DNA of 63,565 bases, counting the filler, from Deltaproteobacteria bacterium (GTDB lineage: Bacteria > CG2-30-53-67): assembly GCA_013151235.1 (NCBI GenBank). It is 2 parts of 2 records of this genome, joined end to end, with 100 filler letters (N's around TTAATTAATTAA, not from the genome) between each part and the next. Parts side by side here need not be neighbours in the genome. Positions count along the whole stretch, not along the records: positions 31,813 to 63,565 come from JAADIO010000052.1; 1 more part is not named here. One strand, written 5' to 3'. This document shows positions 1 through 63,565 of the stretch, piece after piece. The position numbers and the translations under genes are program-made. Positions within the stretch are counted from its first letter, which is position 1; every line of letters begins with the position of its first letter. The notes under the pieces are model-generated. The model saw only the letters and a program-made list of their open reading frames with translations, searched no databases and had not been told where the DNA came from.

Positions 1-98
1 ATTCCGTTCGTGTGGTTCGGAAAGTTTAATGGACCGTTCGTGGTGAGCCTGTCGAACCATGAACGGAATCCGGAAAACGACTTTTTACGACACCATCA
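1..98 (-). repeat. Partial copy of a ~205-bp palindromic MITE/REP-like element
   Basis: The reverse complement begins TGATGGTGTCGTAAAAAGTC...CCGGATTCCGTTCATGGTTCGACA and matches the starts of the copies at 21317 and 61306. Cut by the window edge. Confidence 0.8.
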
Positions 99-136
99 TT
101 TTTGCAGATCCGCATTCTTTTCACAAGAAGATTCCG

Positions 137-847
137 ATGAAAGAGAGAAAAGATCCCTGGTTTCCGAAAAAGGTCATTATCGCGCCCACCGACCCGATCT
201 ACAGTGCCGTACGGAGAGCCGGAGAGTCCTCCGGCCGGGACGGGAGGACGGCCCTCTTTCGGTATTGCCTTCTGCCTGCCTGCGGGAAAAAGACGGCTGC
301 GGCCGGACCGGCTCTCGGAGCACCGGCCGCAGCACTACTCATGGAACAGCTTGTTTCGAAAGGAGTCCGGGAGGTTCTGCTTTTCAGTGTCTGCGGCAGT
401 CTTGGCCCGGACCTGGAAATCGGTGACTTTTTTCTTCCCACCGGGGGGATCAGTGAGGAGGGGACATCCCACCTTTACCTGGAAGGCCCTGTTCCCCAAC
501 CATCAAAGAAACTCACGGAAAAGATCCGGACCGTCTGCCGGGCCCGGGAGTGGGAACTGAAGGAAGGAACCATCTGGACGACCGATGCCCCGGAACGGGA
601 GACACCGGAGAAAATTGCCCGATACCAAAAGGAAGGCGCATTCGCAGTAGATATGGAATTTACGGCCCTTGCAACAGTTGCTCATTATTACGGGATCGAG
701 TTTGCGGCACTGATGGTCATCTCCGATGAACGCCGGTCGGATGATACCCGGGTCGGGTTCCGAACCGGGAAGTTCCGAAAAAGATTGAGGGAGGGCGCTC
801 TCCTCTCCGTCGAAGCCGTCTCCTCATCGGCCCACCCTTACGCTTGA
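137..847 (+). CDS. Nucleoside phosphorylase family protein (PNP/UDP)
   Basis: Motifs GTIWTTDAP.RET and AVDMEFTAL, plus MVISD. Start set at ATG 137 because the upstream in-frame extension is repeat sequence. Confidence 0.8.
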   Translation: MKERKDPWFPKKVIIAPTDPIYSAVRRAGESSGRDGRTALFRYCLLPACGKKTAAAGPALGAPAAALLMEQLVSKGVREVLLFSVCGSLGPDLEIGDFFLPTGGISEEGTSHLYLEGPVPQPSKKLTEKIRTVCRAREWELKEGTIWTTDAPERETPEKIARYQKEGAFAVDMEFTALATVAHYYGIEFAALMVISDERRSDDTRVGFRTGKFRKRLREGALLSVEAVSSSAHPYA

Positions 848-945
848 TCCATATCCGGAAGGGGGTTGTCTGATGAAGAAGCGCAAGGTTGCCGAGTTTG
901 ACTCTATCTCCGCTGCGCCCTCTTTTCCACCTCGGGAAAGGACCA

Positions 946-1302
946 CTATTCATGAAGAATTCTCTTCAGGGCGTTTTTCATCTTCGTCAGGTCCGATGAC
1001 TTGACGATGTACTCTTCCGAGGCCCAGAGGGAAAAATCCTGTTTGTATTCCTCATAGGCCGAGCAGATGATCACGGGAATATCGCTCTCTTTCCGCTCCT
1101 TGATGAGCTTCAGCAGATTCACACCATCCATCCCGGGCATCTTGATATCAAGGATAATGGCATCCGGTTTACGGACGTCAAGCACTTCCAGCGCCTCATA
1201 CCCGTTGCTCGCCAGAAGGACATCATACCCTTCGTCCGTCAGTTCTTCCTTGTAGAGCGTTCGGATGTTCTCTTCGTCGTCAACAATCAGAATGGTTTTC
1301 AT
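946..1302 (-). CDS. Single-domain response regulator (receiver)
   Basis: ILIVDDEE, LDIKMPGMDG and conserved K in YIVKS. Confidence 0.95.
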   Translation of the reverse strand: MKTILIVDDEENIRTLYKEELTDEGYDVLLASNGYEALEVLDVRKPDAIILDIKMPGMDGVNLLKLIKERKESDIPVIICSAYEEYKQDFSLWASEEYIVKSSDLTKMKNALKRILHE

Positions 1303-1375
1303 TGCTCTCCCCTTTCGCGATAGAATACCTGGCCGAAATCCCTTCCAACATCGTTGGTGGTGGAATCGGACCGAC

Positions 1376-3820
1376 TCATGTGCTCCCCCGTTCCCGGGCT
1401 GAGAGCTTCAATGATGGACCTTCCCGCTCCTCGCCCACTTTGGCGGGCAACGTCACCAGAAAGGTCACCCCCACACCCGGATCGTTCTTGACCTGGATAT
1501 TACCACCATGCATCTCTACCACCCGATGGGTGATCGCAAGTCCGAGACCGGTCCCCGTATGTTTGGTGGTAAAAAAGGGATTGAAGATGTTGGTAATCAC
1601 ATCCTCCGGGATCCCCCCGCCCGTATCCTGCACGGAAATCACGACAGCCCCTTCGGTCTCATCACAGACACATTCGACGGTCAGGGTCCCTCCCTGGCTC
1701 ATCGCCTGCTGGGCATTGGACAGAAGGTTGATAAAGATCTGTTTGATCTGATTTGCATCGCCATGGACCTTCGGGATATTCTTTCCGATTTTCCTGACCA
1801 CCCGGATCCCGCAATCAATCAACCCCTCCTCCAGCACCTCCAGCCCATCGGAAAGCACCTCGGCCACATCGCATTCCTGAAAGACCGGTTCCGCCGAACG
1901 GGAAAACGCCAGAACCTCCTGCAGCACTTTCTCCAGACGGGCAACCTCCTTGACAATAATACGGGAATAACGTTTCTGAGGATTCTCCGGGTCCAGTTTT
2001 CCGTCAAGCCGCCGGGCAAATCCGCCGATGGAAACAAGAGGATTCCGGATCTCGTGGGCAATGCTCGCCGCCATCTCCCCCAAGGCCGCCATTTTTTCAG
2101 ACTGGATCAGGCGGTCCTGTAATTCCGTAAGGGAACGGTTGGCGTATTCCAGGTCGGAATAGACCCGGGCATTCTCAATGGCAAGCCCCGCCTGATTTGC
2201 GAAGAGTTCCAATCGCCTAAGATCCTCATTGGTGATCTCCCGCTTGTTGTACAGGTTATCAACGATGATCACCCCCACGACCCGGTCCTGCGAGATCAGG
2301 GGGACGGTGGCAAAGCTCTCAAACCCCATCGTTTCCAAGATTTCCGGATTGGTACGGGGGTCTTCCCATGCATTTTTGATATTGAACCCTTTTCGCTCCA
2401 GCACGGTCAGAACCATGATCCCCTGCCCGTATTCAACCGGAACCCGGATGCCTTTGGCCAATTGATCAAAACGGCTTCCCCGCCCTTCGACGGAAAATCC
2501 GACGGAGGAGATCCACTCCTTGAAACTCATATTCTTTGCACCGATCTCACTCCAGATCCGGTAGGCATCTTCGCCGCTGTCCGGGCCGACTCCGAGCATC
2601 CCCTGGAGGGTATTGGTCTTCTCATTAACCAGCAGAAGAACGGCACGATTGAAATTCAGTCCTCCACCGAACGTGACCGCCTTCAGGATGATCTGCAAAA
2701 GTTGATCGAGGTTCATGGTGGTATTCATGGCGTTGCTGATCTCGTAAAGGATGGCAAAATCATTGGCCCGTTTCGTATTCTCCCTCCGGAGGCGTTCCGC
2801 CCGCTCAAAGTTTCTGGCATTCTCCACCACCATCGCCCCCTGGTTGGCAACGGCCATGAGCAGATGGAGATCATCCTGATGGAAGGGGACGAACGTCCCG
2901 GCGGCATCGGTCTTCTCATGGAGCGACAGGGTCCCGATCACCCGCTCTTTGACGATCAGGGGAACGCAGAGGATGGAAGCAAAAAGCCGCTCGCTGGGAA
3001 GGAGATTCATCTCGCTCCGGTCCGGATCATTGATCATGCAGGGACTCCCGTCCCGGGCCACACAACCGGTCACCCCCTCTCCCAGGGGAACCATGGTACG
3101 GGAGATCAGATCGGGATCCGGATAGAGGCCGTACATCGATTTCACCTTAAGCATCCGATCCTCGTCGTCAAGGAGGTGAAGAATCGCTCCGCCGGCACCG
3201 ATCAGTTCGCTGCTCTTCCGGGTCATGAGGCCAATCAGTTCCTGGAATTCCAGAGTCGAGGTCAGGGCACGACCGAGATCGTAGAGAGCAACCAGTTCCT
3301 CGTACTGCTTGGAGACATCCAGGTAGAGCTGGGCATTCCGGACACTGCCGCTAATCCCGTCGGCAATGGAAAAGAGCAGGTGAATCTCATTTTCCGTAAA
3401 GGCCCTCGCCTCAATGGTCCAGACATCAATTACACCGAGGCACTTTCCCAAATAGAGGATCGGGGCGGAAATCATGGAGCAATACTTCTCTTCCCCGCAG
3501 CCGGGAAAGTCCCGGCGCCGATCGTCCTGACGAATGTCCCGGATGGCCACCGGCGATTTTTCCGCAGCAACCCAGCCGGTGATCCCTTCGCCGACATTCA
3601 GGGAGATCTCATTGATGCTCTCCGGATTGAGCCCAACGGCCGCCTTCATCGTCAGGCATGCGCGATTCCGGCGCATCAAATAGATGGCGCAGGCATCAAA
3701 GTGCATCTTCTCCACGATCTCTTCCACGACCTGGTTCAGCCGCTCATGAAGATCAAGAGTGGAATTACTGATCTTCAGAATGTCCCGGAGAAGTTCAAAT
3801 TCAATGATGCTTTTGTCCAT
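1376..3820 (-). CDS. Multi-GAF-domain sensor histidine kinase
   Basis: Three GAF-like repeats, H-box AHEIRNPL, N-box and G-boxes (DTGGG, GTGLGL). Confidence 0.93.
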   Translation of the reverse strand: MDKSIIEFELLRDILKISNSTLDLHERLNQVVEEIVEKMHFDACAIYLMRRNRACLTMKAAVGLNPESINEISLNVGEGITGWVAAEKSPVAIRDIRQDDRRRDFPGCGEEKYCSMISAPILYLGKCLGVIDVWTIEARAFTENEIHLLFSIADGISGSVRNAQLYLDVSKQYEELVALYDLGRALTSTLEFQELIGLMTRKSSELIGAGGAILHLLDDEDRMLKVKSMYGLYPDPDLISRTMVPLGEGVTGCVARDGSPCMINDPDRSEMNLLPSERLFASILCVPLIVKERVIGTLSLHEKTDAAGTFVPFHQDDLHLLMAVANQGAMVVENARNFERAERLRRENTKRANDFAILYEISNAMNTTMNLDQLLQIILKAVTFGGGLNFNRAVLLLVNEKTNTLQGMLGVGPDSGEDAYRIWSEIGAKNMSFKEWISSVGFSVEGRGSRFDQLAKGIRVPVEYGQGIMVLTVLERKGFNIKNAWEDPRTNPEILETMGFESFATVPLISQDRVVGVIIVDNLYNKREITNEDLRRLELFANQAGLAIENARVYSDLEYANRSLTELQDRLIQSEKMAALGEMAASIAHEIRNPLVSIGGFARRLDGKLDPENPQKRYSRIIVKEVARLEKVLQEVLAFSRSAEPVFQECDVAEVLSDGLEVLEEGLIDCGIRVVRKIGKNIPKVHGDANQIKQIFINLLSNAQQAMSQGGTLTVECVCDETEGAVVISVQDTGGGIPEDVITNIFNPFFTTKHTGTGLGLAITHRVVEMHGGNIQVKNDPGVGVTFLVTLPAKVGEEREGPSLKLSARERGST

Positions 3821-3825
3821 CGCCC

Positions 3826-5325
3826 CTACCTGCCCTGTAGTACATTGGAATCCTCACGATCCCGACCGGAAGGATTCGAAAGATCTTTCAGCAGTTCCTC
3901 GTACAACCCTACGTACTCCCGTGCCGACCGTTCCCAGGAAAAATCACAGGCCATGGCATTGGCCCGTAGCCGTTTCCATGCCGCCGGGATTCTGTATACC
4001 GCCAGCGCTTCCTGCAAGGTTTTCAGGAGCGCAGCGGATGAGTAATCGGAAAACTTGAACCCGTTTCCGAACCCCGTTCCTGTATCAAAGGAAAGAATTG
4101 TGTCATCCAGGCCTCCCGTGGCACGGACGATCGGAACCGTGCCGTATTTGAGACTATACATCTGGTTTAACCCGCAAGGTTCATAACGGGAAGGCATCAG
4201 GAAAAAGTCCGCTCCGGCTTCAATGAGATGGGCCAGGGAATCGTTATATCCAACGCGCAGACCAAATCGGTCGGGAAAGGCATCGACCAGCGCCGCGAGA
4301 CCTTTGCGATATCGTTCCTCTCCATCGCCCAACACCACCAATGAAAGATCCATGATGGAAAGTTTCTCGGCACTTTCGACGATCAGATCGAATCCTTTCT
4401 GGTCGGTCAGGCGGGAGACACACCCGATGAGGGGACGGGATTGCGGTCCCTTGAGCCCAAACTCCTTCTTCAGCGCACGTTTGCAGACCGCCTTTCCATC
4501 CAGGGCGTCCGGAGAATACCGGGCGGGAATCAGGGGGTCCGTTTTCGGATCCCAGCAGGAATAATCAACCCCGTTGATGATCCCCACGAGGTCCCGGGAG
4601 CGTTCCTGCAACACACCCTCCAAGCCGGATCCATATTCCGGTGTCCGGATCTCTTCGGCATAACGCCGGCTGACCGTGGTGATCCGGTCCGCAGCGATGA
4701 GCCCGGCCTTGAGAAAATTGATCTTCCCGTAGAACTCGATTCCCCGGGGCGTAAACAGATCCCAGCCCAGCCCGGTGAGGGGCATTTCCCCGCGTGCAAA
4801 GAGGCCCTGATAACCGAGATTGTGAATGGTAAAGACAGAGGCAATCTCATGAGAGAAGGCGGGCCCCCGGCCGGTCTTCAGATAGAGAGCGGCCAATGCG
4901 GTCTGCCAGTCGTTCAGGTGGAGAATGTCCGGTACGAAATCGAGAGTTTTGACGGCCTCCAGGACGGCCCGGGAAAAGAAGATGAAACGGGAGGCATTAT
5001 CCGGATAGTCCCCTCTGCCCGAACCGTAGAGACCTTCCCGGTCGAAGTAGGGATCATAGCCCACGAGATAGACCGGGACCCCTGACGGGAGTTCGGCAAG
5101 GGCCAAAGAGCCGGGGTGGATCTCATCCCCGACCCGGATCGCAACCTTCTTCCCCATTTCCTTTATCGGGATGCCGGCTTTCCCGACCGAGCGGTACCGG
5201 GGCATGATGACGCGGACATCATGTCCCAAGGCCTTCAGTGCCGAGGGGAGGCTTGCCGCCACATCGGCCAGGCCCCCGGTCTTGGCGAAAGGAACGACCT
5301 CGGAGGCTGCAAAGAGTATCTTCAT
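3826..5325 (-). CDS. glgA: Glycogen synthase
   Basis: MKILFAASEVVPFAKTGGLADV and MPSRYEPCGLNQMY; start at ATG 5325. Confidence 0.96.
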   Translation of the reverse strand: MKILFAASEVVPFAKTGGLADVAASLPSALKALGHDVRVIMPRYRSVGKAGIPIKEMGKKVAIRVGDEIHPGSLALAELPSGVPVYLVGYDPYFDREGLYGSGRGDYPDNASRFIFFSRAVLEAVKTLDFVPDILHLNDWQTALAALYLKTGRGPAFSHEIASVFTIHNLGYQGLFARGEMPLTGLGWDLFTPRGIEFYGKINFLKAGLIAADRITTVSRRYAEEIRTPEYGSGLEGVLQERSRDLVGIINGVDYSCWDPKTDPLIPARYSPDALDGKAVCKRALKKEFGLKGPQSRPLIGCVSRLTDQKGFDLIVESAEKLSIMDLSLVVLGDGEERYRKGLAALVDAFPDRFGLRVGYNDSLAHLIEAGADFFLMPSRYEPCGLNQMYSLKYGTVPIVRATGGLDDTILSFDTGTGFGNGFKFSDYSSAALLKTLQEALAVYRIPAAWKRLRANAMACDFSWERSAREYVGLYEELLKDLSNPSGRDREDSNVLQGR

Positions 5326-5398
5326 CTTTTCCTCCGCCCGGGGGGAGATCCCCCCCCAGGGCCGGCTCAGGCCCCGTCTGCCCCGCCTGTTCAGATGA

Positions 5399-6397
5399 TC
5401 AGACGCGGGCTTCCCGAAGGAACTCCGCCGCCTCCTCCGGAGGAGTCGGGTTGATATAAAATCCCGACCCCCATTCAAAGCCGGCAACCTTCGTCAGTTT
5501 CGGCATAATCTCAATGTGCCAGTGGTAATGGTCATTGATCTCTTCTCCAATGGGAGAAGTATGGAGAATGTAGTTGTAGGGGGGCACGTTCAGGATCTTG
5601 TCGATCCGCTTCAGGGTATCCTGCAGGATCCAGGCCAGGGGAGGGATCTCATCCCGTTCCATAATCTCGTAAGAGGAGGCATGATGTTTCGGTAGGATCC
5701 AGGTCTCAAAGGGGAACCGCGGGGTAAAAGGCTCGATGGCCAGATAATGCTCGTTTTCCGAAACGACCCGGGTCCGGGTTTCCAATTCCTGATGCACGAT
5801 GTCGCAATAGACACACCGCTCCTTGTACTTGTAGTGGACCTGGGCGCCTTTGATCTCCTCGGCAACCCGTTTCGGAACGATCGGAAGGGCAATCAACTGG
5901 GAATGGGAATGTTCCAGGGAGGCGCCGGCTGAAACCCCTTCATTCTTGAAAACCAGAATATACTTGAAACGGGAATCCCGTTTCAGATCGACGATCCGTT
6001 CCCGGTAGGCCCAGAGCATGTCTTCCACCTTTTCCACAGGAAGAGTACTTAAGGTCTTTTCGTGACGGGGGGTCTCAATGATGACTTCGTGGGCCCCCAC
6101 GCCGTTCATCGTATCGTAAATCCCGTCTCCCCGTTTCTCTAACTCCCCTTCAATCTGCAGGGCGGGAAATTTATTGGCTACGACACGCAAACTCCAACCC
6201 TCTCCGTTCGGAGCGGAATCGTTTTTACGAAAGGCCAGGATTTCCGGCGGCGTTACTTTCTCGTTCCCGAAACAGAAGGGGCAGAATCCCCCGCTACTCT
6301 TGTGGAGGGTCTCTCCGAAATCGGTCGGCCGTTTTCCCCGGGCTGTGGAGATGATCACCCACCGCCCAATGATCGGGTCTTTCCGCAATTCAGGCAT
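5399..6397 (-). CDS. galT: Galactose-1-phosphate uridylyltransferase (GalT family)
   Basis: MPELRKDP, CPFC, GASLEHSHSQ motif. Confidence 0.92.
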   Translation of the reverse strand: MPELRKDPIIGRWVIISTARGKRPTDFGETLHKSSGGFCPFCFGNEKVTPPEILAFRKNDSAPNGEGWSLRVVANKFPALQIEGELEKRGDGIYDTMNGVGAHEVIIETPRHEKTLSTLPVEKVEDMLWAYRERIVDLKRDSRFKYILVFKNEGVSAGASLEHSHSQLIALPIVPKRVAEEIKGAQVHYKYKERCVYCDIVHQELETRTRVVSENEHYLAIEPFTPRFPFETWILPKHHASSYEIMERDEIPPLAWILQDTLKRIDKILNVPPYNYILHTSPIGEEINDHYHWHIEIMPKLTKVAGFEWGSGFYINPTPPEEAAEFLREARV

Positions 6398-6613
6398 ACG
6401 CTCTCCTATGATTCAGAACCGCAAAAAACGTCTATTTTGAAACAACTTAGAACCCTCGGAAACATTTAAAAAATATACCACCTCCGTCAAAAAGAAGCAA
6501 CACAAAACTTTGAATTTTCTTCGCTTTCTCCTTGACAGCAGCGGACGGAACGTTGAAAATATCCTTGAGTTTTTTTCGACCGGTATCACATTCCACCCCC
6601 CGGGGAGGGAAGG

Positions 6614-7105
6614 ATGAGGAGAAACCCTATCAGACGGAAAGGCCTGCCGACCCGCACCGGCCGGACACTGGAGAAACTCCTGAAGGATCTCGGCGTCGAT
6701 TTCATCCTGAAGCGGCACCATCTCTGGACCTGCTGGGAAAAGGTGGTGGGAGAGAAGATCGCCGCCCACACGCATCCCGACTTCATCTCCGGGAAAAGTC
6801 TTTTTATGATTGTAGATCATCCAACCTGGATGCACCAGCTCAACTTTCTCAAGGAGCAGCTCCTTTCCAACATCAACCGGGAACTGCGGACACAGCCGAT
6901 CACGGAGATCCGGTTCCGCCTCGGCATTCTTCCGGTCCGGACGCAGCCCCCACCGCAAAAAGAACCCGAACATTGCCCCATCAGTCCCGAGACCTACCGG
7001 GAGGTGGAAACTTCCCTACAGAAAATAGACTCCCCTGAGTTGCGTGAGACGGTTCGCCGCGTCATGCTGCAAGACCTTGCCCTGAAAGGAAAAGGGGAAC
7101 GTTGA
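6614..7105 (+). CDS. DUF721/DciA family protein
   Basis: WEKVVGEKIAAHTHP...WMHQLNFLKEQLLSNIN...EIRF pattern. Confidence 0.8.
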   Translation: MRRNPIRRKGLPTRTGRTLEKLLKDLGVDFILKRHHLWTCWEKVVGEKIAAHTHPDFISGKSLFMIVDHPTWMHQLNFLKEQLLSNINRELRTQPITEIRFRLGILPVRTQPPPQKEPEHCPISPETYREVETSLQKIDSPELRETVRRVMLQDLALKGKGER

Positions 7106-7194
7106 AACCTCCTCTCCGGGAAGTACTTTATTGCAATCTCACGTTGTTCCATTAACGGAAGCAGATGTTCTTCCTGAGGCATTGAGATCATTTT

Positions 7195-8115
7195 ATGAAA
7201 AAGAGATCTGAAGACCATGGAAAAAACCGGCGGCAACCGGAGGCGAAAGGGACCGCCCTCGTCAAGAGCGACGCCCTGCACCGCTACATGGCTGAAATTC
7301 GCCGGTATCCTCTCCTCTCCCGTGAAGAAGAGTACCGGCTCGCCGTCCGCTATTATGAAACGGGGGATCCTGATGCCGCCCAGCAACTCGTCCTCGGGAA
7401 TCTGCGTCTGGTCATCAAAATCGCCTTCGATTTCGTCCGGCTCTACCAGAACACCCTTGACCTGGTTCAGGAGGGAAATATCGGACTGCTGCAGGCCGTC
7501 AAAAAGTACAACCCCTTCAAGGGGGTCAAGCTCTCCACCTATGCCGCCTGGTGGATTCGGGCCTATATTCTGAAGTTTATCATGAACAACTACCGCATCT
7601 ACAAGATCGGAACGACGGAAGCACAAAAGAAACTTTTCTACAAACTGAATCAGGAGATGGAGAAACTGGACGCCCTCGGTGAAATACCCAGTCCCAAGCT
7701 GCTGGCCCGCCACTTCGATGTCCGGGAATCGGATGTGGTCGAGATGCAACAGATCCTGAAAGAAGACGATCTCTCCCTTGATGCACCGATTCAGGATGAT
7801 TCCCAGACACCCCTGATGCATTTTTTCTCGTCCGGGGAACGTCCTGTGGATGAACGACTGGCCGAGGAGGAACTGATGGAGGCCTTTCGGGAGAAACTCC
7901 GGGAGTTCTCAGGAACGCTTTCGGAGAAGGAGGAAGCCATCCTTCAGCAGCGCCTCCTGTCCGATCCCCCGGCAACACTTCAGGTAATCGGAGACGCTCA
8001 CCGGATCAGTCGGGAGCGGGTACGGCAGATTGAAAAACGGGTCATGAAAAAACTGAAAGAGTATCTTGCGCAATTCAAGGAATTCGACGGTATCGAAATT
8101 GATCGCTCCTCTTGA
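7195..8115 (+). CDS. rpoH: RNA polymerase sigma factor, RpoH/sigma-32-like
   Basis: DLVQEGNIGL, STYAAWWIRA, RpoH-box-like IGTTEAQKKLFYKL, ISRERVRQIE. Confidence 0.85.
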   Translation: MKKRSEDHGKNRRQPEAKGTALVKSDALHRYMAEIRRYPLLSREEEYRLAVRYYETGDPDAAQQLVLGNLRLVIKIAFDFVRLYQNTLDLVQEGNIGLLQAVKKYNPFKGVKLSTYAAWWIRAYILKFIMNNYRIYKIGTTEAQKKLFYKLNQEMEKLDALGEIPSPKLLARHFDVRESDVVEMQQILKEDDLSLDAPIQDDSQTPLMHFFSSGERPVDERLAEEELMEAFREKLREFSGTLSEKEEAILQQRLLSDPPATLQVIGDAHRISRERVRQIEKRVMKKLKEYLAQFKEFDGIEIDRSS

Positions 8116-8179
8116 CATCCCCTTGTTCACGATTATCTTTTCCTTAACAAGAAGATTCAATGAGTCGGCCGCTCATGAA
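8112..8179 (+). promoter_or_regulatory. Putative hsp20 promoter with downstream inverted repeat
   Basis: TTGACA-16-TATCTT, followed by the dyad TTCAATGAG-N7-CTCATGAA. Confidence 0.45.
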
Positions 8180-8215
8180 GGTGACTTCAATAACCCTTGA
8201 AAAGGAGGGAAGGCC

Positions 8216-8647
8216 ATGTCCATTTTAACTGCATACGATCCGCTTGTCACGTTTAACACACTCAATGAATGGTTCAATGGAGAACTTCAGGACGATCCAA
8301 CGGCCCGGGTAGAGAGGAATTGGTATCCTGCCGTCGATATCCTGGAAAATGAAGATGCCTTTCTTATCAAAATTGAACTCCCCGAAGTCGATGAGAAGGC
8401 CATCGACATGAAGATCGACCATCAGGTTCTCTCGATCCGGGGTGAACGAAAGATGGAGGAAGAGGGCGAAAAACTGAAGATCCGACGCCGGGAACGGAGT
8501 CATGGATCCTTCGAGCGGGCCTTCCGGCTTCCCGATACCGTGGATTGCGAAAAGGTACACGCTGCGATGAAGCAGGGAGTACTCACGATCACCCTTCCCA
8601 AGAAGGAAGAGACCAAGCCGAGAACCGTCAAAGTGGAAATCAAATAG
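8216..8647 (+). CDS. Hsp20/alpha-crystallin small heat shock protein
   Basis: PAVDILE, ERSHGSFERAFRLP, GVLTITLPK. Confidence 0.95.
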   Translation: MSILTAYDPLVTFNTLNEWFNGELQDDPTARVERNWYPAVDILENEDAFLIKIELPEVDEKAIDMKIDHQVLSIRGERKMEEEGEKLKIRRRERSHGSFERAFRLPDTVDCEKVHAAMKQGVLTITLPKKEETKPRTVKVEIK

Positions 8648-8679
8648 GAATCACAACCCCCGCCTGATTTCCTCCTCCG

Positions 8680-8709
8680 GGGAGGCGGAACAATCCGCCT
8701 CCCTTTTTT
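8680..8709 (+). terminator. Rho-independent terminator
   Basis: GGGAGGCGGA-ACAA-TCCGCCTCCC followed by T6, between convergent genes. Confidence 0.8.
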
Positions 8710-9376
8710 ATTCTCTTGCTGATTGCCGCCAGACATGAACCTCTCGGGCGATCTCCCGATCAAGGGCAAGCGTGGTCTCTTCAAAAAGGATCACCAGGGC
8801 CGGCTGCCGCTGATGGACCTTGATCGTCGTTCCGGGAAAGAGCCCCATGGAGGTCAATTGATCGAGACGTTCATGGTCCCCCGTGGAGATATAGGCGATC
8901 TTTCCTTCGGCACCGGTCGCCAGTTCATCGAGCGGTGCAATGAGACTCTTGAGTCTTGTCCGTTTCTCTGAGCAGCAGGCACCGGGTGGAATGGGCCGGC
9001 CATGGGGACAGGCTGTGGGGTGCCCCAGGAGGGTACAGATGCTGTCCGTCAGTTCCTCCGTCAGAACATGCTCCAGGTCACAGGCCGACTCCTCAAAAAG
9101 ATCGGCATTCTTTACGACCAGCACATCGGAAATCAACCTTTCCGCAAGTCGATGTCGCCGGATAATCCGCTCGGCCAGAACCTTGCCCTCCGCCGTGGAA
9201 CGAACACGCCCCCCTCCGTCAACGTCAATCAGTTTTTCCCGGCAGAGAAAATCGATCTGGTCCGACGACAGAGGATGGTGTAGGTGCTCCGCCTGCAGAT
9301 CCTCACGGCGAACCTCCCCTTTTTCCTCCAGTGTTCCGACCAGTTCCATCGCCTCTTCCCGATCGATACGTTCCAT
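8708..9376 (-). CDS. DtxR/MntR-family metal-dependent regulator with C-terminal FeoA domain
   Basis: RRHRLAERL, ACDLEH, LGHPTACPHGRPIP; FeoA-like LTSMGLFPG. Confidence 0.9.
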   Translation of the reverse strand: MERIDREEAMELVGTLEEKGEVRREDLQAEHLHHPLSSDQIDFLCREKLIDVDGGGRVRSTAEGKVLAERIIRRHRLAERLISDVLVVKNADLFEESACDLEHVLTEELTDSICTLLGHPTACPHGRPIPPGACCSEKRTRLKSLIAPLDELATGAEGKIAYISTGDHERLDQLTSMGLFPGTTIKVHQRQPALVILFEETTLALDREIAREVHVWRQSARE

Positions 9377-9447
9377 GACCGTCTCCTTGAAATCAATGTC
9401 GGTTCAGCAATCCATCCGTTCCCGGATCCCCTGCTCCTGCCTTTCCA

Positions 9448-11421
9448 TCAAAATACCGGGAAGATGTGCAACAAAAAATTCAGAATCCCGCCCACCAGCA
9501 CGGCATAAAACATAATAAAGGTCACCATATAGAAGGCGATCTTTTTCCCATGTTCCTTGATCATCACAAAGTAATTTGCCAGACAGGGAACAAAGAGAAC
9601 CATCACCGTCGTACTGACCGTGAGCTGAATCAGGTCAAGACCTCCATGCTGGGCCAGGCGAAAAAGACCGGCGGCGCCGTAGTCCCGCCGGAGAAACCCG
9701 AGGATGAAGGCCTGCGCAGTCTCACCGGGCAGCCCGAGTATTCCGGTCAGGACCGGTTCAATGCTTCGCTGAATCCAGGCAAGGAGATACAGCCGGTCAA
9801 GAAGGAAAAGGATAAAGGTCCCGAGCATGAAGAGGGGAACGGCCTCTTTCAGGAACCACTTGACCCGGTAAAAGGTCTTGATCAGGATGTTGGAAAGCTT
9901 GGGGATCCGGAGTGGGGGGATCTCAATCAGAAAATCGGAACTCTTCCCCGGCAGAACCTTCGCTGCCAGCCAACCGACAATCATCAACTGCATCAGGACC
10001 GTCACCCCCACGATTCCCAGCGCCTTCATGGAAATCCCGCCGATCAGCCCCATGATCACACCTAATTGTGCGGAGCAGGGTACCCCGAGGGCCAGCAGGA
10101 GTGTCGCAATGATCCGTTCTTTTTTTGTGTTCAGGATCCGCGTCGTCAAGGTCGCCATGGTGTCACACCCGAGGCCGAGGACCATGGGGAGTACGGCCCG
10201 GCCGTTGAGCCCGATCTTTTTGAAGATCTTGTTGCTCATGACCGTCAGCCGGGGAAGATAACCGGAGTCCTCGAGCAATCCGAAAAAAATAAAAAAGAAA
10301 CTGACCACCGGAAGAACGATCGCCACGGAATAGGTGAGTCCCACGGAAAGGACCCCGTATTCCCCGACCAGCATGTCATGGACCAGGGAAAAGGGGAGGA
10401 GGGTATCAATGATCCGGGTCAGGAAAGGGGTAATATAGACCCCGAAGACCACCCGCTCAAGATAGTCCACACAGACACCCGCCCCGAATCGGCCCACGAA
10501 GAGATACATGATGAACAACAGCACCATCAGGATAGGAACGCCGAAGAGAGGGTGCATGGCCCAGCTCCCCCATTGCTCCCGATACCTTGAGGTCCGTCTT
10601 TTCTCCTGGCGTACAACCTCCCGGAAGACCTGGTCCACCCAGGCCTGCCGCTGTTTGAGGATCACATACCCCAGGGGCTCACCGAACTCCTTCCGGGCCC
10701 GTTCCACGACGGCATCAACCTTCTCTCTCTCCACCCCCCCGGGGATACCCTCTAACAGACCCGCAAGCTTCCTGTCGCCGGCCAGCAGGGTGAGGGCAAT
10801 AAATCGCCGGGAGAGCCCCGTTTCCGGCAGAAGGGGCGTCATGAGATCAATCGCCTTTTCGATCGCCGGGTGAAAAGAAAACTTCTCTTTCTGTGCCGAA
10901 AAGGCGGCAAAAGATTTCCGGATCCGGCGAAGACCCCGACGCTCCGTGGCAACCGTGGGGATGACCTCGACCCCCAACCGTTTCGAAAGTCTGTCCGTAT
11001 CAACCGCAATTCCCCGCTCCTCGGCCTCGTCGAACATATTCAGGGCCAGGACCATGGGGAGCCCCATATCGGCAAGCTGCGAATAGATCAGGAGAGCTCG
11101 CTTCAGATTCTTGGCATCGGCGACCTGCAGGATCCCTGCATGATCGGAGCGGAGCAGGATATTCCGGGTGACCTCCTCATCCTCGGATTTTGGGATCAGG
11201 CTGTTCACACCGGGGCTGTCGATGATACGCAATGATGACTGTTCGCCGCCGGAACCCTGGATAATCCCCTCGGTGACCTCCACGGAGGTCCCGGGATAAT
11301 TGGAGACCGTTACATACCGTCCGGTCAGGAGCCCGAAGATGACGCTTTTCCCGACATTGGGATTTCCCACCAGGATCACCGAACGGGGAGCGTATTCTCT
11401 CTTTTTCAACTTATTACCCAT
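9448..11421 (-). CDS. feoB: Ferrous iron transporter B (copy 1)
   Basis: GNPNVGKS, SNYPGT, DSPG, LEDSGYLPR, PCSAQ; start approximate. Confidence 0.93.
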   Translation of the reverse strand: MGNKLKKREYAPRSVILVGNPNVGKSVIFGLLTGRYVTVSNYPGTSVEVTEGIIQGSGGEQSSLRIIDSPGVNSLIPKSEDEEVTRNILLRSDHAGILQVADAKNLKRALLIYSQLADMGLPMVLALNMFDEAEERGIAVDTDRLSKRLGVEVIPTVATERRGLRRIRKSFAAFSAQKEKFSFHPAIEKAIDLMTPLLPETGLSRRFIALTLLAGDRKLAGLLEGIPGGVEREKVDAVVERARKEFGEPLGYVILKQRQAWVDQVFREVVRQEKRRTSRYREQWGSWAMHPLFGVPILMVLLFIMYLFVGRFGAGVCVDYLERVVFGVYITPFLTRIIDTLLPFSLVHDMLVGEYGVLSVGLTYSVAIVLPVVSFFFIFFGLLEDSGYLPRLTVMSNKIFKKIGLNGRAVLPMVLGLGCDTMATLTTRILNTKKERIIATLLLALGVPCSAQLGVIMGLIGGISMKALGIVGVTVLMQLMIVGWLAAKVLPGKSSDFLIEIPPLRIPKLSNILIKTFYRVKWFLKEAVPLFMLGTFILFLLDRLYLLAWIQRSIEPVLTGILGLPGETAQAFILGFLRRDYGAAGLFRLAQHGGLDLIQLTVSTTVMVLFVPCLANYFVMIKEHGKKIAFYMVTFIMFYAVLVGGILNFLLHIFPVF

Positions 11422-11582
11422 CCTCTGTTTCCGGTTTTTTCCGCAAAATACCCGCAAAGACTCGGAACATACTATTACAATCCCGTCTCGAAAACAAACG
11501 GTTTTCCCTTGAATTTCTCCCCGCCCTTGCCTATGATGAGGTTCAGCATAAACTCAGACAGCCTTTTTGCGAGAGCGAATTC

Positions 11583-13352
11583 ATGAGATGTCTCCGTGTG
11601 GGAATGGCCCAGATCAACCCGGTGGTCGGCGATCTGACGGGCAACCGGAAGAAGATCCTCCATATGCTTAAAAAAGCACGGACCGAAGGAATTCAGCTTC
11701 TCGCTTTCCCGGAACTGGCCGTCACCGGCTATCCCCCCAAAGACCTGCTCCTCAAACCGAAATTTATCCGGAAAAACATCGACATCATCCATTCAATCCT
11801 CCCGGAGACGAAAGGAATCTGCGTCATCATCGGTTACGTCGACCTGGCCGAGGACCTCTACAATGCGGCGGCAATCCTTCACGACGGTCAGTGGATCGGG
11901 ACACAGCACAAGATCTGCCTGCCCAATTATGACGTCTTCGATGAGAATCGTTATTTCCAGGCGGGGACGATAAGCACCCTCTATGATCTCGACTGCACTC
12001 TCTTCGGTGTCAACATTTGCGAAGATATCTGGTTTCCCGGCGGCCCCACCATGGAGATGGCGAAAAGCGGGGCTGAAATCATTATCAACATCTCGGCCTC
12101 CCCCTTTCATGCCGGGAAAGGGGGGATGCGGAAACAGATGATCTCGACCCGGGCCAAGGACAACCTGGTCTTCATCCTCTTCGATAATCTGACCGGCGGT
12201 CAGGACGATCTGGTTTTCGATGGACGAAGCATGATCGCGAACCCGGAAGGGAGAATCATCACCACAGGCCCATCCTTTGCCGAAGGCCTGGTCGCCGCCG
12301 ATCTGAACCTCTCCGAAGTGCGGCAGCACCGCCTGAAGAGCCCCCGCAACCGACGGAGTGTCCGCGAAGCCGGTATGACGGGGAATCTCCTTCCGGTCAT
12401 TGTCTCCGAGGGAAAGACTGCAAAAACCCGGAAGAAAGACTGCCGCCGGAAATCCGATGTCCGGGCGAATCCCTTCCTGATGCAGCCGTCCGAAGAGATC
12501 TACAACCCCTACGAGGAGGTCTATGCGGCACTGAGACTCGGCCTGAACGATTATGTCCGGAAAAATAACTTCAAAAAGGTCATCATCGGCATCTCCGGGG
12601 GGATCGATTCCGCCCTGACGGCCGCCCTCGCCGTCGATGCCCTGGGCGCTTCCAATGTGGTCGGCGTCGCCATGCCGAGCGGAATCTCCTCGCCGGAAAG
12701 TCTTGACGATGCACGGACGCTTGCAGAGAATCTTCATTTCCCTCTGAAAGTAATCCCCATCGAAGAAATCTTCGAGACCTTCCTGGCTCACCTTGCAGAC
12801 TCCTTTCGAGGGACAAAGAAGGACACCACGGAAGAGAACATCCAGGCCCGGATCCGGGGGGTACTGCTCATGGCACTCTCCAACAAATTCGGTTACCTCG
12901 TGCTGAGTACGGGGAACAAATCGGAAGTCGCCGTCGGGTACGCCACTTTGTACGGAGACATGGCCGGCGGGCTGGCCGTCCTTTCGGACGTTCCCAAGAC
13001 ACTGGTTTACAAACTTGCCGACTACCGGAACGGTTTGGGGAAATCCCCGGTCATCCCCCGCCGGATCCTTACCAAACCTCCCTCCGCCGAACTGGCGCCG
13101 GGGCAGAAGGATTCAGACACACTCCCGGAATACGACATTCTGGACGGCATTCTCCATGCCTATATTGAACGGGACGAAAGCGCTGAAGAAATTACGGCCC
13201 GCGGCTACGACAAAACCACCGTCCACGACGTCATTCGGAGGGTCGACCGGAACGAATACAAACGGCAGCAGGCGGCGCCGGGGATCCGCATAACTCCCCG
13301 GGCCTTCGGGTCCGGACGGAGACTTCCGATTACCAATAAATACAGAGGGTGA
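11583..13352 (+). CDS. nadE: Glutamine-dependent NAD+ synthetase
   Basis: Nitrilase domain (FPEL, ICEDIW) plus SGGIDS, STGNKSE, YGDMAGG. Confidence 0.96.
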   Translation: MRCLRVGMAQINPVVGDLTGNRKKILHMLKKARTEGIQLLAFPELAVTGYPPKDLLLKPKFIRKNIDIIHSILPETKGICVIIGYVDLAEDLYNAAAILHDGQWIGTQHKICLPNYDVFDENRYFQAGTISTLYDLDCTLFGVNICEDIWFPGGPTMEMAKSGAEIIINISASPFHAGKGGMRKQMISTRAKDNLVFILFDNLTGGQDDLVFDGRSMIANPEGRIITTGPSFAEGLVAADLNLSEVRQHRLKSPRNRRSVREAGMTGNLLPVIVSEGKTAKTRKKDCRRKSDVRANPFLMQPSEEIYNPYEEVYAALRLGLNDYVRKNNFKKVIIGISGGIDSALTAALAVDALGASNVVGVAMPSGISSPESLDDARTLAENLHFPLKVIPIEEIFETFLAHLADSFRGTKKDTTEENIQARIRGVLLMALSNKFGYLVLSTGNKSEVAVGYATLYGDMAGGLAVLSDVPKTLVYKLADYRNGLGKSPVIPRRILTKPPSAELAPGQKDSDTLPEYDILDGILHAYIERDESAEEITARGYDKTTVHDVIRRVDRNEYKRQQAAPGIRITPRAFGSGRRLPITNKYRG

Positions 13353-13446
13353 AAAGATCGGGGTTCAAGGATTCTGTTCTATTATCAAACATTCTTCAAC
13401 ACACTGAAGCCTTCCCTCCGCTCCCTGAATCCTCTGCTCCCGGGTT

Positions 13447-14547
13447 ATGTATGTTATGAGCAGCCGAAAAACCATTACCATTATCGGGGCCGGTCCTTCC
13501 GGACTCTGTGCCGCGATCAACCTGGCGAAAGCGGGATACGGCGTCACCGTCTACGAAAGAAATCCTGATGTCGGGGTACGTTTCCACGGGGATTTTCAGG
13601 GAATCGAAAACTGGAGCAGCACCACCGATTTCATGACCCAGCTGGAAGAGATGTCGATCCGTCCGGATTTTCTCTGTCACCCCTATTCTACAGGCCGATT
13701 TTACAGGAAGGGAAACCACGGGGGAGTCGTCAAAGCGGACCGGCCTCTCTTTTACCTGACCCTGCGCGGAAAGGAAGAAAATTCCCTGGACTGCTCCCTG
13801 CGCCGGCAGGCGGAGGAGGCCGGGATAGAGATCCACTTCAACCGGCCGGGAAGGTCGTCGGAAGGAGAGATTGTCGCGACCGGTCCCACCCGTCCCAATG
13901 TCCTGGCCAGCGGCGTCACCTTCCGCACCGATTCGCCCGATGCCGTCATGGCCATCCTGAATGATGAAATCGCTCCCGGGGGATATGCCTACCTGCTCGT
14001 CCGGAAGGAACGGGGGACCCTGGCCAGCGTCTACTACCGGGATTTCAGGAAGGGAGCCGACTTTCTCGACGGGAGTATCCGCTACTTTCAGAAGCAGTTC
14101 CCCTTTGCGATGGAAGAGGCCCGGCACTTCACAGGATACGGAAGCTTTACCCCCGCGGTAACCGCCGTCCACCGTGGTCGGCTCTACGTCGGGGAAGCGG
14201 CAGGGTTTCAGGACTTTCTTTTCGGCTTCGGTATCCGATACGCCCTGACCTCGGGCTACCTCGCCGCACGCAGCATTATCGAGGAGATCGACTATGATAC
14301 CCTCTGGCAGGAGACGCTTGGAAAACGACTGGCGACCTCCCTGTCTAACCGCTATCTCTACCAGACTTTCGGCTCCCTGGCGCACCGGTTAATCATCCGG
14401 CAGACCACCCGGGGGAATCCCTGGCGGTTCATGCACCGTTTCTACAATTCCTCCCTGTCCCGGAAGCTGGCCGCCCGTCCCGCAGCCCGCTGGTTTGCCG
14501 GTACGAAGGGAGGAAAAACGTTGTCTTACAAGGAGAAATCGGGTTAG
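13447..14547 (+). CDS. NAD(P)/FAD-dependent oxidoreductase (geranylgeranyl reductase-like)
   Basis: IIGAGPSG; VGEAAGFQD..GFGIRYALTSG. Confidence 0.8.
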   Translation: MYVMSSRKTITIIGAGPSGLCAAINLAKAGYGVTVYERNPDVGVRFHGDFQGIENWSSTTDFMTQLEEMSIRPDFLCHPYSTGRFYRKGNHGGVVKADRPLFYLTLRGKEENSLDCSLRRQAEEAGIEIHFNRPGRSSEGEIVATGPTRPNVLASGVTFRTDSPDAVMAILNDEIAPGGYAYLLVRKERGTLASVYYRDFRKGADFLDGSIRYFQKQFPFAMEEARHFTGYGSFTPAVTAVHRGRLYVGEAAGFQDFLFGFGIRYALTSGYLAARSIIEEIDYDTLWQETLGKRLATSLSNRYLYQTFGSLAHRLIIRQTTRGNPWRFMHRFYNSSLSRKLAARPAARWFAGTKGGKTLSYKEKSG

Positions 14548-14601
14548 TCTGAAGAAGAGGAAATCATGACCGGCAAACATTCTTGCACGTAAGGAGGCTT
14601 T

Positions 14602-16029
14602 ATGAAAAAAACCAACATCTTTTTCCTGATCATCTTCGTATACCTGCTGAGCCGTACCCTGCCGGCCTGTGCCGAATGGAATTATACCTTCATCCCCACG
14701 GCCTCCCTCAACCTGGAATACGATTCCAATATCTTCTTTACGCAACGGGATAAAAAAAATGATTTTAATTACCAGGGGGAGGTCACCCTTCCGTTTCACG
14801 CGGTTTCTCCGAAGACCGACCTGAGCCTGTCGTACCGCTCCAGCCGTTTTCAGTACAAATCCGAAACGCAGGCAAATTACGGGAATCATTTTATTGCCTT
14901 CGGAGCGACCCACACATTCAGTCCCCGGTTCTCCGTCTCCCTGAAGGACAATTATTCCATTACCAAGGATTCGGACCGGGTCTTCCGATCCGGTTCGATT
15001 GCAGGGGAAACGGGGATTATCGCCGAACGTTCAAAACGGAAATCGAATTCCGTCACCGGGGGGGTTCACTACTCCCTCACCAAACGTTCTTCCCTCAGCC
15101 TCAGCGGGACAAACACTTTCTATCGCTATTCAAACGATTTACAATATGATTCCAAAACCAACGGCGGGAGTATTACCTACAATTATGTTTTCACCCCGAA
15201 GAACCGTTTTTTTACAACCGTCACCTATTTTGACAGCGACTACTCCAGAGATTCCCGTCAACTTTCGGAAAATGCCGTTTATGCCGGGATTTCCCCCTTT
15301 CTCGAAGAACTCCTTTTCAATTCCGAATTCGACCGTGCCCGGAATACCTCGGCCTATGTCGGCATCACCCATCATTTCTCCCCCACCCTGGAGACCACCC
15401 TGTATGCCGGGGCAAGAAAAACGAAGAACACCACGCTCAACCTGCATCTGCAGAAGAGTTTGGGCAATGTTACAATCAGGAATGCCGCCCCGAATACATT
15501 CGTTCAGTATGCCGTTACTGATCCCGTCACAGGTGCAACCAACACATATCACCAGCCTTCGGACGCAAAGGGGAACCTCACAATTCCCAATGCCGAGATC
15601 ACGGCCACGAACGCTTCGGACAGAACCTCCGGGATGGTTTACAATCTCAGCATCACCAAGACCTTCATCTTGTCTACGCTGACCCTCGCTTTTGATCAGG
15701 ACGTCACCTCGCGGACCACCTACGGCGGGACCTCGGTACGTCAGGGATACAATGTCTCCTACACCTACCGTTTCTCCGACCGCCTCAGCGCCTACGTCAA
15801 CGGACGTTTTGATAAAAACACCCAGGAGTCAGACGTCAGGAACGATCAGTATAAGACCTATCGTCTTGGGATCGGCGGCAACTTTGCCGTCACCCGGAAT
15901 TTTTCCACCCGTTTCTCCTGGAACCATACGAAGCAGAAACGGGATCTCCAGGGAACCAAGAGTATTGACAAAACCGGCCGGGACGTTCTGCTCCTCTCCT
16001 TCACCTATGCATGGCCGTTGGTCCATTAA
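14602..16029 (+). CDS. Putative outer-membrane beta-barrel protein
   Basis: Signal peptide, YDSNI motif, alternating aromatic beta-strands, C-terminal SFTYAW. Confidence 0.7.
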   Translation: MKKTNIFFLIIFVYLLSRTLPACAEWNYTFIPTASLNLEYDSNIFFTQRDKKNDFNYQGEVTLPFHAVSPKTDLSLSYRSSRFQYKSETQANYGNHFIAFGATHTFSPRFSVSLKDNYSITKDSDRVFRSGSIAGETGIIAERSKRKSNSVTGGVHYSLTKRSSLSLSGTNTFYRYSNDLQYDSKTNGGSITYNYVFTPKNRFFTTVTYFDSDYSRDSRQLSENAVYAGISPFLEELLFNSEFDRARNTSAYVGITHHFSPTLETTLYAGARKTKNTTLNLHLQKSLGNVTIRNAAPNTFVQYAVTDPVTGATNTYHQPSDAKGNLTIPNAEITATNASDRTSGMVYNLSITKTFILSTLTLAFDQDVTSRTTYGGTSVRQGYNVSYTYRFSDRLSAYVNGRFDKNTQESDVRNDQYKTYRLGIGGNFAVTRNFSTRFSWNHTKQKRDLQGTKSIDKTGRDVLLLSFTYAWPLVH

Positions 16030-16047
16030 GCGGAGGGGGCTCGGCCC

Positions 16048-17313
16048 ATGGATGAAAGCCATCCCCTGTACTACCTTTTGTTGATCGGGGTCCTGTTGCT
16101 TCTCTCCGCCTTCTTTTCCGGCTCCGAGACGGCCCTTATGTCTTTCCGGAAAATGCGCTTGAAGCACCTGGTACGGGAAGGCAACAAAAAAGCGGCCCTC
16201 GTGGAACAACTCCTCAAGGATACGGACCGCCTGCTGGGAACCCTCCTGGTGGGAAACAATCTGGTAAATGTCGCCGCTTCGGTCCTGACGGGGGCACTCA
16301 CCGCCCAGGTCCTCGAACCCCGCTTCGGCAAAGAGACGGCCCTGTTCTCCGCGACGGTGATCATGACCTTTCTCCTCCTCATTTTTGCAGAGATCACTCC
16401 CAAGACTTACGCCGCCCATCATTCCGAAAGGGTCTCCTTCGGAGCAGCCCGCCCCATCCGGTTTCTTGAATGGCTGTTGGCCCCTCTTGTTTCCCTGGTG
16501 ACCCGTATCTCGAAATTCCTTCTGCACGCAATCTTCCGGTCCCAGCCGATGAAGGTCCGCATTTCTCCCGAGGAGATCCGCTCGATCATCGCCTACGGAG
16601 CCGAAGAAGGGGTCCTGGCAAAGGAAAAAGGCGAGATGCTCCACGGCATCTTCGATATCAGCAAGACGATTGTCCGAGAAGTCATGGTCCCCCGGCCCGA
16701 CATCATCGCCATCGATATTGAGGAATCGATCGGGGAGATCCTGCAAAAGGTTGTACAATACGGGCACTCCCGCTATCCCGTTTATCAGGATCAGATCGAC
16801 AAGATCATCGGATTTCTCTTCGTCAAAGACCTGCTCCCCTTCTGGTCCAAACCGGAAGCGTTGCAGCTTCACACGATCCTCCGGCCCCCCTCCTTTGTGC
16901 CGGAGACCAAACGGGTGGATCAACTCATCGAAGAGTTTCGCAAGGAAAAACGACAGATCAGCATCGTCGCCGATGAGTACGGCAGTGTCGCGGGCCTCGT
17001 CTCCATGGAAGATCTTTTAGAAGAGATTACCGGCGAGATCCAGGATGAATATGATTTGGAGCAGTCAAAGTTTGAACGCCTTTCGAACGGTTCCTGGCTC
17101 CTCGACGGCAGCCTCCCCCTGGACGAGGTTTACGAAATCACGAATATCAAACTTCCGGAAGGAGAATACGAGACCATCGCCGGATTTCTCCTCGACATCT
17201 TCGGGAAGATCCCGCGGGAAGGAGAGGAAATCTCCTACCGGGAATACCTGATTTCGGCATACAAGATGTCCCGACACCGGATTGTAAAGATCAAGTTCAA
17301 GCCGATTGACTAA
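16048..17313 (+). CDS. CNNM/hemolysin-family protein (DUF21-CBS-CorC)
   Basis: SAFFSGSETA, FAEITPK, VMVPR, DEYG, EDLLEEITGEIQDEYD. Confidence 0.93.
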   Translation: MDESHPLYYLLLIGVLLLLSAFFSGSETALMSFRKMRLKHLVREGNKKAALVEQLLKDTDRLLGTLLVGNNLVNVAASVLTGALTAQVLEPRFGKETALFSATVIMTFLLLIFAEITPKTYAAHHSERVSFGAARPIRFLEWLLAPLVSLVTRISKFLLHAIFRSQPMKVRISPEEIRSIIAYGAEEGVLAKEKGEMLHGIFDISKTIVREVMVPRPDIIAIDIEESIGEILQKVVQYGHSRYPVYQDQIDKIIGFLFVKDLLPFWSKPEALQLHTILRPPSFVPETKRVDQLIEEFRKEKRQISIVADEYGSVAGLVSMEDLLEEITGEIQDEYDLEQSKFERLSNGSWLLDGSLPLDEVYEITNIKLPEGEYETIAGFLLDIFGKIPREGEEISYREYLISAYKMSRHRIVKIKFKPID

Positions 17314-17324
17314 AAGGGTCCGCC

Positions 17325-17960
17325 TTGCGGAAAGGTCTTTTCATCTTTTTGTGTTTGCTTCTGCTCCCGATCCGGGCATTCGGTCTGACGGCTGCATCGT
17401 CCCGTCCCGAAGATCCACGCATCCTCTTAAACGGAGAGTATTATGATGCCCTTCAGGAAGCCCTCGGACAGGCCCGCCGGGAAATCGTCCTCTCTTTTTT
17501 TCTCTTCAAGATTTCCGGCCACGGGAAAAATCGTACGGCACGGATTGAAAAATCCCTGAAAGCGGCCGTCCGGCGGGGTGTCCGTGTCGTCGTTCTCCTG
17601 GAAAGGTCGAAATATCGCGACATCACCGACACGAATGAAAAAACCGCCGGGCAACTGAAACGCGGCGGAATCACCGTTTTCTTCGACTCTCCGAAACAGA
17701 TCACGCACACCAAGGTCGCAATCATCGACCGAACCATCCTTTTTCTCGGCAGCCACAACCTGACGGAGAGCGCACTTCGATTTAACAATGAAGTCTCGAT
17801 CCGGCTCCACTCACGAAAAGCGGCCCACCGCCTCCTGCAGTACCTCGACCGGATCCATCCGGGCATTCTGGCGCCTCTCCGGAAACCATCCCGGGAATCC
17901 CCTTATGAAACTCCCGGACGAAATTCATCTTTACAGGGTTTCGGTTGTCGGATAAAATAA
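17325..17960 (+). CDS. Secreted phospholipase D-like protein (single HKD motif)
   Basis: HTKVAIID...GSHNLT; signal peptide; TTG start. Confidence 0.8.
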   Translation: MRKGLFIFLCLLLLPIRAFGLTAASSRPEDPRILLNGEYYDALQEALGQARREIVLSFFLFKISGHGKNRTARIEKSLKAAVRRGVRVVVLLERSKYRDITDTNEKTAGQLKRGGITVFFDSPKQITHTKVAIIDRTILFLGSHNLTESALRFNNEVSIRLHSRKAAHRLLQYLDRIHPGILAPLRKPSRESPYETPGRNSSLQGFGCRIK

Positions 17961-17998
17961 TATTAAAACTCTTGTAAACACAGAAAAAATATCCGCCT

Positions 17999-19846
17999 AT
18001 GATTCATGACATTCGACTCCACGGCGTTCTGTCCGACGAAATCGAGTATTTCACGACCATCGCCGGAGACGATATCAGCCATCGATATTTCTTTGAGGAG
18101 AACACGGATCCGGACTCGGGGCCTTCCATCCGGTTCTTCTCCCACGGGAATGAACTGATTCTGACCCGCCGGGGGATCCGGCACCAAGGAAACGGCGGCA
18201 GTTTCTGCGAATATATGTTCGGCGGGGACCAGCCCAAAGAAGACTTGATGCGCAAAGAGGTCTTAAACCGTCTTCTCATGTACGGCGCCGTCACCTCCGA
18301 CAACGGTGGCGGCATCCGGTTCCTTCCCAAACATCACGGCTTTGACGATTACCGGAAAATATTCTTTGAAGGAAATGCGATCTCCAACTATTTCTTTTTT
18401 GTCTTCTTCCAGGACATCCATGATTTCCGGGAACAGCAGGAGACGATCCTGCGAACGATCGGGAAACGGTTGAAACGGTCTCCCTTCGTACGGCGGGGCG
18501 ATGATTTAAACCTGATCCACGAACTCCTCGCCGAGATGAATCATCCACGGTCTCTGTTCTTTCTCATCCGGGTTCTGAATAAATATCATCAGGCCTTTTA
18601 CGAACTCTACAGCGAACTCTATCTGAAGAATAAGTCGATCAGCGATGGCGACGCAGAACGACTGCAAGCCCTCGCCACCCATTACCGGATCAATCAGTTT
18701 GATCAGGAACGGATGAAAATCGATGTAATCTACAAACACCGGGAGAACAAGCGGATCATCGATGAATACAAGGATGTTTTGATCGAAGGAGAGGAAAATC
18801 AGGCCATCAGCAATTCCCAGCGCGCGCGGCTTATCCGCCTCCGGACACTCTGCGTCCGAAACAATATTCCCATCATTCTGCCGAACATCCTCGATGACCT
18901 TCTTCTGAAAAACCGGAAGGTCCTGGAAGCCGACGAACCCAAATACATTCAGGAAACCAGGGAAGTGTTCGAAGGGCTCTTTATTCGGGAAGGAAACCCT
19001 GAGACCCTGATTACAAATGAAGACCTGGAAAAACTCCTGCGGGCGAAACAACAGGCCACGGAGATGCAGGACCCCACCTTTGACGGAATTCTCATGGATA
19101 CGGTTCGTCTCTGCGACGAACTCGCCGACACGGAAGGCGACGACTGGCCCCTGGAAAACTTCGGGTACATCATCACCCACTTTGACCGTTATGACGCCAC
19201 CTACATGATCATCAACCAGCTTGCCTTCAACGAAGAAGTGGACCTCACCATAGATAAACTCCGGAGCCTTCTGGGGCATAAAAAAGCCTTCGATGAAACC
19301 AACCCCGATCTTTTTCACGGGCTTTTCATCCGGACCGTCCTTCAAAACCGTTATCTCACACGCTTCGGACGAAAAAAGATACAGATCTTGGACAAAGGCT
19401 TAAAGGCAATCGAAATGGGCGAGAAGACCCTGGCGGACGTGATTGAGGAGATCAGGAACATCAGGGATCAGGAAAACTTCTATTTGAAGATCTATGAACG
19501 TGTACGAAAACGGATACGCGAAGTCTATACCAAGATCCATTCCCGGCAGGAACGGGATGCCATCCGGAAACAACTCTTCACGGAGTTGATGATCGATCTG
19601 GAGATCAATAAAAACCTTCTCGACCTCCTCCTGAATCAGGCCATTTTGAATATCAACAAGGAAATCTATTATACGGAAAAACTGCTGCCCCGGATTCTCC
19701 GGGAGGGAAACCATGATCTTCGGCGGGACTTTTTCGAAAACAGCGGCATAGACCGGTTCACCCTGGAGGAACTGGAACGGGACTACTACGAAAGAAACAG
19801 GATCTCCCCCATGGAGTTGAGCCTCTTCCAGTCATCTTCGGCTTAA
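17999..19846 (+). CDS. TIGR04442-like conserved protein
   Basis: MIHDIRLHG start and GNGGSFCEYMFGGDQP motif, recalled as typical of this deltaproteobacterial family. Confidence 0.7.
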   Translation: MIHDIRLHGVLSDEIEYFTTIAGDDISHRYFFEENTDPDSGPSIRFFSHGNELILTRRGIRHQGNGGSFCEYMFGGDQPKEDLMRKEVLNRLLMYGAVTSDNGGGIRFLPKHHGFDDYRKIFFEGNAISNYFFFVFFQDIHDFREQQETILRTIGKRLKRSPFVRRGDDLNLIHELLAEMNHPRSLFFLIRVLNKYHQAFYELYSELYLKNKSISDGDAERLQALATHYRINQFDQERMKIDVIYKHRENKRIIDEYKDVLIEGEENQAISNSQRARLIRLRTLCVRNNIPIILPNILDDLLLKNRKVLEADEPKYIQETREVFEGLFIREGNPETLITNEDLEKLLRAKQQATEMQDPTFDGILMDTVRLCDELADTEGDDWPLENFGYIITHFDRYDATYMIINQLAFNEEVDLTIDKLRSLLGHKKAFDETNPDLFHGLFIRTVLQNRYLTRFGRKKIQILDKGLKAIEMGEKTLADVIEEIRNIRDQENFYLKIYERVRKRIREVYTKIHSRQERDAIRKQLFTELMIDLEINKNLLDLLLNQAILNINKEIYYTEKLLPRILREGNHDLRRDFFENSGIDRFTLEELERDYYERNRISPMELSLFQSSSA

Positions 19847-19973
19847 CGAAAATTCGACGGGTTGGAAAATCCGCTTGCTTTTTACCAAAATTTTCTGTAT
19901 AAATGGCTCACCTGAAGGAGATCCCTCAGGAAATTTCACTTCAACCCACAACATGATCAACGCGGGATGAGAC

Positions 19974-20375
19974 ATGAGAAGTCTGAACAGAGTTCAACTG
20001 ATCGGCAGGCTGGGGAAAAATCCGGAGGTGCGTTATACATCCAACGGATCTTCCGTCGCAAATTTCACCATGGCCACGAACGAATCATGGATCGGCAAGG
20101 ACGGCCAGAAGAACGAGCGGACCGAATGGCACAACATCGTTGCCTGGGGAAAATTAGGCGAAATCTGCGGGGAATACCTCACCAAAGGAAAGCAGATCTA
20201 TATTGAAGGCCGATTGACGACCCGCTCCTGGGAAGACCGGGACGGGAAAAAACGATATACAACGGAAGTCAAGGCAGACAACATGATTATGCTCGGAGGA
20301 CCCGGTGCATCGCCAGGCGCCTCACACACATCCCCGGAGAACGATTCCACGATTGAAGATGATATCCCGTTTTAG
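19974..20375 (+). CDS. ssb: Single-stranded DNA-binding protein
   Basis: NRVQLIGRLGKNPE, TEWHNIV, C-terminal DDIPF. Confidence 0.97.
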   Translation: MRSLNRVQLIGRLGKNPEVRYTSNGSSVANFTMATNESWIGKDGQKNERTEWHNIVAWGKLGEICGEYLTKGKQIYIEGRLTTRSWEDRDGKKRYTTEVKADNMIMLGGPGASPGASHTSPENDSTIEDDIPF

Positions 20376-20564
20376 ACATCCTCGGAAGGGACTAGGCCTA
20401 CCTTTTACATCCAGACCGAAAAATCAGGTAATCAATAAATTTAAGCTGGAATTGCGGCTTATTACCTTTATTTATCCTTTACGTCCCTGATTTCCTTTTA
20501 TTATTGAATTTTCAGGCAGAAATTGCTATATTGGTGTGTGATGATAGTTAAGACACAAAGAACA

Positions 20565-21287
20565 ATGAGAGCTTCTTCTCCCCCCGGCAGCCGGAGTATA
20601 TGGATTGGCGGCACACTACTGTCCCTGCTCCTTTTTCTGGCCAATTATCTTGTATTCCAGAACCTGATACAAGGACCGGCCTTTTTCCATCCGGAAGCGG
20701 GGAGATACACGGTCAGCACCATCGCCCTCCTCATCCCTCAACACCAGACCGCCTTGTCCCATGAGTCCCTTTCGGGAATCAAGAAACGGGAGCATATCCG
20801 AACACTTGTTTTTCAGAATTTCAGGGGAATCTCACTAAAAGAACGAACGGAACTCTTTGATGTAATCTACAATCAGAGCCAGGCCATGGAGATCGACCCC
20901 TATCTTACCCTCTCCATTATCGCCACGGAAAGTTCCTTCCGCCGCAAGGCCATTTCCTGGGCCGGAGCCTACGGACTGATGCAGATCAAACCGATCACGG
21001 CGGAGGAAGTCGCAGACGATCTGGGCATCCCCTGGGAAGGAGAAAAGACCCTCTTCGACCCTGTCGTCAATATCACTCTCGGGTTGAAATACCTCTCTAA
21101 TCTCAAGAAGAGATTCGGCAATATGAACGACGCTCTGACCGCCTACAATTACGGCCCGCAGTACGTTGTCAGTTGCCTAAGAAAGGACAAGAAACTACCG
21201 AATAACTATGTGGCGAAAATTGAGGAACATCTGAAAAGATACGGATTAAACCACCACAGCCTGCTTCAGCACAACGAACCGGTCTGA
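20565..21287 (+). CDS. Lytic transglycosylase (SLT domain)
   Basis: ATESSF, GAYGLMQI, AYNYGP; start uncertain (20523-20565). Confidence 0.88.
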   Translation: MRASSPPGSRSIWIGGTLLSLLLFLANYLVFQNLIQGPAFFHPEAGRYTVSTIALLIPQHQTALSHESLSGIKKREHIRTLVFQNFRGISLKERTELFDVIYNQSQAMEIDPYLTLSIIATESSFRRKAISWAGAYGLMQIKPITAEEVADDLGIPWEGEKTLFDPVVNITLGLKYLSNLKKRFGNMNDALTAYNYGPQYVVSCLRKDKKLPNNYVAKIEEHLKRYGLNHHSLLQHNEPV

Positions 21288-21316
21288 AACCCTGCCTTCC
21301 CGCGATCCTTTAAACC

Positions 21317-21523
21317 TTGATGAAGTCGTAAAAAGTCATTTCCCGGATACCGTTCATGGTTCGACAAGCTACCGAGCATGTGGTTCGGCAAGCTCACCAT
21401 GCTCGGAAGCCGGTCGAACCACACGAACGGAATATCAATAACTTACATCGTTCGCCCTGAGTACGCCTGTCCTGAGCCAGCCGAAGGGTCGAAGGGCTTC
21501 GTGACTTTTTACGAGACCATCAA
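21317..21523 (+). repeat. Palindromic MITE/REP-like element, full copy
   Basis: Terminal IRs TTGATGAAGTCGTAAAAAGTC / GACTTTTTACGAGACCATCAA with nested TTCGACAAGCT-type hairpins; lies between convergent genes. Confidence 0.85.
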
Positions 21524-21526
21524 TCT

Positions 21527-21811
21527 TCAGTCCTTGCCAATGGTAGTCGTACTGCAAGAGGAGCAGGAATCCTTGCTCTTCCCTTTTTTATCACAAACCG
21601 TTGAACTCTCTTTCTTGGGAGCGGACCCGTTCCCGTTGGCATATCCGTCTGAGTACCAACCGCCCCCTTTCAAAGAAAAGGACGTAAAGGAAATCAGACG
21701 ATGCACGGAACCTGCACACTGCTTACAAATCGTTAAAGGTTCGTCGTCCATCCCCTGGGACACTTCGAATTCCGCACCGCAATCATTGCATCTGTATTCA
21801 TAAATCGGCAT
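21527..21811 (-). CDS. FmdB-family zinc-ribbon protein
   Basis: MPIYEYRCNDC...CKQC...FSLKGGGWY. Confidence 0.9.
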   Translation of the reverse strand: MPIYEYRCNDCGAEFEVSQGMDDEPLTICKQCAGSVHRLISFTSFSLKGGGWYSDGYANGNGSAPKKESSTVCDKKGKSKDSCSSCSTTTIGKD

Positions 21812-21935
21812 TACAAGAACCTCCTGAGTCTTTATCATACTATAATCATTCAAATGGTAAAATCAAGGCAAAAATCGCACAGTCGCAATAATTGACTCGC
21901 AACCGGCTGGGATAAGGCCGTTTAAGGGAATTATC

Positions 21936-21964
21936 TTGACAACCGGAAAACCTCTGTGTAGTTT
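21936..21964 (+). promoter_or_regulatory. sigma70 promoter of tRNA-Leu
   Basis: TTGACA-17-TAGTTT just upstream of the tRNA. Confidence 0.6.
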
Positions 21965-21986
21965 AAAAGTCGTTCTAAATTTCCAT

Positions 21987-22073
21987 GCCGGAGTGGTGAA
22001 ATTGGTAGACGCACGGGACTCAAAATCCCGCGGGGGCAACCCCGTGCCGGTTCGATTCCGGCCTCCGGCACCA
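21987..22073 (+). tRNA. tRNA-Leu (CAA)
   Basis: Cloverleaf with anticodon loop CT-CAA-AA, long variable arm, GGTTCGATTCC and encoded CCA. Confidence 0.97.
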
Positions 22074-22351
22074 GTCTTTGCCTGGAGTGAGGCAAGAAGT
22101 AAAGACGGTTCCTCGGCATTCTCTTTTCGCTTTCAGCTCCGCCATGACAGTAGCCCGAAAGGCAACGCCGGGCTTCTCCGGAGTGTTCACCGCAAACACT
22201 CCCGACTTCACTTGGGCAAGCCATCCGGACGGACCGTCTTTTCCCCTCCCTTTTGCACAAGCAGGTTTAGAGATGCAACCGAATCATCCGCTCCACAAGG
22301 ATCATGGATCATCATTCTTCCGGTCTGCCGATTCTGCCCGGGGATAAGCAA

Positions 22352-23539
22352 ATGGCTGACATTTTTTCCCATCCTGATGTCATCATTATCGGTGCGGGTG
22401 CATCCGGTCTGATGTGTGCCATCGAGGCCGGGAATCGGGGGCGCCGGGTCTTATGCCTCGATCATGGTAACACGATCGCGAAGAAGGTTCTGGTCTCCGG
22501 TGGGGGAAACTGCAATTTCACCAACCGGGAAATCAGTCCCGACCATTATGAATCTCAAAACCGACACTTCTGCAAATCGGCCCTGGCAAGATACGGACAG
22601 TATAACTTTTTGTCCTTACTCGACAAGCACGGAATTTCCTACCATGAAAAGGATTCGGGCAGACTCTTTTGTAACCACTCGTCAAAGGCCATTGTAAAGA
22701 TGCTCCTTGATGAATGCCGCAAGGCCGGAGTCGTAATCCGAACGGAATGCGCCATCCAAAAGATATGGAAGGACAAGGCCTTTTACATTGAGACCGGCTG
22801 CGGAGATTTCCTGTCGGAGTCCCTCGTGGTGGCCACGGGGGGACTTTCCTATCCCGGGATGGGTGCCACCGGCCTGGGCTATCGCATTGCCGAGCAGTTC
22901 GGGCTGGCGGTCGTCAAGCCGAGACCCGCCCTGGTGCCGCTACTGTTCAATGATGAAGATGCAAAACACTTTCAGGGGCTGCAGGGGATCACTCTTGACG
23001 TTGAGGTACGTTGCAGGAAAAAACGGTTCCGGGACAGTCTCCTCTTTACCCACCAAGGGTTGAGCGGCCCGGCGATACTACGGATCTCGTCCTTCCGATA
23101 CCCGAACGATCCCCTGACGATCGATCTGTTACCGGATTTCAATCTTGCGGCCTACCTTAAACAACAGAAAAGCCTCCGGCCTGAATCCCAGATCAAAACC
23201 CTTCTCGCGGGTCGTCTCCCGGGCCGGCTGGCACAGCGATTGTGCGACCTCCGGGTCCGAAAGGGCCCCCTCGGAGAGATCCCGGACAAGGAACTACAAA
23301 AAATCGACCGGCTTTTTCATCACTGGGAATGGGTCCCGGCAGGGACGGCGGGGTACAACCGTGCGGAAGTCACCCTGGGCGGCGTCGATACGGAGGCGCT
23401 CTCCTCGAAAACGATGGAGGCAAAAGAGGTGAAAGGGTTATATTTCGTCGGAGAGGTGGTCGATATTACGGGCGATCTCGGCGGATACAACCTGCAGTGG
23501 GCCTGGTCCTCAGGATATTGCGCAGGTCAATACGTGTAG
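22352..23539 (+). CDS. HI0933/BaiN-family flavoprotein
   Basis: GAGASG, SGGGNCNFTN, ATGGLSYP, GGYNLQWAWSSG. Confidence 0.93.
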   Translation: MADIFSHPDVIIIGAGASGLMCAIEAGNRGRRVLCLDHGNTIAKKVLVSGGGNCNFTNREISPDHYESQNRHFCKSALARYGQYNFLSLLDKHGISYHEKDSGRLFCNHSSKAIVKMLLDECRKAGVVIRTECAIQKIWKDKAFYIETGCGDFLSESLVVATGGLSYPGMGATGLGYRIAEQFGLAVVKPRPALVPLLFNDEDAKHFQGLQGITLDVEVRCRKKRFRDSLLFTHQGLSGPAILRISSFRYPNDPLTIDLLPDFNLAAYLKQQKSLRPESQIKTLLAGRLPGRLAQRLCDLRVRKGPLGEIPDKELQKIDRLFHHWEWVPAGTAGYNRAEVTLGGVDTEALSSKTMEAKEVKGLYFVGEVVDITGDLGGYNLQWAWSSGYCAGQYV

Positions 23540-23622
23540 ATAAGGCGGGGCATGCTTCAGACGCACCCAACCTTCCGGAATTTTGGATCGGATATTTCCC
23601 GGCGGAAGCTTACCCTTCGTCA

Positions 23623-24828
23623 TCAACCTTTTTTGATCCCTCCGGCAATCAGGACAGGGTCGCTTTTGGCCGATACGGAATAGTGCGGATCCTCGTAAGG
23701 CCGGGACCGGTTTCGGTAGGTTCGTGTGAAACAATCCCCAAACCCCGCAGCCGAAAGAAGGGATAAGACCCACCCCAACCGTTCAAAGGGGTGCAATTCC
23801 ATCCAGAGAGGCATTGCCTCCGTGCTAAACCAGCAATCGGTAAACCCGACCATAAAAGACCCGCCCGGTTGCAAAACCCGGTGGACCTCCCCGATAACCT
23901 GCTCCGGTCTCCTCAAGGACTCCATGGAATGACTGAGAAGAACAAGATCAAAGGAATTCTCCGGGAAAGGGAGTCCGGAAGCTTCATTGAGATCGTGGAC
24001 CACCCGCCTGGTAAGGAGAGGGTTCTCCGCCATATCCCCTTCATCTCTTCCCAGGCCGACTACCTCTTTTTCCTCACCCCGGGGGAGATGAGATCGGGCA
24101 CCGCTCATCAGATCAAGAATACGGCTGCCGGGTTTCACCTGTTCGCGATAGACCTCTCCCAGAATCCGGCTTGACTCTTTATCGACACGACTATCAGATC
24201 TCAACCCGGTATCAAATGGCCGCCCCCCTTCCTCCGCCTGCCCCGTGACGGGGGTCGATCCGTAATCGATCATCATCCCCGGCACCGGGGCCTGCATACC
24301 GGGACCGCCGAGGATAACCTCTTCCCCCCAATGGTGGACCTGCCCTCCCCGTTCTCTTTTGCTGTGCCGGACCGCCCGGATCAGGATTTTCAGATCCGTA
24401 TCCATCTCCGCCAGGGGATGATTGAGGTCCATGGTGATCATTTCTTCTCCAATGTCAATCACCCGCATAGGAAGAATATTCTCAGGATAAATCCCAGGGA
24501 CCCCGGTCATCAGCCCACAGGGATAGAAACGGCCCAACCGGGGTGTAATCGGGCTCTCGTTTCCGGCCGTTTTCCCGAACTGTTCAGGACGGATCTGATG
24601 AATCAGGTTCTTCTCCCGGGGCGGGATCATGGTTCCGGCAGGAAAGTGGAAGGCAAGCTCCTCCCCCTCCGATCGGCCCATAAGTTCTTCCATAACCCCG
24701 TCGGGCAAGAGGTCGCGCCAGGTATTCAGGCGGGGGACATAAAAACCGTCGTGGTGAGAAACATTCCGGCTCGCCCAGTTCAGGGTCAGGTCCAATTCTA
24801 CAAGTGAGTGATCATCGATTCGGGTCAT
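23623..24828 (-). CDS. Class I SAM methyltransferase with N-terminal SlyD/FKBP-like domain
   Basis: DLNHPLA (SlyD-like), then ILDLMSG..SHLP, HDLN and LPFPENSFD. Confidence 0.75.
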   Translation of the reverse strand: MTRIDDHSLVELDLTLNWASRNVSHHDGFYVPRLNTWRDLLPDGVMEELMGRSEGEELAFHFPAGTMIPPREKNLIHQIRPEQFGKTAGNESPITPRLGRFYPCGLMTGVPGIYPENILPMRVIDIGEEMITMDLNHPLAEMDTDLKILIRAVRHSKRERGGQVHHWGEEVILGGPGMQAPVPGMMIDYGSTPVTGQAEEGGRPFDTGLRSDSRVDKESSRILGEVYREQVKPGSRILDLMSGARSHLPRGEEKEVVGLGRDEGDMAENPLLTRRVVHDLNEASGLPFPENSFDLVLLSHSMESLRRPEQVIGEVHRVLQPGGSFMVGFTDCWFSTEAMPLWMELHPFERLGWVLSLLSAAGFGDCFTRTYRNRSRPYEDPHYSVSAKSDPVLIAGGIKKG

Positions 24829-25043
24829 ACAGGGCACCTCCACGTATAGACATAAAAGGAATTCTCCTTCATATTGCCTGAAACGCCCTTCGAAAACAAC
24901 ACCCGATTCACACCTCCCGGATATCACTGCTTCCGGGTTGTACCACCGGGCCGGGACAAGGCCGGATACGTCACAAAAAAAGGAGGGAGACATATCTCTC
25001 CCTCCTTTTCAGGTCAATGGGTTCGAGTCAATGGATATCAAGA

Positions 25044-25355
25044 TCAGCCGCCGACATATCCCCCGGAAAAGTCTTTCTCTTTGGAAAAGTCCATCGTGGG
25101 CACGGACGCCGTGCTTTCCACATTTTCATGGAACCGTTCCCAGTCAAAGGGACAGGCCCGCTCCAGAATCTCCAGTTTCCAGTCAATCGTCTTAATGATT
25201 TCACGGAGATGACCAGCATGATCGTGGACCGCAACCTTGTCCTTCCCGGTCAAGCCTTCCACCTGATCAACAAAACCGAGCAGCCGGTTTTTCATCCCAT
25301 AAAGTTCCACACAAAGTGAATCACAGTAGTTTCTAATATCATTTTTAGCAGCCAT
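25044..25355 (-). CDS. Hypothetical helical protein (YC...CPxDW)
   Basis: 103-aa ORF with AGGAG RBS and an upstream TTGACA promoter-like site. Confidence 0.65.
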   Translation of the reverse strand: MAAKNDIRNYCDSLCVELYGMKNRLLGFVDQVEGLTGKDKVAVHDHAGHLREIIKTIDWKLEILERACPFDWERFHENVESTASVPTMDFSKEKDFSGGYVGG

Positions 25356-25825
25356 AATCTCGTCTCCTAAATTCCGGCATCAAGCCCCTTAAGGGAACGC
25401 CGTTTCAAGTCCTTCTTCCCAAGAAAGTTTTCCTCTCCATCAGGCCCAGCCTCTCTTCCGGATCCAGGGCGCCTCTTCCACTTCTTATTCACTACTTAAC
25501 CGGAAATTCCTGATCTTGTCAACCGTGATCAAACTGTTATTCTTCGGTAAAGTTTTTCCCTCAATGATCGACAAATGGGAGGAAGAATGCCGCCCGGAGA
25601 ATCCCCGGGAAAGGCTCTCTTCCATACCATCCACTCATAACTAAAGATTCAGATGCACCTTACAAAGAGTTTTCAAAGTTGGCAAAAAATACGGCGCCGC
25701 AGAAAGGACGGTTGAAATCCAGACGGAATTGATGTATTTTACGGAACGCATCTGTTGGAGTTTTCAACTTCCTCCCCGGATATTCCCGGAAAACGGAAAG
25801 AAAGGTACCCTTGTCTACCCCTTCT

Positions 25826-27601
25826 ATGAAGATAACGAAACACCTCCGGAAAGTCGTCAATGAAAAGATTCATGCCTTCCGGATCTCGGACCAGACCTTC
25901 CTGGTCCTCACATCCTTTTTCGTGGGGGTTGTCAGCGGCCTGGCCTACATTGCCCTCCGAAAGACCGTCGACACTGTCCACGAAATCATCGTTGTACGGG
26001 GCGATCAGTTGATCGGGCTCATACATCATCACTGGGCCTTCCTGCTGGTTCCTCTCATTCCCATGGCCGGGGCGTTGTTGTTGATTCCCCTTTTGAAGCT
26101 CTTCCCGAACGAGATCGGAGGTTACGGGTTCCCCAATTTTCTGGAAGAGGTCAATATCCGGGGGGGGATTATCAAGCTGCGCGCAATCCTTCTGAAGATG
26201 CTCGGCCCGGCTCTGACCATCGGCAGCGGCGGCTCGGCCGGGCTGGAAGGCCCGATCGCCCAGATCGGCGGGGCGATCGGATCCAATACGGGCCAATTCT
26301 TCAAGGTCTCGGGAAACCGGATGAAAATCCTGATCGCCTGTGGAACGGCCGGAGGAATCGCCGCCACGTTCAACGCCCCCATCGCGGGGGTTTTCTTCGC
26401 ACTTGAGATTGTCCTGCTGGGAGATTTCACCCTCACGAACTTCGCCCCCATCGTCATCTCTTCGGGGATCGCCACGGTCATTTCGCGGGGATATTTCGGC
26501 GCCAATCCAATCTTCCAGGTCCGGGAATACTCGGTGGTGAGCAACTGGGAACTGTTCCTCTATGTCGTCATGGGGGTCCAGATCGGAATCTCCGCCGTAA
26601 TCTATATCTTCATGTTCTACAAGACGGCCGACTTCTTTGAATCACTCCGGATCCACCCCCTGGTCAAACCGATTATCGGAGCATTCTTCGTCGGGGCTAT
26701 CGGAATCTTCTATCCGCAGATCATGGGGCACGGTTACGAGACAATCAACAAAGCCCTTCGTGGTGAGATCTTTTACGGACTGATGATTCTTCTTGTCTTG
26801 TTGAAAATGATCGCGACCAGCCTCACCTTGGGCTCCGGCGGAGCGGGAGGGATGTTCGGCCCGGCACTCTACATCGGCGTCATGATCGGCGGCGGGTATG
26901 GAGGAATCGTCCATCATTTTTTCCCCGCCCACACGGCCCCCGTCGGCGCCTACGCCCTGGTCGGCATGGGAGCATTCCTCGCCGCCGTGACCCACGCTCC
27001 CTTAACGGCGATCTTTCTTCTCTTCGAACTGACGCAGGACTACCGCATCATCCTCCCCGTCATGTTCGCCAGCGTGATCGGAACCCTCATCGCAAGGGCA
27101 CTGAAGCACGACTCCATCGACACGGAAGCCCTCAGCCGTCGGGGGATCAATCTCCATGCCGGCCGGGAGGTCAACACCCTGCAGTCGGTCCGGGTCGAAG
27201 AGGTCATGAGTCGAAAGGTCACGAAGATCCCCGAACACATGCCCTTTGACATGATCCTTAAGGTGGCCACAACCAGCGATATCCTTTATTTTCCGGTCGT
27301 CGACGGTGACGGTCTGATGACGGGAATCCTCTCCTTCCAGGACCTGAAGGAATCACTCTTCGAAGAGGATCTGAAAAAATTCATCGTGGCACGAGACCTG
27401 GCCTATCCGAACGTAACGACCGTCACACCCGAGGACCATCTCGATTTCGTCATGGAGCAGTTCGGACGGATGGACCTGGAGGTTCTCCCGGTCGTCGACT
27501 ACGATAACCGGCGGAAGATCCTCGGCATGATCAGCCGCCGGGATGTCGTAACGGCCTATAACCAGGCCCTGCTGAAAAGGAAAATCTCCCATGGCGGATG
27601 A
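25826..27601 (+). CDS. ClC-family chloride channel/antiporter with CBS pair
   Basis: GSAGLEGP, FNAPIAG, GGMFGP, HAPLTA; C-terminal CBS domains. Confidence 0.93.
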   Translation: MKITKHLRKVVNEKIHAFRISDQTFLVLTSFFVGVVSGLAYIALRKTVDTVHEIIVVRGDQLIGLIHHHWAFLLVPLIPMAGALLLIPLLKLFPNEIGGYGFPNFLEEVNIRGGIIKLRAILLKMLGPALTIGSGGSAGLEGPIAQIGGAIGSNTGQFFKVSGNRMKILIACGTAGGIAATFNAPIAGVFFALEIVLLGDFTLTNFAPIVISSGIATVISRGYFGANPIFQVREYSVVSNWELFLYVVMGVQIGISAVIYIFMFYKTADFFESLRIHPLVKPIIGAFFVGAIGIFYPQIMGHGYETINKALRGEIFYGLMILLVLLKMIATSLTLGSGGAGGMFGPALYIGVMIGGGYGGIVHHFFPAHTAPVGAYALVGMGAFLAAVTHAPLTAIFLLFELTQDYRIILPVMFASVIGTLIARALKHDSIDTEALSRRGINLHAGREVNTLQSVRVEEVMSRKVTKIPEHMPFDMILKVATTSDILYFPVVDGDGLMTGILSFQDLKESLFEEDLKKFIVARDLAYPNVTTVTPEDHLDFVMEQFGRMDLEVLPVVDYDNRRKILGMISRRDVVTAYNQALLKRKISHGG

Positions 27602-29774
27602 ACAAAATTACCTGATCGACAGCCTCAACCCTCAGCAGCGGGAGGCGGTCCTCCATGAAGGGGGGCCTTTGCTGATTCTCGCAGGCGCCGGCTCCGGGAA
27701 AACCCGGGTCATTACCCATCGGATTGCCCACCTGATCCGGGAAGGGGGCATTCATCCTCAGCAGATCCTGGCAGTCACCTTCACCAACAAGGCGGCGCGG
27801 GAGATGCGGGAACGGGTGGAACGGCTTCTGCAGCGGAACTGCCGCGGTCTCTGGATCTCAACCTTCCACTCGGCCTGTGCCCGATTGCTCAGAAGTCACA
27901 TCTCCCTGCTGGGTTACACCTCCAACTTCGTCATCTATGATACGGCCGACCAGAAAGCAATGATTCGCGCCTGCATGAAGGAATTGAACATCAATGAAAA
28001 AATGTATACACCCGACTCCATCCTCGGCCGGATCAGCCGGGCCAAGAACGATCTCATCAGTTCGGATGATTATGCCGCTACGGCGCAGGAGTTCGGTGCC
28101 GAGGCAAAAACCGCACAGGTCTATGAACTCTACCGGAAGACACTGAAAGGGAGCAACGCCCTCGATTTCGATGATCTCCTTTTCCTCACCGTCCGGCTGT
28201 TCGAAGAAGAAGCCGAAATCCGCCTCCAATACCAGGAGCGTTTCCAACATATTCTCGTCGATGAATACCAGGACACCAACCACGCCCAGTACCGTTTGAT
28301 TAAAATCCTGGCGGCCGGACATCGCAATCTCTGCGTCGTCGGTGACGATGATCAGGGAATCTACAGCTGGCGGGGAGCGGATATCGGGAACATTCTCTCT
28401 TTCCGGGAGGATTATCCCGACCTGAAGGTCATCCAGTTGGAACAAAATTATCGATCCACCCAAAATATCCTTACTGCCGCCTGGCACGTGGTCGAGCGAA
28501 ACCGGGACCGGGAACCCAAAAAACTCTGGACCGAAAATGGGGAGGGGGAACAACTCGACTATTTTGAAGCGCCGGATGAAATGGAGGAAACCGACTTCGT
28601 CTGCAGAACCGTCAGCAGCCATCGGAACGAAGGGATGCACCTGTCCGACATGGCCGTCTTCTACCGGACCAACGCCCAGTCCCGGGTCCTGGAAGAAGGG
28701 ATGCGGAAATACGGACTCCCCTACCGGGTGGTCGGGGGACTGCGGTTCTATGATCGGAAAGAGGTGCGGGATCTGCTGGCCTATCTCCGGGTCATTGCAA
28801 ACCCGAAAGACTCCGTCAACCTGAGGCGGATCCTCAACGTCCCCCCCCGGGGGATCGGAGCCACCACCCTAGCTCGGCTTGAAGAACTGGGGATGGAACG
28901 AAGATGCACCCTCTACGAAGCCCTGAAAGCATCGCAGGAAATCGACCGGATCTCCAAGCGACCCCGCCGGGAGATCGGCGCCTTTCTGCAGATTATGGGT
29001 GAACTGATCGAAGCCAAAGAATCGCACCCCCCTTCCTTCCTTTTAGAGGAGATTGACCGCCGGATCGGTTACACCAAAAAGCTGAAGGAGTCCAAAGATC
29101 CTACCGACAGCACGCGCCTGGAGAACATCCAGGAGCTTTACTCGGCACTGAAGGCATTTGAAGAGGACGCCGAAGACAGCCGACTTGAAGCCTTTCTGGA
29201 GAGTGTGGCCCTCATCTCCGATGCGGATACGGCGAAGACCGACGCCGGGGTGATCACCCTCATGACCCTCCACAGCGCCAAGGGGCTGGAATTCCCCGTC
29301 GTCTTTCTCACCGGCATGGAAGAAGGGCTCTTTCCCCACGGCATGAGTCTTCGTTCCGAATCGGGTCTGGAAGAAGAACGTCGGCTCTGCTACGTCGGCA
29401 TGACCCGGGCCAAGGAGAAACTCTATCTGACCTCCGCCCAATCTCGCCGGGTATTCGGGACCTACCGGGCCGGAATCCCTTCCCGCTTCCTCCGGGAGAT
29501 CCCTGCGAAGCTTTTGAACCGCCATGGGGCGGCAACACCCCGCCGACCCGCTTTCCGTTCCGCCGCAACGTCCCCCTCCTCTTCCACTGCGGCTACAGCT
29601 ACGGCCGCCGCCACCCCCTTTGCCGTGGGGTGCCGTGTCCGCCATCCCCTCTGGGGGTTCGGTACCGTCACCACCTCCATCCCCACCGACCGGGGCGCCA
29701 AAGTCACCGTCCACTTTCAGCAAGTCGGCTCCAAAAAGCTCATTGCCGAGCTGGCGGGACTACAGCCAATCTGA
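27591..29774 (+). CDS. pcrA: ATP-dependent DNA helicase PcrA/UvrD
   Basis: AGAGSGKT, DEYQD, QNYRS, HSAKGLEF, EERRLCYVGMTRA; C-terminal Tudor-like domain. Confidence 0.95.
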   Translation: MADEQNYLIDSLNPQQREAVLHEGGPLLILAGAGSGKTRVITHRIAHLIREGGIHPQQILAVTFTNKAAREMRERVERLLQRNCRGLWISTFHSACARLLRSHISLLGYTSNFVIYDTADQKAMIRACMKELNINEKMYTPDSILGRISRAKNDLISSDDYAATAQEFGAEAKTAQVYELYRKTLKGSNALDFDDLLFLTVRLFEEEAEIRLQYQERFQHILVDEYQDTNHAQYRLIKILAAGHRNLCVVGDDDQGIYSWRGADIGNILSFREDYPDLKVIQLEQNYRSTQNILTAAWHVVERNRDREPKKLWTENGEGEQLDYFEAPDEMEETDFVCRTVSSHRNEGMHLSDMAVFYRTNAQSRVLEEGMRKYGLPYRVVGGLRFYDRKEVRDLLAYLRVIANPKDSVNLRRILNVPPRGIGATTLARLEELGMERRCTLYEALKASQEIDRISKRPRREIGAFLQIMGELIEAKESHPPSFLLEEIDRRIGYTKKLKESKDPTDSTRLENIQELYSALKAFEEDAEDSRLEAFLESVALISDADTAKTDAGVITLMTLHSAKGLEFPVVFLTGMEEGLFPHGMSLRSESGLEEERRLCYVGMTRAKEKLYLTSAQSRRVFGTYRAGIPSRFLREIPAKLLNRHGAATPRRPAFRSAATSPSSSTAATATAAATPFAVGCRVRHPLWGFGTVTTSIPTDRGAKVTVHFQQVGSKKLIAELAGLQPI

Positions 29775-30053
29775 ACACTCGAAAAGGTCTTTAAGTGATC
29801 AATCAGTTTTTTTACATATATTATGGAAGGTTTTCTCCCTTTCTATACTTACGCTAACCATTATACCCAGACTTCGCTCATTTTATATCTCGATCGCTCC
29901 CCTCTCGAAAAGTCTTCACTATCCTGCCCTATCCTGCCAATCAGAGCGGCAAGTTCAGCATCATCACGGATAACAGATTCCCGTGCTGATGTCAATATAT
30001 AAATAGCGAAGTCTGACCCCAGCCAGGATTTGGCATGAGAAGGATGTATCATA

Positions 30054-30133
30054 TTTCCAAAGCTGTCAATAAAAATGGTCGCTGTCCCTATTTTCCAAAG
30101 CTGTCAATAAAAATGGTCGCTGTCCCTATTTTC
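30054..30133. repeat. 38-bp tandem duplication
   Basis: TTTCCAAAGCTGTCAATAAAAATGGTCGCTGTCCCTAT present twice, adjacent. Confidence 0.9.
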
Positions 30134-30914
30134 TTCCGATGCGATAAAAAATCAACCGTACTCGTCCAGTGTTATCTATTTGCTCTTCAAACGATTTTCT
30201 TATAACTTTTCTGAAAGCATCCACATATTCTTTGGATACTGGAATGTTATAATATTTACTGTTTAAATATCCTGCTGCCGCTCCCGATTCAAATATCTTA
30301 TATACTTCTTCCGGCGATTGATATGTGACAACTTTATCAATCCATGATTTTTCGACCGTAAAATCTGCCTCTTCGAACAATCTAGTATAATCTTCAGATG
30401 TGTTCAGAAAAAGCCAAGGAGATGTAAAACTTGAAAATATATCTTTCGTTAGTTCGCTTCTCTTTACTGAATCTATTGCCTCAATAAAATTTGGACAATA
30501 ATCTTCTCTCGCAGGAGCCTGTATAGCTATTTTACCTTTATTCTTTAGTGCGTTATGACACGATACAAGAGCCTTTTTATGATCTTTGAACCATTGGAAT
30601 GCTGAATTGCAGAAAACTATTTCAAATTCATTTTTGTAATCAAGTTCCTCAGCATGGCAATTACGAAATGTGATCCCTTGGTTTGAGTATTTTTCTTTTG
30701 CTTTTTCTATCATCCCCTCCGACGGATCGACGCCAACAACTTTACCGCTTGTTTTTGCTCTAATGACTTTTGAAATATGGCCTGTCCCACAACCAAGATC
30801 AAGCACATTATCATTTGGTTGTATGTCAAGCAAATCAAACAGAACTTCACTTGCAGATCTTTGAACTATAGCATCATTCTCATATTTCGATGATATCTCA
30901 GTGAAATTTGCCAT
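30126..30914 (-). CDS. Class I SAM-dependent methyltransferase (integron cassette gene, AT-rich)
   Basis: VLDLGCGTG, GVDPSEGM, FCNSAFQW; directly downstream of an attC. Confidence 0.85.
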   Translation of the reverse strand: MANFTEISSKYENDAIVQRSASEVLFDLLDIQPNDNVLDLGCGTGHISKVIRAKTSGKVVGVDPSEGMIEKAKEKYSNQGITFRNCHAEELDYKNEFEIVFCNSAFQWFKDHKKALVSCHNALKNKGKIAIQAPAREDYCPNFIEAIDSVKRSELTKDIFSSFTSPWLFLNTSEDYTRLFEEADFTVEKSWIDKVVTYQSPEEVYKIFESGAAAGYLNSKYYNIPVSKEYVDAFRKVIRKSFEEQIDNTGRVRLIFYRIGRK

Positions 30915-30934
30915 TATTGGCATTTCCTTTCTAT

Positions 30935-31028
30935 GGCTAATGCGCGAGTTGACCGACTTTTTGCCCTGGCAATGGGCGCTTGCGCCCGATTGACGGGGCA
31001 AAAAGTCAGGTCGAACGACTGGTTCGCG
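30935..31028 (-). mobile_element. Integron attC site 2 (degenerate R')
   Basis: R'' CGCGAAC, 5 nt, L'' GTTCGACC, stem GACTTTTTGCCC/GGGCAAAAAGTC, L' GGTCAAC, 6 nt, R' ATTAGCC. Confidence 0.75.
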
Positions 31029-31239
31029 TCGAACGACTGGTTCGCGCCGTAATTTCAGTCAAATCATTTAAAAAACCTTCAAATGCTAGTGCTGATAAAA
31101 CAACACTGGTTAATGGATCTTTTTTATATTTTCTACAATTTACAGCGCATTTTTTAGCTTCGTCGAATAAATGTAAACTATAGAACCCGACCGCTTCTTT
31201 TTCAAATTGTTTAATTTTATTATTTCTTTTTAATCGCAT
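31006..31239 (-). pseudogene. Short, probably truncated cassette ORF
   Basis: AT-rich ORF MRLKRNNK...; its ATG overlaps R' of attC1 and it reads into attC2. Confidence 0.5.
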
Positions 31240-31377
31240 ATAACGCCTGCGTGAGTGATGCAAACNNNNNNNNNNNNNNNNNNNNNNNNNNNNNNNNNNN
31301 NNNNNNNNNNNNNNNNNNNNNNNTGCAACCCTAAAAAGTCACCGCTGGTCTGCATTCACTCCACGCTGTTGTTAGGT
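31238..31377 (-). mobile_element. Integron attC site 1 (spans N gap)
   Basis: R'' ACCTAAC, 5 nt, CGTGGAGTGAATGCAGAC ... GTTTGCATCACTCACG, 5 nt, R' GTTATAT; begins just after a stop codon. Confidence 0.8.
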
Positions 31378-31379
31378 TT

Positions 31380-31712
31380 TTATAGTTCAGATTTTGATGA
31401 TTCCATTAACGTTTTTTTAATATGTTCTTTGACCGTGATCAAAAGATTACCATAGTCCATGAATACATCTCTTCCGGTATCCTCACCTAACCTTCGACAT
31501 GTCACAAATACGTCATATGATACCCCGAGTTTTGAGTCTTGCAATGTAAAGCCTGATTCTTGAGGAAATGAGTCTTCAATGACTACTTGTAAATTATGGT
31601 TTTCCTCAGCATATTCACCTACCATTAGTAAAATCGGAAATCTCCCTAGCCACTCTCTACCATCAGCGACATGTTGCTTATATCTTTCTGTAGCCTTATC
31701 ATTAGCTATAAT
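31380..31712 (-). CDS. Partial cassette gene, unknown function
   Basis: Open AT-rich frame from the gap to TAA at 31380. Confidence 0.6.
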   Translation of the reverse strand: MIANDKATERYKQHVADGREWLGRFPILLMVGEYAEENHNLQVVIEDSFPQESGFTLQDSKLGVSYDVFVTCRRLGEDTGRDVFMDYGNLLITVKEHIKKTLMESSKSEL

Positions 31713-31812
31713 NNNNNNNNNNNNNNNNNNNNNNNNNNNNNNNNNNNNNNNNNNNNTTAATTAATTAANNNNNNNNNNNNNNNNNNNNNNNNNNNNNNNN
31801 NNNNNNNNNNNN
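31713..31812. other. Artificial contig linker
   Basis: Exactly 100 bp: N44-TTAATTAATTAA-N44, which gives stops in all six frames. Confidence 0.9.
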
Positions 31813-33665
31813 CCAGGGTGCCGCCGCCGTTGGTGAGGTCCCCGTTGAAGGTATTCACCGAGAGGCGTCCGCCGGTGAAGTCAAAGGTGCCGCCGGGATG
31901 TACCTGGATTGTCGCCGCCGAAAGATTCCCTCCTTGCAACTGGTAGGTACCCGTTGCCCCAGGATATTTAGCGAGGGTGAGGATATACGTCACCGTGTTC
32001 GACCCGCCGGTCTGGGTAAAGGCGCCCGTGCCGGAGTGGCCGATGTTCTCTACATTGGCGTTGAGGCTGCCGGTGCCGGAGAGGTCGTAGGTACCGCTGC
32101 CGCCGGAGTTAAAGCCGAGGTAGAGGTTGTTCGTAACCGCATTCGTCCCACCCGTCTGAGTGAAGGCGCCCATACCGTAGTCGCCGATAAACTCGTAATT
32201 GGCACTGAGGCTGCCAGTACTCAAGTCGTAGGTACCGCTCGCTCCGGAGTAAGAACCGAGATATAGGCGATTCGTGACTTGATTCATCCCGCCGGACTGG
32301 GTGAAGCCGCCCGTGCCGCCATAGTCGCCGATGTACTCGTAATCTGCCGCAAGGCTGCCGGTGCCGGAGAGGTTGTAGGTACCTTTCCCGCCGGTGTTGT
32401 AGCCGAGGAAAAGAATCGAGACCTGAGTTGTCCCACCGCTCTGGGTGAAGGCGCCCGTGCCATGCCAGCCGATGTACTCGTAATCGGCGCTGAGGCTGCC
32501 GGTGCCGGAGAGGTCGTAGGTGCCGCTCCCGCCGGAGTTGTAGCCGAGGAAAAGACTCGAGACCTGAGTTGTCCCGCCGCTCTGGTCGTAGATGCCACTG
32601 CCGCCAGAGTTGCTGCCAATGTAGAGGGCATTCGTTACGGTGTTTTTTCCGCTGGACTGGGTGAAGGCGCCCGTGCCGTAGAAGCCGATGTACTCGTTAT
32701 TGGTGCTGAGGCTCCCCGTGCCCGAGAGGGTATGGCTGCCGCTGGTCCCCGTTGCCGAGCCGAGGTACAAACTATCCACATCGATGCTGCCGTTGCCGCC
32801 GCCTACGGTGAGCGTGCCGCCGTTGATGTTGAGCGTGCCGGTACCTGCGCCATTGACGATGTTGCCGGTTACGTTGAGTGTGCCGCCGGAGAGGGTGTAG
32901 GCGCCATTCACGCCGGAGTAGTGACCGATGTAGAGGTTGTTCGTAACTGCATTCGTCCCTCCGGACTGGGTGAAGATACCCGTGCCGTAGTGGCCACTCG
33001 TCATCGGCGCTGAGGCTGCCGGTACCGCTCAGGTTGTAGGTGCCGCTCCCACTGAAGTAGTAGCCGATGTAGAGGTTGTTCGTAACTGCATTTGTCCCAC
33101 TGCTCTGGGTGAAGGTACCCGTGCCGTAGTGGCCGATGTACTCGTTATCGGCGCTGAGGCTGCCGGTACCGCTCAGGTCGTAGGTGCCGCTCCCGCCGGA
33201 GTAGTAGCCGAGGTAGAGGTTATTTGTGACATCATTCGTTCCCAAAGACTGGACATAGTTCCCCGTATTGCTGGTACCAATGGACTCGGTGTCCGCGTGG
33301 AGGGGGTGGCTGTATCCGTCGTATCCCTGGTTCAGCGTGATCGTTCCTGTTCCGGTGGCGTTGATCCAGAGGGAACCGAGGACGTCCGCAGGATGGAGGG
33401 TGTTGTAGTAGTAGACTGCCCGGTTAGTTGCGTCGGACTGGATGAGATTGACGTTATCCCCGGCCACTGGCTGCCCTGCTCCGCCAGCACCGCCCGGGGT
33501 CAGGCCCCAGTTGGAGCTGAAGTCCCACCGATTGCTGCCCCCGACCCAGTATTTACTGGCTGCCCCGGCGGGGAGGGCGACGAGGAGGAGCAACACGAGG
33601 ATGATCAGGGAGGGTAAGTAGTTGATAATCAAGAACAATCGGTTTTTTCTGTGGTGGTTCATCAC
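31813..33665 (-). pseudogene. Secreted Gly/Thr-rich beta-repeat surface protein, frameshifted; 3' end lost in gap
   Basis: Signal peptide; ~48-aa repeats like GTGAFTQSGGTNAVTNNLYLGYxSGGSGTYDLSGTGSLSAxxEYIG; 5-nt deletion at 32995/32996. Confidence 0.8.
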
Positions 33666-33943
33666 GGTTTCCCCTTTGACGGAACGGAAATGAACAATTA
33701 TTGTAGAAACAAATTCACCTGTACTGTTTCAGTAACATGAGAAGCTAAAAAGTCGCGAAAAAAATTCAATAATACAAGAACTTTGGGGACGTTGTTTATT
33801 TGTTCATTTCGTCAGGTTTTTCAGGATATACGGATACTTGCGAATAACGGCCTCCACTCGCCGCACAGAAACCTCCTGGGGGTCAGACTTTTATAATTTT
33901 ATATTTGGTGGGATTAAGGGGACGTTGTGAAAGCGCCGCACAG

Positions 33944-36112
33944 CTACACCGACCCTATTTTTGGAGCTTCTGCCCGGGTCTGGCCGTTCTTCATCGAAAG
34001 GGATATCCGTTTCCGTTGCAGGTCTACCTCGAGTACTGTAACAGTAACCTTCTGATAAACCTTCACCACGTCTCCGGGGTTTTTTACAAATCTGTCAGAG
34101 AGCTGGCTTATATGCACCAGTCCGTCCTGGTGGACGCCTATATCCACGAAGGCCCCGAAAGCAGTGATATTGGTGACGATGCCGGGGAGCTTCATTCCGG
34201 GCTTCACGTCATCGATCTTTTCGACCCCCTCGGCAAACGCGAAAGACTCGAACTCTTCCCGGGGGTCCCGTCCCGGCTTGGCTAGTTCGTCCATAATGTC
34301 GTTCAGAGTTGGCAGGCCCACTCTGTCCGTTACATATCTTGCAAGATCGATGTTTTTTCTGGGGCCGTCCTCTTTCATCAGGTCAACGACTGTACATCCG
34401 CTATCCCGGGCCATGGCGTCGACGATGTGATAGCTTTCGGGGTGGACCGCGGACCCGTCAAGGATATTTTCACCGTTTTGTATACGGAGAAACCCTGCCG
34501 CCTGCTCAAAAGCCTTGGGTCCGAGGCGGGGAACCTTTTTGAGTCCCTTCCGTGATCTGAAGGGACCGTATTCGTCCCTGTATGCGACAATACTCTTTGC
34601 AAGCTGTGGCCCCAGCCCTGAAACGTAGGTGAGGAGTTGACTGCTCGCTGTATTCACCTCGACACCCACTCCATTCACACAGCTGCTGACAACGTCATCA
34701 AGGCTTTTTTTCAACGCGGTTTGGTTCACATCATGCTGGTATTGACCCACCCCAATGGACTTGGGATCTATCTTCACCAGCTCGGCAAGGGGATCCATGA
34801 GTCGTCGTCCGATCGATACTGAACCTCGAACGGTCAAATCATATTCGGGAAATTCCTCCCGCGCTGCCTCTGATGCAGAATAGATGGATGCTCCGCTCTC
34901 GTTCACCATCACAACAATGATTTCACCTGGAAGGCCGAGGCCCCTGATAAATGACTCTGTTTCCCTGCCTGCAGTGCCATTCCCTATGGCTATGGACTCG
35001 ATCCCGAAACGGCCACAGAGGTCTTTGATTTTCCCGGCAGCCTCGGAAGCCCCCTGATTAGAAAAGTGAGGAAAGATCGTATCGTTATGGAGTAGCTTCC
35101 CCTGGCGGTCAAGACAGACCACCTTGCACCCTGTCCTGAATCCCGGGTCGATGGCGAGTACGTTTTTGCGGCCCAAAGGTGGGGAAAGCAGAAGCTGCCT
35201 CAAGTTTTCGACAAAGACATGTATCGCCTCCTCATCGGCCCGCTTTTTTACGGCAAGTCGTATTTCGCCCTCCATGGATGAAGAGAGCAGCCGTTTGTAA
35301 CTGTCCTGGACAGCAATGCGTACCTGTTCAGATGCCGGACCACTCCCTTTGACAAACAGTGGTTCAAGCAGAGAGAGCGCTTCATTTTCGGACGGCGCTA
35401 TGCGGAGGATCAGGAATCCCTCGTTCTCCCCGCGTCGAATGGCCAGGACCCTATGTGAGGGGGCCTTGGAAACAGGCTCCTCCCAATCATAATAGTCTTT
35501 GTACTTTATCCCTTCTTCTTTTTTCCCGGTGATAACCTTGGAGCGCATGATGGCTTTGGTTGAATAGAGTTCACGCATCTTTTCCCGTGCCCACTGGTTC
35601 TCGCTCACCCATTCGGCGATAATGTCTCGGGCTCCTGCAAGGGCTTCATCCACGGACGCAATTCCTTTTTCCGTATTGATGAATGCAAAGGCTTCAGCTT
35701 CCGGGTTTATTTCACCCTGTTCGTATAATTTTGAGGATAGAGGCTCCAGCCCTTTCTCCTTGGCCACCGTAGCACGCGTGCGGCGTTTGGGGCGGAAGGG
35801 AAGATAGATATCCTCAAGGATGGTGATGGATTCAGCGTCTTGGATCTTCTTCTTCAATTCCTCTGTAAGTAAGTCCCGCTCTTCCAGGGACTTGACAATA
35901 GCGTCACGCCGTTTGTCCAGTTCTATCAGCCTTTCGATCCTGTCCCTTATCGCTGCGATCGAAACTTCGTCAAGGCTTTCGGTGGCCTCCTTCCTATACC
36001 GGGCGATGAAGGGGATCGACGCACCAGTATCAAGCAGGGCCACAGTTGACTTGACCTGCGAAGGCTTGATCGCAAGTTCTTTTGCGATTGTCTGAATATG
36101 CAATTCGTTCAT
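33944..36112 (-). CDS. tex: Tex-family RNA-binding transcriptional accessory protein
   Basis: PFIARYRKEAT, DPGFRTGCK, IGVGQYQHD, C-terminal S1 domain. Confidence 0.95.
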   Translation of the reverse strand: MNELHIQTIAKELAIKPSQVKSTVALLDTGASIPFIARYRKEATESLDEVSIAAIRDRIERLIELDKRRDAIVKSLEERDLLTEELKKKIQDAESITILEDIYLPFRPKRRTRATVAKEKGLEPLSSKLYEQGEINPEAEAFAFINTEKGIASVDEALAGARDIIAEWVSENQWAREKMRELYSTKAIMRSKVITGKKEEGIKYKDYYDWEEPVSKAPSHRVLAIRRGENEGFLILRIAPSENEALSLLEPLFVKGSGPASEQVRIAVQDSYKRLLSSSMEGEIRLAVKKRADEEAIHVFVENLRQLLLSPPLGRKNVLAIDPGFRTGCKVVCLDRQGKLLHNDTIFPHFSNQGASEAAGKIKDLCGRFGIESIAIGNGTAGRETESFIRGLGLPGEIIVVMVNESGASIYSASEAAREEFPEYDLTVRGSVSIGRRLMDPLAELVKIDPKSIGVGQYQHDVNQTALKKSLDDVVSSCVNGVGVEVNTASSQLLTYVSGLGPQLAKSIVAYRDEYGPFRSRKGLKKVPRLGPKAFEQAAGFLRIQNGENILDGSAVHPESYHIVDAMARDSGCTVVDLMKEDGPRKNIDLARYVTDRVGLPTLNDIMDELAKPGRDPREEFESFAFAEGVEKIDDVKPGMKLPGIVTNITAFGAFVDIGVHQDGLVHISQLSDRFVKNPGDVVKVYQKVTVTVLEVDLQRKRISLSMKNGQTRAEAPKIGSV

Positions 36113-36197
36113 GATTTCCTTGGGATCATCTGTCTACTTCCTGCCGCGTTTTATGATAGGGGAAGTGTTGTAATCATGCAACAAATAAACCTTATGC

Positions 36198-36479
36198 GTG
36201 CGGTGGATAGAGGGTGGAATAAACAAGTCGAAGATATTCATCGACGAAGAGTGCAAGAATACAGGGGGCAGCGCAATGGAAGTCAAGAACGGTGCGCGCC
36301 GGAGAGCGGTGTGCCGATTACGGGCTGTCATAGCCTCACGGAGTCGGATGGAACTGGGTTTGTCATCCGCTGAGATCGCCCGTCACCTTGGAGTGGCGAT
36401 CTCCAGCATTTCGCGGTCGATCCAGAGGATTGAAGATCAGTGATCGCCATAGCAATGTACGTCCGGTAACAACGTCCCC
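36198..36479 (+). pseudogene. C-terminal HTH remnant of a Y1/RAYT-like transposase with end motif
   Basis: R..IA....ELGLSSAEIARHLGVAISSISRSI, followed by AACAACGTCCCC; no HUH domain present. Confidence 0.55.
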
Positions 36480-36498
36480 AAAATCGTCGTTAAACCGG

Positions 36499-36828
36499 CT
36501 ACTCTCGTTTGATAATGATTGTTTCAGCCATGTCGGTATCCACTGCATACTGGCTGTAACCGACCGAGAAGACAAAGGATGGAAAATCGGCGTTCAATTC
36601 AATGGGATTGCCGGGAAGCACACCCATGACCATCAGCTTTCGCAGTTTCTTTGAGTCGCCCGCTTTGATATAGGCGATGGTCCCCGTCTCCCCCGGCTTC
36701 AGGTGGGTCAGTGGAGTGATAAACTTCTTGTCGATGGCATTTCCATTGACTTTCTCCGACCTGGATTCTTCTTCCAGATGTTCCCACAACTTTCCCTGGG
36801 TTTCTTCAATCTGATCACGGTTATGCAT
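36499..36828 (-). CDS. feoA: FeoA-domain protein
   Basis: PLTHLKPGETGTIAYI..KLMVMGVLPG. Confidence 0.8.
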   Translation of the reverse strand: MHNRDQIEETQGKLWEHLEEESRSEKVNGNAIDKKFITPLTHLKPGETGTIAYIKAGDSKKLRKLMVMGVLPGNPIELNADFPSFVFSVGYSQYAVDTDMAETIIIKRE

Positions 36829-37012
36829 GGGTGTTACTCCTCTGTTTTTTGATAAAATGTATGATTCTTTGGACAAAGTCCAGTTCCCGGGGGGACTCGT
36901 ATCCGCAGTAAGGACACTTGACCCTCTGACAGCCGCCGAAGGATGCGCAGGTCCGGCACTCTTTCCTGGAACGCTCAGCGGAAAACTCCTTTCGACAGAA
37001 TGGACAGATCAC
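36821..37012 (-). CDS. Small Cys-rich protein (63 aa) coupled to feoB2
   Basis: GTG overlaps the feoB TGA; CPFC...CRTC...GGC..VKCPYCGYE. Confidence 0.7.
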   Translation of the reverse strand: MICPFCRKEFSAERSRKECRTCASFGGCQRVKCPYCGYESPRELDFVQRIIHFIKKQRSNTHA

Positions 37013-39000
37013 AACTGGACTCCTGTAAAGTTCAGCATGGCGTTCACCAGGCCGCCGACCGCAAAGGCGAAGGGGAAGATAAAAAGGGCCATGGCGCCGG
37101 CTACCTTGAGCCCGCGTTCTTTCTTCATGATCAGAAACTGGGCAATACAGGGAACGAACAGGGTCAGGGTGATGACCGCCACAGCCAATTGGTTGCCGCT
37201 GAGTGTTCCAGCCTGTTGCAGGTCGTAAAGGCCGGCGGCACCGTAATCCCGGCGGAAAAAGCCGAACAGGAAGGATACCGCCGCTTCTTCGGGAAGGCCG
37301 ATCCAGGCCATCACATGTGCCAGCCAGGAGACGATGACGTCGAAGGTCCCGGTAATTTTCCCCAGCCAGATCAGGAGGCTGGCCAGAATGAACAACGGCA
37401 GGATTTCGATGAAATACCACTGCATGCGGGTGTAGGTCTTCATGAAGACGGCACCCGGGCGGGGCATGCGCAGAGGGGGGACTTCCATGTAGAAATTCGG
37501 CCGGTCGCCGGGCATCAGCCGTGCGGTAAGAAAGCCGATGAATAGAAAAATGCCCAGCATGAATACCGCCCAGACCGCCATAACGGCCGGTTCTTCCGCC
37601 ATCATGCTGAGGATGACCCCGAGCTGGGCGCTGCAGGGGATCGCCAGGGCCAGCAGCAAGGTGGCAATGATTCGCTCCCGCTTGGTTTCCAGGGTGCGGG
37701 TGACCATGGTGGCCATGGTATCACAGCCGAAACCGAGAGTCATGGGAATCACCGCCCGTCCGTTGAGGCCGATTTTCTTGAAAATCCGGTCGACCAGCAG
37801 TGCCAGTCGGGGTAGATAACCGGTGTCCTCGATGATCGAAAAGGCGATGAAGAAGGTGCCGACGATCGGTAGAATGATGGCGATGGCATAGCGGATCCCC
37901 AGGGTGATGATGCCATAGTCCATGCCGACAAGATCCCGGATTGGTTGCCAGGGGACGTAGGCCGTGAGGACGTTGTTGATCCAGGGATTGATCTGTTTCC
38001 CGAACAGGCCGCCCTCAAGAAAATCCACGACGGTGCCGGCGCCGAACTTACCGACGAACTTGTAGAGTCCGAAGTAGAGGACGAAAAGCAGGATGGGAAC
38101 CCCCGTCAGGGGCCGCATGGTCCAGCCACCCAGACGGTTGGCGAAGGTTTTTCCCTTTGCGGCCGGCGGCGCAAACGCTTCTTCGCAGATCCTGGTTGCA
38201 CGCTTGTGAAGCATCATGGGTACCGTGTAACCGGCGGGCTCATCCGGCTTCTCTTCCAGTTCCTCCAGGGTGGCATTGAGAAGGTCGATTGATGGACCCT
38301 CGGCCCGCGCCTCTCCGGTAATAAACTCATCCCCCTGGATCAACAGCAGGGCAAGCGCCCGCTGTGACAGACCTCGACCCGTCGGCATGATCCGTGTAAG
38401 GGTCTTTATCGCTCCGTCAATGGCCTTGCCGTAATGGATCTCCGGGGTTTCCCCAGAGTGACGGCGGGAGACGATTTTCTTTTTCAGGGTATCGACCCCT
38501 TCCCCGGAAAGTGCCGATACGGACACCACCGGGACACCCAGCTTCTTTTCCAGAAGCGTCGTGTCGATGCGGATTCCCAGGCGGTCCGCTTCGTCGATCA
38601 TGTTGAGGACCAGTATGACCGGAAGGCCGGACTCGATGAATTGCAAGGTGAGAGAGAGCATACGCTTCAGGTTCTTGGCGTCGATGACATGCAAGACCAC
38701 ATCGAACTTCCCGGCGAGAAGGATGTCACGGCTGACGCGCTCCTCTTCGGTGATCGGCAACAGGGAGTACATCCCCGGGGTATCCTCGATGGTGAACTCC
38801 TCGTCACCGATCCGGCATTTCCCTCGGGCAACCTCCACCGTCGTTCCGGGATAGTTGGAGACAATGACGTAAGAGCCGGTCAGCCGGTTGAAGAGGGCGC
38901 TCTTGCCTACATTGGGGTTCCCGACCATAACAATTTTCTTGAGCCCGCTCACTTCGCTGGATTGGCCGCCATGGCAGCCGCAACTACTTTTCCGCTTCAT
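37009..39000 (-). CDS. feoB: Ferrous iron transporter B (copy 2)
   Basis: GNPNVGKS, NYPGTT, DTPG, EDTGYLPR, PCSAQ. Confidence 0.93.
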   Translation of the reverse strand: MKRKSSCGCHGGQSSEVSGLKKIVMVGNPNVGKSALFNRLTGSYVIVSNYPGTTVEVARGKCRIGDEEFTIEDTPGMYSLLPITEEERVSRDILLAGKFDVVLHVIDAKNLKRMLSLTLQFIESGLPVILVLNMIDEADRLGIRIDTTLLEKKLGVPVVSVSALSGEGVDTLKKKIVSRRHSGETPEIHYGKAIDGAIKTLTRIMPTGRGLSQRALALLLIQGDEFITGEARAEGPSIDLLNATLEELEEKPDEPAGYTVPMMLHKRATRICEEAFAPPAAKGKTFANRLGGWTMRPLTGVPILLFVLYFGLYKFVGKFGAGTVVDFLEGGLFGKQINPWINNVLTAYVPWQPIRDLVGMDYGIITLGIRYAIAIILPIVGTFFIAFSIIEDTGYLPRLALLVDRIFKKIGLNGRAVIPMTLGFGCDTMATMVTRTLETKRERIIATLLLALAIPCSAQLGVILSMMAEEPAVMAVWAVFMLGIFLFIGFLTARLMPGDRPNFYMEVPPLRMPRPGAVFMKTYTRMQWYFIEILPLFILASLLIWLGKITGTFDVIVSWLAHVMAWIGLPEEAAVSFLFGFFRRDYGAAGLYDLQQAGTLSGNQLAVAVITLTLFVPCIAQFLIMKKERGLKVAGAMALFIFPFAFAVGGLVNAMLNFTGVQL

Positions 39001-39027
39001 TTCCAAACCTCCGTTCGATTTTGTTTA

Positions 39028-39057
39028 TATCTGAACATGTGCGGATATGTTCAGATA
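39028..39057. promoter_or_regulatory. Inverted repeat upstream of feoB2 (putative operator)
   Basis: TATCTGAACAT-N8-ATGTTCAGATA. Confidence 0.5.
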
Positions 39058-39073
39058 AGTTGGCAAAAAAAAT

Positions 39074-39430
39074 TCACCCGGCCTCCACATGCCGGATCCC
39101 TTCTTCAAACAGAGTGCGCACATGATCGTCGTCGAGTGAGTAATAGACCATTTTGCCGTCCTTTCTCGATTTGACCAGCCGGGCGGAACGCAGAATACGC
39201 AGTTGATGAGAAATCGCTGATTGGGTTGCGTTGACCACGGCGGCAATGTCACAGACGCAGAGTTCTTCTTCGGAGATTGCGTGTAGAATTCTCACCCGGG
39301 TCGGTTCGGCCAGAACTTTGAAGATCTCGGCCAGGTCGACGATGGTTCGATCATCGTTCATCCGGGCCCTGGCTCTCTCCACCCGTTCTTTATCTACATA
39401 GTAGATCTGACAAATATCGTTTGCCGTCAT
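39074..39430 (-). CDS. ArsR/SmtB metalloregulator
   Basis: ELCVCDIA, SAISHQLRILR, YYSLDDDHV. Confidence 0.93.
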   Translation of the reverse strand: MTANDICQIYYVDKERVERARARMNDDRTIVDLAEIFKVLAEPTRVRILHAISEEELCVCDIAAVVNATQSAISHQLRILRSARLVKSRKDGKMVYYSLDDDHVRTLFEEGIRHVEAG

Positions 39431-39440
39431 ATCTGCTCGT

Positions 39441-39456
39441 ATGAATAGTCGTTCAT
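39441..39456. promoter_or_regulatory. SmtB/CadC-type operator
   Basis: ATGAA-TAGTCG-TTCAT just upstream of the arsR start. Confidence 0.6.
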
Positions 39457-39776
39457 GCGTTGTGGACAATTTACGTTGTTTTGATGTTCATGTCAAGAAG
39501 AATCTGAACAGAAGTTCCCCCAAAAACATCCACCCTCCAGGTCTCAATTGTTGAAAAGAAGAAGGACACTTGTTGTGCAACGTGTCCGGGGGGGGAGGGG
39601 CAAGATTCGGGGAAGTCCTGGAATCTGGATTTAAGATTCAAATTGTTGCCGCAAGGCTCTCAACCGGGACGTAAAATTTATTCGTTCTTTTTGACGGCTG
39701 CCGTCCGGAAAATCGGTTGATTTGACAAATGCTTGCCGGTGTGGTTTGTTTTAAAAAAACATAGAGGAGGAAGATC

Positions 39777-42317
39777 ATGTCACAGGATCCGGTTTGCAAC
39801 ATGGAGGTTTCGAGCGATTCCTCCAATCACTTCCACCACGAAGGGCAGGAGTATTACTTCTGCAGTGAACACTGCCTGCACAAGTTCAAAGAAAACCCGG
39901 ATGAGTTCGTAAAAACGGGGTCTTCCCTCGATCCGGTCTGCGGGATGGAGGTTTCGGACGATTCCTCCAATCACTTCCGCCACGAAGGGCAGGAGTACTA
40001 CTTCTGCAGCGAGCACTGCCTGAACAAGTTTAAAGAAAACCCGGATGGGTTCGTGAACAAGGCCCCTTCCGCGGAAACAGGCGGTGGAGCCGGCACCTAC
40101 ACCTGCCCGATGCACCCGGAGGTGATGCAGGACCACCCGGGTTCCTGCCCCAAGTGCGGGATGGCACTGGAACCGATGGTCGCTCCGGTTATGACGTCCG
40201 CAACCGCATATACCTGCCCGATGCACCCGGAGGTGATGCAGGACCATCCCGGCCCCTGCCCCAAGTGCGGCATGGCATTGGAACCGGTGACGGTGCAGGC
40301 CGAGGAGAAGAACGAAGAACTGATCTACATGAGCCGACGTTTTTGGGCCGGTCTCGTATTGACGATCCCCGTTTTCGTTCTCGCCATGGTTGCCGACCTG
40401 CTCCCGTCGTGGCTGCCGGCCGGCCTTTCCATGCACACGGTTCAATGGATCGAGTTTCTCCTGGCGACACCGGTCGTGCTGTGGGGCGGGTGGCCCTTCT
40501 TTGTCCGGGGTGTGCAGTCGGTCAGGACCTGGAACCTGAACATGTTTACATTGGTCGGTCTCGGCATCTCGGTCGCATGGGGATACAGTGTGGTAGCGCT
40601 TTTGTTCCCCGGGATCTTCCCGGCCGTCATGCGGAGTGACGCAGGCCTGGTCTCCGTCTATTTCGAGGCCGCGGCGGTGATCACGGTCCTGGTGCTGCTC
40701 GGACAGGTACTGGAACTGCGCGCCCGTTCCCGGACGAACGCCGCGATACAGATGCTCCTCGGCCTCGCTCCGAAGACGGCCCGTATCGTGCGGAAGGACG
40801 GGACCGAAGAAGATATCCCCCTGGAGGATGTGAAGCCGGGTGACACCCTGCGTGTGCGTCCCGGCGAGAAGATTCCCGTGGACGGCACGGTACTCGAGGG
40901 GGAAAGCAATGTCGATGAATCGATGGTCACCGGGGAGCCGATCCCTGTGGCAAAGTCGGCCGGGGAGAAACTGATCGGTGCGACGGTCAACGGGACGGGT
41001 GGCCTCCTGATGCGTGCGGAGAAGGTTGGCTCGGACACCCTCCTTGCACAGATCATCCGGATGGTGGCCGACGCGCAGCGTTCCCGGGCGCCGATCCAGA
41101 AGCTGGCCGACGTGGTCGCGGGTTATTTCGTGCCCGCGGTGGTTGCTATATCTTTACTCACATTTTTTATCTGGTGGGGTGTGGGGCCGCAACCGCGCCT
41201 GGCCCACGCGGTCATCAACGCCGTCGCGGTCCTGATCATCGCATGCCCCTGCGCGCTCGGTCTTGCCACACCGATCGCCATCATGGTGGGAACCGGCCGG
41301 GGTGCCATGGCCGGGGTCCTGATCAAGAACGCCGAGGCCCTCGAGATTATGGAAAAGGTCGATACCCTCGTCGTGGACAAGACCGGCACGTTGACGGAAG
41401 GGAAACCGAAGCTGGTCGCCGTACGCACCGAGGCGGGATTCACGGAGGACGAGGTGCTCCGCATGGCCGCCGGGCTCGAACGTGCGAGCGAACACCCCCT
41501 GGCGGAGGCGATCGTGGCCGGTGCGGAGGAGAAGGGAGTCGAACCGTCAAAAGCGGAAAACTTCCAGTCCGTAACCGGCAAGGGGGTTACGGGAGAAGTC
41601 GACGGGCACAGGGTCGGGATCGGAAATGTCAAGCTGCTGGAAGATTTGGGCATTGACCCGGGAGCGTTGCCTCAGGAGGCGGACCGACAGCGTGCCGAAG
41701 CGAAGACGGTGATGCTGGTTGCCGTGGACGGCAAGGCGGCGGGGCTGATCGCTGTCGCCGATCCGATCAAGGAATCGACGGCCGAAGCCATTCGCGATCT
41801 CCATGCAGAGGGGATACGGGTCGTCATGCTGACCGGTGACAGTCGGGCCACGGCAGAGGCCGTTGCCGGCAAACTGAAAATCGACGAGATACACGCCGAG
41901 GTCCTGCCGGAACAGAAGTCGGAGGTGGTGAAACGGCTCCAGGCGGAAGGGCGTATCGTCGCCATGGCGGGGGACGGGATCAACGACGCCCCGGCGCTGG
42001 CGCAGGCGCAGGTCGGAATTGCCATGGGGACCGGAACGGACGTGGCGATGGAGAGCGCGGGGGTGACACTGGTCAAGGGGGATCTGAGGGGGATCGTCCG
42101 GGCAAGGCGACTGAGCCGGGCCACCATGCGGAACATCCGGCAGAACCTCTTCTTCGCCTTCATCTATAATTCCGCGGGGGTGCCGGTTGCGGCCGGGATC
42201 CTCTATCCCTTCTTCGGGATCCTGTTGTCGCCGATCATCGCCGCTGCGGCCATGAGCTTCAGCTCGGTCTCGGTGATCAGCAATTCGCTGAGGCTGCGGA
42301 ATGTGCAACTCAACTAA
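39777..42317 (+). CDS. copA: Cu(I)/Ag(I) P1B-1 ATPase with 2 YHS and 2 heavy-metal-binding domains
   Basis: CPC, DKTGT, YN and MxxSS motifs; N-terminal DPVC..FCS..C twice and YTCPMHP..CPKCGM twice. Confidence 0.93.
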
Positions 42318-42357
42318 GCCGGCTTGGTAAAAGGTCCGCCAATTAAGGGAGAGAGTC

Positions 42358-43431
42358 ATGGAACGGGATCCGGTATGCAACATGGAGGTCAAAGAGGACT
42401 CGGCCCTGACTGTGGAACGGGAGGGAAAGACCTACTTCTTCTGCTCCGAGGGGTGCCGGAAGAAATTCCTCCGGGGGTCCGGAAATACGCATGACAAAAA
42501 GGTCTACGACCTCCTGATCCTCGGGGGGGGACCCGCCGGCCTGACGGCGGCGGTCTATGCGGCGACCCTGCGGATGGAGGCCTTCCTGATCACCAAGGAC
42601 CTGGGGGGCCAGGCAGTCGACAGCACGCAGATCGAGAATTACATGGGGTTCGATTTTATTGCGGGGACCGACCTGGTGAAGAAATTTGAGGATCAGCTTC
42701 TCCATTCCCACTACATCGATCACCGGATCGGCGAGGTCCGGAAAGTCGTCCCGGACGGAGAGGTATTCCGGGTCACCGTGGATGAAGGAGAGACCTTCCG
42801 GGCCCGTGCGCTGATCCTCGCCACCGGCATGCGCCGCAGGAGGCTGGACGTCCCGGGGGAGGAAGCCCTGCAGCGGCAGGGGGTCTTCTACGGCAACATT
42901 CAGGATGCCTCCTTTGTCGAAGGGGCGGATGTGGCGATCGTGGGAGGGGGGAACTCGGCCCTGCAGATCGTAGAGACCCTTCATTCCGTGGTCGGGACGA
43001 TCCACCTGATCTGCAATTCCACCCTCAAGGCCGACCCGATCGTAATCGAGCGGGTCGAGGCCTTCCCCGATCTCGTCAAGCACGAAGGATACGAGGTCCT
43101 GGAAATCACCGGGGAGAACAGGGTGGAGGGGATCTCCATCCGAAACCGGAGCGGCGGTGAAGTGGAGCATCTTGCCGTGGGAGGGGTCTTCATTTCCATC
43201 GGGCTCTACCCGGACTCCTCCATCTTTGAGGGATTGGTGGATCGAAACAAACGGGGAGAGATCCGAATCGCCCCCGACTGCTCCACCTCCCGGCCGGGGA
43301 TCTTTGCCGCGGGGGACCTGACCGACGCCTACGGCAAACGGATCGTCATCGCCTCGGGAGAGGGGGCCAAGGCCGCACTTGCCGCTCGGGAATACCTTCT
43401 GAAGTTGTCCTCCGGCCCTGCGGCGTCATGA
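42358..43431 (+). CDS. YHS domain fused to thioredoxin-reductase-like flavoprotein lacking CxxC
   Basis: DPVC..FCS..C, then GGGPAG, ATG, GGGNSA and AAGD; YGNIQD in place of YCxxCD. Confidence 0.85.
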   Translation: MERDPVCNMEVKEDSALTVEREGKTYFFCSEGCRKKFLRGSGNTHDKKVYDLLILGGGPAGLTAAVYAATLRMEAFLITKDLGGQAVDSTQIENYMGFDFIAGTDLVKKFEDQLLHSHYIDHRIGEVRKVVPDGEVFRVTVDEGETFRARALILATGMRRRRLDVPGEEALQRQGVFYGNIQDASFVEGADVAIVGGGNSALQIVETLHSVVGTIHLICNSTLKADPIVIERVEAFPDLVKHEGYEVLEITGENRVEGISIRNRSGGEVEHLAVGGVFISIGLYPDSSIFEGLVDRNKRGEIRIAPDCSTSRPGIFAAGDLTDAYGKRIVIASGEGAKAALAAREYLLKLSSGPAAS

Positions 43432-43589
43432 AGGTACGTTACGGCCGGGTTACCATTCTGCTGGCGGGAATCCTTCTGGTCAGCCTGCTGCATTTTACCA
43501 CCAGCACCTCCGTCCACGGCTGGCATGTCTTTTTCAGGAAGCTCTATTTCATCCCCATCATCATGGCCGCTCCCGGTTGGAAGTGTTGA
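43428..43589 (+). pseudogene. Truncated N-terminus of a membrane sensor protein (probable histidine kinase)
   Basis: ATGA-coupled 53-aa ORF MKVRYGRVTILLAGILLVSLLHFTT...HVFFRKLYFIPIIMAA that stops just before the convergent Ehr operon. Confidence 0.55.
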
Positions 43590-43594
43590 TTTTC

Positions 43595-45721
43595 TTACGC
43601 AAATGATGCAACCGCAAGGAAGACGAGGAGTGCCAGGAGAGCGTACCCTGCATAGTTATTGATCCGGCCGTTGTGCATGCGGGCAAGCCGGCCGGCGATC
43701 CATTGTGCGGCGGCTGCCGGGGGATGTAGAATCAGGCGGTCGATCAGATGTACTTCCTCACGTTTCCGGCGGATTGCCACGCGGAAGTGCTCGGCGATGG
43801 TCTCGCTGCGGTTCACCACTCTGGGATGCAGGATCGCGTCAAAGATCACCCTCACGGGCTGGGCGAATCCGGTCGCCGTATAAGTCATCTCCGGCAGAAG
43901 GTGCCTGACTCCGCCGTCCCACCTGGGGCGGCGGACGACCCGGCGCCGTCCGGCAAAGACGAACCGTACGATGATTGCGCTGATACCGAGCAGGAAGATA
44001 AGGGTTAAAAACATGTACGAGGTGGACATGGCGAAGACGACGGGGTTTTTTGCTCCGCCGCGATGAAGGACCGCCAGGCCGCGGCCCGGGAGTATGCCCA
44101 AGCCGATCCGGGCGCCTAAATCGTGAAATTCGGAAGCGAAATCGGCAGGTAGTTGATCCGCGGGGGGATTTCCTGCAAAGAAGGGGGGGACGAGTGCGTC
44201 GGTGCCGCTCGCATTGGTGATCGGTAGCACGGCCCGGTCCACGGCAGGGATCACGTAGGTCGGAAGCACCCCCAGCGCCAGGCATACCAGTGCAAGGAAG
44301 GCCATAGAGGCAAGGGCCGACTTGCCGGTCTCCCGCGCGGTGGAGGCAGCCTTGGATCTGGGCATTCCCAGAAAGCCCATGGAGAAGGCCCGGACAAAAC
44401 AGGTGACGGCAAGTCCGGCGGTCAGCGCAAGACCGGCGCCTGCCGCCACAAAGGATATCTTGACACCGAGAGAGACCAGTTCCACGCTGCGCAGGAGTGA
44501 CTCGATCGTAAGCCATTCACTGACGAATCCGTTGAAAGGGGGCATGGCGGAAATGGAGAGTGTCCCGACCAGAACGAAAAGCCCGGTCCAGGGCATCTTT
44601 TTGAGCAGGCCGCCCAGGCGGTCGAGGCTCCGTGTTCCGGCAGCACTTTCCATGACCCCGGCCCCCATGAAGAGCAGGGTTTTAAAAACGGAATGGTTCA
44701 GAAGGTGATAGAGCGTTGCGACAAAGGCGATGGCAGCCGGGATCCGGTGACCGGTTGCAAGAAACAGAACACCGGCCCCAAGTGCGGTGGTGATGATCCC
44801 GGCGTTTTCGATGGAGCTGTGGGCCAGCAGCGTCTTGAAGTCGTCCTCAATGGTTGCATAGAGAATACCGATCAGGGCGGTGACCGATCCGGTAATGAGC
44901 ATGACGGCGCCGGTCCCGACCTGCGTAACCGGCAGCAGATCGGCAGTCACACGGATGATACCGTAGAGGCCGAGGTTCAATGTCGCTCCGGCAATCAGCG
45001 GTATGCATGCGGATGGAGCTGCGGTATAGGCTTGCGCGACCCAGAAATTCAAGGGGATCAATCCGGCTTTTACCCCGAATCCGATAAAGGAGAGGGCGAA
45101 AACGGTCCACCGTATGCCGTTTCCCAGGCCGGGGGCCGTTGTTCTCAATGCATCGAAGCTGAGTGCCCCGGAATGTACCGACAGTAACAGGAAGGCGGCC
45201 AGGACGGCAAGTGTACCCGCCTCGCCGGTGGCCAGCATGAGATACCCCGGACGCTCGCCGGCAACGGTGATCATCAGGTAGATGAGAATTGACATGATCT
45301 CCCAGGCCACGAGAAACAAAAATATATCCCCGGCGATAAGGACCAGGAGGATGGCGATTAACAGACCGAGGTACAGCGCGGCGAGGATGCCGCGATGACG
45401 TCCTTGATCGCAGCGTATTCGGTCGGCGGCGAAAATGGAAGCAGGCATGGCGACCAGAGCAGTGGCCACCAGGAAAAAAGCCGAGAGGTGATCAACGGTT
45501 ATGGTCAACTCCCCTGTGCCGGGAAGGGTCCAGAGCGAGGCATGGAAAGGGCCGGCGGCGAAGAGGGCGCCTGTGCCGTAGATCAGCAGCGTCAAAGAAC
45601 CGAGTCCGCCGAAGCCGGCCAGCGCAAAGGGGGATCTCTTTTCCGGCAGCAAGAGTACCGCCGTGATTCCCAGGGAATAGAGTCCGAAGGTGATGATCAG
45701 TAACTGGCCGGGATCGGTCAT
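43595..45721 (-). CDS. Ehr/Hyf antiporter-like membrane subunit (HyfB-like)
   Basis: WEIMS, GVKAGLIP, LAHSSIENAG, NHSVFKTLLF, PPFNGFVSEW. Confidence 0.9.
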   Translation of the reverse strand: MTDPGQLLIITFGLYSLGITAVLLLPEKRSPFALAGFGGLGSLTLLIYGTGALFAAGPFHASLWTLPGTGELTITVDHLSAFFLVATALVAMPASIFAADRIRCDQGRHRGILAALYLGLLIAILLVLIAGDIFLFLVAWEIMSILIYLMITVAGERPGYLMLATGEAGTLAVLAAFLLLSVHSGALSFDALRTTAPGLGNGIRWTVFALSFIGFGVKAGLIPLNFWVAQAYTAAPSACIPLIAGATLNLGLYGIIRVTADLLPVTQVGTGAVMLITGSVTALIGILYATIEDDFKTLLAHSSIENAGIITTALGAGVLFLATGHRIPAAIAFVATLYHLLNHSVFKTLLFMGAGVMESAAGTRSLDRLGGLLKKMPWTGLFVLVGTLSISAMPPFNGFVSEWLTIESLLRSVELVSLGVKISFVAAGAGLALTAGLAVTCFVRAFSMGFLGMPRSKAASTARETGKSALASMAFLALVCLALGVLPTYVIPAVDRAVLPITNASGTDALVPPFFAGNPPADQLPADFASEFHDLGARIGLGILPGRGLAVLHRGGAKNPVVFAMSTSYMFLTLIFLLGISAIIVRFVFAGRRRVVRRPRWDGGVRHLLPEMTYTATGFAQPVRVIFDAILHPRVVNRSETIAEHFRVAIRRKREEVHLIDRLILHPPAAAAQWIAGRLARMHNGRINNYAGYALLALLVFLAVASFA

Positions 45722-46476
45722 TGAGCGTCTCCTCCTCCCGTAGATGCAGCGGGCTTCATGGGTTGCACCGCCTCCTTGCGTCCGGCAAGGATCAGCAGGC
45801 CGTACAGGATGGCCGTCGGCGGGGGTGGACAGCCCGGGATTTCAAGATCAACCGGCAGGATGTCGGCGACCCCGGCGCCGGTCACGAAACCGGGTCCGAA
45901 CAGCCCGCCGCTCAGTGCGCAACTCCCGACGGCCGCAACCCGTTTCGGCTCGGGCATGGCCTCGTAAGCCTTCATCAGGGGGGTCTTCATCTGGTCGGTA
46001 ACCGGTCCGACCACCAGGAGGATATCAGCCTGCCGGGGTGTCGGGGTGATGAAAAAACCGAGCCGGTGCATATTATAGAAGGGATTGTTCAGGAGCCTGA
46101 CCTCGTTGAGGCAGGCCCCGCAGTCGCCGGCATCGACGATGCGGATGTGTAGTGATTGTCTGAATGCTTTCGGGAAAACCGATGAGGTTTTCTCAAGCTT
46201 CGCCCATTCGAATCCGGTCTCCCACCGGATCGGTTTCGCAGTCTCCCGTGCACATCGATAACAGTGGATACACCGTGCACGCTCCACAACGATCCGATCA
46301 TCCGCCTGCTGCAACGCACCTGCCGGACATAATGCGGTCAACCCTGCGCTGTCGGTCTTCCCGCAGACCGTATCCTGCGGCATTCCCGGGGAGGTCCCGG
46401 GGGTATCCTCCATTTTCGCCGGGTAACGAGTGGTGACCACCCCGGTTTGCAGGCCCTTGAGTATCCACCGGCTCAT
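45718..46476 (-). CDS. Ehr small subunit (HyfI/NuoB-like) with N-terminal ferredoxin-like segment
   Basis: CIHCYRC, then DAGDCGAC, GSCA, PGCPP. Confidence 0.88.
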   Translation of the reverse strand: MSRWILKGLQTGVVTTRYPAKMEDTPGTSPGMPQDTVCGKTDSAGLTALCPAGALQQADDRIVVERARCIHCYRCARETAKPIRWETGFEWAKLEKTSSVFPKAFRQSLHIRIVDAGDCGACLNEVRLLNNPFYNMHRLGFFITPTPRQADILLVVGPVTDQMKTPLMKAYEAMPEPKRVAAVGSCALSGGLFGPGFVTGAGVADILPVDLEIPGCPPPPTAILYGLLILAGRKEAVQPMKPAASTGGGDAQ

Positions 46477-46520
46477 ATTAAATGCCTCCTGATGATTCCA
46501 TAAAAAAGCCCCTCTGCCGG

Positions 46521-47579
46521 TTACGCCTTCGTCGTGATGTACAGGCCGGCGGCTGCAAAAAAAGCGATATACCCCATGATCAGGAACAGGGCTGTAAAGG
46601 ATGCGGTATCGTTTGTGTTTTCATCGGTGATATAGAGTTTGTAGGCAATCATGTTTGCCAGGGATCCGAAGATACTGCCGAACCCCCCGACGTTCGTTCC
46701 CCAGAGCAGGGCTTTCCAGTTTGATGTGAACTTTGCGAAGAGGAGCGTTGACGGGACATTGCTCATGATCTGCGAGGCGAGGGCGGAAAAGAGGAATACA
46801 TGCCCGGCGTGCTTGATCTCGGATGCCATCAGAATCTTCAGGTTTTCAGCAAGACCGAAGAAAAAGAAGAAGCTGAAGAGGAGGAAGTAGTCCACGTGCA
46901 GGGCTTCCCGGTCGAAGAGAAGTGCATAAACGACAACGATCCCTGAGGCGCGAATCGGCAGGATGTGCAGTACGGAGAGGAGGACGATGATCAGGAGGAT
47001 CCCGTGGACGCTGGACCTGGCCGTATTGTGCATTGCCTCGGTGCTTTCCGGCGTTGCCTGTAAATGAATCGTGAGGGACAGGATAACCGGGAATAGAATC
47101 ATCAGGGAAAAGGGGGCGATGGAGGTGATGAATTCCGCAGGGGACAGGTTGTAGAACCAGTAGATATAAAGATTCTGAGGGTTCCCGAAAGGGGTCAGGG
47201 CCGATCCTGCGTTTGCGGCCAGGGCCTCCAGAATCACGAGAAGGCCCCTCCTGTCGATGTTGAGCGCCAGGGTCAGCGGGACAATCACAAGGAGGGCGAT
47301 ATCATTTGTAACGACCATCGAAAGAAAGAATGTCGTGACGATCAATTTGAGGGGGACCCCTCTTCCTTTCTCGATGCTTCGGGCAAACCTCGATATAATC
47401 CCACTCTGCTGCAAGCCCTTGACCGCTATAAAGAGGACAAAGAGGATGAAGAGGACCTGCATTTCCCGGGGCGAGGGGACGGGCGGATGTCCCGTATAGA
47501 TGGATGTCAGGAGGAATCCAGTGCCGGAAGCGAGGAGCAACCATTCTTTTAGGATAAAATCGAACAATGCGTCTTTCAT
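46521..47579 (-). CDS. ArsB/NhaD/SLC13 (YbiR-like) ion-transporter superfamily permease
   Basis: VTNDIAL, AANAGSALTPFGNPQNL, SNVPST, NVGGFGSIFGSLAN. Confidence 0.85.
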   Translation of the reverse strand: MKDALFDFILKEWLLLASGTGFLLTSIYTGHPPVPSPREMQVLFILFVLFIAVKGLQQSGIISRFARSIEKGRGVPLKLIVTTFFLSMVVTNDIALLVIVPLTLALNIDRRGLLVILEALAANAGSALTPFGNPQNLYIYWFYNLSPAEFITSIAPFSLMILFPVILSLTIHLQATPESTEAMHNTARSSVHGILLIIVLLSVLHILPIRASGIVVVYALLFDREALHVDYFLLFSFFFFFGLAENLKILMASEIKHAGHVFLFSALASQIMSNVPSTLLFAKFTSNWKALLWGTNVGGFGSIFGSLANMIAYKLYITDENTNDTASFTALFLIMGYIAFFAAAGLYITTKA

Positions 47580-47612
47580 GTTGTCCCGGATCAGCCTTTC
47601 GTAATGAAGTCT

Positions 47613-49193
47613 TTACCTGTCGTTTTCGGCCACGGAGAGCCCGAACGTCGCCAGGATGATCGGGAAGTCCTGGAATGCAAAGTTCTCGGCCGCCAAGTGA
47701 AATCCGTGCCAGTTCGTGAAGGAGGGGGTGATCAGCCGGTACCTCTTCACCGTCCCTGCATCGTCGATGCGGATCCAGTGCCACGTTGCTCCGCGCGGGG
47801 CCTCGACCCCCGCCAGTGCAACCCCCTCTGCGGGTTTGCAGGGAACCCGGACCGGACCATTCCGCAGCGCCCCGGTTGCCTGCTCCATGAGATGGACCGC
47901 CTCCCTTGCCTCGGTGAGGAGTACCCGAAGGCGCGCATAGCCGTCCCCTTCATCCTCGCAGGGGAGGCGGAACTTGAAGGCATCGTAGGCCGCATAGGGC
48001 TGCATCCTCCTGAGATCGTTGCAGCAGCCCGACCCGCGGGCCACGGGACCTACGAGCCCATGGTTGCGGGCCTCCTCTCTGGTGACGATCCCCACTTCCT
48101 CGATCCGGTCGAGGAAACTGCTGGTGTTGATCAGTATTTTTTCAATTCCGTTCAGGCGCCGGACAATACCCCCGGCCCGGGCTACGGTCTTGCCGCATGC
48201 CCGGTCATCCAGGTCGCGGCTTAAACCGCCGGGGACAGCCATGCCGAAGAGATAGCGATGGCCGGTGAGACTGCCGGAAAGCCTGAGCGCCTCTTCCTCC
48301 AGGATCGCCGTCTGGTTTGCGGCGACGACCAGCCCGGTGGAGTTGCAGATTCCTGCGACGGTTCCCAGGTGATGGCGGAACCGTTCCAGTTCGGAGAGGA
48401 AGACCCTTAATACGCCGGCGCGTTCCGGTACCTCCGTGTCGCCGAGCTGTTCCACGGCCATGCAACCGGCGAGAGCGTGGGAGAAGGCCGTGGTGCCGGC
48501 GAACCGCTCGACCATGAGGAGCGCATCATCGTATGCGCGCCCTTCCGCTCTTTTCTCCACACCGCGGTATTTGAAAAAGAGCCGGGGAAAGATCCGAATC
48601 ACTTCTTCTCCGATGGTCTCCAACTGGAAATGGACGGATTCCGCATCGCCGGAGAAGATGGGACCGACCGGCATGATGAAGGCGCCGGGTGCATCCACGA
48701 TCCTTCTCGGCCGCCAGTTCCGACTTGGCCTGCGGTTGGCAAGGGTGGCATCGATATCAAATCCGTTGCGCATCGGTTCCACCCCTTCCTGCCAGGCATC
48801 GTCATGGAGGATAAAGTCTCCCAGGCGGGGATGCCCTTCAAATACCAGACCGAAGAGGTCCTCCGCCTCCCGCTCATGCCAGTCCGCGGCGTGGACCTCT
48901 CCGCAGATGCTTTTGCATAGACGTTTTTTTATGGGAGTATCGGTCCTTAACAGGATACGCCCCATCTCACCCTGCCCGGCGAAGAGGTAAAAAAGATCAC
49001 ACCGCTCGGCATTTTCTTCCACGATCAATCCGGCAAAATGATAGTTCCGCCGGTTGGATAGCCAGCCGCAGACCTTGGGCAGTTCGTCATTTCCGCACAC
49101 GATTTCGGTGATCCCATTCCGGATGCCGGTAACTTTTTCAATTGCAGCGGGCCAGAGGAGAGACGCTTGCTTCGTTACCTGCTCGATATTCAT
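47613..49193 (-). CDS. Ehr large subunit (HyfG/HycE-like NuoC+D fusion) lacking NiFe cysteines
   Basis: EREAEDLFG, RGVEK, VEAPRG; ERFAGTT and SVAENDR in place of RxCxxC and DPCxxC. Confidence 0.9.
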   Translation of the reverse strand: MNIEQVTKQASLLWPAAIEKVTGIRNGITEIVCGNDELPKVCGWLSNRRNYHFAGLIVEENAERCDLFYLFAGQGEMGRILLRTDTPIKKRLCKSICGEVHAADWHEREAEDLFGLVFEGHPRLGDFILHDDAWQEGVEPMRNGFDIDATLANRRPSRNWRPRRIVDAPGAFIMPVGPIFSGDAESVHFQLETIGEEVIRIFPRLFFKYRGVEKRAEGRAYDDALLMVERFAGTTAFSHALAGCMAVEQLGDTEVPERAGVLRVFLSELERFRHHLGTVAGICNSTGLVVAANQTAILEEEALRLSGSLTGHRYLFGMAVPGGLSRDLDDRACGKTVARAGGIVRRLNGIEKILINTSSFLDRIEEVGIVTREEARNHGLVGPVARGSGCCNDLRRMQPYAAYDAFKFRLPCEDEGDGYARLRVLLTEAREAVHLMEQATGALRNGPVRVPCKPAEGVALAGVEAPRGATWHWIRIDDAGTVKRYRLITPSFTNWHGFHLAAENFAFQDFPIILATFGLSVAENDR

Positions 49194-49197
49194 CGTG

Positions 49198-50649
49198 TTA
49201 TCCTCCAAGCGTTGTTGCGGCAAGCGTGATCAGCTTCTCAAGGGGACCCGGGATGAAAATTCCCAGGACAAGTATCGGTACTGCGGCGAATATCATGGTT
49301 GTTCTGCAACTCAACGGAAGGGGCTCAGGCCTTTCTCCCTCCCCTTCGATTGTCGGGGCCGACCCGAAAACCATACGGCTGACATGATTCATGATGGCGA
49401 AAAAGGCCACGGCGATAAAGAGGAGCAGCAACCCCACGGCGACATACTCCCCCCGGTGCAGCCCGGCTTTCAGGATGGAGAACTCGCTCATGAAGATCGC
49501 GAAAGGGGGCGCCCCGGCAATGGCCAGCCCCCCGAAAAGGAGAGCGACACCGGCACCGGGGGCCCTGGTGATCAGGCTGCGTACCTCAGCGATCTCCCGG
49601 GTGCCCGTCAGGAGCAGAACACTTCCTGCGGCGTAGAAGCAGAACGATTTTGTAACGGCGTGGGCCGTGATCTGCAGCATTGCAGCGGAAGACGCCGAAA
49701 CCCCTCCTAGGCCGACGGCGGTCAGGATGATTCCCATGTGCTCAATGGTGGAGAAGGCGAAGAGCCGTTTGTAGTCCTTGACCTGGACCAGCAGAAAGGC
49801 CGCCGTCCCCGCGGAGATCAGCCCGAAGACCAGCATCCAGGTATCCGGACTGACACCAGGTGCATTCCGCAGGATGGGGACCAGGCGGAGAATCGCGTAG
49901 AGGACGGCGGTGGTTTTTACGCCCGAGAGAAGTGCGCACACGGGTGTCGGCGCCTGGCTGTGGGCATCGGGAAGCCAGGTATGGAGCGGCACCAGTCCGG
50001 CCTTGGCGCCGAACCCGAGCAGAATCAGGGCAAAGGCCGTCCGCAACAGCACGGGTGACATACGGGGGGCGCCTGCCGCCAGCCCGGCCCAGGTATAGTG
50101 TTCGATACCGGCCCTTTGTGCCGCCCAGAAAAGGATCAGGAAACCGAGCAGAGCGATGGCCGCACCCATGACCGTAAGCACAACGTATTTCCACGCAGCC
50201 TCGAGGGCTTCGTGAGAGTTCTCAAACCCGACCAGCAGCACGGAAAACAGGGTGGTCAGCTCCACGGCGATCCAGATGATATTCGGCTCCTGGACCAGGG
50301 GCACCATGATCATGGAAAAGACAAAGAGGTTGAAATTTAGATAGTATCGACGCAGGTCGGCCCGGTTGTGATGCTTCATGTAGCCGATGGAAAAGAGAGC
50401 GGCCGTCATGTTTACAAAGGCGACCGGGATGAGAATGAGAGCGCCCGGTGCATCCAGGGCGATCCAGCCGGGGATTGCCGCCACGATGTGTCCGGGAGAT
50501 GTGATGACATTCAGGGCTGCCCGCACCGACAAGGCCAGCGTGGCCATCGCCGCGATCAGGGCGATGGTCGACTCGATACGTTCCCTGCGTGTGAGAAAAG
50601 AGAGTAGTGCGGCGGCCAGCGGTATCGTTATCAGAACAAAGAGGATCAT
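49198..50649 (-). CDS. Ehr antiporter-like membrane subunit (HyfF-like)
   Basis: WIAVELTT, EAAWKY, KAGLVPLHTWLPDAHSQAP, AFSTIEHMG. Confidence 0.92.
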   Translation of the reverse strand: MILFVLITIPLAAALLSFLTRRERIESTIALIAAMATLALSVRAALNVITSPGHIVAAIPGWIALDAPGALILIPVAFVNMTAALFSIGYMKHHNRADLRRYYLNFNLFVFSMIMVPLVQEPNIIWIAVELTTLFSVLLVGFENSHEALEAAWKYVVLTVMGAAIALLGFLILFWAAQRAGIEHYTWAGLAAGAPRMSPVLLRTAFALILLGFGAKAGLVPLHTWLPDAHSQAPTPVCALLSGVKTTAVLYAILRLVPILRNAPGVSPDTWMLVFGLISAGTAAFLLVQVKDYKRLFAFSTIEHMGIILTAVGLGGVSASSAAMLQITAHAVTKSFCFYAAGSVLLLTGTREIAEVRSLITRAPGAGVALLFGGLAIAGAPPFAIFMSEFSILKAGLHRGEYVAVGLLLLFIAVAFFAIMNHVSRMVFGSAPTIEGEGERPEPLPLSCRTTMIFAAVPILVLGIFIPGPLEKLITLAATTLGG

Positions 50650-51341
50650 TTGTCCGGCTCCTCCCTCAGTTTGGAGAGCCTTCCCACGGCGGTGTTTCCG
50701 ACTCGTTTATGGACGGCGCCGGTCAGCACACCCACCATGAAGGTCAATATGAGAACGTCAAAGGCCAGTGCCAGTTCGGCGATCAGGGGCAGGTTGGGGG
50801 CGATTGCCACCCCGGCGAAGAACGCCCCGTTTTCCATTGCCAAAAGCCCCAGGAGCTGCGGGACCGCCTCGCGGCGGACGGTCAGCGTATAGGCGCCGAG
50901 AAGGAGCCCGGCCAGGCCGATGGGGACATTAATGCGGACGGTTCCTCCTGCGGCGGCGGCCTTGATCCATGGAAGGCTGAAGAAATATGCAGCAATCGTC
51001 AGGATCAGAGCGATAATCAGTGAAGTCGGGATCTCGACCGCCTGCGAGATCTCCCTCCGTGTGTAGACCTCTTCACTCAACATGCGGCGCAGGAGCCACG
51101 GGAGGAACCAGACCTTCGTGAAGAGGTTGATCGTTCCCACGGCCATGAGATGCATGGAAAAAGGACGGAGGCCCAACAGAAACGCCGCCGCGACCAGACA
51201 GAGCGATTGGAGGATAAAGAACCGGAGGCAGGCGCGCACCTGGCGCGTGGCCACGATTCCGAAGGTGGCAATGATAAAAACACCTCCGGCAAGGGAGTCC
51301 AGGTTGGTCATGAGAGGCGTAATGTTTTGAAAGACCGCCAT
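50646..51341 (-). CDS. Ehr membrane subunit (HyfE-like)
   Basis: Hydrophobic protein with LLAMENG and ELALAFD motifs; operon position. Confidence 0.85.
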   Translation of the reverse strand: MAVFQNITPLMTNLDSLAGGVFIIATFGIVATRQVRACLRFFILQSLCLVAAAFLLGLRPFSMHLMAVGTINLFTKVWFLPWLLRRMLSEEVYTRREISQAVEIPTSLIIALILTIAAYFFSLPWIKAAAAGGTVRINVPIGLAGLLLGAYTLTVRREAVPQLLGLLAMENGAFFAGVAIAPNLPLIAELALAFDVLILTFMVGVLTGAVHKRVGNTAVGRLSKLREEPDK

Positions 51342-51352
51342 TCTCCGCCTCC

Positions 51353-52303
51353 TTAATGCGTGAAGACACTGGTCAGCATTGCGATGACTGCGATCACGAA
51401 TGCGGCGCTCATGAATTCACTGATCCGGAAGAGTCTCAGCTTCGCCAGTGATGACTCGATGAGAACAAGGAGCATGATAAAAAGGAGGATCTTGAACAGG
51501 ACCAGCGGAACGGCAGTGAGGATCGCACCCCACTCCAGGGTTGAAGCGAGCCCCCAGGGCGTCACGAGGACGTTCAGCAAAACGATCATGAGCACGAAAA
51601 ACTTCATCCAGCCGCCCCACTTCATGAGCGCGGCGCTCCGTCCCGAGTATTCCAGGTCCTTTGATTCATCGATCATGGCCAGTTCGAAATGACCGCTGGG
51701 ATTGTCGACGGGGATGCGCCCCTTCTCGGCCAGGATGAGCATGACGAAGGCGACCAGGAGCAGGAGATGCGACGGCTCGAAAAAATTGGCCGGGGGCGTC
51801 ACCCATTTCTGCTGTACGATAAAGGGGATGGTGGAATCGGCTACGAAGGAGACGGTAAAAAATACGATGAGAAAGATCGGTTCCGTCAGGAAACCAACCA
51901 TGCGGGTGCGGCTTGCCCCCATCGGGCCGTAAGGGTTTGCCGTATCCGCTGCCGCCAGTGCGGCAAAAAATCCGCCCAACGTTAGGACGAAACCGGCGCC
52001 GACCATGTCGGCCATGAATGCCCAGAAGAGAGGATAGTCGGTCAGGACGGGGATCAGGAGCGTCACAAAGATGGGGGTGATAAAGACGATGTAGGGAGCC
52101 ACACGAAAGATCCATGAACTCTCCTTCGGTACGATTTCGTCTTTGGAGAAAAGCTTTCGGAGATCCCGGTAGGGCTGGAGGATGCTCGGCCCCTTCTTGG
52201 ACTGTATAATCTCCTTCAGTCGGTTCAGCACCCCCGCCGCCAGGGGGGAGAATCCCATGACCATGAGTACCTGCAGGAGATTGAATAGGATACGCTTGCT
52301 CAT
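51353..52303 (-). CDS. Ehr membrane subunit (HyfC/HycD, NuoH-like)
   Basis: GPSILQPYRDLRKLFSK, GASR, EKGRIPVDNP, ELAMI..LEYSG. Confidence 0.92.
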   Translation of the reverse strand: MSKRILFNLLQVLMVMGFSPLAAGVLNRLKEIIQSKKGPSILQPYRDLRKLFSKDEIVPKESSWIFRVAPYIVFITPIFVTLLIPVLTDYPLFWAFMADMVGAGFVLTLGGFFAALAAADTANPYGPMGASRTRMVGFLTEPIFLIVFFTVSFVADSTIPFIVQQKWVTPPANFFEPSHLLLLVAFVMLILAEKGRIPVDNPSGHFELAMIDESKDLEYSGRSAALMKWGGWMKFFVLMIVLLNVLVTPWGLASTLEWGAILTAVPLVLFKILLFIMLLVLIESSLAKLRLFRISEFMSAAFVIAVIAMLTSVFTH

Positions 52304-52381
52304 GCCCGGCTCCTTCTCCCTGAAGATGAGTTTCGGTCCCCGAGTCGTACGGTCCGTCAAGCGGTGTATGAAGGCGGGCAC

Positions 52382-52405
52382 AAAAAAACCCGCTTTGCGG
52401 CGGGC
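52382..52405 (-). terminator. Intrinsic terminator of the riboswitch expression platform
   Basis: GCCCGC-CGCAAA-GCGGGT plus U-tract in the Ehr leader. Confidence 0.8.
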
Positions 52406-52452
52406 TCCAGACCGGACAGTACCGACTCCCCCGCCACAGAACAACCTCCGAG

Positions 52453-52503
52453 ACAGGAGTCATTAGCCGGATTCAGGCGATTGTACGGGAGACTCCATCC
52501 CCA
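52453..52503 (-). ncRNA. Fluoride riboswitch (crcB motif)
   Basis: GGGGAUGGAGUCUCCC-GUAC-AAUC-GCC..GGC-UAAUGACUCCUGU, with P1, P2 and GGAGUC/GACUCC pseudoknot matching the consensus. Confidence 0.92.
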
Positions 52504-52674
52504 CATTTTTAATTTCGTACGGTACCATGATATGAAAAAAAGTCAAGACTTTTCCCCGGCCTCTGACTCTGTGGGTTAAGCAAAGATCTTGAAGTATGCT
52601 CCCGCGTATATCCTATGGGGTTGAAAAGAGGCTGAAGGAGAAAGGATCAATCCCCATCTTTGCAGAAAATGTGA

Positions 52675-52730
52675 TTGACAGCGGGCTCCTTTTTTTTGTA
52701 CTTTAACGGTTGAGCATATGTTCAACCGTT
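52675..52730 (+). promoter_or_regulatory. Promoter and ArsR-type operator
   Basis: TTGACA-18-TACTTT, followed by palindrome AACGGTTGAGCATATGTTCAACCGTT. Confidence 0.75.
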
Positions 52731-52746
52731 TCAATGAATGGTTGCC

Positions 52747-53109
52747 ATGAAGAAACGAGACCGTACATCCTGTGAAATCACCTTCGTCGACCGGCGGAGA
52801 GTCGCATCCGTCAGGAAGAGGATGAAGAGCGACGAGACCCTGCTGCGCCTGTCGGAGACGTTCCGGGCACTGGGGGACCCCACGAGGATGAAGATCATCT
52901 TCGCCCTTTCTTTGGAGGAACTCTGCGTCTGTGATGTTGCCAACCTGCTGGGAACGACGAAGTCCGCCGTCTCCCATCAGTTGAGGATCCTGCGGAACAT
53001 GCGCCTGGTGAAATACCGCAAGGAGGGGAAGATGGTTTATTACTCCCTCGATGACGAACATATCGAAGATCTTTTTGAGATGGGATTACAACATGCGGAG
53101 GAGAAGTGA
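52747..53109 (+). CDS. ArsR/SmtB (CadC-like) metalloregulator
   Basis: ELCVCDVA, SAVSHQLRILR, YSLDDEHI. Confidence 0.93.
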   Translation: MKKRDRTSCEITFVDRRRVASVRKRMKSDETLLRLSETFRALGDPTRMKIIFALSLEELCVCDVANLLGTTKSAVSHQLRILRNMRLVKYRKEGKMVYYSLDDEHIEDLFEMGLQHAEEK

Positions 53110-55013
53110 TGGGTTGTTCTTGTGGCAAAAAAGAATGTATTGAAGGGCGTTGGTGGCGTCATCCCCCCATGCGGAACGCCCTGATTTCAGGTCTCGTGAC
53201 CGGCACGGCTTTTGTGCTGACCTATCTCGGGATCCTCCCGAGGTCGGCCGAGATTGTCATTTATCTCGTCGCCATCGCCATAGGAGGCTACCACTGGATG
53301 CGGGAGGGGGTTGAAGAACTGATTAAGGAGCGTGAGGTCGGGATCGATCTTTTGATGATCGCCGCCACGGTCGGTTCGGCGGTTCTCGGGATGTGGGACG
53401 AGGCCGCCTTCCTGGTCTTCCTGTACGGCGCGGCGGAGGGGCTGGAAGAATACACCTATGCCCGGACCCGGCATTCCATCCGGCAACTTCTCGACCTCGC
53501 TCCGAAAGAGGCCCGGGTCGTCCGGGAGGGGAAGGAGGTGACTATTCCGGCGGGAGAGATTCGGCCCGGGGAGGTCTTTATCGTCCGGCCGGGGGAGTCA
53601 ATCCCGACGGACGGGGTGATCATCACCGGCCGTTCTTCCGTGAACGAAGCGCCGGTGACCGGCGAGTCGGTCCCCGTGGAAAAGAAGAAGGGAATGAAGG
53701 TCTTCGCCGCGACGATGAACGAGGAAGGGGCGCTTACGATCGAGGCCACGGCCGGATTCGAAGACAACACCCTCTCCAGGATGATTCACATGGTTGAAGA
53801 GGCGCAGGACCAGAAAGGGCGGGTGCAGTTGTTCATCGACCGGTTCGGGAAGAGATACACACCGCTGGTGCTCGTCTTTGCCCTTGGACTTCTCATCGCG
53901 CCACCCATGTTCGGGCTCTCTTTTGCATACTGGGCGGAAAGGGCGGTCGTCCTTCTCGTTGCCGCCGCACCCTGTGCCCTTGTGATGTCGACCCCCGTGG
54001 CCATCGCTGCCGGGATCGGCCTGGCCGGCCGAAACGGGGTCCTGATCAAGGGGGGCGTGGCCCTGGAGAACCTGGCCCGGATCAGGGTCGTCGCCTTCGA
54101 TAAGACCGGCACCCTGACGCGGGGTAAACCGGTCGTCACCGATGTCGTATCGTTCAACGGGAGTGAGAGCGAGATGCTGAAACGGGCCTGCAGCGTGGAG
54201 CGGTTCTCCGAGCACCCACTCGCGCGGGCGATTGCCGAAAAAGCGGAGGCATCCGGGATTGAAGGTGTTGAGGTAAAAAGGTTCAGCTCGATCTCCGGCT
54301 ACGGCGCCCGGGCCGAGATTGATGGTGAGACCGTTTACGTCGGGAGCGACAAGCTCTTTGCCCGGTCCGGCCGGGATGGAGTCTCCAATGGTATGATCGA
54401 GGATCTCAGACGGGAGGGGAAGACGGTCATCTTTGTCGGCAGCGGGGAGAAGATCGACGGCATTATCGCCATCCGGGACGAGATCCGCCCCCGGTCGGAA
54501 GAGATCGTCTCCGCACTGCACCGGATGAGGATCAAGGTCGTCATGCTGACCGGGGACAACGAAACCAGCGCCGAGGCCGTCGCCCGTGAACTGAATATCG
54601 ATAAGGTACGGGCCGGGCTCAAACCCGAGGAGAAGATCCGGGTCGTCCGGGAACTGGAAGAAGAATACGGTGCCGTGGCCATGGTGGGGGACGGGATCAA
54701 CGATGCCCCGGCCTTAGCCGGTGCCACGCTCGGGATCGCCATGGGAGCGGCCGGGACCGATGCCGCCGTCGAGGCCGCCGACATCGCCTTGATGGGGGAC
54801 GACCTCGGGCGGATCCTCTATGCCGTCCGGCTCGGGAAGAAGTCCGGCCGGATCAGCCGGCAGAATATCGTTTTTGCGATCTCAACCCTGGCGGTTCTTA
54901 TCCCGGCCGCCCTTACTGGCTGGATGAGCATCGCCGTGGCCGTAATATTCCACGAGGCCTCGGAACTCATCGCCGTTGCGAACGGACTGCGGGTCGCTCG
55001 GGAAGGGGATTGA
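53109..55013 (+). CDS. Heavy-metal P1B ATPase (P1B-4-like, divalent cation)
   Basis: APC, DKTGT, TGES and HEASE motifs; short Cys-rich N-terminus. Confidence 0.88.
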   Translation: MGCSCGKKECIEGRWWRHPPMRNALISGLVTGTAFVLTYLGILPRSAEIVIYLVAIAIGGYHWMREGVEELIKEREVGIDLLMIAATVGSAVLGMWDEAAFLVFLYGAAEGLEEYTYARTRHSIRQLLDLAPKEARVVREGKEVTIPAGEIRPGEVFIVRPGESIPTDGVIITGRSSVNEAPVTGESVPVEKKKGMKVFAATMNEEGALTIEATAGFEDNTLSRMIHMVEEAQDQKGRVQLFIDRFGKRYTPLVLVFALGLLIAPPMFGLSFAYWAERAVVLLVAAAPCALVMSTPVAIAAGIGLAGRNGVLIKGGVALENLARIRVVAFDKTGTLTRGKPVVTDVVSFNGSESEMLKRACSVERFSEHPLARAIAEKAEASGIEGVEVKRFSSISGYGARAEIDGETVYVGSDKLFARSGRDGVSNGMIEDLRREGKTVIFVGSGEKIDGIIAIRDEIRPRSEEIVSALHRMRIKVVMLTGDNETSAEAVARELNIDKVRAGLKPEEKIRVVRELEEEYGAVAMVGDGINDAPALAGATLGIAMGAAGTDAAVEAADIALMGDDLGRILYAVRLGKKSGRISRQNIVFAISTLAVLIPAALTGWMSIAVAVIFHEASELIAVANGLRVAREGD

Positions 55014-55192
55014 AGGGGGAAGGCAAGGAAGGGCAAGGGGCAAGGCACAAAGGCACAGAGGGACAAAGGGACAAGGCACACAGCAAAAGCATCAACCACG
55101 GGGAACTCGGGGAGCACGGGGAAAAGTCGAAACCCACAAGCATGAACCACGGAGTTCTCGGAGAAAGACAAAAATGGGAAGGGAGGATCGTT

Positions 55193-55723
55193 ATGAAACA
55201 TACTTTGATGATTGTGGGTACGCTTTGCGCTGTTTTCTTCATCCTGGCAGTGCCGGTTATGGCGCCGGCATCGGGGGCGGAGAGGATCCTCTTCCATATC
55301 AAGACCGATCTCGCCAAGGACGACGCCCAGATCTGCGTGGCTTACAACATGATCCGGGAGGCCCTGCGGGAGGGGAAGGAGGTCTCGGTCCTGATCGACG
55401 CCTCTGCCGTCAATACCTACAAGCGGGGATGGCTCGGTCATGACGCCCTGGAAGGGTACAAACTGCCCGAAAACCTGCGAGCGGAGATCGCAAGGCAGAC
55501 CGGCGTAGGGATCGGCAAGGTCCCCGCGACCTACGGGGCATACCTGACGCTTTTGCACGATGAGGGCGCCCGGTTCTATATCAACGGCGGGATGCTCGTG
55601 GTGGCCGGGATCTCGGAAAAGTTCGGCGATCTGTCGAAACTTTCCGTTGACTTCTTTAAACCGGTCACCTTCAAGGAGATGCTTCATCTCTTTGGCGAAG
55701 CGGACCGGGTCGTGGTTTACTGA
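55193..55723 (+). CDS. Secreted DsrE-like protein
   Basis: Signal peptide; ILFHIKT..A...AL..GKEVSVLIDASAV...ADRVVVY. Confidence 0.6.
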   Translation: MKHTLMIVGTLCAVFFILAVPVMAPASGAERILFHIKTDLAKDDAQICVAYNMIREALREGKEVSVLIDASAVNTYKRGWLGHDALEGYKLPENLRAEIARQTGVGIGKVPATYGAYLTLLHDEGARFYINGGMLVVAGISEKFGDLSKLSVDFFKPVTFKEMLHLFGEADRVVVY

Positions 55724-55728
55724 GTGGC

Positions 55729-55880
55729 CCTATTCGTAAATACTGTGGCATTCGAGTGCCGCAGGACGGTATCCTCTTTGATCCGCTCCTTATGCCGCAC
55801 CACAAGGGTATGCCTCAGTCGCTCGTCTCGATGAAACCGCTCTGCAACTCTCTCGGTGCGTCACAGTATTTACGAACAGG
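55729..55880. mobile_element. ~150-bp MITE-like element
   Basis: 19-bp terminal IRs CCTATTCGTAAATACTGTG / CACAGTATTTACGAACAGG (1 mismatch). Confidence 0.7.
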
Positions 55881-55935
55881 AATTACTGAAATGTAGCGAT
55901 AAAGGTTGATGGAGATCACAAGTTGTGGAGGCAAG

Positions 55936-56754
55936 ATGGCAGCGTATGAAACGTTGATCCGGCTTTTTATGTTTTCGGGGGTTTTGATCGCAATGGCGGT
56001 TTGGGAGGTCTTCCGGCCTCGACGGGTTTTGTCGCAGCCCAAAGGTCGGAGGTGGGTCACGAACCTTTCGATCACGGTCTTGGATATGGTCTTCGTCAGG
56101 GTTACAATCGGGGGAGTTGCCGTAACTACGGCGATCTATGCGAAAGCACATGGATGGGGTCTGCTCCATGTTATTCAATTACCATCCATTGTTACCTTTC
56201 TGGTCACTGTAGTTGTTCTGGATATGGCCGTCTACCTGCAACACGTGTTGTCCCATGCCCTGCCGATCTTCTGGCGCCTGCATCGTGTCCACCACAGTGA
56301 TCCGAACTTTGATGTTACCACCGGACTTCGGTTTCACCCCTTCGAAATCTTTGTCTCAATGATTTACAAGGCAGCGGTGGTGGCCGCTTTAGGGGCGAGC
56401 CCGTGGGGGATGATGGCCTTTGAGGTCATTCTCAATTCCTCTTCTCAGTTCAATCACGGCAATGTTGCGATCCCCCCGGCTCTGGACCGTATCCTTCGGC
56501 TGTTTGTGGTCACCCCGGACATGCATCGAGTGCATCACTCCTGGAAGGTGAAGGAGACCAACAGCAATTTCGGTTTTTTTCTTCCCTGGTGGGATCGTCT
56601 CTTCGGGACCTACCGGGACCAGCCTGATGACGGGCACCGAGAGATGACGATTGGTTTGAGGGAGTACCGGAATTTTGAGAAGTTGACTTTCCGGCACCTT
56701 CTCTGGATGCCTTTTTTAAGGCCGATGGGTTCTTACAGCTTCCGGAGGGAATAA
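55936..56754 (+). CDS. Sterol desaturase/fatty acid hydroxylase family protein
   Basis: His boxes HVLSH, HRVHH, FNH, HRVHH; NFG..WWDRLFGT. Confidence 0.92.
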   Translation: MAAYETLIRLFMFSGVLIAMAVWEVFRPRRVLSQPKGRRWVTNLSITVLDMVFVRVTIGGVAVTTAIYAKAHGWGLLHVIQLPSIVTFLVTVVVLDMAVYLQHVLSHALPIFWRLHRVHHSDPNFDVTTGLRFHPFEIFVSMIYKAAVVAALGASPWGMMAFEVILNSSSQFNHGNVAIPPALDRILRLFVVTPDMHRVHHSWKVKETNSNFGFFLPWWDRLFGTYRDQPDDGHREMTIGLREYRNFEKLTFRHLLWMPFLRPMGSYSFRRE

Positions 56755-56789
56755 AGTAGCCTTTCGAAACCTTCTTCACTGATTATTCC

Positions 56790-56821
56790 TTGACATTGGA
56801 CACGACTCCAAGATGTATAGT
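56790..56821 (+). promoter_or_regulatory. MerR-type long-spacer promoter
   Basis: TTGACA-20-TATAGT with dyad TTGGA-N6-TCCAA in the spacer. Confidence 0.75.
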
Positions 56822-56847
56822 GTTCATGTGAAGCAAAAGGTGAGGCG

Positions 56848-57252
56848 ATGGAAAAACTGACGATCGGTAAGGCGGCAAGAGGGGCTGGGGTCTCCACGGA
56901 TACGATCCGTTATTACGAACGTCTTGGGCTTCTTCCGGATGCCGGGCGGCTGGAATCGGGTTGCCGGGTCTTCCCCGGGGATGTGGTCCGGACGATTCGG
57001 TTCATCAAGCGTGCCCAGCGTCTCGGATTCTCTCTCGATGAGATCCGGGAGCTTCTCGCCTTCCGGGAAGAGGGCGCAAGCTGCCGGGAGGTTAGGGCGG
57101 CGGCCTTGCACAAGATGGGGATTATAGAGAGGAAGATTGCCGACCTTTCGGCGATCCGGAACGCCCTGAAGAAACTGATTAGTTCCTGCGAGGCGGGGAA
57201 CGGGGCCGTCTGCCCGATTCTCGAGGCGCTGGAGAAGGAGGAAGAATCATGA
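56848..57252 (+). CDS. MerR-family heavy-metal-responsive regulator
   Basis: TIRYYERLGLL, AQRLGFSLDEI; three C-terminal-domain Cys (SCRE, SCE, CPIL). Confidence 0.93.
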   Translation: MEKLTIGKAARGAGVSTDTIRYYERLGLLPDAGRLESGCRVFPGDVVRTIRFIKRAQRLGFSLDEIRELLAFREEGASCREVRAAALHKMGIIERKIADLSAIRNALKKLISSCEAGNGAVCPILEALEKEEES

Positions 57253-57581
57253 AGATCGAGTTGCTTTATTTCGAGGGATGCCCTTCCTGGCGGAAAGCGG
57301 AGGAGAACCTGAAGACGGTCCTCGACGAACTCGGGATCACCGATCCGGTCGGGCATGTACGGGTGGAGACCCCGGAGGAAGCGGAACGGCTTTCCTTTCC
57401 CGGTTCCCCCACGATCCGGATCGACGGGGCGGACATCGAGGCCGGTGCCGGTGAAGGAAAGAGATTTTCTCTTGCCTGCCGTATCTACAGGGAAGGGCAG
57501 GAGGCCTACGGCTGGCCGTCGGTCCGGATGATCCGGGAGGCGTTTGGCAGGATGGCCCGGGATGAAGGAGGCCGGCGATGA
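57249..57581 (+). CDS. Thioredoxin-fold protein (DUF2703-like)
   Basis: YFEGCPS, FPGSPTIRIDG, LACRIY. Confidence 0.75.
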   Translation: MKIELLYFEGCPSWRKAEENLKTVLDELGITDPVGHVRVETPEEAERLSFPGSPTIRIDGADIEAGAGEGKRFSLACRIYREGQEAYGWPSVRMIREAFGRMARDEGGRR

Positions 57582-57673
57582 GGAAGGCTCAAATCAAACA
57601 GAACACGAACCGGCCCGGGACCATCCGGGCGGAACTTGCAACATCCCCCCGATCGTGGTAACTCTATGCAGCG

Positions 57674-57988
57674 ATGAAAGATCTCTGTGCCCGCTGCACC
57701 ATCTGCTGTTATTACAAGAAACTGCGCGACGACGGGACGGTGGTATATACCGACCGGCCCTGCGAGTATCTCGATCTCGACTCCGGCCTCTGCATCATCT
57801 ATGAGAACCGGACGAAGATGAAGGAGGACTGCGTCCGGATCACACGGCGTGTTATCGGGATGGGGGCGCTTCCGTCGGGGTGTCCCTATGTCGCCCGGGA
57901 AAAAAACTACCGGGGACCGAAGCTGACGAAACGGCTGCGGAAGATGGCCGAGGCGGCCTTCGGTGATCCGGCGAAGAAAGGAAGATGA
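57674..57988 (+). CDS. CxxCxxCC cysteine-cluster protein (YcgN-like)
   Basis: CARCTICC, CEYLD...C.IYENR, LPSGCPY. Confidence 0.75.
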   Translation: MKDLCARCTICCYYKKLRDDGTVVYTDRPCEYLDLDSGLCIIYENRTKMKEDCVRITRRVIGMGALPSGCPYVAREKNYRGPKLTKRLRKMAEAAFGDPAKKGR

Positions 57989-57989
57989 G

Positions 57990-58391
57990 ATGTACAGGGT
58001 CCGGATCTATTATAAGGATACCGACATGGGCGGGGTCGTCTATTACGGCAACTACCTCCGTTTCTTCGAGGCGGCGAGGACGGAGTTCCTCCGGGACCTC
58101 GGCGCCGATCTCACCCGGTGGATGAAAGAGGGGATCACTTTCGTCGTGGTCCGGGCCGAGGTTGATTACCTCGCATCGGCTCGATACGATGATCTTCTTG
58201 CCGTCGAGACCACCTGCGCTGCTCTTTCGGGGGCGCGCTTCGACCTTTCCTACCGGGTGGTCCGGGAGGGGGACGGGCGGCTCATGGTCACCGGCATGAC
58301 GAGAATGGCGGCGGTCGGCAGGACCGGCCGTCCCGTCCGGATCCCGGAGGAGGTGCGGAAGGCGCTGGAGGAGGCGATGGGGGATCGTTAA
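57990..58391 (+). CDS. YbgC/FadM-family acyl-CoA thioesterase
   Basis: YKDTDMGGVVYYGNYLRFFEAAR. Confidence 0.9.
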   Translation: MYRVRIYYKDTDMGGVVYYGNYLRFFEAARTEFLRDLGADLTRWMKEGITFVVVRAEVDYLASARYDDLLAVETTCAALSGARFDLSYRVVREGDGRLMVTGMTRMAAVGRTGRPVRIPEEVRKALEEAMGDR

Positions 58392-58445
58392 AGGAGACGG
58401 GAAACGGCAAAGGCAAATAACCCTTTACCGCAGAGGCGATCAATA

Positions 58446-60206
58446 ATGAAAGGTCTCTCGGAAAATGCGCGTCTGGTTCTTGAACAGCGTTATCTCAGGA
58501 GAAACGCCGAAGGAAAGGTGACGGAGACCCCGGAGGAGATGTTCGCCCGGGTGGCCCGGCACGTGGCGGCGGCGGAGGCGGGATACCGCCGGGGCCCTTC
58601 CCCCGCGGAGATGGAGGAGCGGTTCTTCGAGGTGATGACCGGTCTCGACTTCCTCCCGAACTCACCGGCGCTGATGAATGCGGGGACCCGGCTGGGGCAG
58701 CTCTCCGCATGTTTCGTCCTCCCCGTGGAGGATTCGATCCGGGGGATCTTCCGGGCCGTATCCGAGATGGCGCTGATCCATCAGTCCGGCGGGGGGACCG
58801 GATTTTCCTTCTCCCGGCTCCGGCCGGAGGGGGACGTGGTTAGATCCACCGGGGGCGTGGCCTCCGGGCCGGTCTCCTTCATGCAGGTATTCGACCGGGC
58901 GACGGAGGTGGTGAAACAGGGGGGGCGCAGGCGCGGGGCGAACATGGGGATCCTGCGAGTCGATCACCCCGACATCCTCCGCTTCGTGGAGGCCAAGGGC
59001 GACCCCTCCATCCTCACGAATTTCAACCTTTCCGTGGCGGTGACGGACAGGTTCATGAAGGCGGCGCAGAGGGGCGGGGAGATCCCTCTCGTCAATCCCC
59101 GTACCGGCAAGGAGTGCGGCCGGGCCGATGCCGCGTCCCTCTTTGATGCGGTCACCGGCCAGGCCGCGCTGACCGGCGATCCGGGCATCCTCTTCATAGA
59201 CGAGATCAACCGGAGAAACCCCCTTGCCGCGCTGGGACCCCTGGAGGCGACCAACCCCTGCGGCGAACTCCCCCTCTATCCCTACGAGAGCTGCATCTTG
59301 GGTTCAATCAACCTTTCCCGCATGGTCCGGGGCGGGCGGGTAGATTACAAAAAACTCCGCCATGTGATCGAAGTCGGCGTCCGGTTCCTCGACAATATCA
59401 TCGACCTGAACCGCTACCCGATCCCGAAGATCAGGAAGGCGACCCTGGCCAACCGGAAGATCGGTCTCGGCGTGATGGGGTTTGCCGACATGCTGATTCA
59501 GCTCGGGTTCCCCTATGATTCGGCTGAGGCGCTCCGGCTGGCGGGCCGCCTCATGGGTTTTGTCACCTCCGAGGCCCGCCGTGTGTCGGCCGGACTCGCC
59601 CGTGAGCGGGGTCCCTTTCCGAACTATCCCGTGAGCGTATACCCGAAGCGGGGGCTTCCCGAACTCCGGAACGCCACGGTGACGACCGTCGCCCCTGCCG
59701 GCACGACCGGGATCATCGCCGGGACGACGGGGGGCATCGAGCCGCTCTTCGCCGTCGCCTTCTGCCGCCGTCTCCCCGGCGGGAGAAGCCTGGCCGAGGT
59801 GAACCCCCTTTTCGAGCGTGCGGCGTCGGGGAGGCGGTTTCTGACCTCCATGATCCGGGAAGAGATCCTGCGCCGGGGAAGCATACAGGGTATTCGCGGG
59901 ATCCCTGCGGAGGTCCGCCGTCTCTTCCGGACCGCCTTTGATATCGCCCCGGAGGATCATCTCCGTATCCAGGCCGCCTTCCAGAGACATACGGACAACG
60001 CCGTCTCCAAGACGGTCAACCTGCCGGAGGATGCCCCGCCGGAAGATGTGCGGAAGATCTATATAATGGCCCATGCCCTGAAGTGCAAGGGGGTGACCGT
60101 TTACCGCTGCGGGAGCCGGGAGGGTCAGGTACTCAGCCTGCCGGAGGCTGGAGGGATCCCGTCAGGACCGGAATGCGGCGGTGCCTGCCGCCTCTGCGGG
60201 GGCTGA
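58446..60206 (+). CDS. nrdJ: Class II (B12-dependent) ribonucleotide reductase
   Basis: PNSP, SACFV, RRGANM, TNPCGE, APAGT, SKTVN. Confidence 0.92.
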   Translation: MKGLSENARLVLEQRYLRRNAEGKVTETPEEMFARVARHVAAAEAGYRRGPSPAEMEERFFEVMTGLDFLPNSPALMNAGTRLGQLSACFVLPVEDSIRGIFRAVSEMALIHQSGGGTGFSFSRLRPEGDVVRSTGGVASGPVSFMQVFDRATEVVKQGGRRRGANMGILRVDHPDILRFVEAKGDPSILTNFNLSVAVTDRFMKAAQRGGEIPLVNPRTGKECGRADAASLFDAVTGQAALTGDPGILFIDEINRRNPLAALGPLEATNPCGELPLYPYESCILGSINLSRMVRGGRVDYKKLRHVIEVGVRFLDNIIDLNRYPIPKIRKATLANRKIGLGVMGFADMLIQLGFPYDSAEALRLAGRLMGFVTSEARRVSAGLARERGPFPNYPVSVYPKRGLPELRNATVTTVAPAGTTGIIAGTTGGIEPLFAVAFCRRLPGGRSLAEVNPLFERAASGRRFLTSMIREEILRRGSIQGIRGIPAEVRRLFRTAFDIAPEDHLRIQAAFQRHTDNAVSKTVNLPEDAPPEDVRKIYIMAHALKCKGVTVYRCGSREGQVLSLPEAGGIPSGPECGGACRLCGG

Positions 60207-60293
60207 ACCCAGCTGTCCTTTTCGCTTGCCCCCCTTTTGCCATTTCTGATAGAATCTCTCCGCTTGTTCCATCATCGAAAGGGGTTGGTCCTT

Positions 60294-60809
60294 ATGAAAA
60301 AAAATCTTACGAACTTTTTTGAAGGCAAGTCCTTCAATGCCGACGAGGCCGGGAAGATCGCCGTCGCCCTGGAACGCCACGGATTCCGCTTTTATAACGA
60401 CATGAAGGATCGTGTCCGGAATGAAAAGATCCGTCCCGTATTTGCGCAGATGGCGGCGGAGGAGCAGAAGCATATTGCCGACATCGAGGCGCTGCTCGAC
60501 GGTCCCGGCTCCGAATGGTACCTCGACCCGGCCGCCGAGGAGATGGTGCAGCGCTATTTCGAGGACTATCTTGAAGGGAAGCTCTTTCCCGCCGGGAGTG
60601 ACGCGGAATCGGTAGTGATGAAACTCGAAAACGAGATCGCCGCCGTGCGGCTGGCGCTCAACTTCGAGAAGGATGCCGTCGCCTTCTACTCTGATCTGGC
60701 CCGTCTGGCCGACGATGAGGAGACGAAGAAGGCCTTCAGCCTGCTCAGGGAGGTTGAAGAGGGCCATGTCCTGACCCTTTCGGGTCTCCTGGAACTGCTG
60801 GAGGGATGA
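60294..60809 (+). CDS. Ferritin/rubrerythrin-family protein
   Basis: E..G.RFY, EEQKH, EKDAV.FY, EEGH. Confidence 0.85.
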   Translation: MKKNLTNFFEGKSFNADEAGKIAVALERHGFRFYNDMKDRVRNEKIRPVFAQMAAEEQKHIADIEALLDGPGSEWYLDPAAEEMVQRYFEDYLEGKLFPAGSDAESVVMKLENEIAAVRLALNFEKDAVAFYSDLARLADDEETKKAFSLLREVEEGHVLTLSGLLELLEG

Positions 60810-60810
60810 G

Positions 60811-61308
60811 ATGCCGGAGATGCTCGAAATCGTGGACGGCAGGGACCGGGTGATCGGGATCGCCCCGCGGTCGGAATGTCACGGCAACCCTGCCCTGGTC
60901 CACCGCGTGGTCCATGTGCTTGTGGTGAACGGACGGGGAGAGATCCTCCTGCAGAAACGGGCGCCCGACAAGGATATCCAGCCGGGGAAATGGGATACCT
61001 CCGTTGGGGGGCACCTCGATCCGGGAGAGGACTACGACACGGCGGCCGTCAGGGAGATGAAAGAGGAACTCGGGATTGCAGGGGCCGTCCTGAGACGTCT
61101 CTACAGTTACCCGCTGCGGAACGAGGTTGAGTCGGAAAACGTCACGACCTACCTCTGCCGTTACGACGGAGCGATAGACTTCGATCCAGGGGAGATCACC
61201 GAGGTACGCTTCTGGAGCCGGGAGGATATCGAACCGAAGCTCGGCTCGGGGATCTTCACGCCGAACTTTGAAGAGGAATTCCGTTATTTCAAAAATGTTC
61301 AATCCTGA
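60811..61308 (+). CDS. NUDIX hydrolase (YfcD/IDI-like)
   Basis: GGHLDPGE....AVREMKEELG. Confidence 0.9.
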   Translation: MPEMLEIVDGRDRVIGIAPRSECHGNPALVHRVVHVLVVNGRGEILLQKRAPDKDIQPGKWDTSVGGHLDPGEDYDTAAVREMKEELGIAGAVLRRLYSYPLRNEVESENVTTYLCRYDGAIDFDPGEITEVRFWSREDIEPKLGSGIFTPNFEEEFRYFKNVQS

Positions 61309-61510
61309 TGGTGTCGTAAAAAGTTCTTTTCCGGATTCCGTTCATGCTTCGGCAAGCTTCCGGGCATGATGAGCTTGCCGAACCACACGAACGGAATATC
61401 AACGTCTTACACCGTTCGCCCTGAGCGTGCCGAAGGGCCTGTCCTGAGCGTGCCGAAGGGCCTGTCCTGAGCGTGCCGAAGGGCCGAACGGACTTTTTAC
61501 GATTTCATCA
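61306..61510 (+). repeat. Palindromic MITE/REP-like element, full copy with internal 23-bp triplication
   Basis: TGATGGTGTCGTAAAAAGT / ACTTTTTACGATTTCATCA; CCTGAGCGTGCCGAAGGGCC(TGT) three times. Confidence 0.85.
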
Positions 61511-61535
61511 ATTTTTGATTGAACATTTTTGAAAT

Positions 61536-61633
61536 GGGAGAGGATTCGGTGCTGGTGTCCGGCCCGGACTTCAAATCCGGTGGGGCGGCTTAACACCCCG
61601 CCTGGTGGGTTCGATTCCCGCCCTCTCCCGCCA
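61536..61633 (+). tRNA. selC: tRNA-Sec (UCA)
   Basis: 8-bp acceptor GGGAGAGG/CCTCTCCC, anticodon loop CT-TCA-AA, long variable arm, GCCA end. Confidence 0.95.
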
Positions 61634-61686
61634 TTTATTTAATACAGCAATCAGTCGTTAGCAACCAGCATTCAGCGGATCTGCGG

Positions 61687-62820
<1,134 letters not shown>

Positions 62821-62830
62821 TCAAAAACCC

Positions 62831-63139
62831 CTACTTCATCACAGCCAGAATAGACGACTCCGAAATTATATAATACTCCTCCCCGTCAACCTTTATCTCA
62901 TCCGGCCCGTATTTTGAAAAAATAACCGTATCCCCCACCTTCACCCTCATCGGCAAAACCTTTCCATCATCAGTTACTCTTCCTTCCCCCACGGCAACAA
63001 CCTCCCCCTGCTCGGGTTTTTCCTTGCTCGCGGTATCCGGAATGATGATACCTGAAGCGGTCTTTTTGCCCTCATTTTCCGCCGAAGGTTTAACCAATAT
63101 TCTGTCTCCAATCGGAGCAATTTTGTTCTTCGTGCTCAT
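62831..63139 (-). CDS. groS: Co-chaperonin GroES
   Basis: PIGDRILV, SGIIIPDTA.KEKP, VKVGD.V.FSKY. Confidence 0.95.
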   Translation of the reverse strand: MSTKNKIAPIGDRILVKPSAENEGKKTASGIIIPDTASKEKPEQGEVVAVGEGRVTDDGKVLPMRVKVGDTVIFSKYGPDEIKVDGEEYYIISESSILAVMK

Positions 63140-63297
63140 AGCTTTTTATTTTGAACGGCAAAATAAATTCACGCCGGAAAATATTCCGCAATCCAAAATT
63201 TTTATAAAAAATTAACTGATAATCTTGTAAATACAATAAAATTATACTCAAGCTGTAAAAGTTGTCAAACATTGCAGTTATGATATATTAAAAATGT

Positions 63298-63565
63298 ATG
63301 AAAAGAAATATTTTACGATATTTTTCCCTCCCGAAATCAAACCACGGACTTGAAATTGAAATAAAAAAAGGCGCAGGCTTCACGCTCATAGAATTGCTCG
63401 TCGTCATCTCCATCATCAGCCTCCTCGCGAGCATCATCCTCTCCTCACTCAACAACGCCCGCGTCAAAGCGCGCGACGCATACAGAACCCGAACCGTGGA
63501 AGAATACAAAAAAGCGATCTATATGGCATACGACGAAAACGGGAAATACCCGGACCCGGGCTCAG
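63298..63565 (+). CDS. Type IV pilin-like protein (partial, CPR-like)
   Basis: G|FTLIELLVVISIISLLASIILSSLNNARVKARDA; runs off the window edge. Confidence 0.88.
   Translation, partial: MKRNILRYFSLPKSNHGLEIEIKKGAGFTLIELLVVISIISLLASIILSSLNNARVKARDAYRTRTVEEYKKAIYMAYDENGKYPDPGS

Follow-up and report, generated by a model that had tools for sequence, protein, structure and literature searches.

A fluoride riboswitch aptamer heads a seven-gene operon encoding a membrane complex of the Ehr (energy-converting hydrogenase-related) type whose large subunit has no [NiFe] ligands, and an aptamer was found in the same place at all assessable related loci. These comparisons suggest that in many phyla, one specific Ehr clade belongs to the fluoride-stress regulon. 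The reading that we favour, with modest confidence, is that the complex is a fluoride-induced electrogenic cation pump, probably Fe-S-driven, which would counter the loss of membrane potential and pH caused by fluoride.

In the window (the whole 63.5-kb stretch of DNA analysed), an Rfam cmscan search produced one match to the fluoride riboswitch (crcB motif, RF01734) and no second one. It lies at 52447–52511 on the minus strand, covers the full length of the model (positions 1–64) and scores 36.1 bits (E 2.5e-6), barely exceeding the gathering score of 34. The aptamer placed at 52453–52503 (minus strand) in the first-pass annotation is the core of this match, and its pseudoknot strands (GGAGU/ACUCC) are complementary. 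The annotation was right to put it upstream of the operon, but the distance from its 3′ end to the hyfC ATG (52303) measured 143 nt and not 150 nt. The leader contains a terminator-like hairpin, CCCGC (52404–52400)-CGCAAA-GCGGG (52393–52389), followed by U7 (52388–52382), and this element (52382–52404, minus strand) is a putative expression platform. The hairpin was detected in our own scan of the leader sequence and was absent from the list of a consensus-scan tool. On the 3′ side of the U7 tract are the ribosome-binding site GGAGAAGGAG and then the hyfC ATG. An upstream strand, GUGGCGGG, can alternatively pair with CCCGCCGC, and this alternative hairpin is the MFE fold of the leader, with a stability not significantly in excess of that of shuffled sequences (z-score −1.8). 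No clean terminator/antiterminator register could be derived from the window leader. A simple terminator was found by our scan in only seven of the 43 related leaders, indicating that the mode of control varies.

Behind the aptamer are seven co-oriented genes, all on the minus strand, in the order hyfC-hyfE-hyfF-large subunit-permease-small subunit-hyfB and with intergenic gaps of −4 to 44 nt; a convergent gene comes after hyfB, the last of them. All elements of the close-packed operon described at first pass were present, and the observation as a whole proved to be real. HyfC (51353–52303, 316 aa; Pfam NADHdh, 7.5e-31) is a NuoH/HycD-like membrane subunit. It is better conserved in the clade than any other subunit, sharing 56–87% identity (mean 74%) with its relatives, and scores 52.8 bits against the NCBIfam NuoH model, far under the cut-off of 305. 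The small HyfE-like membrane subunit (50646–51341, 231 aa) has no Pfam match and was assigned from NCBIfam (61.5 bits against the hydrogenase-4 membrane subunit, under the cut-off of 136) and from the syntenic position of its gene in related loci. Two subunits are of the antiporter type. The HyfF-like protein (49198–50649, 483 aa; Pfam Proton_antipo_M, 6.3e-49) is NuoM/N- and MrpD-like, its best solved relatives are subunit H of MBS and MBH, and residues E130, K216 and K334 are kept in 42–43 of 43 sequences. HyfB (43595–45721, 708 aa; Proton_antipo_M, 1.5e-38) is NuoL-like and carries a long C-terminal extension, with the NuoL model covering residues 71–705; it scores 494 bits against NCBIfam HyfB, under the cut-off of 667. 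Some relatives have one or two additional HyfB-like copies, so that the number of antiporter-like subunits ranges from 2 to 4. None of the NCBIfam Hyf/Nuo equivalog cut-offs was reached by the operon proteins, and Pfam and NCBIfam scans found no MrpB, C, E, F or G families.

The large subunit (47613–49193, minus strand, 526 aa) is of the EhrL type, a fusion of NuoC-like and NuoD/HycE-like parts with the Pfam domains Complex1_30kDa, Complex1_49kDa and NiFeSe_Hases, and its start at the ATG at 49193 is supported by 526-aa homologues that align over 100% of the length. The best solved relative is E. coli HycE (7z0s_E, E 1.6e-50). In the alignment the window sequence ERFAGTTAFSH corresponds to dRvCgiCgfaH, A and T taking the places of the two Cys, and the C-terminus (...GLSVAENDR) contains no Cys, bearing out the earlier remark that ERFAGTT and SVAENDR stand in place of the [NiFe] Cys motifs. 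Loss of the [NiFe] cysteines is a property of the whole clade. The N-terminal motif is without Cys in 44 of 45 loci and the C-terminal motif in 45 of 45, and none of 120 database homologues has a Cys in the latter. The replacement motifs, ERFA[AG]TTAFAH and [DG]LSVAENDR, are nearly invariant despite an overall identity of about 57%, which argues for a constrained site. Gly/Ala and Phe/Ala occupy the positions aligned with the quinone-site Tyr and His of complex I.

The small subunit (45718–46476, minus strand, 252 aa) consists of an N-terminal ferredoxin-like domain (CP...CxxCxxC; weak Fer4 match) fused to a NuoB/HyfI-like domain (Pfam Oxidored_q6, 7.4e-25). The ferredoxin-like Cys are kept in 39–46 of 46 sequences, across phyla, and Cys 1–3 of the proximal cluster in all 46. 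The fourth proximal Cys is found in only seven, including that from the window. In the remaining 39 its place is taken by Asn, Gln, His or Gly, which leaves the redox competence of most clade members in doubt. Neither an electron-input module nor an acceptor could be named in the operon, and the related loci share, within their six-gene core, no substrate-specific module. The first-pass proposal of an ion-translocating module was sustained by the antiporter-like subunits with their conserved Glu and Lys; a pure ion module was not, as the conserved Fe-S motifs of the small subunit suggest that redox chemistry drives the complex. The earlier interpretation as a whole was thus partly supported.

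The seventh gene (46521–47579, minus strand), between those for the large and small subunits, encodes a 352-aa IT-superfamily permease with a Pfam CitMHS match (2.1e-22; 80 bits, cut-off 31.9) and no NCBIfam or PDB match. Its relatives, at 60–71% identity, are named in the sources as NhaD/arsenite permease (ArsB)-like, YbiR and SLC13. They belong to the same family (CitMHS), but only in the window is such a permease embedded in a fluoride-switched Ehr operon. The gene is a window-specific insertion: it is found in none of the 52 related loci, one of these genomes has a close copy at another genomic place, and none of seven permease loci elsewhere has an aptamer or Ehr genes. Its GC3 (0.705) is like that of the neighbouring genes. 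The idea that the permease is a component of the system generally was not upheld. Families for CrcB, FDH, Hyp and HycI were found neither in the operon nor in the other 48 window ORFs scanned, and no fluoride exporter was seen within the window. The sole CLC (25811–27601) has CBS domains and no aptamer. The initial claim that the operon has no fluc/crcB, CLC-F, formate dehydrogenase or maturation gene therefore holds.

To examine the recurrence of the pairing, 52 loci with a large subunit 41–68% identical to that of the window were collected from species representatives whose titles place them in more than 10 higher taxa. In 43 of these the locus includes the 5′ end of hyfC and can be assessed for the aptamer, and all 43 have an RF01734 match upstream of hyfC on the same strand, which excludes chance. 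The gathering score was reached in 39, while the remaining four (L003, L004, L008 and L009) scored 23–33 bits. The aptamer is 20–319 nt from hyfC in 35 loci, and one ORF intervenes in the other eight. A cross-check with nhmmer recovered these aptamers from the locus sequences. Covariation is seen in the pseudoknot, with GGAGU/ACUCC occurring 15 times and GGCAU/AUGCC 13 times alongside other types, and pairing is complete in 36 of 44. As a control, 15 nuo-like loci were searched and none had an aptamer. In an independent sample of 151 genomes of one phylum, compared on the basis of HyfC, the four genomes with HyfC at 70–73% identity all had an aptamer 106–247 nt upstream. None was adjacent in the four genomes with HyfC at 40–43% identity or at the 30 HyfC-like hits at 26–33%, and the six of these aptamer-less loci that were read are also all without the NiFe Cys. 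The link to the riboswitch extends beyond this contig as a conserved property of the clade, but not to Ehr operons generally. The 52 close carriers are MAGs without exception, and the only carrier found in culture belongs to a more divergent part of the clade. Eoetvoesiella caeni DSM 25520 is among the natural carriers of the operon.

The frequent neighbours in the related loci are crcB, enolase and MutS-like genes. In many carriers crcB adjoins the operon or sits inside it; it is inside in loci L014 and L046, before hyfC, and in L030 and L038, after hyfB. Other aptamers in these loci stand before crcB, DUF190, enolase, MutS-domain-V and dynamin-like GTPase genes, and citrate synthase and other metabolic genes are, like enolase, also behind aptamers in the same islands. 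Recurrence of the pairing in dozens of unrelated bacteria suggests that the complex helps cells to cope with fluoride.

A 2024 review states that the cytoplasm becomes more acidic and the proton-motive force falls when HF enters the cell, and that F− export needs the proton-motive force (PMC11139923). In the pump that we propose, the riboswitch would act as an ON switch coupled to an intrinsic terminator, and the product of the operon would be a minimal complex-I-like, NiFe-less Ehr complex made up of HyfC, HyfE, the antiporter-like HyfF and HyfB, the Cys-less large subunit and the small subunit with its Fe-S motifs. Rising cytoplasmic fluoride would switch on electrogenic pumping of H+ or Na+, probably driven by electrons that come in through the pair of conserved Fe-S sites. 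This would restore the membrane potential and cytoplasmic pH that HF influx and F− cycling dissipate, and would thereby also power F− efflux through Fluc (CrcB), which is encoded beside the complex in many genomes. In the window, an unrelated IT-family permease has been inserted into this operon.

The complex could instead work without redox chemistry, as a secondary Na+(K+)/H+ antiporter of the Mrp kind that draws on a gradient already present to bring the pH of the cytoplasm back under fluoride stress, with the hydrophilic arm (large and small subunits) retained as a structural or regulatory relic. Loss of the fourth proximal ligand in 39 of 46 sequences, the missing donor/acceptor module, the absent NiFe ligands and quinone-site residues, and the variable number of antiporter-like subunits are all consistent with this, as is the report that Na+/H+ antiporters are the commonest riboswitch-linked class after exporters (PMC11139923). 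However, the invariance of the three proximal Cys, retention of the ferredoxin-like motif across phyla, and the fact that conservation is highest in HyfC and in the replaced active-site motifs form a pattern unexpected for a relic; with no MrpB, C, E, F or G families found either, we regard such an antiporter as unlikely. The conserved Fe-S motifs would also suit a fluoride-insensitive bypass enzyme, and so would the aptamer-led metabolic genes of the same islands, those for enolase and citrate synthase included. In this view a membrane redox reaction would replace a fluoride-inhibited step of energy metabolism, much like extra enolase copies, and pumping would be incidental. This is distinctly unlikely given that the six-gene core conserves no substrate-specific module and that the known fluoride targets are phosphoryl-transfer enzymes, not complex-I-like ones.

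The strict linkage to the riboswitch also invites the more direct view that the former NiFe pocket and the HyfC channel bind F− or HF, which the antiporter modules would expel in a primary or secondary process coupled to redox energy or ion flow. The pocket motifs are invariant and remodelled, most clade members have an adjoining Fe-S site with a non-Cys fourth position, and the window operon has no crcB. We nevertheless consider direct fluoride pumping very unlikely: crcB lies beside or within the operon in many carriers, which implies that the complex complements the channel rather than replacing it, no known fluoride-binding motif was identified, and we know of no precedent for fluoride pumping by such a complex. 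That the complex is a true formate hydrogenlyase, or a group 4 [NiFe] hydrogenase that evolves H2, would agree with the JGI label of many clade members ('formate hydrogenlyase subunit 5'), with HycE as the best solved relative and with the wording of the literature (PMC2864571, PMC11139923), but is scarcely credible. It is refuted at the sequence level by the absence of both CxxC motifs, in the window and across the clade, and no FDH, HycB, Hyp or HycI is present in the operon or window and every NCBIfam Hyf score is under its cut-off. The first-pass verdict that this is not an FHL stands, all four [NiFe] Cys positions being lost.

Genes labelled 'formate hydrogen lyase' were reportedly part of the fluoride riboswitch regulon described by Baker in 2012, and Ehr complexes are said to have been originally defined in 2013. 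The former association has been published since 2010 (Weinberg 2010, PMC2864571) and is repeated in the 2024 review, which reads it as a shift towards formate oxidation during anaerobic fermentation (PMC11139923). With [NiFe] ligands, FDH and maturation genes all absent, that reading does not follow for this clade. In our literature search, no paper was found that notes these fluoride-linked genes as NiFe-less Ehr complexes or that links Ehr to fluoride. The association in the window is the same as in the regulon described in these sources, with RF01734 in the 5′ UTR of hyf/hyc-like genes and, in the related loci, crcB, enolase and mutS-like genes as co-regulated neighbours, but the label is wrong for the clade, and the window adds a permease seen in no other locus.

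Compared with E. coli FHL and hydrogenase-4, HycD/HyfC, HycC/HyfB, HyfE, HyfF, HycE/HyfG and HycG/HyfI are homologous and both have a fused NuoC-NuoD-type large subunit, but that of the window has no NiFe Cys and stops at ...NDR with no C-terminal extension. Separate HycB, HycF and FdhF are missing, and the small subunit instead carries one fused ferredoxin-like domain. Features in common with the group of complex I, Pyrococcus MBH/MBS and Mrp are the membrane arm of NuoH-, NuoK/J-, NuoN/M- and NuoL-like subunits with its conserved Glu and Lys, and the NuoB-/NuoD-like interface module with Fe-S motifs. The differences are that there is no N-module, that the positions aligned with the quinone-site Tyr and His are not conserved, that MrpB, C, E, F and G are absent, and that most clade members have just three Cys ligands at the proximal cluster. 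There is also a likeness to Ehr, whose function was stated to be unknown in 2019 and 2023 and whose large subunit is described in the same sources as a group 4 hydrogenase relative without CxxC motifs (PMC6349859, PMC10284858). The Cys-less large subunit, the Mrp/Nuo antiporter-like subunits and the NuoH-like subunit are shared with Ehr as described there, whereas other HyfC-like loci in the phylum sample are without the fluoride riboswitch that this clade carries in every assessable case.

A full-length match to the Rfam fluoride (crcB motif) aptamer, RF01734, was found on the minus strand at 52447-52511 (Rfam cmscan at gathering thresholds, model positions 1-64, E 2.5e-6), one of three Rfam RNAs detected in the whole window. 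The score of 36.1 bits exceeds the gathering cut-off of 34 by a small margin, and the pseudoknot joining the P1 loop to the 3' tail reads GGAGU/ACUCC. The aptamer lies 143 nt upstream of the hyfC start codon (ATG at 52303), in a 5'-UTR position. A terminator hairpin, CCCGC-CGCAAA-GCGGG followed by seven U, was located at 52404-52382 on the same strand by reading the sequence and by a hairpin scan. A ribosome-binding site (GGAGAAGGAG) is found 3' of this hairpin, ahead of the ATG, and a competitor of the terminator is present in the leader, where the upstream strand GUGGCGGG is able to pair with CCCGCCGC. The consensus promoter/terminator scan listed neither this terminator nor any minus-strand promoter. 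The minimum free energy fold of the leader was the alternative pairing (z = -1.8 versus shuffles), and folding gave no convincing switching register. The hairpin with its U7 tract, between aptamer and ATG in the 5' UTR, makes up a predicted expression platform. Directly upstream of the riboswitch, a 161-aa ORF on the same strand (52576-53061) has no Pfam or NCBIfam match and is a candidate gene.

The first-pass annotation had placed a crcB-motif aptamer at the head of a seven-gene hyf-like operon, and both the covariance model and the gene arrangement bore this out. The aptamer is followed by seven tightly spaced genes in the same orientation, encoding HyfC (NuoH-like), a HyfE-like protein, HyfF (antiporter-like), a large subunit (fused NuoC/NuoD-like), a CitMHS-family permease, a small subunit (NuoB-like) and HyfB (NuoL-like). 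The operon ends at 43595, where a convergent gene meets it, and is far from the N runs of the window (31266-31812). Pfam domain Proton_antipo_M was detected in HyfB and HyfF, and NADHdh in HyfC. None of the subunits reached the curated cut-off of any Hyf, Hyc or Nuo model in NCBIfam (HyfB 494 versus 667, HyfF 338 versus 610, HyfE 61.5 versus 136), and the best match of the large subunit, to NuoD, scored 213.6 against a cut-off of 360.

Of the solved structures, HycE of E. coli (7z0s_E, E 1.6e-50) is closest to the large subunit. In the alignment, dRvCgiCgfaH of HycE is opposite eRfAgtTafsH in the window protein (ERFAGTTAFSH), and the C-terminus of the latter is GLSVAENDR, with no Cys and no C-terminal extension. 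The protein lacks the N-terminal (RxCGxCxxxH) and C-terminal (DPCxxCxxH/R) ligand motifs of group 4 [NiFe] hydrogenases and of formate hydrogenlyase (FHL). The loss of these Cys motifs, also a first-pass claim, holds across the clade. At ERFA[AG]TTAFAH both ligand positions are without Cys in 44 of 45 loci; the remaining locus retains one Cys, at the first of the two positions, as do 6 of 111 parsed database homologues. The C-terminal [DG]LSVAENDR is Cys-free in 45/45 loci and in 120/120 database homologues. The replaced motifs are almost invariant, against a mean overall identity of 57% for the subunit. The large subunit is thus homologous to group 4 hydrogenases and NuoD yet without the NiFe-binding Cys, and the membrane module has Mrp/Nuo antiporter-like subunits together with a NuoH-like subunit, features that identify an energy-converting hydrogenase-related (Ehr) complex. 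Of the 55 window ORFs put through Pfam, seven from the operon and 48 others, none matched a formate dehydrogenase, Hyp or HycI family or was a HycB-type subunit. As had been stated, the operon contains no crcB, CLC-F, formate dehydrogenase or maturation gene by Pfam scan.

Searching species-representative genomes with the large subunit as query retrieved 67 loci, of which 52 were close (41-68% identity) and 15 were distant and nuo-like (25-27%). All 52 close loci are from MAGs, with taxon labels that include Gamma-, Beta-, Zeta- and Deltaproteobacteria, Desulfocapsaceae, Verrucomicrobia, Opitutaceae, Acidobacteriota, Planctomycetota, Phycisphaerae, Gemmatimonadota, Thermoleophilia, Nitrospirales, Binatia, Spirochaetaceae and 'Thermotogae'. 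Matches to RF01734 were found in 49/52 of the close genomes and 2/15 of the distant ones. Aptamers were assigned to loci by coordinates, with the sequence checked at each place, and an nhmmer profile was run on the loci as a cross-check. Forty-three of the 52 loci included the hyfC 5' end and upstream DNA and were assessable; the nine left out owing to contig ends were L001, L007, L012, L036, L039, L043, L045, L048 and L052. All 43 had a same-strand RF01734 match upstream of hyfC (42/42 when L024, from a genome flagged as unpublished, is set aside; L045, likewise flagged, is among the non-assessable loci). The gathering score was reached in 39 of the 43, the others scoring 23.4 (L003), 26.1 (L004), 33.1 (L008) and 31.5 bits (L009). 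The gap between aptamer and hyfC was 20-319 nt in 35 loci, while in the remaining eight a single ORF intervened, encoding CrcB (L014, L046), a DUF190 protein (L022), a HEAT-repeat protein (L003, L004), a dynamin-like GTPase (L016) or a product with no Pfam match (L011, L020). None of the 15 distant loci contained an aptamer.

The pseudoknot covaries over 44 operon-proximal aptamers. GGAGU/ACUCC was found in 15 and GGCAU/AUGCC in 13, and GAAGC/GCUUC, GGCUU/AAGCC and GGGGU/ACCCC are further compensatory types. Pairing was complete in 36 and extended to four of five pairs in seven, and in one the parse was out of register. The survey of relatives called for by the first-pass annotation shows a recurrent pairing, and the association of riboswitch and operon is robust.

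The limits of this association were examined in an independent sample of 151 genomes from the phylum of one carrier, in which HyfC-like genes fell into three identity tiers. RF01734 was searched for in 34 further HyfC-positive genomes of this sample, genome G006 having been covered by the earlier search. Where HyfC shared 70-73% identity, 4/4 genomes had a same-strand aptamer on the hyfC contig, 106-247 nt upstream. No hyfC-adjacent aptamer was found in the four genomes of the 40-43% tier or beside the 30 HyfC-like hits of the 26-33% tier, where such aptamers as occurred were on a different contig or over 700 kb distant. The NiFe Cys were absent from all six large subunits inspected in the lower tiers (four second-tier and two third-tier loci), which read GRVSGD[ST]TVAH or AAGDTTVGH; these are therefore other Ehr types. 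The six aptamer-free loci (L075-L080, from genomes G085, G167, G131, G202, G135 and G094) have the gene order hyfB-hyfC-hyfE-hyfF-large subunit-small subunit. Judged from these comparisons, the fluoride link is specific to one clade and is no general Ehr property. The PLSDB plasmid collection yielded only HyfC relatives of 36-41% identity and none of the clade. The Ehr of Nitrospira has been placed near group 4f (PMC10284858), and one locus of our survey (L036) is from a Nitrospirales MAG.

The clade extends to at least 59% HyfC identity, the value for the cultured betaproteobacterium Eoetvoesiella caeni DSM 25520. Here an aptamer scoring 48.1 bits is found about 50 nt before hyfC and is followed by hyfC, hyfE, hyfF, the large subunit gene, the small subunit gene and hyfB, and the large subunit motifs are ERFSGSAAFAHA and GLSVAESDR. 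This strain has nine RF01734 matches within about 23 kb (L084:1-20000 and L085:1-11000, corresponding to 36-67 kb of contig C10 of genome G054). They precede genes for a dynamin-like GTPase and DUF6062 protein, a cyclopropane-fatty-acid synthase, crcB-DUF190, enolase with two MutS-domain-V genes, citrate synthase, small ORFs with no Pfam match, and the Ehr operon.

Similar company was found elsewhere. Other aptamers in the same loci precede genes for CrcB, DUF190, enolase and MutS-domain-V proteins as well as dynamin-like GTPases and HEAT-repeat, CBS and AAA proteins, families that are long-standing associates of fluoride riboswitches (PMC11139923, PMC2864571). In two loci (L030, L038) crcB and DUF190 follow hyfB in the same orientation, and the operons of L013, L020, L021 and L043 include one or two additional HyfB-like genes. 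In several MAGs numerous riboswitches are crowded onto a single contig as 'fluoride islands', with a separate aptamer for each short transcription unit and frequent divergent pairs. Examples are L008 (five aptamers in the locus and seven on the contig), contig C37 of genome G050 (11) and L042 (four within 4.4 kb). Dynamin-family GTPases of about 570-700 aa recur beside the Ehr operon (L016:5023-6801, L030:4813-6531, L042:4277-6043, L014:15571-17313, L008:15312-17024, L084:935-3028); three are directly behind an aptamer, two follow one at a distance, and the sixth, in L014, is without one in the vicinity. Genes for HEAT-repeat proteins and AAA ATPases are similarly placed.

In the window itself, the operon is flanked by metal-homeostasis genes (39074-43431 and 53106-55013) encoding an ArsR-type regulator, two P-type ATPases, one of them with YHS and HMBD domains, and, at 42358-43431, a pyridine-nucleotide disulphide oxidoreductase that begins with a YHS domain. 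At a greater distance there are a DtxR-like repressor and two FeoAB systems. A tRNA-Sec gene (61536-61629, plus strand, 73.3 bits) indicates that the organism probably makes selenoproteins, and a long-arm tRNA is at 21987-22070 (plus strand).

The permease gene (46521-47579) between the large and small subunit genes was found only in the window. It was absent from all 52 related loci by tblastn, 10-kb flanks included, and the large and small subunit genes adjoin in 52/52, so that the embedded permease noted in the first pass is not a general part of the Ehr-fluoride system. Relatives are encoded in three of the 52 Ehr genomes (64, 38 and 35% identity), the 64% copy being on another contig. The family is large and well conserved, with 1222 database proteins at E <= 0.001, the best at 60-71% identity, and relatives are named NhaD/arsenite permease-like, YbiR or SLC13. 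A CitMHS score of 80.1 bits against a gathering score of 31.9 assigns the protein to the IT superfamily, and it had no NCBIfam or PDB match. Its GC3 of 0.705 is like that of the neighbouring genes. Among seven metagenome permease loci listed, none had an aptamer (E <= 0.01) or Ehr genes. We read the permease as a lineage-specific insertion. The possibility that it is a general member of the fluoride regulon was rejected on a small sample, 0/52 Ehr loci and at least seven metagenome loci without an aptamer.

Genes labelled 'formate hydrogen lyase' were described behind the crcB motif as early as 2010 (PMC2864571), and the label was repeated in 2021 and in a 2024 review (PMC11139923). In this literature such genes are listed among the commonest under fluoride-riboswitch control, and the review reads them as a shift towards formate oxidation in anaerobic fermentation (PMC11139923). 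The accessible sections of two Ehr papers state that the function is unknown, with fluoride unmentioned (PMC6349859, PMC10284858). The FHL name of the riboswitch-linked genes is accounted for by JGI, where 'formate hydrogenlyase subunit 5' is the product name of many proteins in precisely this clade. In openly searchable main texts we found nothing linking Ehr or energy-converting hydrogenases to fluoride or its riboswitch. The riboswitch/fluoride and hydrogenase/complex I literatures treat the same genes with no connection drawn.

HyfC is the most conserved subunit, with a mean identity of 74% versus 55-58% for the others. Residues E130, K216 and K334 of HyfF, which we take to be the canonical antiporter-subunit positions (also from MBS/MBH alignments), are kept in 42-43 of 43 sequences, and position 245 is Lys or Glu. 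All 46 small-subunit sequences keep three of the proximal-cluster Cys. The fourth (PGCPPPP) is present in seven (the window, L001, L003, L004, L005, L016 and L038), the other 39 having Asn (25), Gln (9), His (4) or Gly (1). A three-Cys Fe-S site adjoining the former NiFe pocket is unusual. The N-terminal ferredoxin-like CP...CxxCxxC is kept in 39-46 of 46. When complex I was aligned, dRLDYv was opposite eRFAGt and gpLHpgtHg opposite gpIFsgdAe; the Tyr and His at these NuoD positions presumably form the quinone site, and the window large subunit shows no conservation at the aligned positions. From these features the membrane arm looks competent for ion translocation, and the interface module seems to be under constraint and is a probable carrier of Fe-S clusters. 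No electron donor or acceptor could be identified from the clade proteins.

HF that enters the cell makes the cytoplasm more acidic and reduces the proton-motive force, on which export of F- depends (PMC11139923). Fluoride would induce the operon for an electrogenic pump, encoded beside crcB in many carriers, that would serve as the energising partner of the CrcB channel and as a pH-homeostasis device. This is the explanation towards which we lean, by a modest measure. The antiporter-like subunits could instead belong to a redox-independent Mrp-like antiporter; we consider this unlikely. A fluoride-insensitive bypass by some membrane redox reaction would draw on the conserved Fe-S motifs and seems a slim prospect. 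Direct handling of fluoride by the complex might be read from the near invariance of the replaced motifs, and is very improbable. A true FHL has the JGI label on its side; with the ligand motifs absent, the NCBIfam cut-offs missed and neither formate dehydrogenase nor maturation genes (Hyp, HycI) seen in the window ORFs scanned, the first-pass denial of that identity stood and the idea is scarcely credible.

A bolder reading, which we hold to be quite doubtful, is that one Ehr clade has spread horizontally as a machine dedicated to fluoride defence, a minimal complex-I-like pump in which the remodelled 'active site' itself responds to or handles fluoride. The site would consist of the invariant ERFAATTAFAH and DLSVAENDR and the Fe-S cluster with its mostly non-Cys fourth position, and energy from redox or an ion gradient would drive fluoride detoxification by direct coupling, beyond general membrane energisation. 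If true, this would be the first physiological function for an Ehr complex and a new class of fluoride-resistance protein.

From these results, what has been called 'FHL' behind the riboswitch is, in this clade, evidently an Ehr complex, and the predicted aptamers indicate that the clade is under fluoride-riboswitch control wherever this could be assessed. The riboswitch association had already been described, though under a wrong label; the new findings are that a specific NiFe-less Ehr clade is the one concerned, and that the window has an inserted permease. A function of the complex in fluoride stress is what we infer from sequence. Fluoride stress becomes the first testable physiological cue for an Ehr clade, and the metabolic interpretation in the fluoride field is corrected. 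This suggests that fluoride tolerance may need a dedicated membrane-energising complex besides the Fluc channel, a need that bears on fluoride-tolerant hosts for organofluorine chemistry, and with E. caeni DSM 25520 as a cultured carrier the question is directly testable.

Among known systems, respiratory complex I differs in having an N-module, for which NuoE, F and G are missing from this operon, and the NuoH, NuoD and NuoB scores are under the cut-offs and the quinone-site residues are not present. The Mrp Na+/H+ antiporter is a seven-subunit set, whereas only MrpA/D-like domains are found here, with no MrpB, C, E, F or G families. Unlike the Fluc/CrcB exporters, no window ORF has a CRCB Pfam domain. 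As for CLC-F, the single CLC protein of the window (25811-27601), scored on aptamer linkage, is without an aptamer, has CBS domains and is ClcB-like.

Follow-up and report, generated by a model that had tools for sequence, protein, structure and literature searches.

A YbiR-family permease gene inserted in a fluoride-riboswitch-controlled Ehr-like operon of a deltaproteobacterium

To our knowledge, prokaryotic fluoride exporters of two kinds have been characterised, the Fluc (CrcB) channels and the CLC-F F-/H+ antiporters. In the available text of PMC11139923, the share of these genes that is riboswitch-controlled is put at about 15% for Fluc and about 30% for CLC-F. Fluoride riboswitches have also been linked in print with 'formate hydrogen lyase' operons (Weinberg 2010, PMC2864571, in the part accessible to us; Baker 2012, as cited in the same text of PMC11139923). 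The operon described here, of the Ehr type, is one of these 'formate hydrogen lyase'-like operons and shares their gene order; the pairing of riboswitch and Ehr-like operon is conserved and has already been published under that name, and a title-level search of the literature on the fluoride riboswitch plus hydrogenase did not retrieve the Ehr-like operon type as such.

Unlike the other operons of its type, this copy carries an additional gene between those for the large and small subunits, encoding a permease of the family to which E. coli YbiR (b0818, 'putative transporter YbiR', PF03600) belongs. Among the matches listed in the literature searched, including searches for ybiR with mntR or fluoride, no function of YbiR is reported at title level. 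By structure, the closest described proteins are ArsB, an arsenite/antimonite:H+ antiporter (10tp of Leptospirillum ferriphilum, and the E. coli protein), and then the DASS/SLC13 transporters VcINDY, NaS1, NaCT, and Pho90. The reading that we consider probable, though well short of certain, is that an ArsB-like, proton-coupled permease has been inserted in the Ehr operon of this lineage, where it is reached by read-through from the riboswitch and serves as an accessory or passenger of the fluoride operon rather than as a dedicated fluoride exporter. Specifically, the permease would most likely exchange protons for an exported solute that is small, polar, and inorganic (either a small ion or a metalloid-hydroxide-like species), and operon read-through would carry its gene, so that the protein would be made when fluoride rises.

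The operon and its fluoride riboswitch

In the window (the whole stretch of 63,565 nucleotides that was analysed), the operon is ordered NuoH-HyfE-HyfF-large-small-HyfB, with the permease gene between large and small (Table 1). As originally observed, the permease gene does lie between the two Ehr genes, on their strand, starting 33 nt after the large-subunit gene and ending 44 nt before the small-subunit gene. The fluoride riboswitch is found on the same strand, 4.9 kb upstream of the permease gene.

Table 1. Features of the operon and its surroundings, with positions along the window
Feature	Position	Strand	Evidence and remarks
Fluoride riboswitch aptamer, RF01734	52447..52511	minus	36.1 bits vs gathering score 34; re-found in whole-genome search
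Expression platform	52382..52404	minus	5-bp G+C hairpin CCCGC/GCGGG, loop CGCAAA, then seven T
NuoH/HyfC-like membrane subunit, first gene of the operon	51353..52303	minus	PF00146, E 7.5e-31
HyfE-like membrane subunit	50646..51341	minus	NCBIfam NF008556 (hydrogenase 4 membrane subunit), E 1e-16, under its cut-off
HyfF-like antiporter-type subunit	49198..50649	minus	PF00361, E 6.3e-49
Ehr large subunit, fused NuoC+NuoD/hydrogenase-large-subunit-like	47613..49223	minus	PF00346, PF00329, PF00374
YbiR-family (PF03600) permease	46521..47579	minus	ATG start, 352 aa
NuoB-like small subunit, N-terminal ferredoxin-like stretch	45718..46476	minus	PF01058, E 7.4e-25
HyfB-like antiporter-type subunit, last gene of the operon	43595..45721	minus	PF00361, E 1.5e-38
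Gene past operon end	42358..43431	opposite to operon	

As read from the alignment, the aptamer contains one mismatch in P3. The expression platform has the shape of an intrinsic terminator by direct reading (an automatic terminator scan did not list it), and in the fold of the riboswitch region a competing hairpin occupies the 5' half of the terminator stem. Behind GGAGAAGGAG, the ATG at 52303 starts a NuoH/HyfC-like protein of 316 aa, equal in length to its counterparts in orthologous loci. Further matches, each under its cut-off, link the HyfF-like subunit with hydrogenase 4 subunit F models (E 8e-101) and the HyfB-like subunit with NF005086 (hydrogenase 4 subunit B; E 5e-148). The large subunit lacks the NiFe cysteines, reading RFAGTTAFSH and, at its C-terminal end, ...GLSVAENDR, which we take to be the sites of the two Cys pairs in group 4 hydrogenases. 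An AGGAGG ribosome-binding site is retained before the small-subunit gene.

Co-transcription of the permease under the riboswitch had been proposed as probable, and the anatomy of the genes agrees: the gaps on either side are short, neither a promoter nor a terminator separates the permease from its neighbours, and the two junction RNAs appear unstructured, gaining nothing over shuffled sequence when folded (z +0.48 and +1.32). On these grounds, transcription of the permease gene most likely begins at the start that the riboswitch controls; lacking its own promoter and terminator, the gene would be read through with the operon. The RF01734 aptamer and its terminator platform head the predicted transcription unit, and this copy of the permease would thus belong to the fluoride-riboswitch regulon. 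A look for sequencing runs that contain the region, RNA among them, listed none.

Expression independent of that start, which would leave the permease unrelated to fluoride even here, seems very unlikely. The 33-nt spacer does carry a weak ribosome-binding site (GGGA), and the promoter scan was confined to the sigma-70 type; within that scope, however, no promoter-like site was found on the minus strand over 43000-53200. Terminator-like sites are no commoner than shuffling predicts (13 found, 9.8 +/- 3.5 expected), and none of them is at either permease junction. A terminator after the permease would, moreover, presumably cut off the small-subunit and HyfB genes that the complex needs.

Family, predicted fold, and pocket of the permease

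The original observation of an ion-transporter-superfamily permease bearing TND and SNVP motifs is upheld. The protein matches PF03600 (CitMHS) over residues 32-283 (E 2.1e-22; 80.1 bits vs a cut-off of 31.9) and has no other Pfam match, PF02537 and PF00654, the marks of Fluc/CLC-F membership, being absent. Its motifs read VVTNDIA (T91-N92-D93), ANAGSALTPFGNPQN (residues 122-136), and MSNVPS (S273-N274-V275-P276). Because they fall where a family alignment of 115 sequences is most conserved (D93, P130, P134, and Q135 in 115/115; N274 in 114/115), these motifs are family signatures, and chance is ruled out as their origin. D230, Q135, and Q270 are likewise invariant in that alignment, and D93 and D230 are the two invariant acidic residues within the membrane domain. 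Judged by its sequence, the permease belongs, in intact form, to the YbiR family, an uncharacterised part of the ion-transporter superfamily.

That family is large, with 2320 cluster representatives reaching E 0.001 or better and 359 reaching 1e-30 or better. E. coli YbiR, at 372 aa slightly longer than the permease (352 aa), is 33% identical to it over 306 residues (E 2e-31), and the two have in common the motifs TND(V/I)AL, NAGS-LTP-GNPQN, SQ-ISNVPST, and NVGGFG...GSLAN. Unlike the E. coli protein, the permease falls in a tighter subgroup of 60-71% identity, spread across many phyla and made up mostly of vent and sediment metagenome-assembled genomes. The genomic settings also differ, since E. 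coli ybiR overlaps the mntR stop codon and has neither a fluoride riboswitch nor Ehr neighbours. In the ESM Atlas, the permease matched 'SLC13 family permease' clusters only, with no functional lead.

A single-sequence prediction of the permease was unusable (pLDDT 42.9), and an AlphaFold model built from the 115-sequence alignment was used instead (pLDDT 94.4, pTM 0.92). In it, residues 91-93 and 273-274 form the hairpin tips and 128-133 and 298-306 the broken helices, and the predicted arrangement is of two inverted repeats, each a helical hairpin plus a broken helix, as in elevator-type secondary transporters. The closest structure is ArsB 10tp_A (Foldseek E 1.8e-8), which likewise has two hairpins and two broken helices; 346 of 352 residues could be aligned with it at an rmsd of 3.6 A and a VIA Z of 30.6. 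NaCT, NaS1, Pho90, and VcINDY follow at Z 27-29 in the ranking (26-29 for the DASS/SLC13 group, and 24-31 when ArsB is counted in, over residues 1-352 of the model). When solved structures were searched, the single sequence gave no matches and the profile gave six, ArsB not among them, the only solved relatives detectable in this manner being DASS/SLC13 proteins (VcINDY, E 3.4e-11; Pho90, E 1.3e-10). A profile alignment of the permease with E. coli ArsB has a probability of 94.9% and an E of 4.4e-8.

The likeness extends to the pocket, where five permease residues are identical to those of E. coli ArsB, pairing as N92/N111, D93/D112, N133/N158, N274/N337, and S306/S380; within the YbiR-type family, they are kept in 106, 115, 99, 114, and 110 of 115 sequences, respectively. 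The accessible portion of PMC13381914 describes these ArsB residues as contacting As(OH)3 or altering resistance when mutated. It also states that an Asp at the first hairpin tip is an ArsB feature absent from Na+-dependent DASS proteins, and that substrate binding in VcINDY and NaCT is supported by SNT motifs at their hairpin tips; the permease differs from these two in having T91-N92-D93 and S273-N274-V275 at its tips. Since both fold and pocket match ArsB, the modelled permease may well carry out proton-coupled efflux of a small inorganic solute.

The permease also differs from ArsB in several respects. Identity is only 13-20%, and the permease is about 75 residues shorter. The residues invariant in its own family (Q135, D230, and Q270) are missing from ArsB, suggesting that its substrate may differ from ArsB's. 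Likewise, ArsB D148, D370, and K374 align with N123, N296, and F300, so these residues of the proposed proton relay are not kept, and the permease has an identical residue for only one of ArsB's three candidate proton-coupling aspartates. At position 296, the 115 family sequences mostly have N (80), with S in 19 and D in 15.

The permease might instead be an Na+/H+ (NhaD-like) or other cation/H+ antiporter that helps Ehr to keep pH and ion levels stable during fluoride stress, one way being to convert the gradient that Ehr builds. Na+/H+ antiporters are given in the available text of PMC11139923 as the second most common gene class associated with fluoride riboswitches, several orthologues carry the automatic JGI name 'Na+/H+ antiporter NhaD/arsenite permease-like' (some are 'SLC13 family permease' at NCBI), and D93 and D230 are invariant acidic residues in the membrane domain. 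Against this, the pocket aligns residue by residue with the neutral-metalloid site of ArsB. No NCBIfam model matches the permease at E up to 0.001, in a collection that should include one for ArsB. With the genomic contexts below also weighing against it, we regard cation antiport in aid of Ehr as unlikely.

The permease and the Ehr-like operon in other genomes

For comparison, 80 metagenome loci with an orthologous Ehr large subunit (50-68% identity) were examined, and none of these Ehr-like operons contains a permease match. Where both genes are present (70 loci), the large- and small-subunit genes are adjacent, with gaps of -7 to 248 nt (median 23). A single locus, L091, combines an early-ending large-subunit match with leftover sequence, and there the genes that follow encode DUF2167 and a peptidase M50, with no permease. 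PF03600 is also absent from the 36 other riboswitch-proximal ORFs of the 80 loci. The operon is thus otherwise conserved without a permease, and the insertion between these two genes occurs only in this genome among those searched.

The riboswitch, by comparison, recurs in these operons. Among 41 testable loci, 25 have one at most 1.5 kb upstream at a score of at least 20 bits, and 30 have one at E up to 1; at the Rfam gathering score, 22 riboswitches were confirmed in 7 loci. Some of these loci are fluoride islands in which up to five riboswitches occur in about 21 kb together with cysteine-less hydrogenase-like complexes, and these independent metagenome data confirm such complexes as a core part of fluoride islands.

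The permease was followed in the reverse direction through 30 genomic loci from many phyla with orthologues of 35-68% identity, a set that leaves out the closest homologues, P0002 (71%) and P0004 (69%), on JGI contigs of 13 and 28 kb. A fluoride riboswitch was found in none of the 30 at the Rfam gathering score; the same was true with a more permissive, purpose-built model, whose one match (12.4 bits, E 0.36) was on the wrong strand inside gcvP. More than 300 nt of sequence upstream was available before the match in 29 of the 30. Ehr genes were likewise absent from all 30 loci when the window's seven Ehr proteins served as tblastn queries. Neighbouring ORFs (104 in 25 of the loci) are heterogeneous, with tRNA synthetases and gcvT/gcvP among them; they include no Mrp-type or other antiporter-like (PF00361) gene. 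Two contexts were each seen once, an arsenic-type set of Acr3, ArsC, OEP, and HlyD (L020) and a PHO4 plus PhoU set. Finally, no permease orthologue was found in 13 relatives that share the genus, family, or class of this genome; the best matches there (E 4e-9) are paralogues.

Enrichment of homologues behind fluoride riboswitches had been set beforehand as a test of the original prediction, and it was not seen in either the 30 orthologue loci or the 36 riboswitch-proximal ORFs. To judge from these sequences, nothing in relatives of the permease elsewhere ties the family to fluoride, and the YbiR family as a whole does not appear to be a fluoride-response family. Nor has the notion of a regular Na+/H+ partner of Ehr been sustained, with no Ehr gene beside any orthologue and no permease in any of the 80 Ehr operons.

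The same counts bear on the suggestion that the permease is now itself built into the Ehr complex as a subunit, a view whose appeal is that it would explain why the gene sits between those of the two peripheral-arm subunits. Elsewhere among the loci searched, permease and Ehr each occur without the other, and the solved relatives ArsB, VcINDY, and Pho90 are self-contained dimers (according to entry titles and the accessible portion of PMC13381914), so that such a subunit role is barely credible.

Bearing on fluoride export and age of the insertion

Were the permease to move F- or a fluoride complex outwards against H+, having been recruited where related operons carry crcB, it would add a third class to the known prokaryotic fluoride exporters and give YbiR its first function. 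Several observations are compatible with such a role. The permease resembles Fluc and CLC-F in being placed under a fluoride riboswitch, in this one genome. In addition, crcB adjoins the operon in 14/80 of the related Ehr loci and DUF190 in 22/80; unlike those loci, the window has neither beside its Ehr operon, and because of this the permease can be said to fill a transporter slot often held by a fluoride channel. Its gene is also intact, with codon usage matching that of its neighbours. A precedent exists in BenE-I, a non-dedicated transporter that aids fluoride tolerance in a Pseudomonas putida crcB mutant, as stated in the available part of PMC13104614.

Nevertheless, a new fluoride exporter class is not borne out, and we consider it improbable. 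Unlike Fluc and CLC-F, whose fold and family are unrelated to its own, the permease shows no recurrent riboswitch linkage: at a rate of 15%, the chance of finding none in 30 independent loci is below 1 in 100, although these loci are not wholly independent. The other Ehr operons and riboswitch-proximal ORFs examined are equally devoid of such a gene. An invariant Asp at a hairpin tip would be odd for an anion site. E. coli K-12 carries ybiR, yet its crcB deletion is reportedly fluoride-hypersensitive. Among five genomes with a permease orthologue, crcB is also present in three, so the distributions of the two genes are not complementary (the other two, which may be incomplete, gave no CrcB match).

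The present genome already has crcB as well, on contig C25 ahead of a double DUF190 gene, and it has two long CLC genes; with the canonical crcB-DUF190 pair present, no fluoride exporter is missing here. As found, the insertion is of little weight: it alters, in one genome, an operon type linked to fluoride in publications from 2010-2012 onwards, and the added gene comes from a known, uncharacterised transporter family with an E. coli member. The ArsB-like pocket and the one putatively fluoride-regulated copy do, however, give two hypotheses for the YbiR substrate, a metalloid or fluoride.

Returning to the favoured reading of an ArsB-like accessory or passenger, the inserted gene gives no signal of recent transfer. 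Its GC3 of 0.705 compares with 0.70-0.75 in the neighbouring genes, and its codon-usage distance (0.115) is inside the range of the Ehr genes (0.078-0.148). A search for an insertion scar, in the form of direct or inverted repeats flanking the permease, gave only short matches of the chance type (10-25 nt). With the gene intact, all invariant family residues kept, and codon usage like that of its neighbours, the insertion is not a fresh one and has been retained. This retention counts against the favoured reading, being compatible with a selected part of some kind in responding to fluoride.

Organization of the Ehr operon

A fluoride riboswitch and the seven genes that follow it form a single compact set on the window's minus strand (see table). 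The original prediction placed a permease between the Ehr large and small subunit genes, and this was confirmed by the gene calls, a PF03600 match and spacers of 33 and 44 nt on either side of the permease gene; the three motifs it quoted are likewise present in the 352-aa translation. Its label “Ehr” also fits: the large subunit reads RFAGTTAFSH, and GLSVAENDR at its C-terminus, lacking cysteines at both of the places where true group 4 NiFe hydrogenases have their metal-binding cysteine pairs, and on that account it is an Ehr-type, non-hydrogenase protein.

A scan of the minus strand from 43000 to 53200 found no sigma-70-like promoter and no excess of terminator-like sites over shuffles, with none at the permease junctions, and the RNAs of both junctions fold no better than shuffled sequence. 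The simplest reading is that the permease gene would be read through from the riboswitch-controlled start. A search for sequencing runs covering the region listed none. Its codon usage resembles that of the neighbouring Ehr genes.

The operon is flanked by genes for two P-type ATPases, one bearing YHS and HMBD metal-binding domains, and for a YHS-domain/pyridine-nucleotide-disulphide oxidoreductase fusion, a metal-handling neighbourhood. The window also holds a selenocysteine tRNA gene; contig C19 of the assembly corresponds to its second half only (31813-63565, versus 1-31812), and with an N count of 146 it is composed of more than one contig.

Features of the operon, its surroundings and other loci discussed in the text
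Feature	Source	Position	Strand	Remark
Fluoride riboswitch aptamer, RF01734	window	52511..52447	-	36.1 bits; gathering score 34
Short G+C hairpin, then seven T	window	52404..52382	-	direct reading of sequence
Ribosome-binding site, then first ATG	window	ATG 52303	-	direct reading of sequence
Gene order after riboswitch	window			NuoH/HyfC-like, HyfE-like, HyfF-like, fused NuoC/NuoD-like large subunit, permease, NuoB-like small subunit, HyfB-like
Large subunit	window	47613-49223	-	
YbiR-type permease ORF	window	47579..46521	-	352 aa; PF03600, E 2e-22
P-type ATPases (two) and YHS fusion	window	39777-42317, 42358-43431, 53106-55013	+	
Selenocysteine tRNA gene	window	61536-61629	+	73.3 bits
crcB, then double DUF190 gene	same genome, contig C25 (L001)	1480-1863, 1877-2593	+	
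Second fluoride riboswitch	same genome, contig C36 (L002)	1501-1568	-	48.1 bits
Dynamin-like GTPase ORF	same genome, contig C36 (L002)	1414..2	-	downstream of second riboswitch
mntR and ybiR, overlapping	E. coli K-12 (L158)	5184-6766		
Group I intron in 23S rRNA gene	permease locus L017	6324-6690	+	
c-di-AMP riboswitch	Ehr locus L086	1341-1484	-	57.5 bits
Second large/small subunit pair	Ehr locus L151	611-4086		
Second large/small subunit pair	Ehr locus L152	98-1104		

Predicted structure and kinship of the permease

The AlphaFold model of the permease, made with a 115-sequence alignment (pLDDT 94.4, pTM 0.92), predicts a pair of helical hairpins, whose tips fall at T91-N92-D93 and S273-N274, together with a pair of broken helices whose loops span 128-133 and 298-306. 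Its top Foldseek match was ArsB of Leptospirillum ferriphilum (E 1.8e-8), which a second structural aligner also ranked (Z 30.6, rmsd 3.6 Å, 346 residues aligned) ahead of NaCT, NaS1, Pho90 and VcINDY (Z 27-29), whereas sequence profiles detected DASS proteins only (VcINDY, E 3.4e-11; Pho90, E 1.3e-10). A profile alignment with E. coli ArsB (probability 94.9%) pairs, as permease/ArsB, N92/N111, D93/D112, N133/N158, N274/N337 and S306/S380. According to a 2026 report (PMC13381914), these five ArsB residues contact As(OH)3 or lower resistance when mutated, and three ArsB aspartates are proposed for proton coupling. Across the 115 family members, each of the five permease residues is conserved in 99-115 sequences. 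Of the proposed proton-coupling aspartates, D112 alone is retained; ArsB D148, D370 and K374 are N123, N296 and F300 in the permease, and the invariant Q135, D230 and Q270 are a feature of the permease family's own. The gene would encode a permease of the elevator type whose polar pocket, and one of whose acidic residues, resemble those of ArsB; proton-coupled export of some small inorganic solute is its most likely activity.

YbiR of E. coli shares 33% identity and all motifs with the permease; no published function for it was found in the literature searched. Its gene overlaps that of the manganese regulator, mntR, beginning 4 nt ahead of the mntR end; owing to this overlap the two look translationally coupled, which may be a lead to the YbiR substrate.

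Distribution of the permease and of Ehr operons

Among the candidates scored, 1222 proteins were related to the permease at E ≤0.001, and the best 120 of these (60-71% identity) are named from many phyla. A one-genome-per-species scan returned 30 permease loci; identity was 50-70% in 29 of them and 35% in the other. Their hosts include Gammaproteobacteria, Desulfobacterota, Chloroflexota, Calditrichia, Lentisphaeria, Campylobacterales and Actinomycetes, and many of the assemblies come from vents or sediments. The expectation that permease homologs would be enriched behind fluoride riboswitches was not borne out, with RF01734 absent from all 30 loci at the Rfam gathering score. A more permissive model, built from seven fluoride riboswitches found in this analysis, gave one match, which scored 12.4 bits (E 0.36) and lay within gcvP in the wrong orientation, and none of the 30 flanks held Ehr genes. 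Neighbours were surveyed at 25 loci (at most three upstream and two downstream ORFs per locus; four partial contig-end matches and the 35% locus were left out), and the 104 ORFs were mixed, including tRNA synthetases, glycine cleavage genes, and ABC and TRAP transporters. The sole thematic hints were Acr3, ArsC, OEP and HlyD together (L020), PHO4 with PhoU (L014) and TelA/YHS (L026). Judged by these loci, the YbiR family as a whole is not a fluoride family. One orthologue-bearing Actinomycetes metagenome-assembled genome (L017) has a group I intron in its 23S rRNA gene.

Closer to home, no permease orthologue turned up in 13 relatives from this genome's own genus, family or class, where the best matches are paralogues (E 4e-9 or weaker); the nearest match among 40 relatives has 47% identity and comes from a genome of another family. 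The Ehr large subunit is also without a close orthologue in these relatives (best 35-36%), so the whole cluster is patchy in the lineage.

Searching metagenome contigs with the large subunit gave 80 loci at 50-68% identity, near-duplicates included (L085/L088, L119/L121, L127/L128, L110/L111). By tblastn with all operon proteins, their order is uniform: NuoH, HyfE, HyfF, large subunit, small subunit, HyfB and sometimes a second HyfB. The idea of the permease as a regular partner of Ehr fails here, as none of the 80 loci has a permease match. In the 70 loci holding both subunit genes, the gap between them is -7 to 248 nt (median 23), and there is therefore no space for an extra gene. The other 10 lack a small-subunit match; nine of them stop at the large-subunit match or no more than ~280 nt past it, which places the small-subunit gene beyond the contig end, and in the tenth (L091) the large subunit is followed by a peptidase gene and DUF2167. 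L075 is the closest operon, its proteins being 68-75% identical; it has a riboswitch directly ahead and 28 nt from large to small subunit. Two loci, L151 and L152, carry a second large/small pair (33-44% identity) a few kb upstream of their fluoride-switched operon.

Fluoride response and the role of the permease

The more permissive model found at least one riboswitch in 47/80 Ehr loci. In the 41 testable loci (those with ≥300 nt ahead of the operon's first gene), a same-strand match of ≥20 bits lay within 1.5 kb in 25, and a match at E ≤1 occurred in 30. Re-scanning seven loci with the Rfam model confirmed 22 fluoride riboswitches, with a maximum of five in one 21-kb locus. The 36 other riboswitch-proximal ORFs comprise MutS-like proteins (4), metallophosphatases (4), DUF190 (3), dynamin-like GTPases (3), AAA ATPases (3), one each of CrcB, enolase, USP, ABC ATPase, HEAT-repeat protein, peptidase M20 and a glutamine-synthetase fragment, and 12 with no family match; this is the classic fluoride regulon, and PF03600 is absent from all 36. 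Beside the Ehr operon itself, CrcB occurs in 14/80 loci and DUF190 in 22/80. Fluoride response is already documented for the host operon type: a link between the crcB motif and “formate hydrogen lyase” genes was published (Weinberg 2010, PMC2864571) and is credited to Baker 2012 in PMC11139923.

Five loci (L086, L092, L108, L142, L154) are “fluoride islands”, in which between three and five aptamers reach the RF01734 gathering score in ~21 kb, each preceding a different gene around an Ehr-like operon (including MutS-like, metallophosphatase, DUF190, CrcB, enolase and no-family ORFs). L086, with four fluoride riboswitch matches, also has a c-di-AMP riboswitch.

The permease-in-Ehr arrangement was absent from every other sequence searched. 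In the best-supported account, an intact YbiR-family gene would have entered a fluoride-switched Ehr operon, between two of its genes, and since been retained, and its product, most likely an inorganic-solute exporter, would now be co-produced with the complex as fluoride rises. That the permease represents a new fluoride exporter class, as originally proposed, keeps a small probability because its gene sits in a slot often filled by crcB in related operons and has been retained, and because a moonlighting transporter was recently reported to aid fluoride tolerance (PMC13104614).

As for canonical export, this genome has, on a separate contig, crcB followed by an ORF of 238 aa with two DUF190-like halves; two long CLC genes are present as well. 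Neither the Rfam nor the permissive model found a riboswitch ahead of this crcB, and the canonical exporter appears to lie outside fluoride-RNA control while the Ehr operon is under it. Among five genomes holding a permease orthologue, crcB was found in three and had no match in two of uncertain assembly completeness; on these matches, crcB and the permease are not complementary in distribution. Finally, a second, stronger fluoride riboswitch in this genome stands upstream of a dynamin-like GTPase gene, an arrangement also seen for 3 of the 36 metagenome ORFs (L142, L144, L154).
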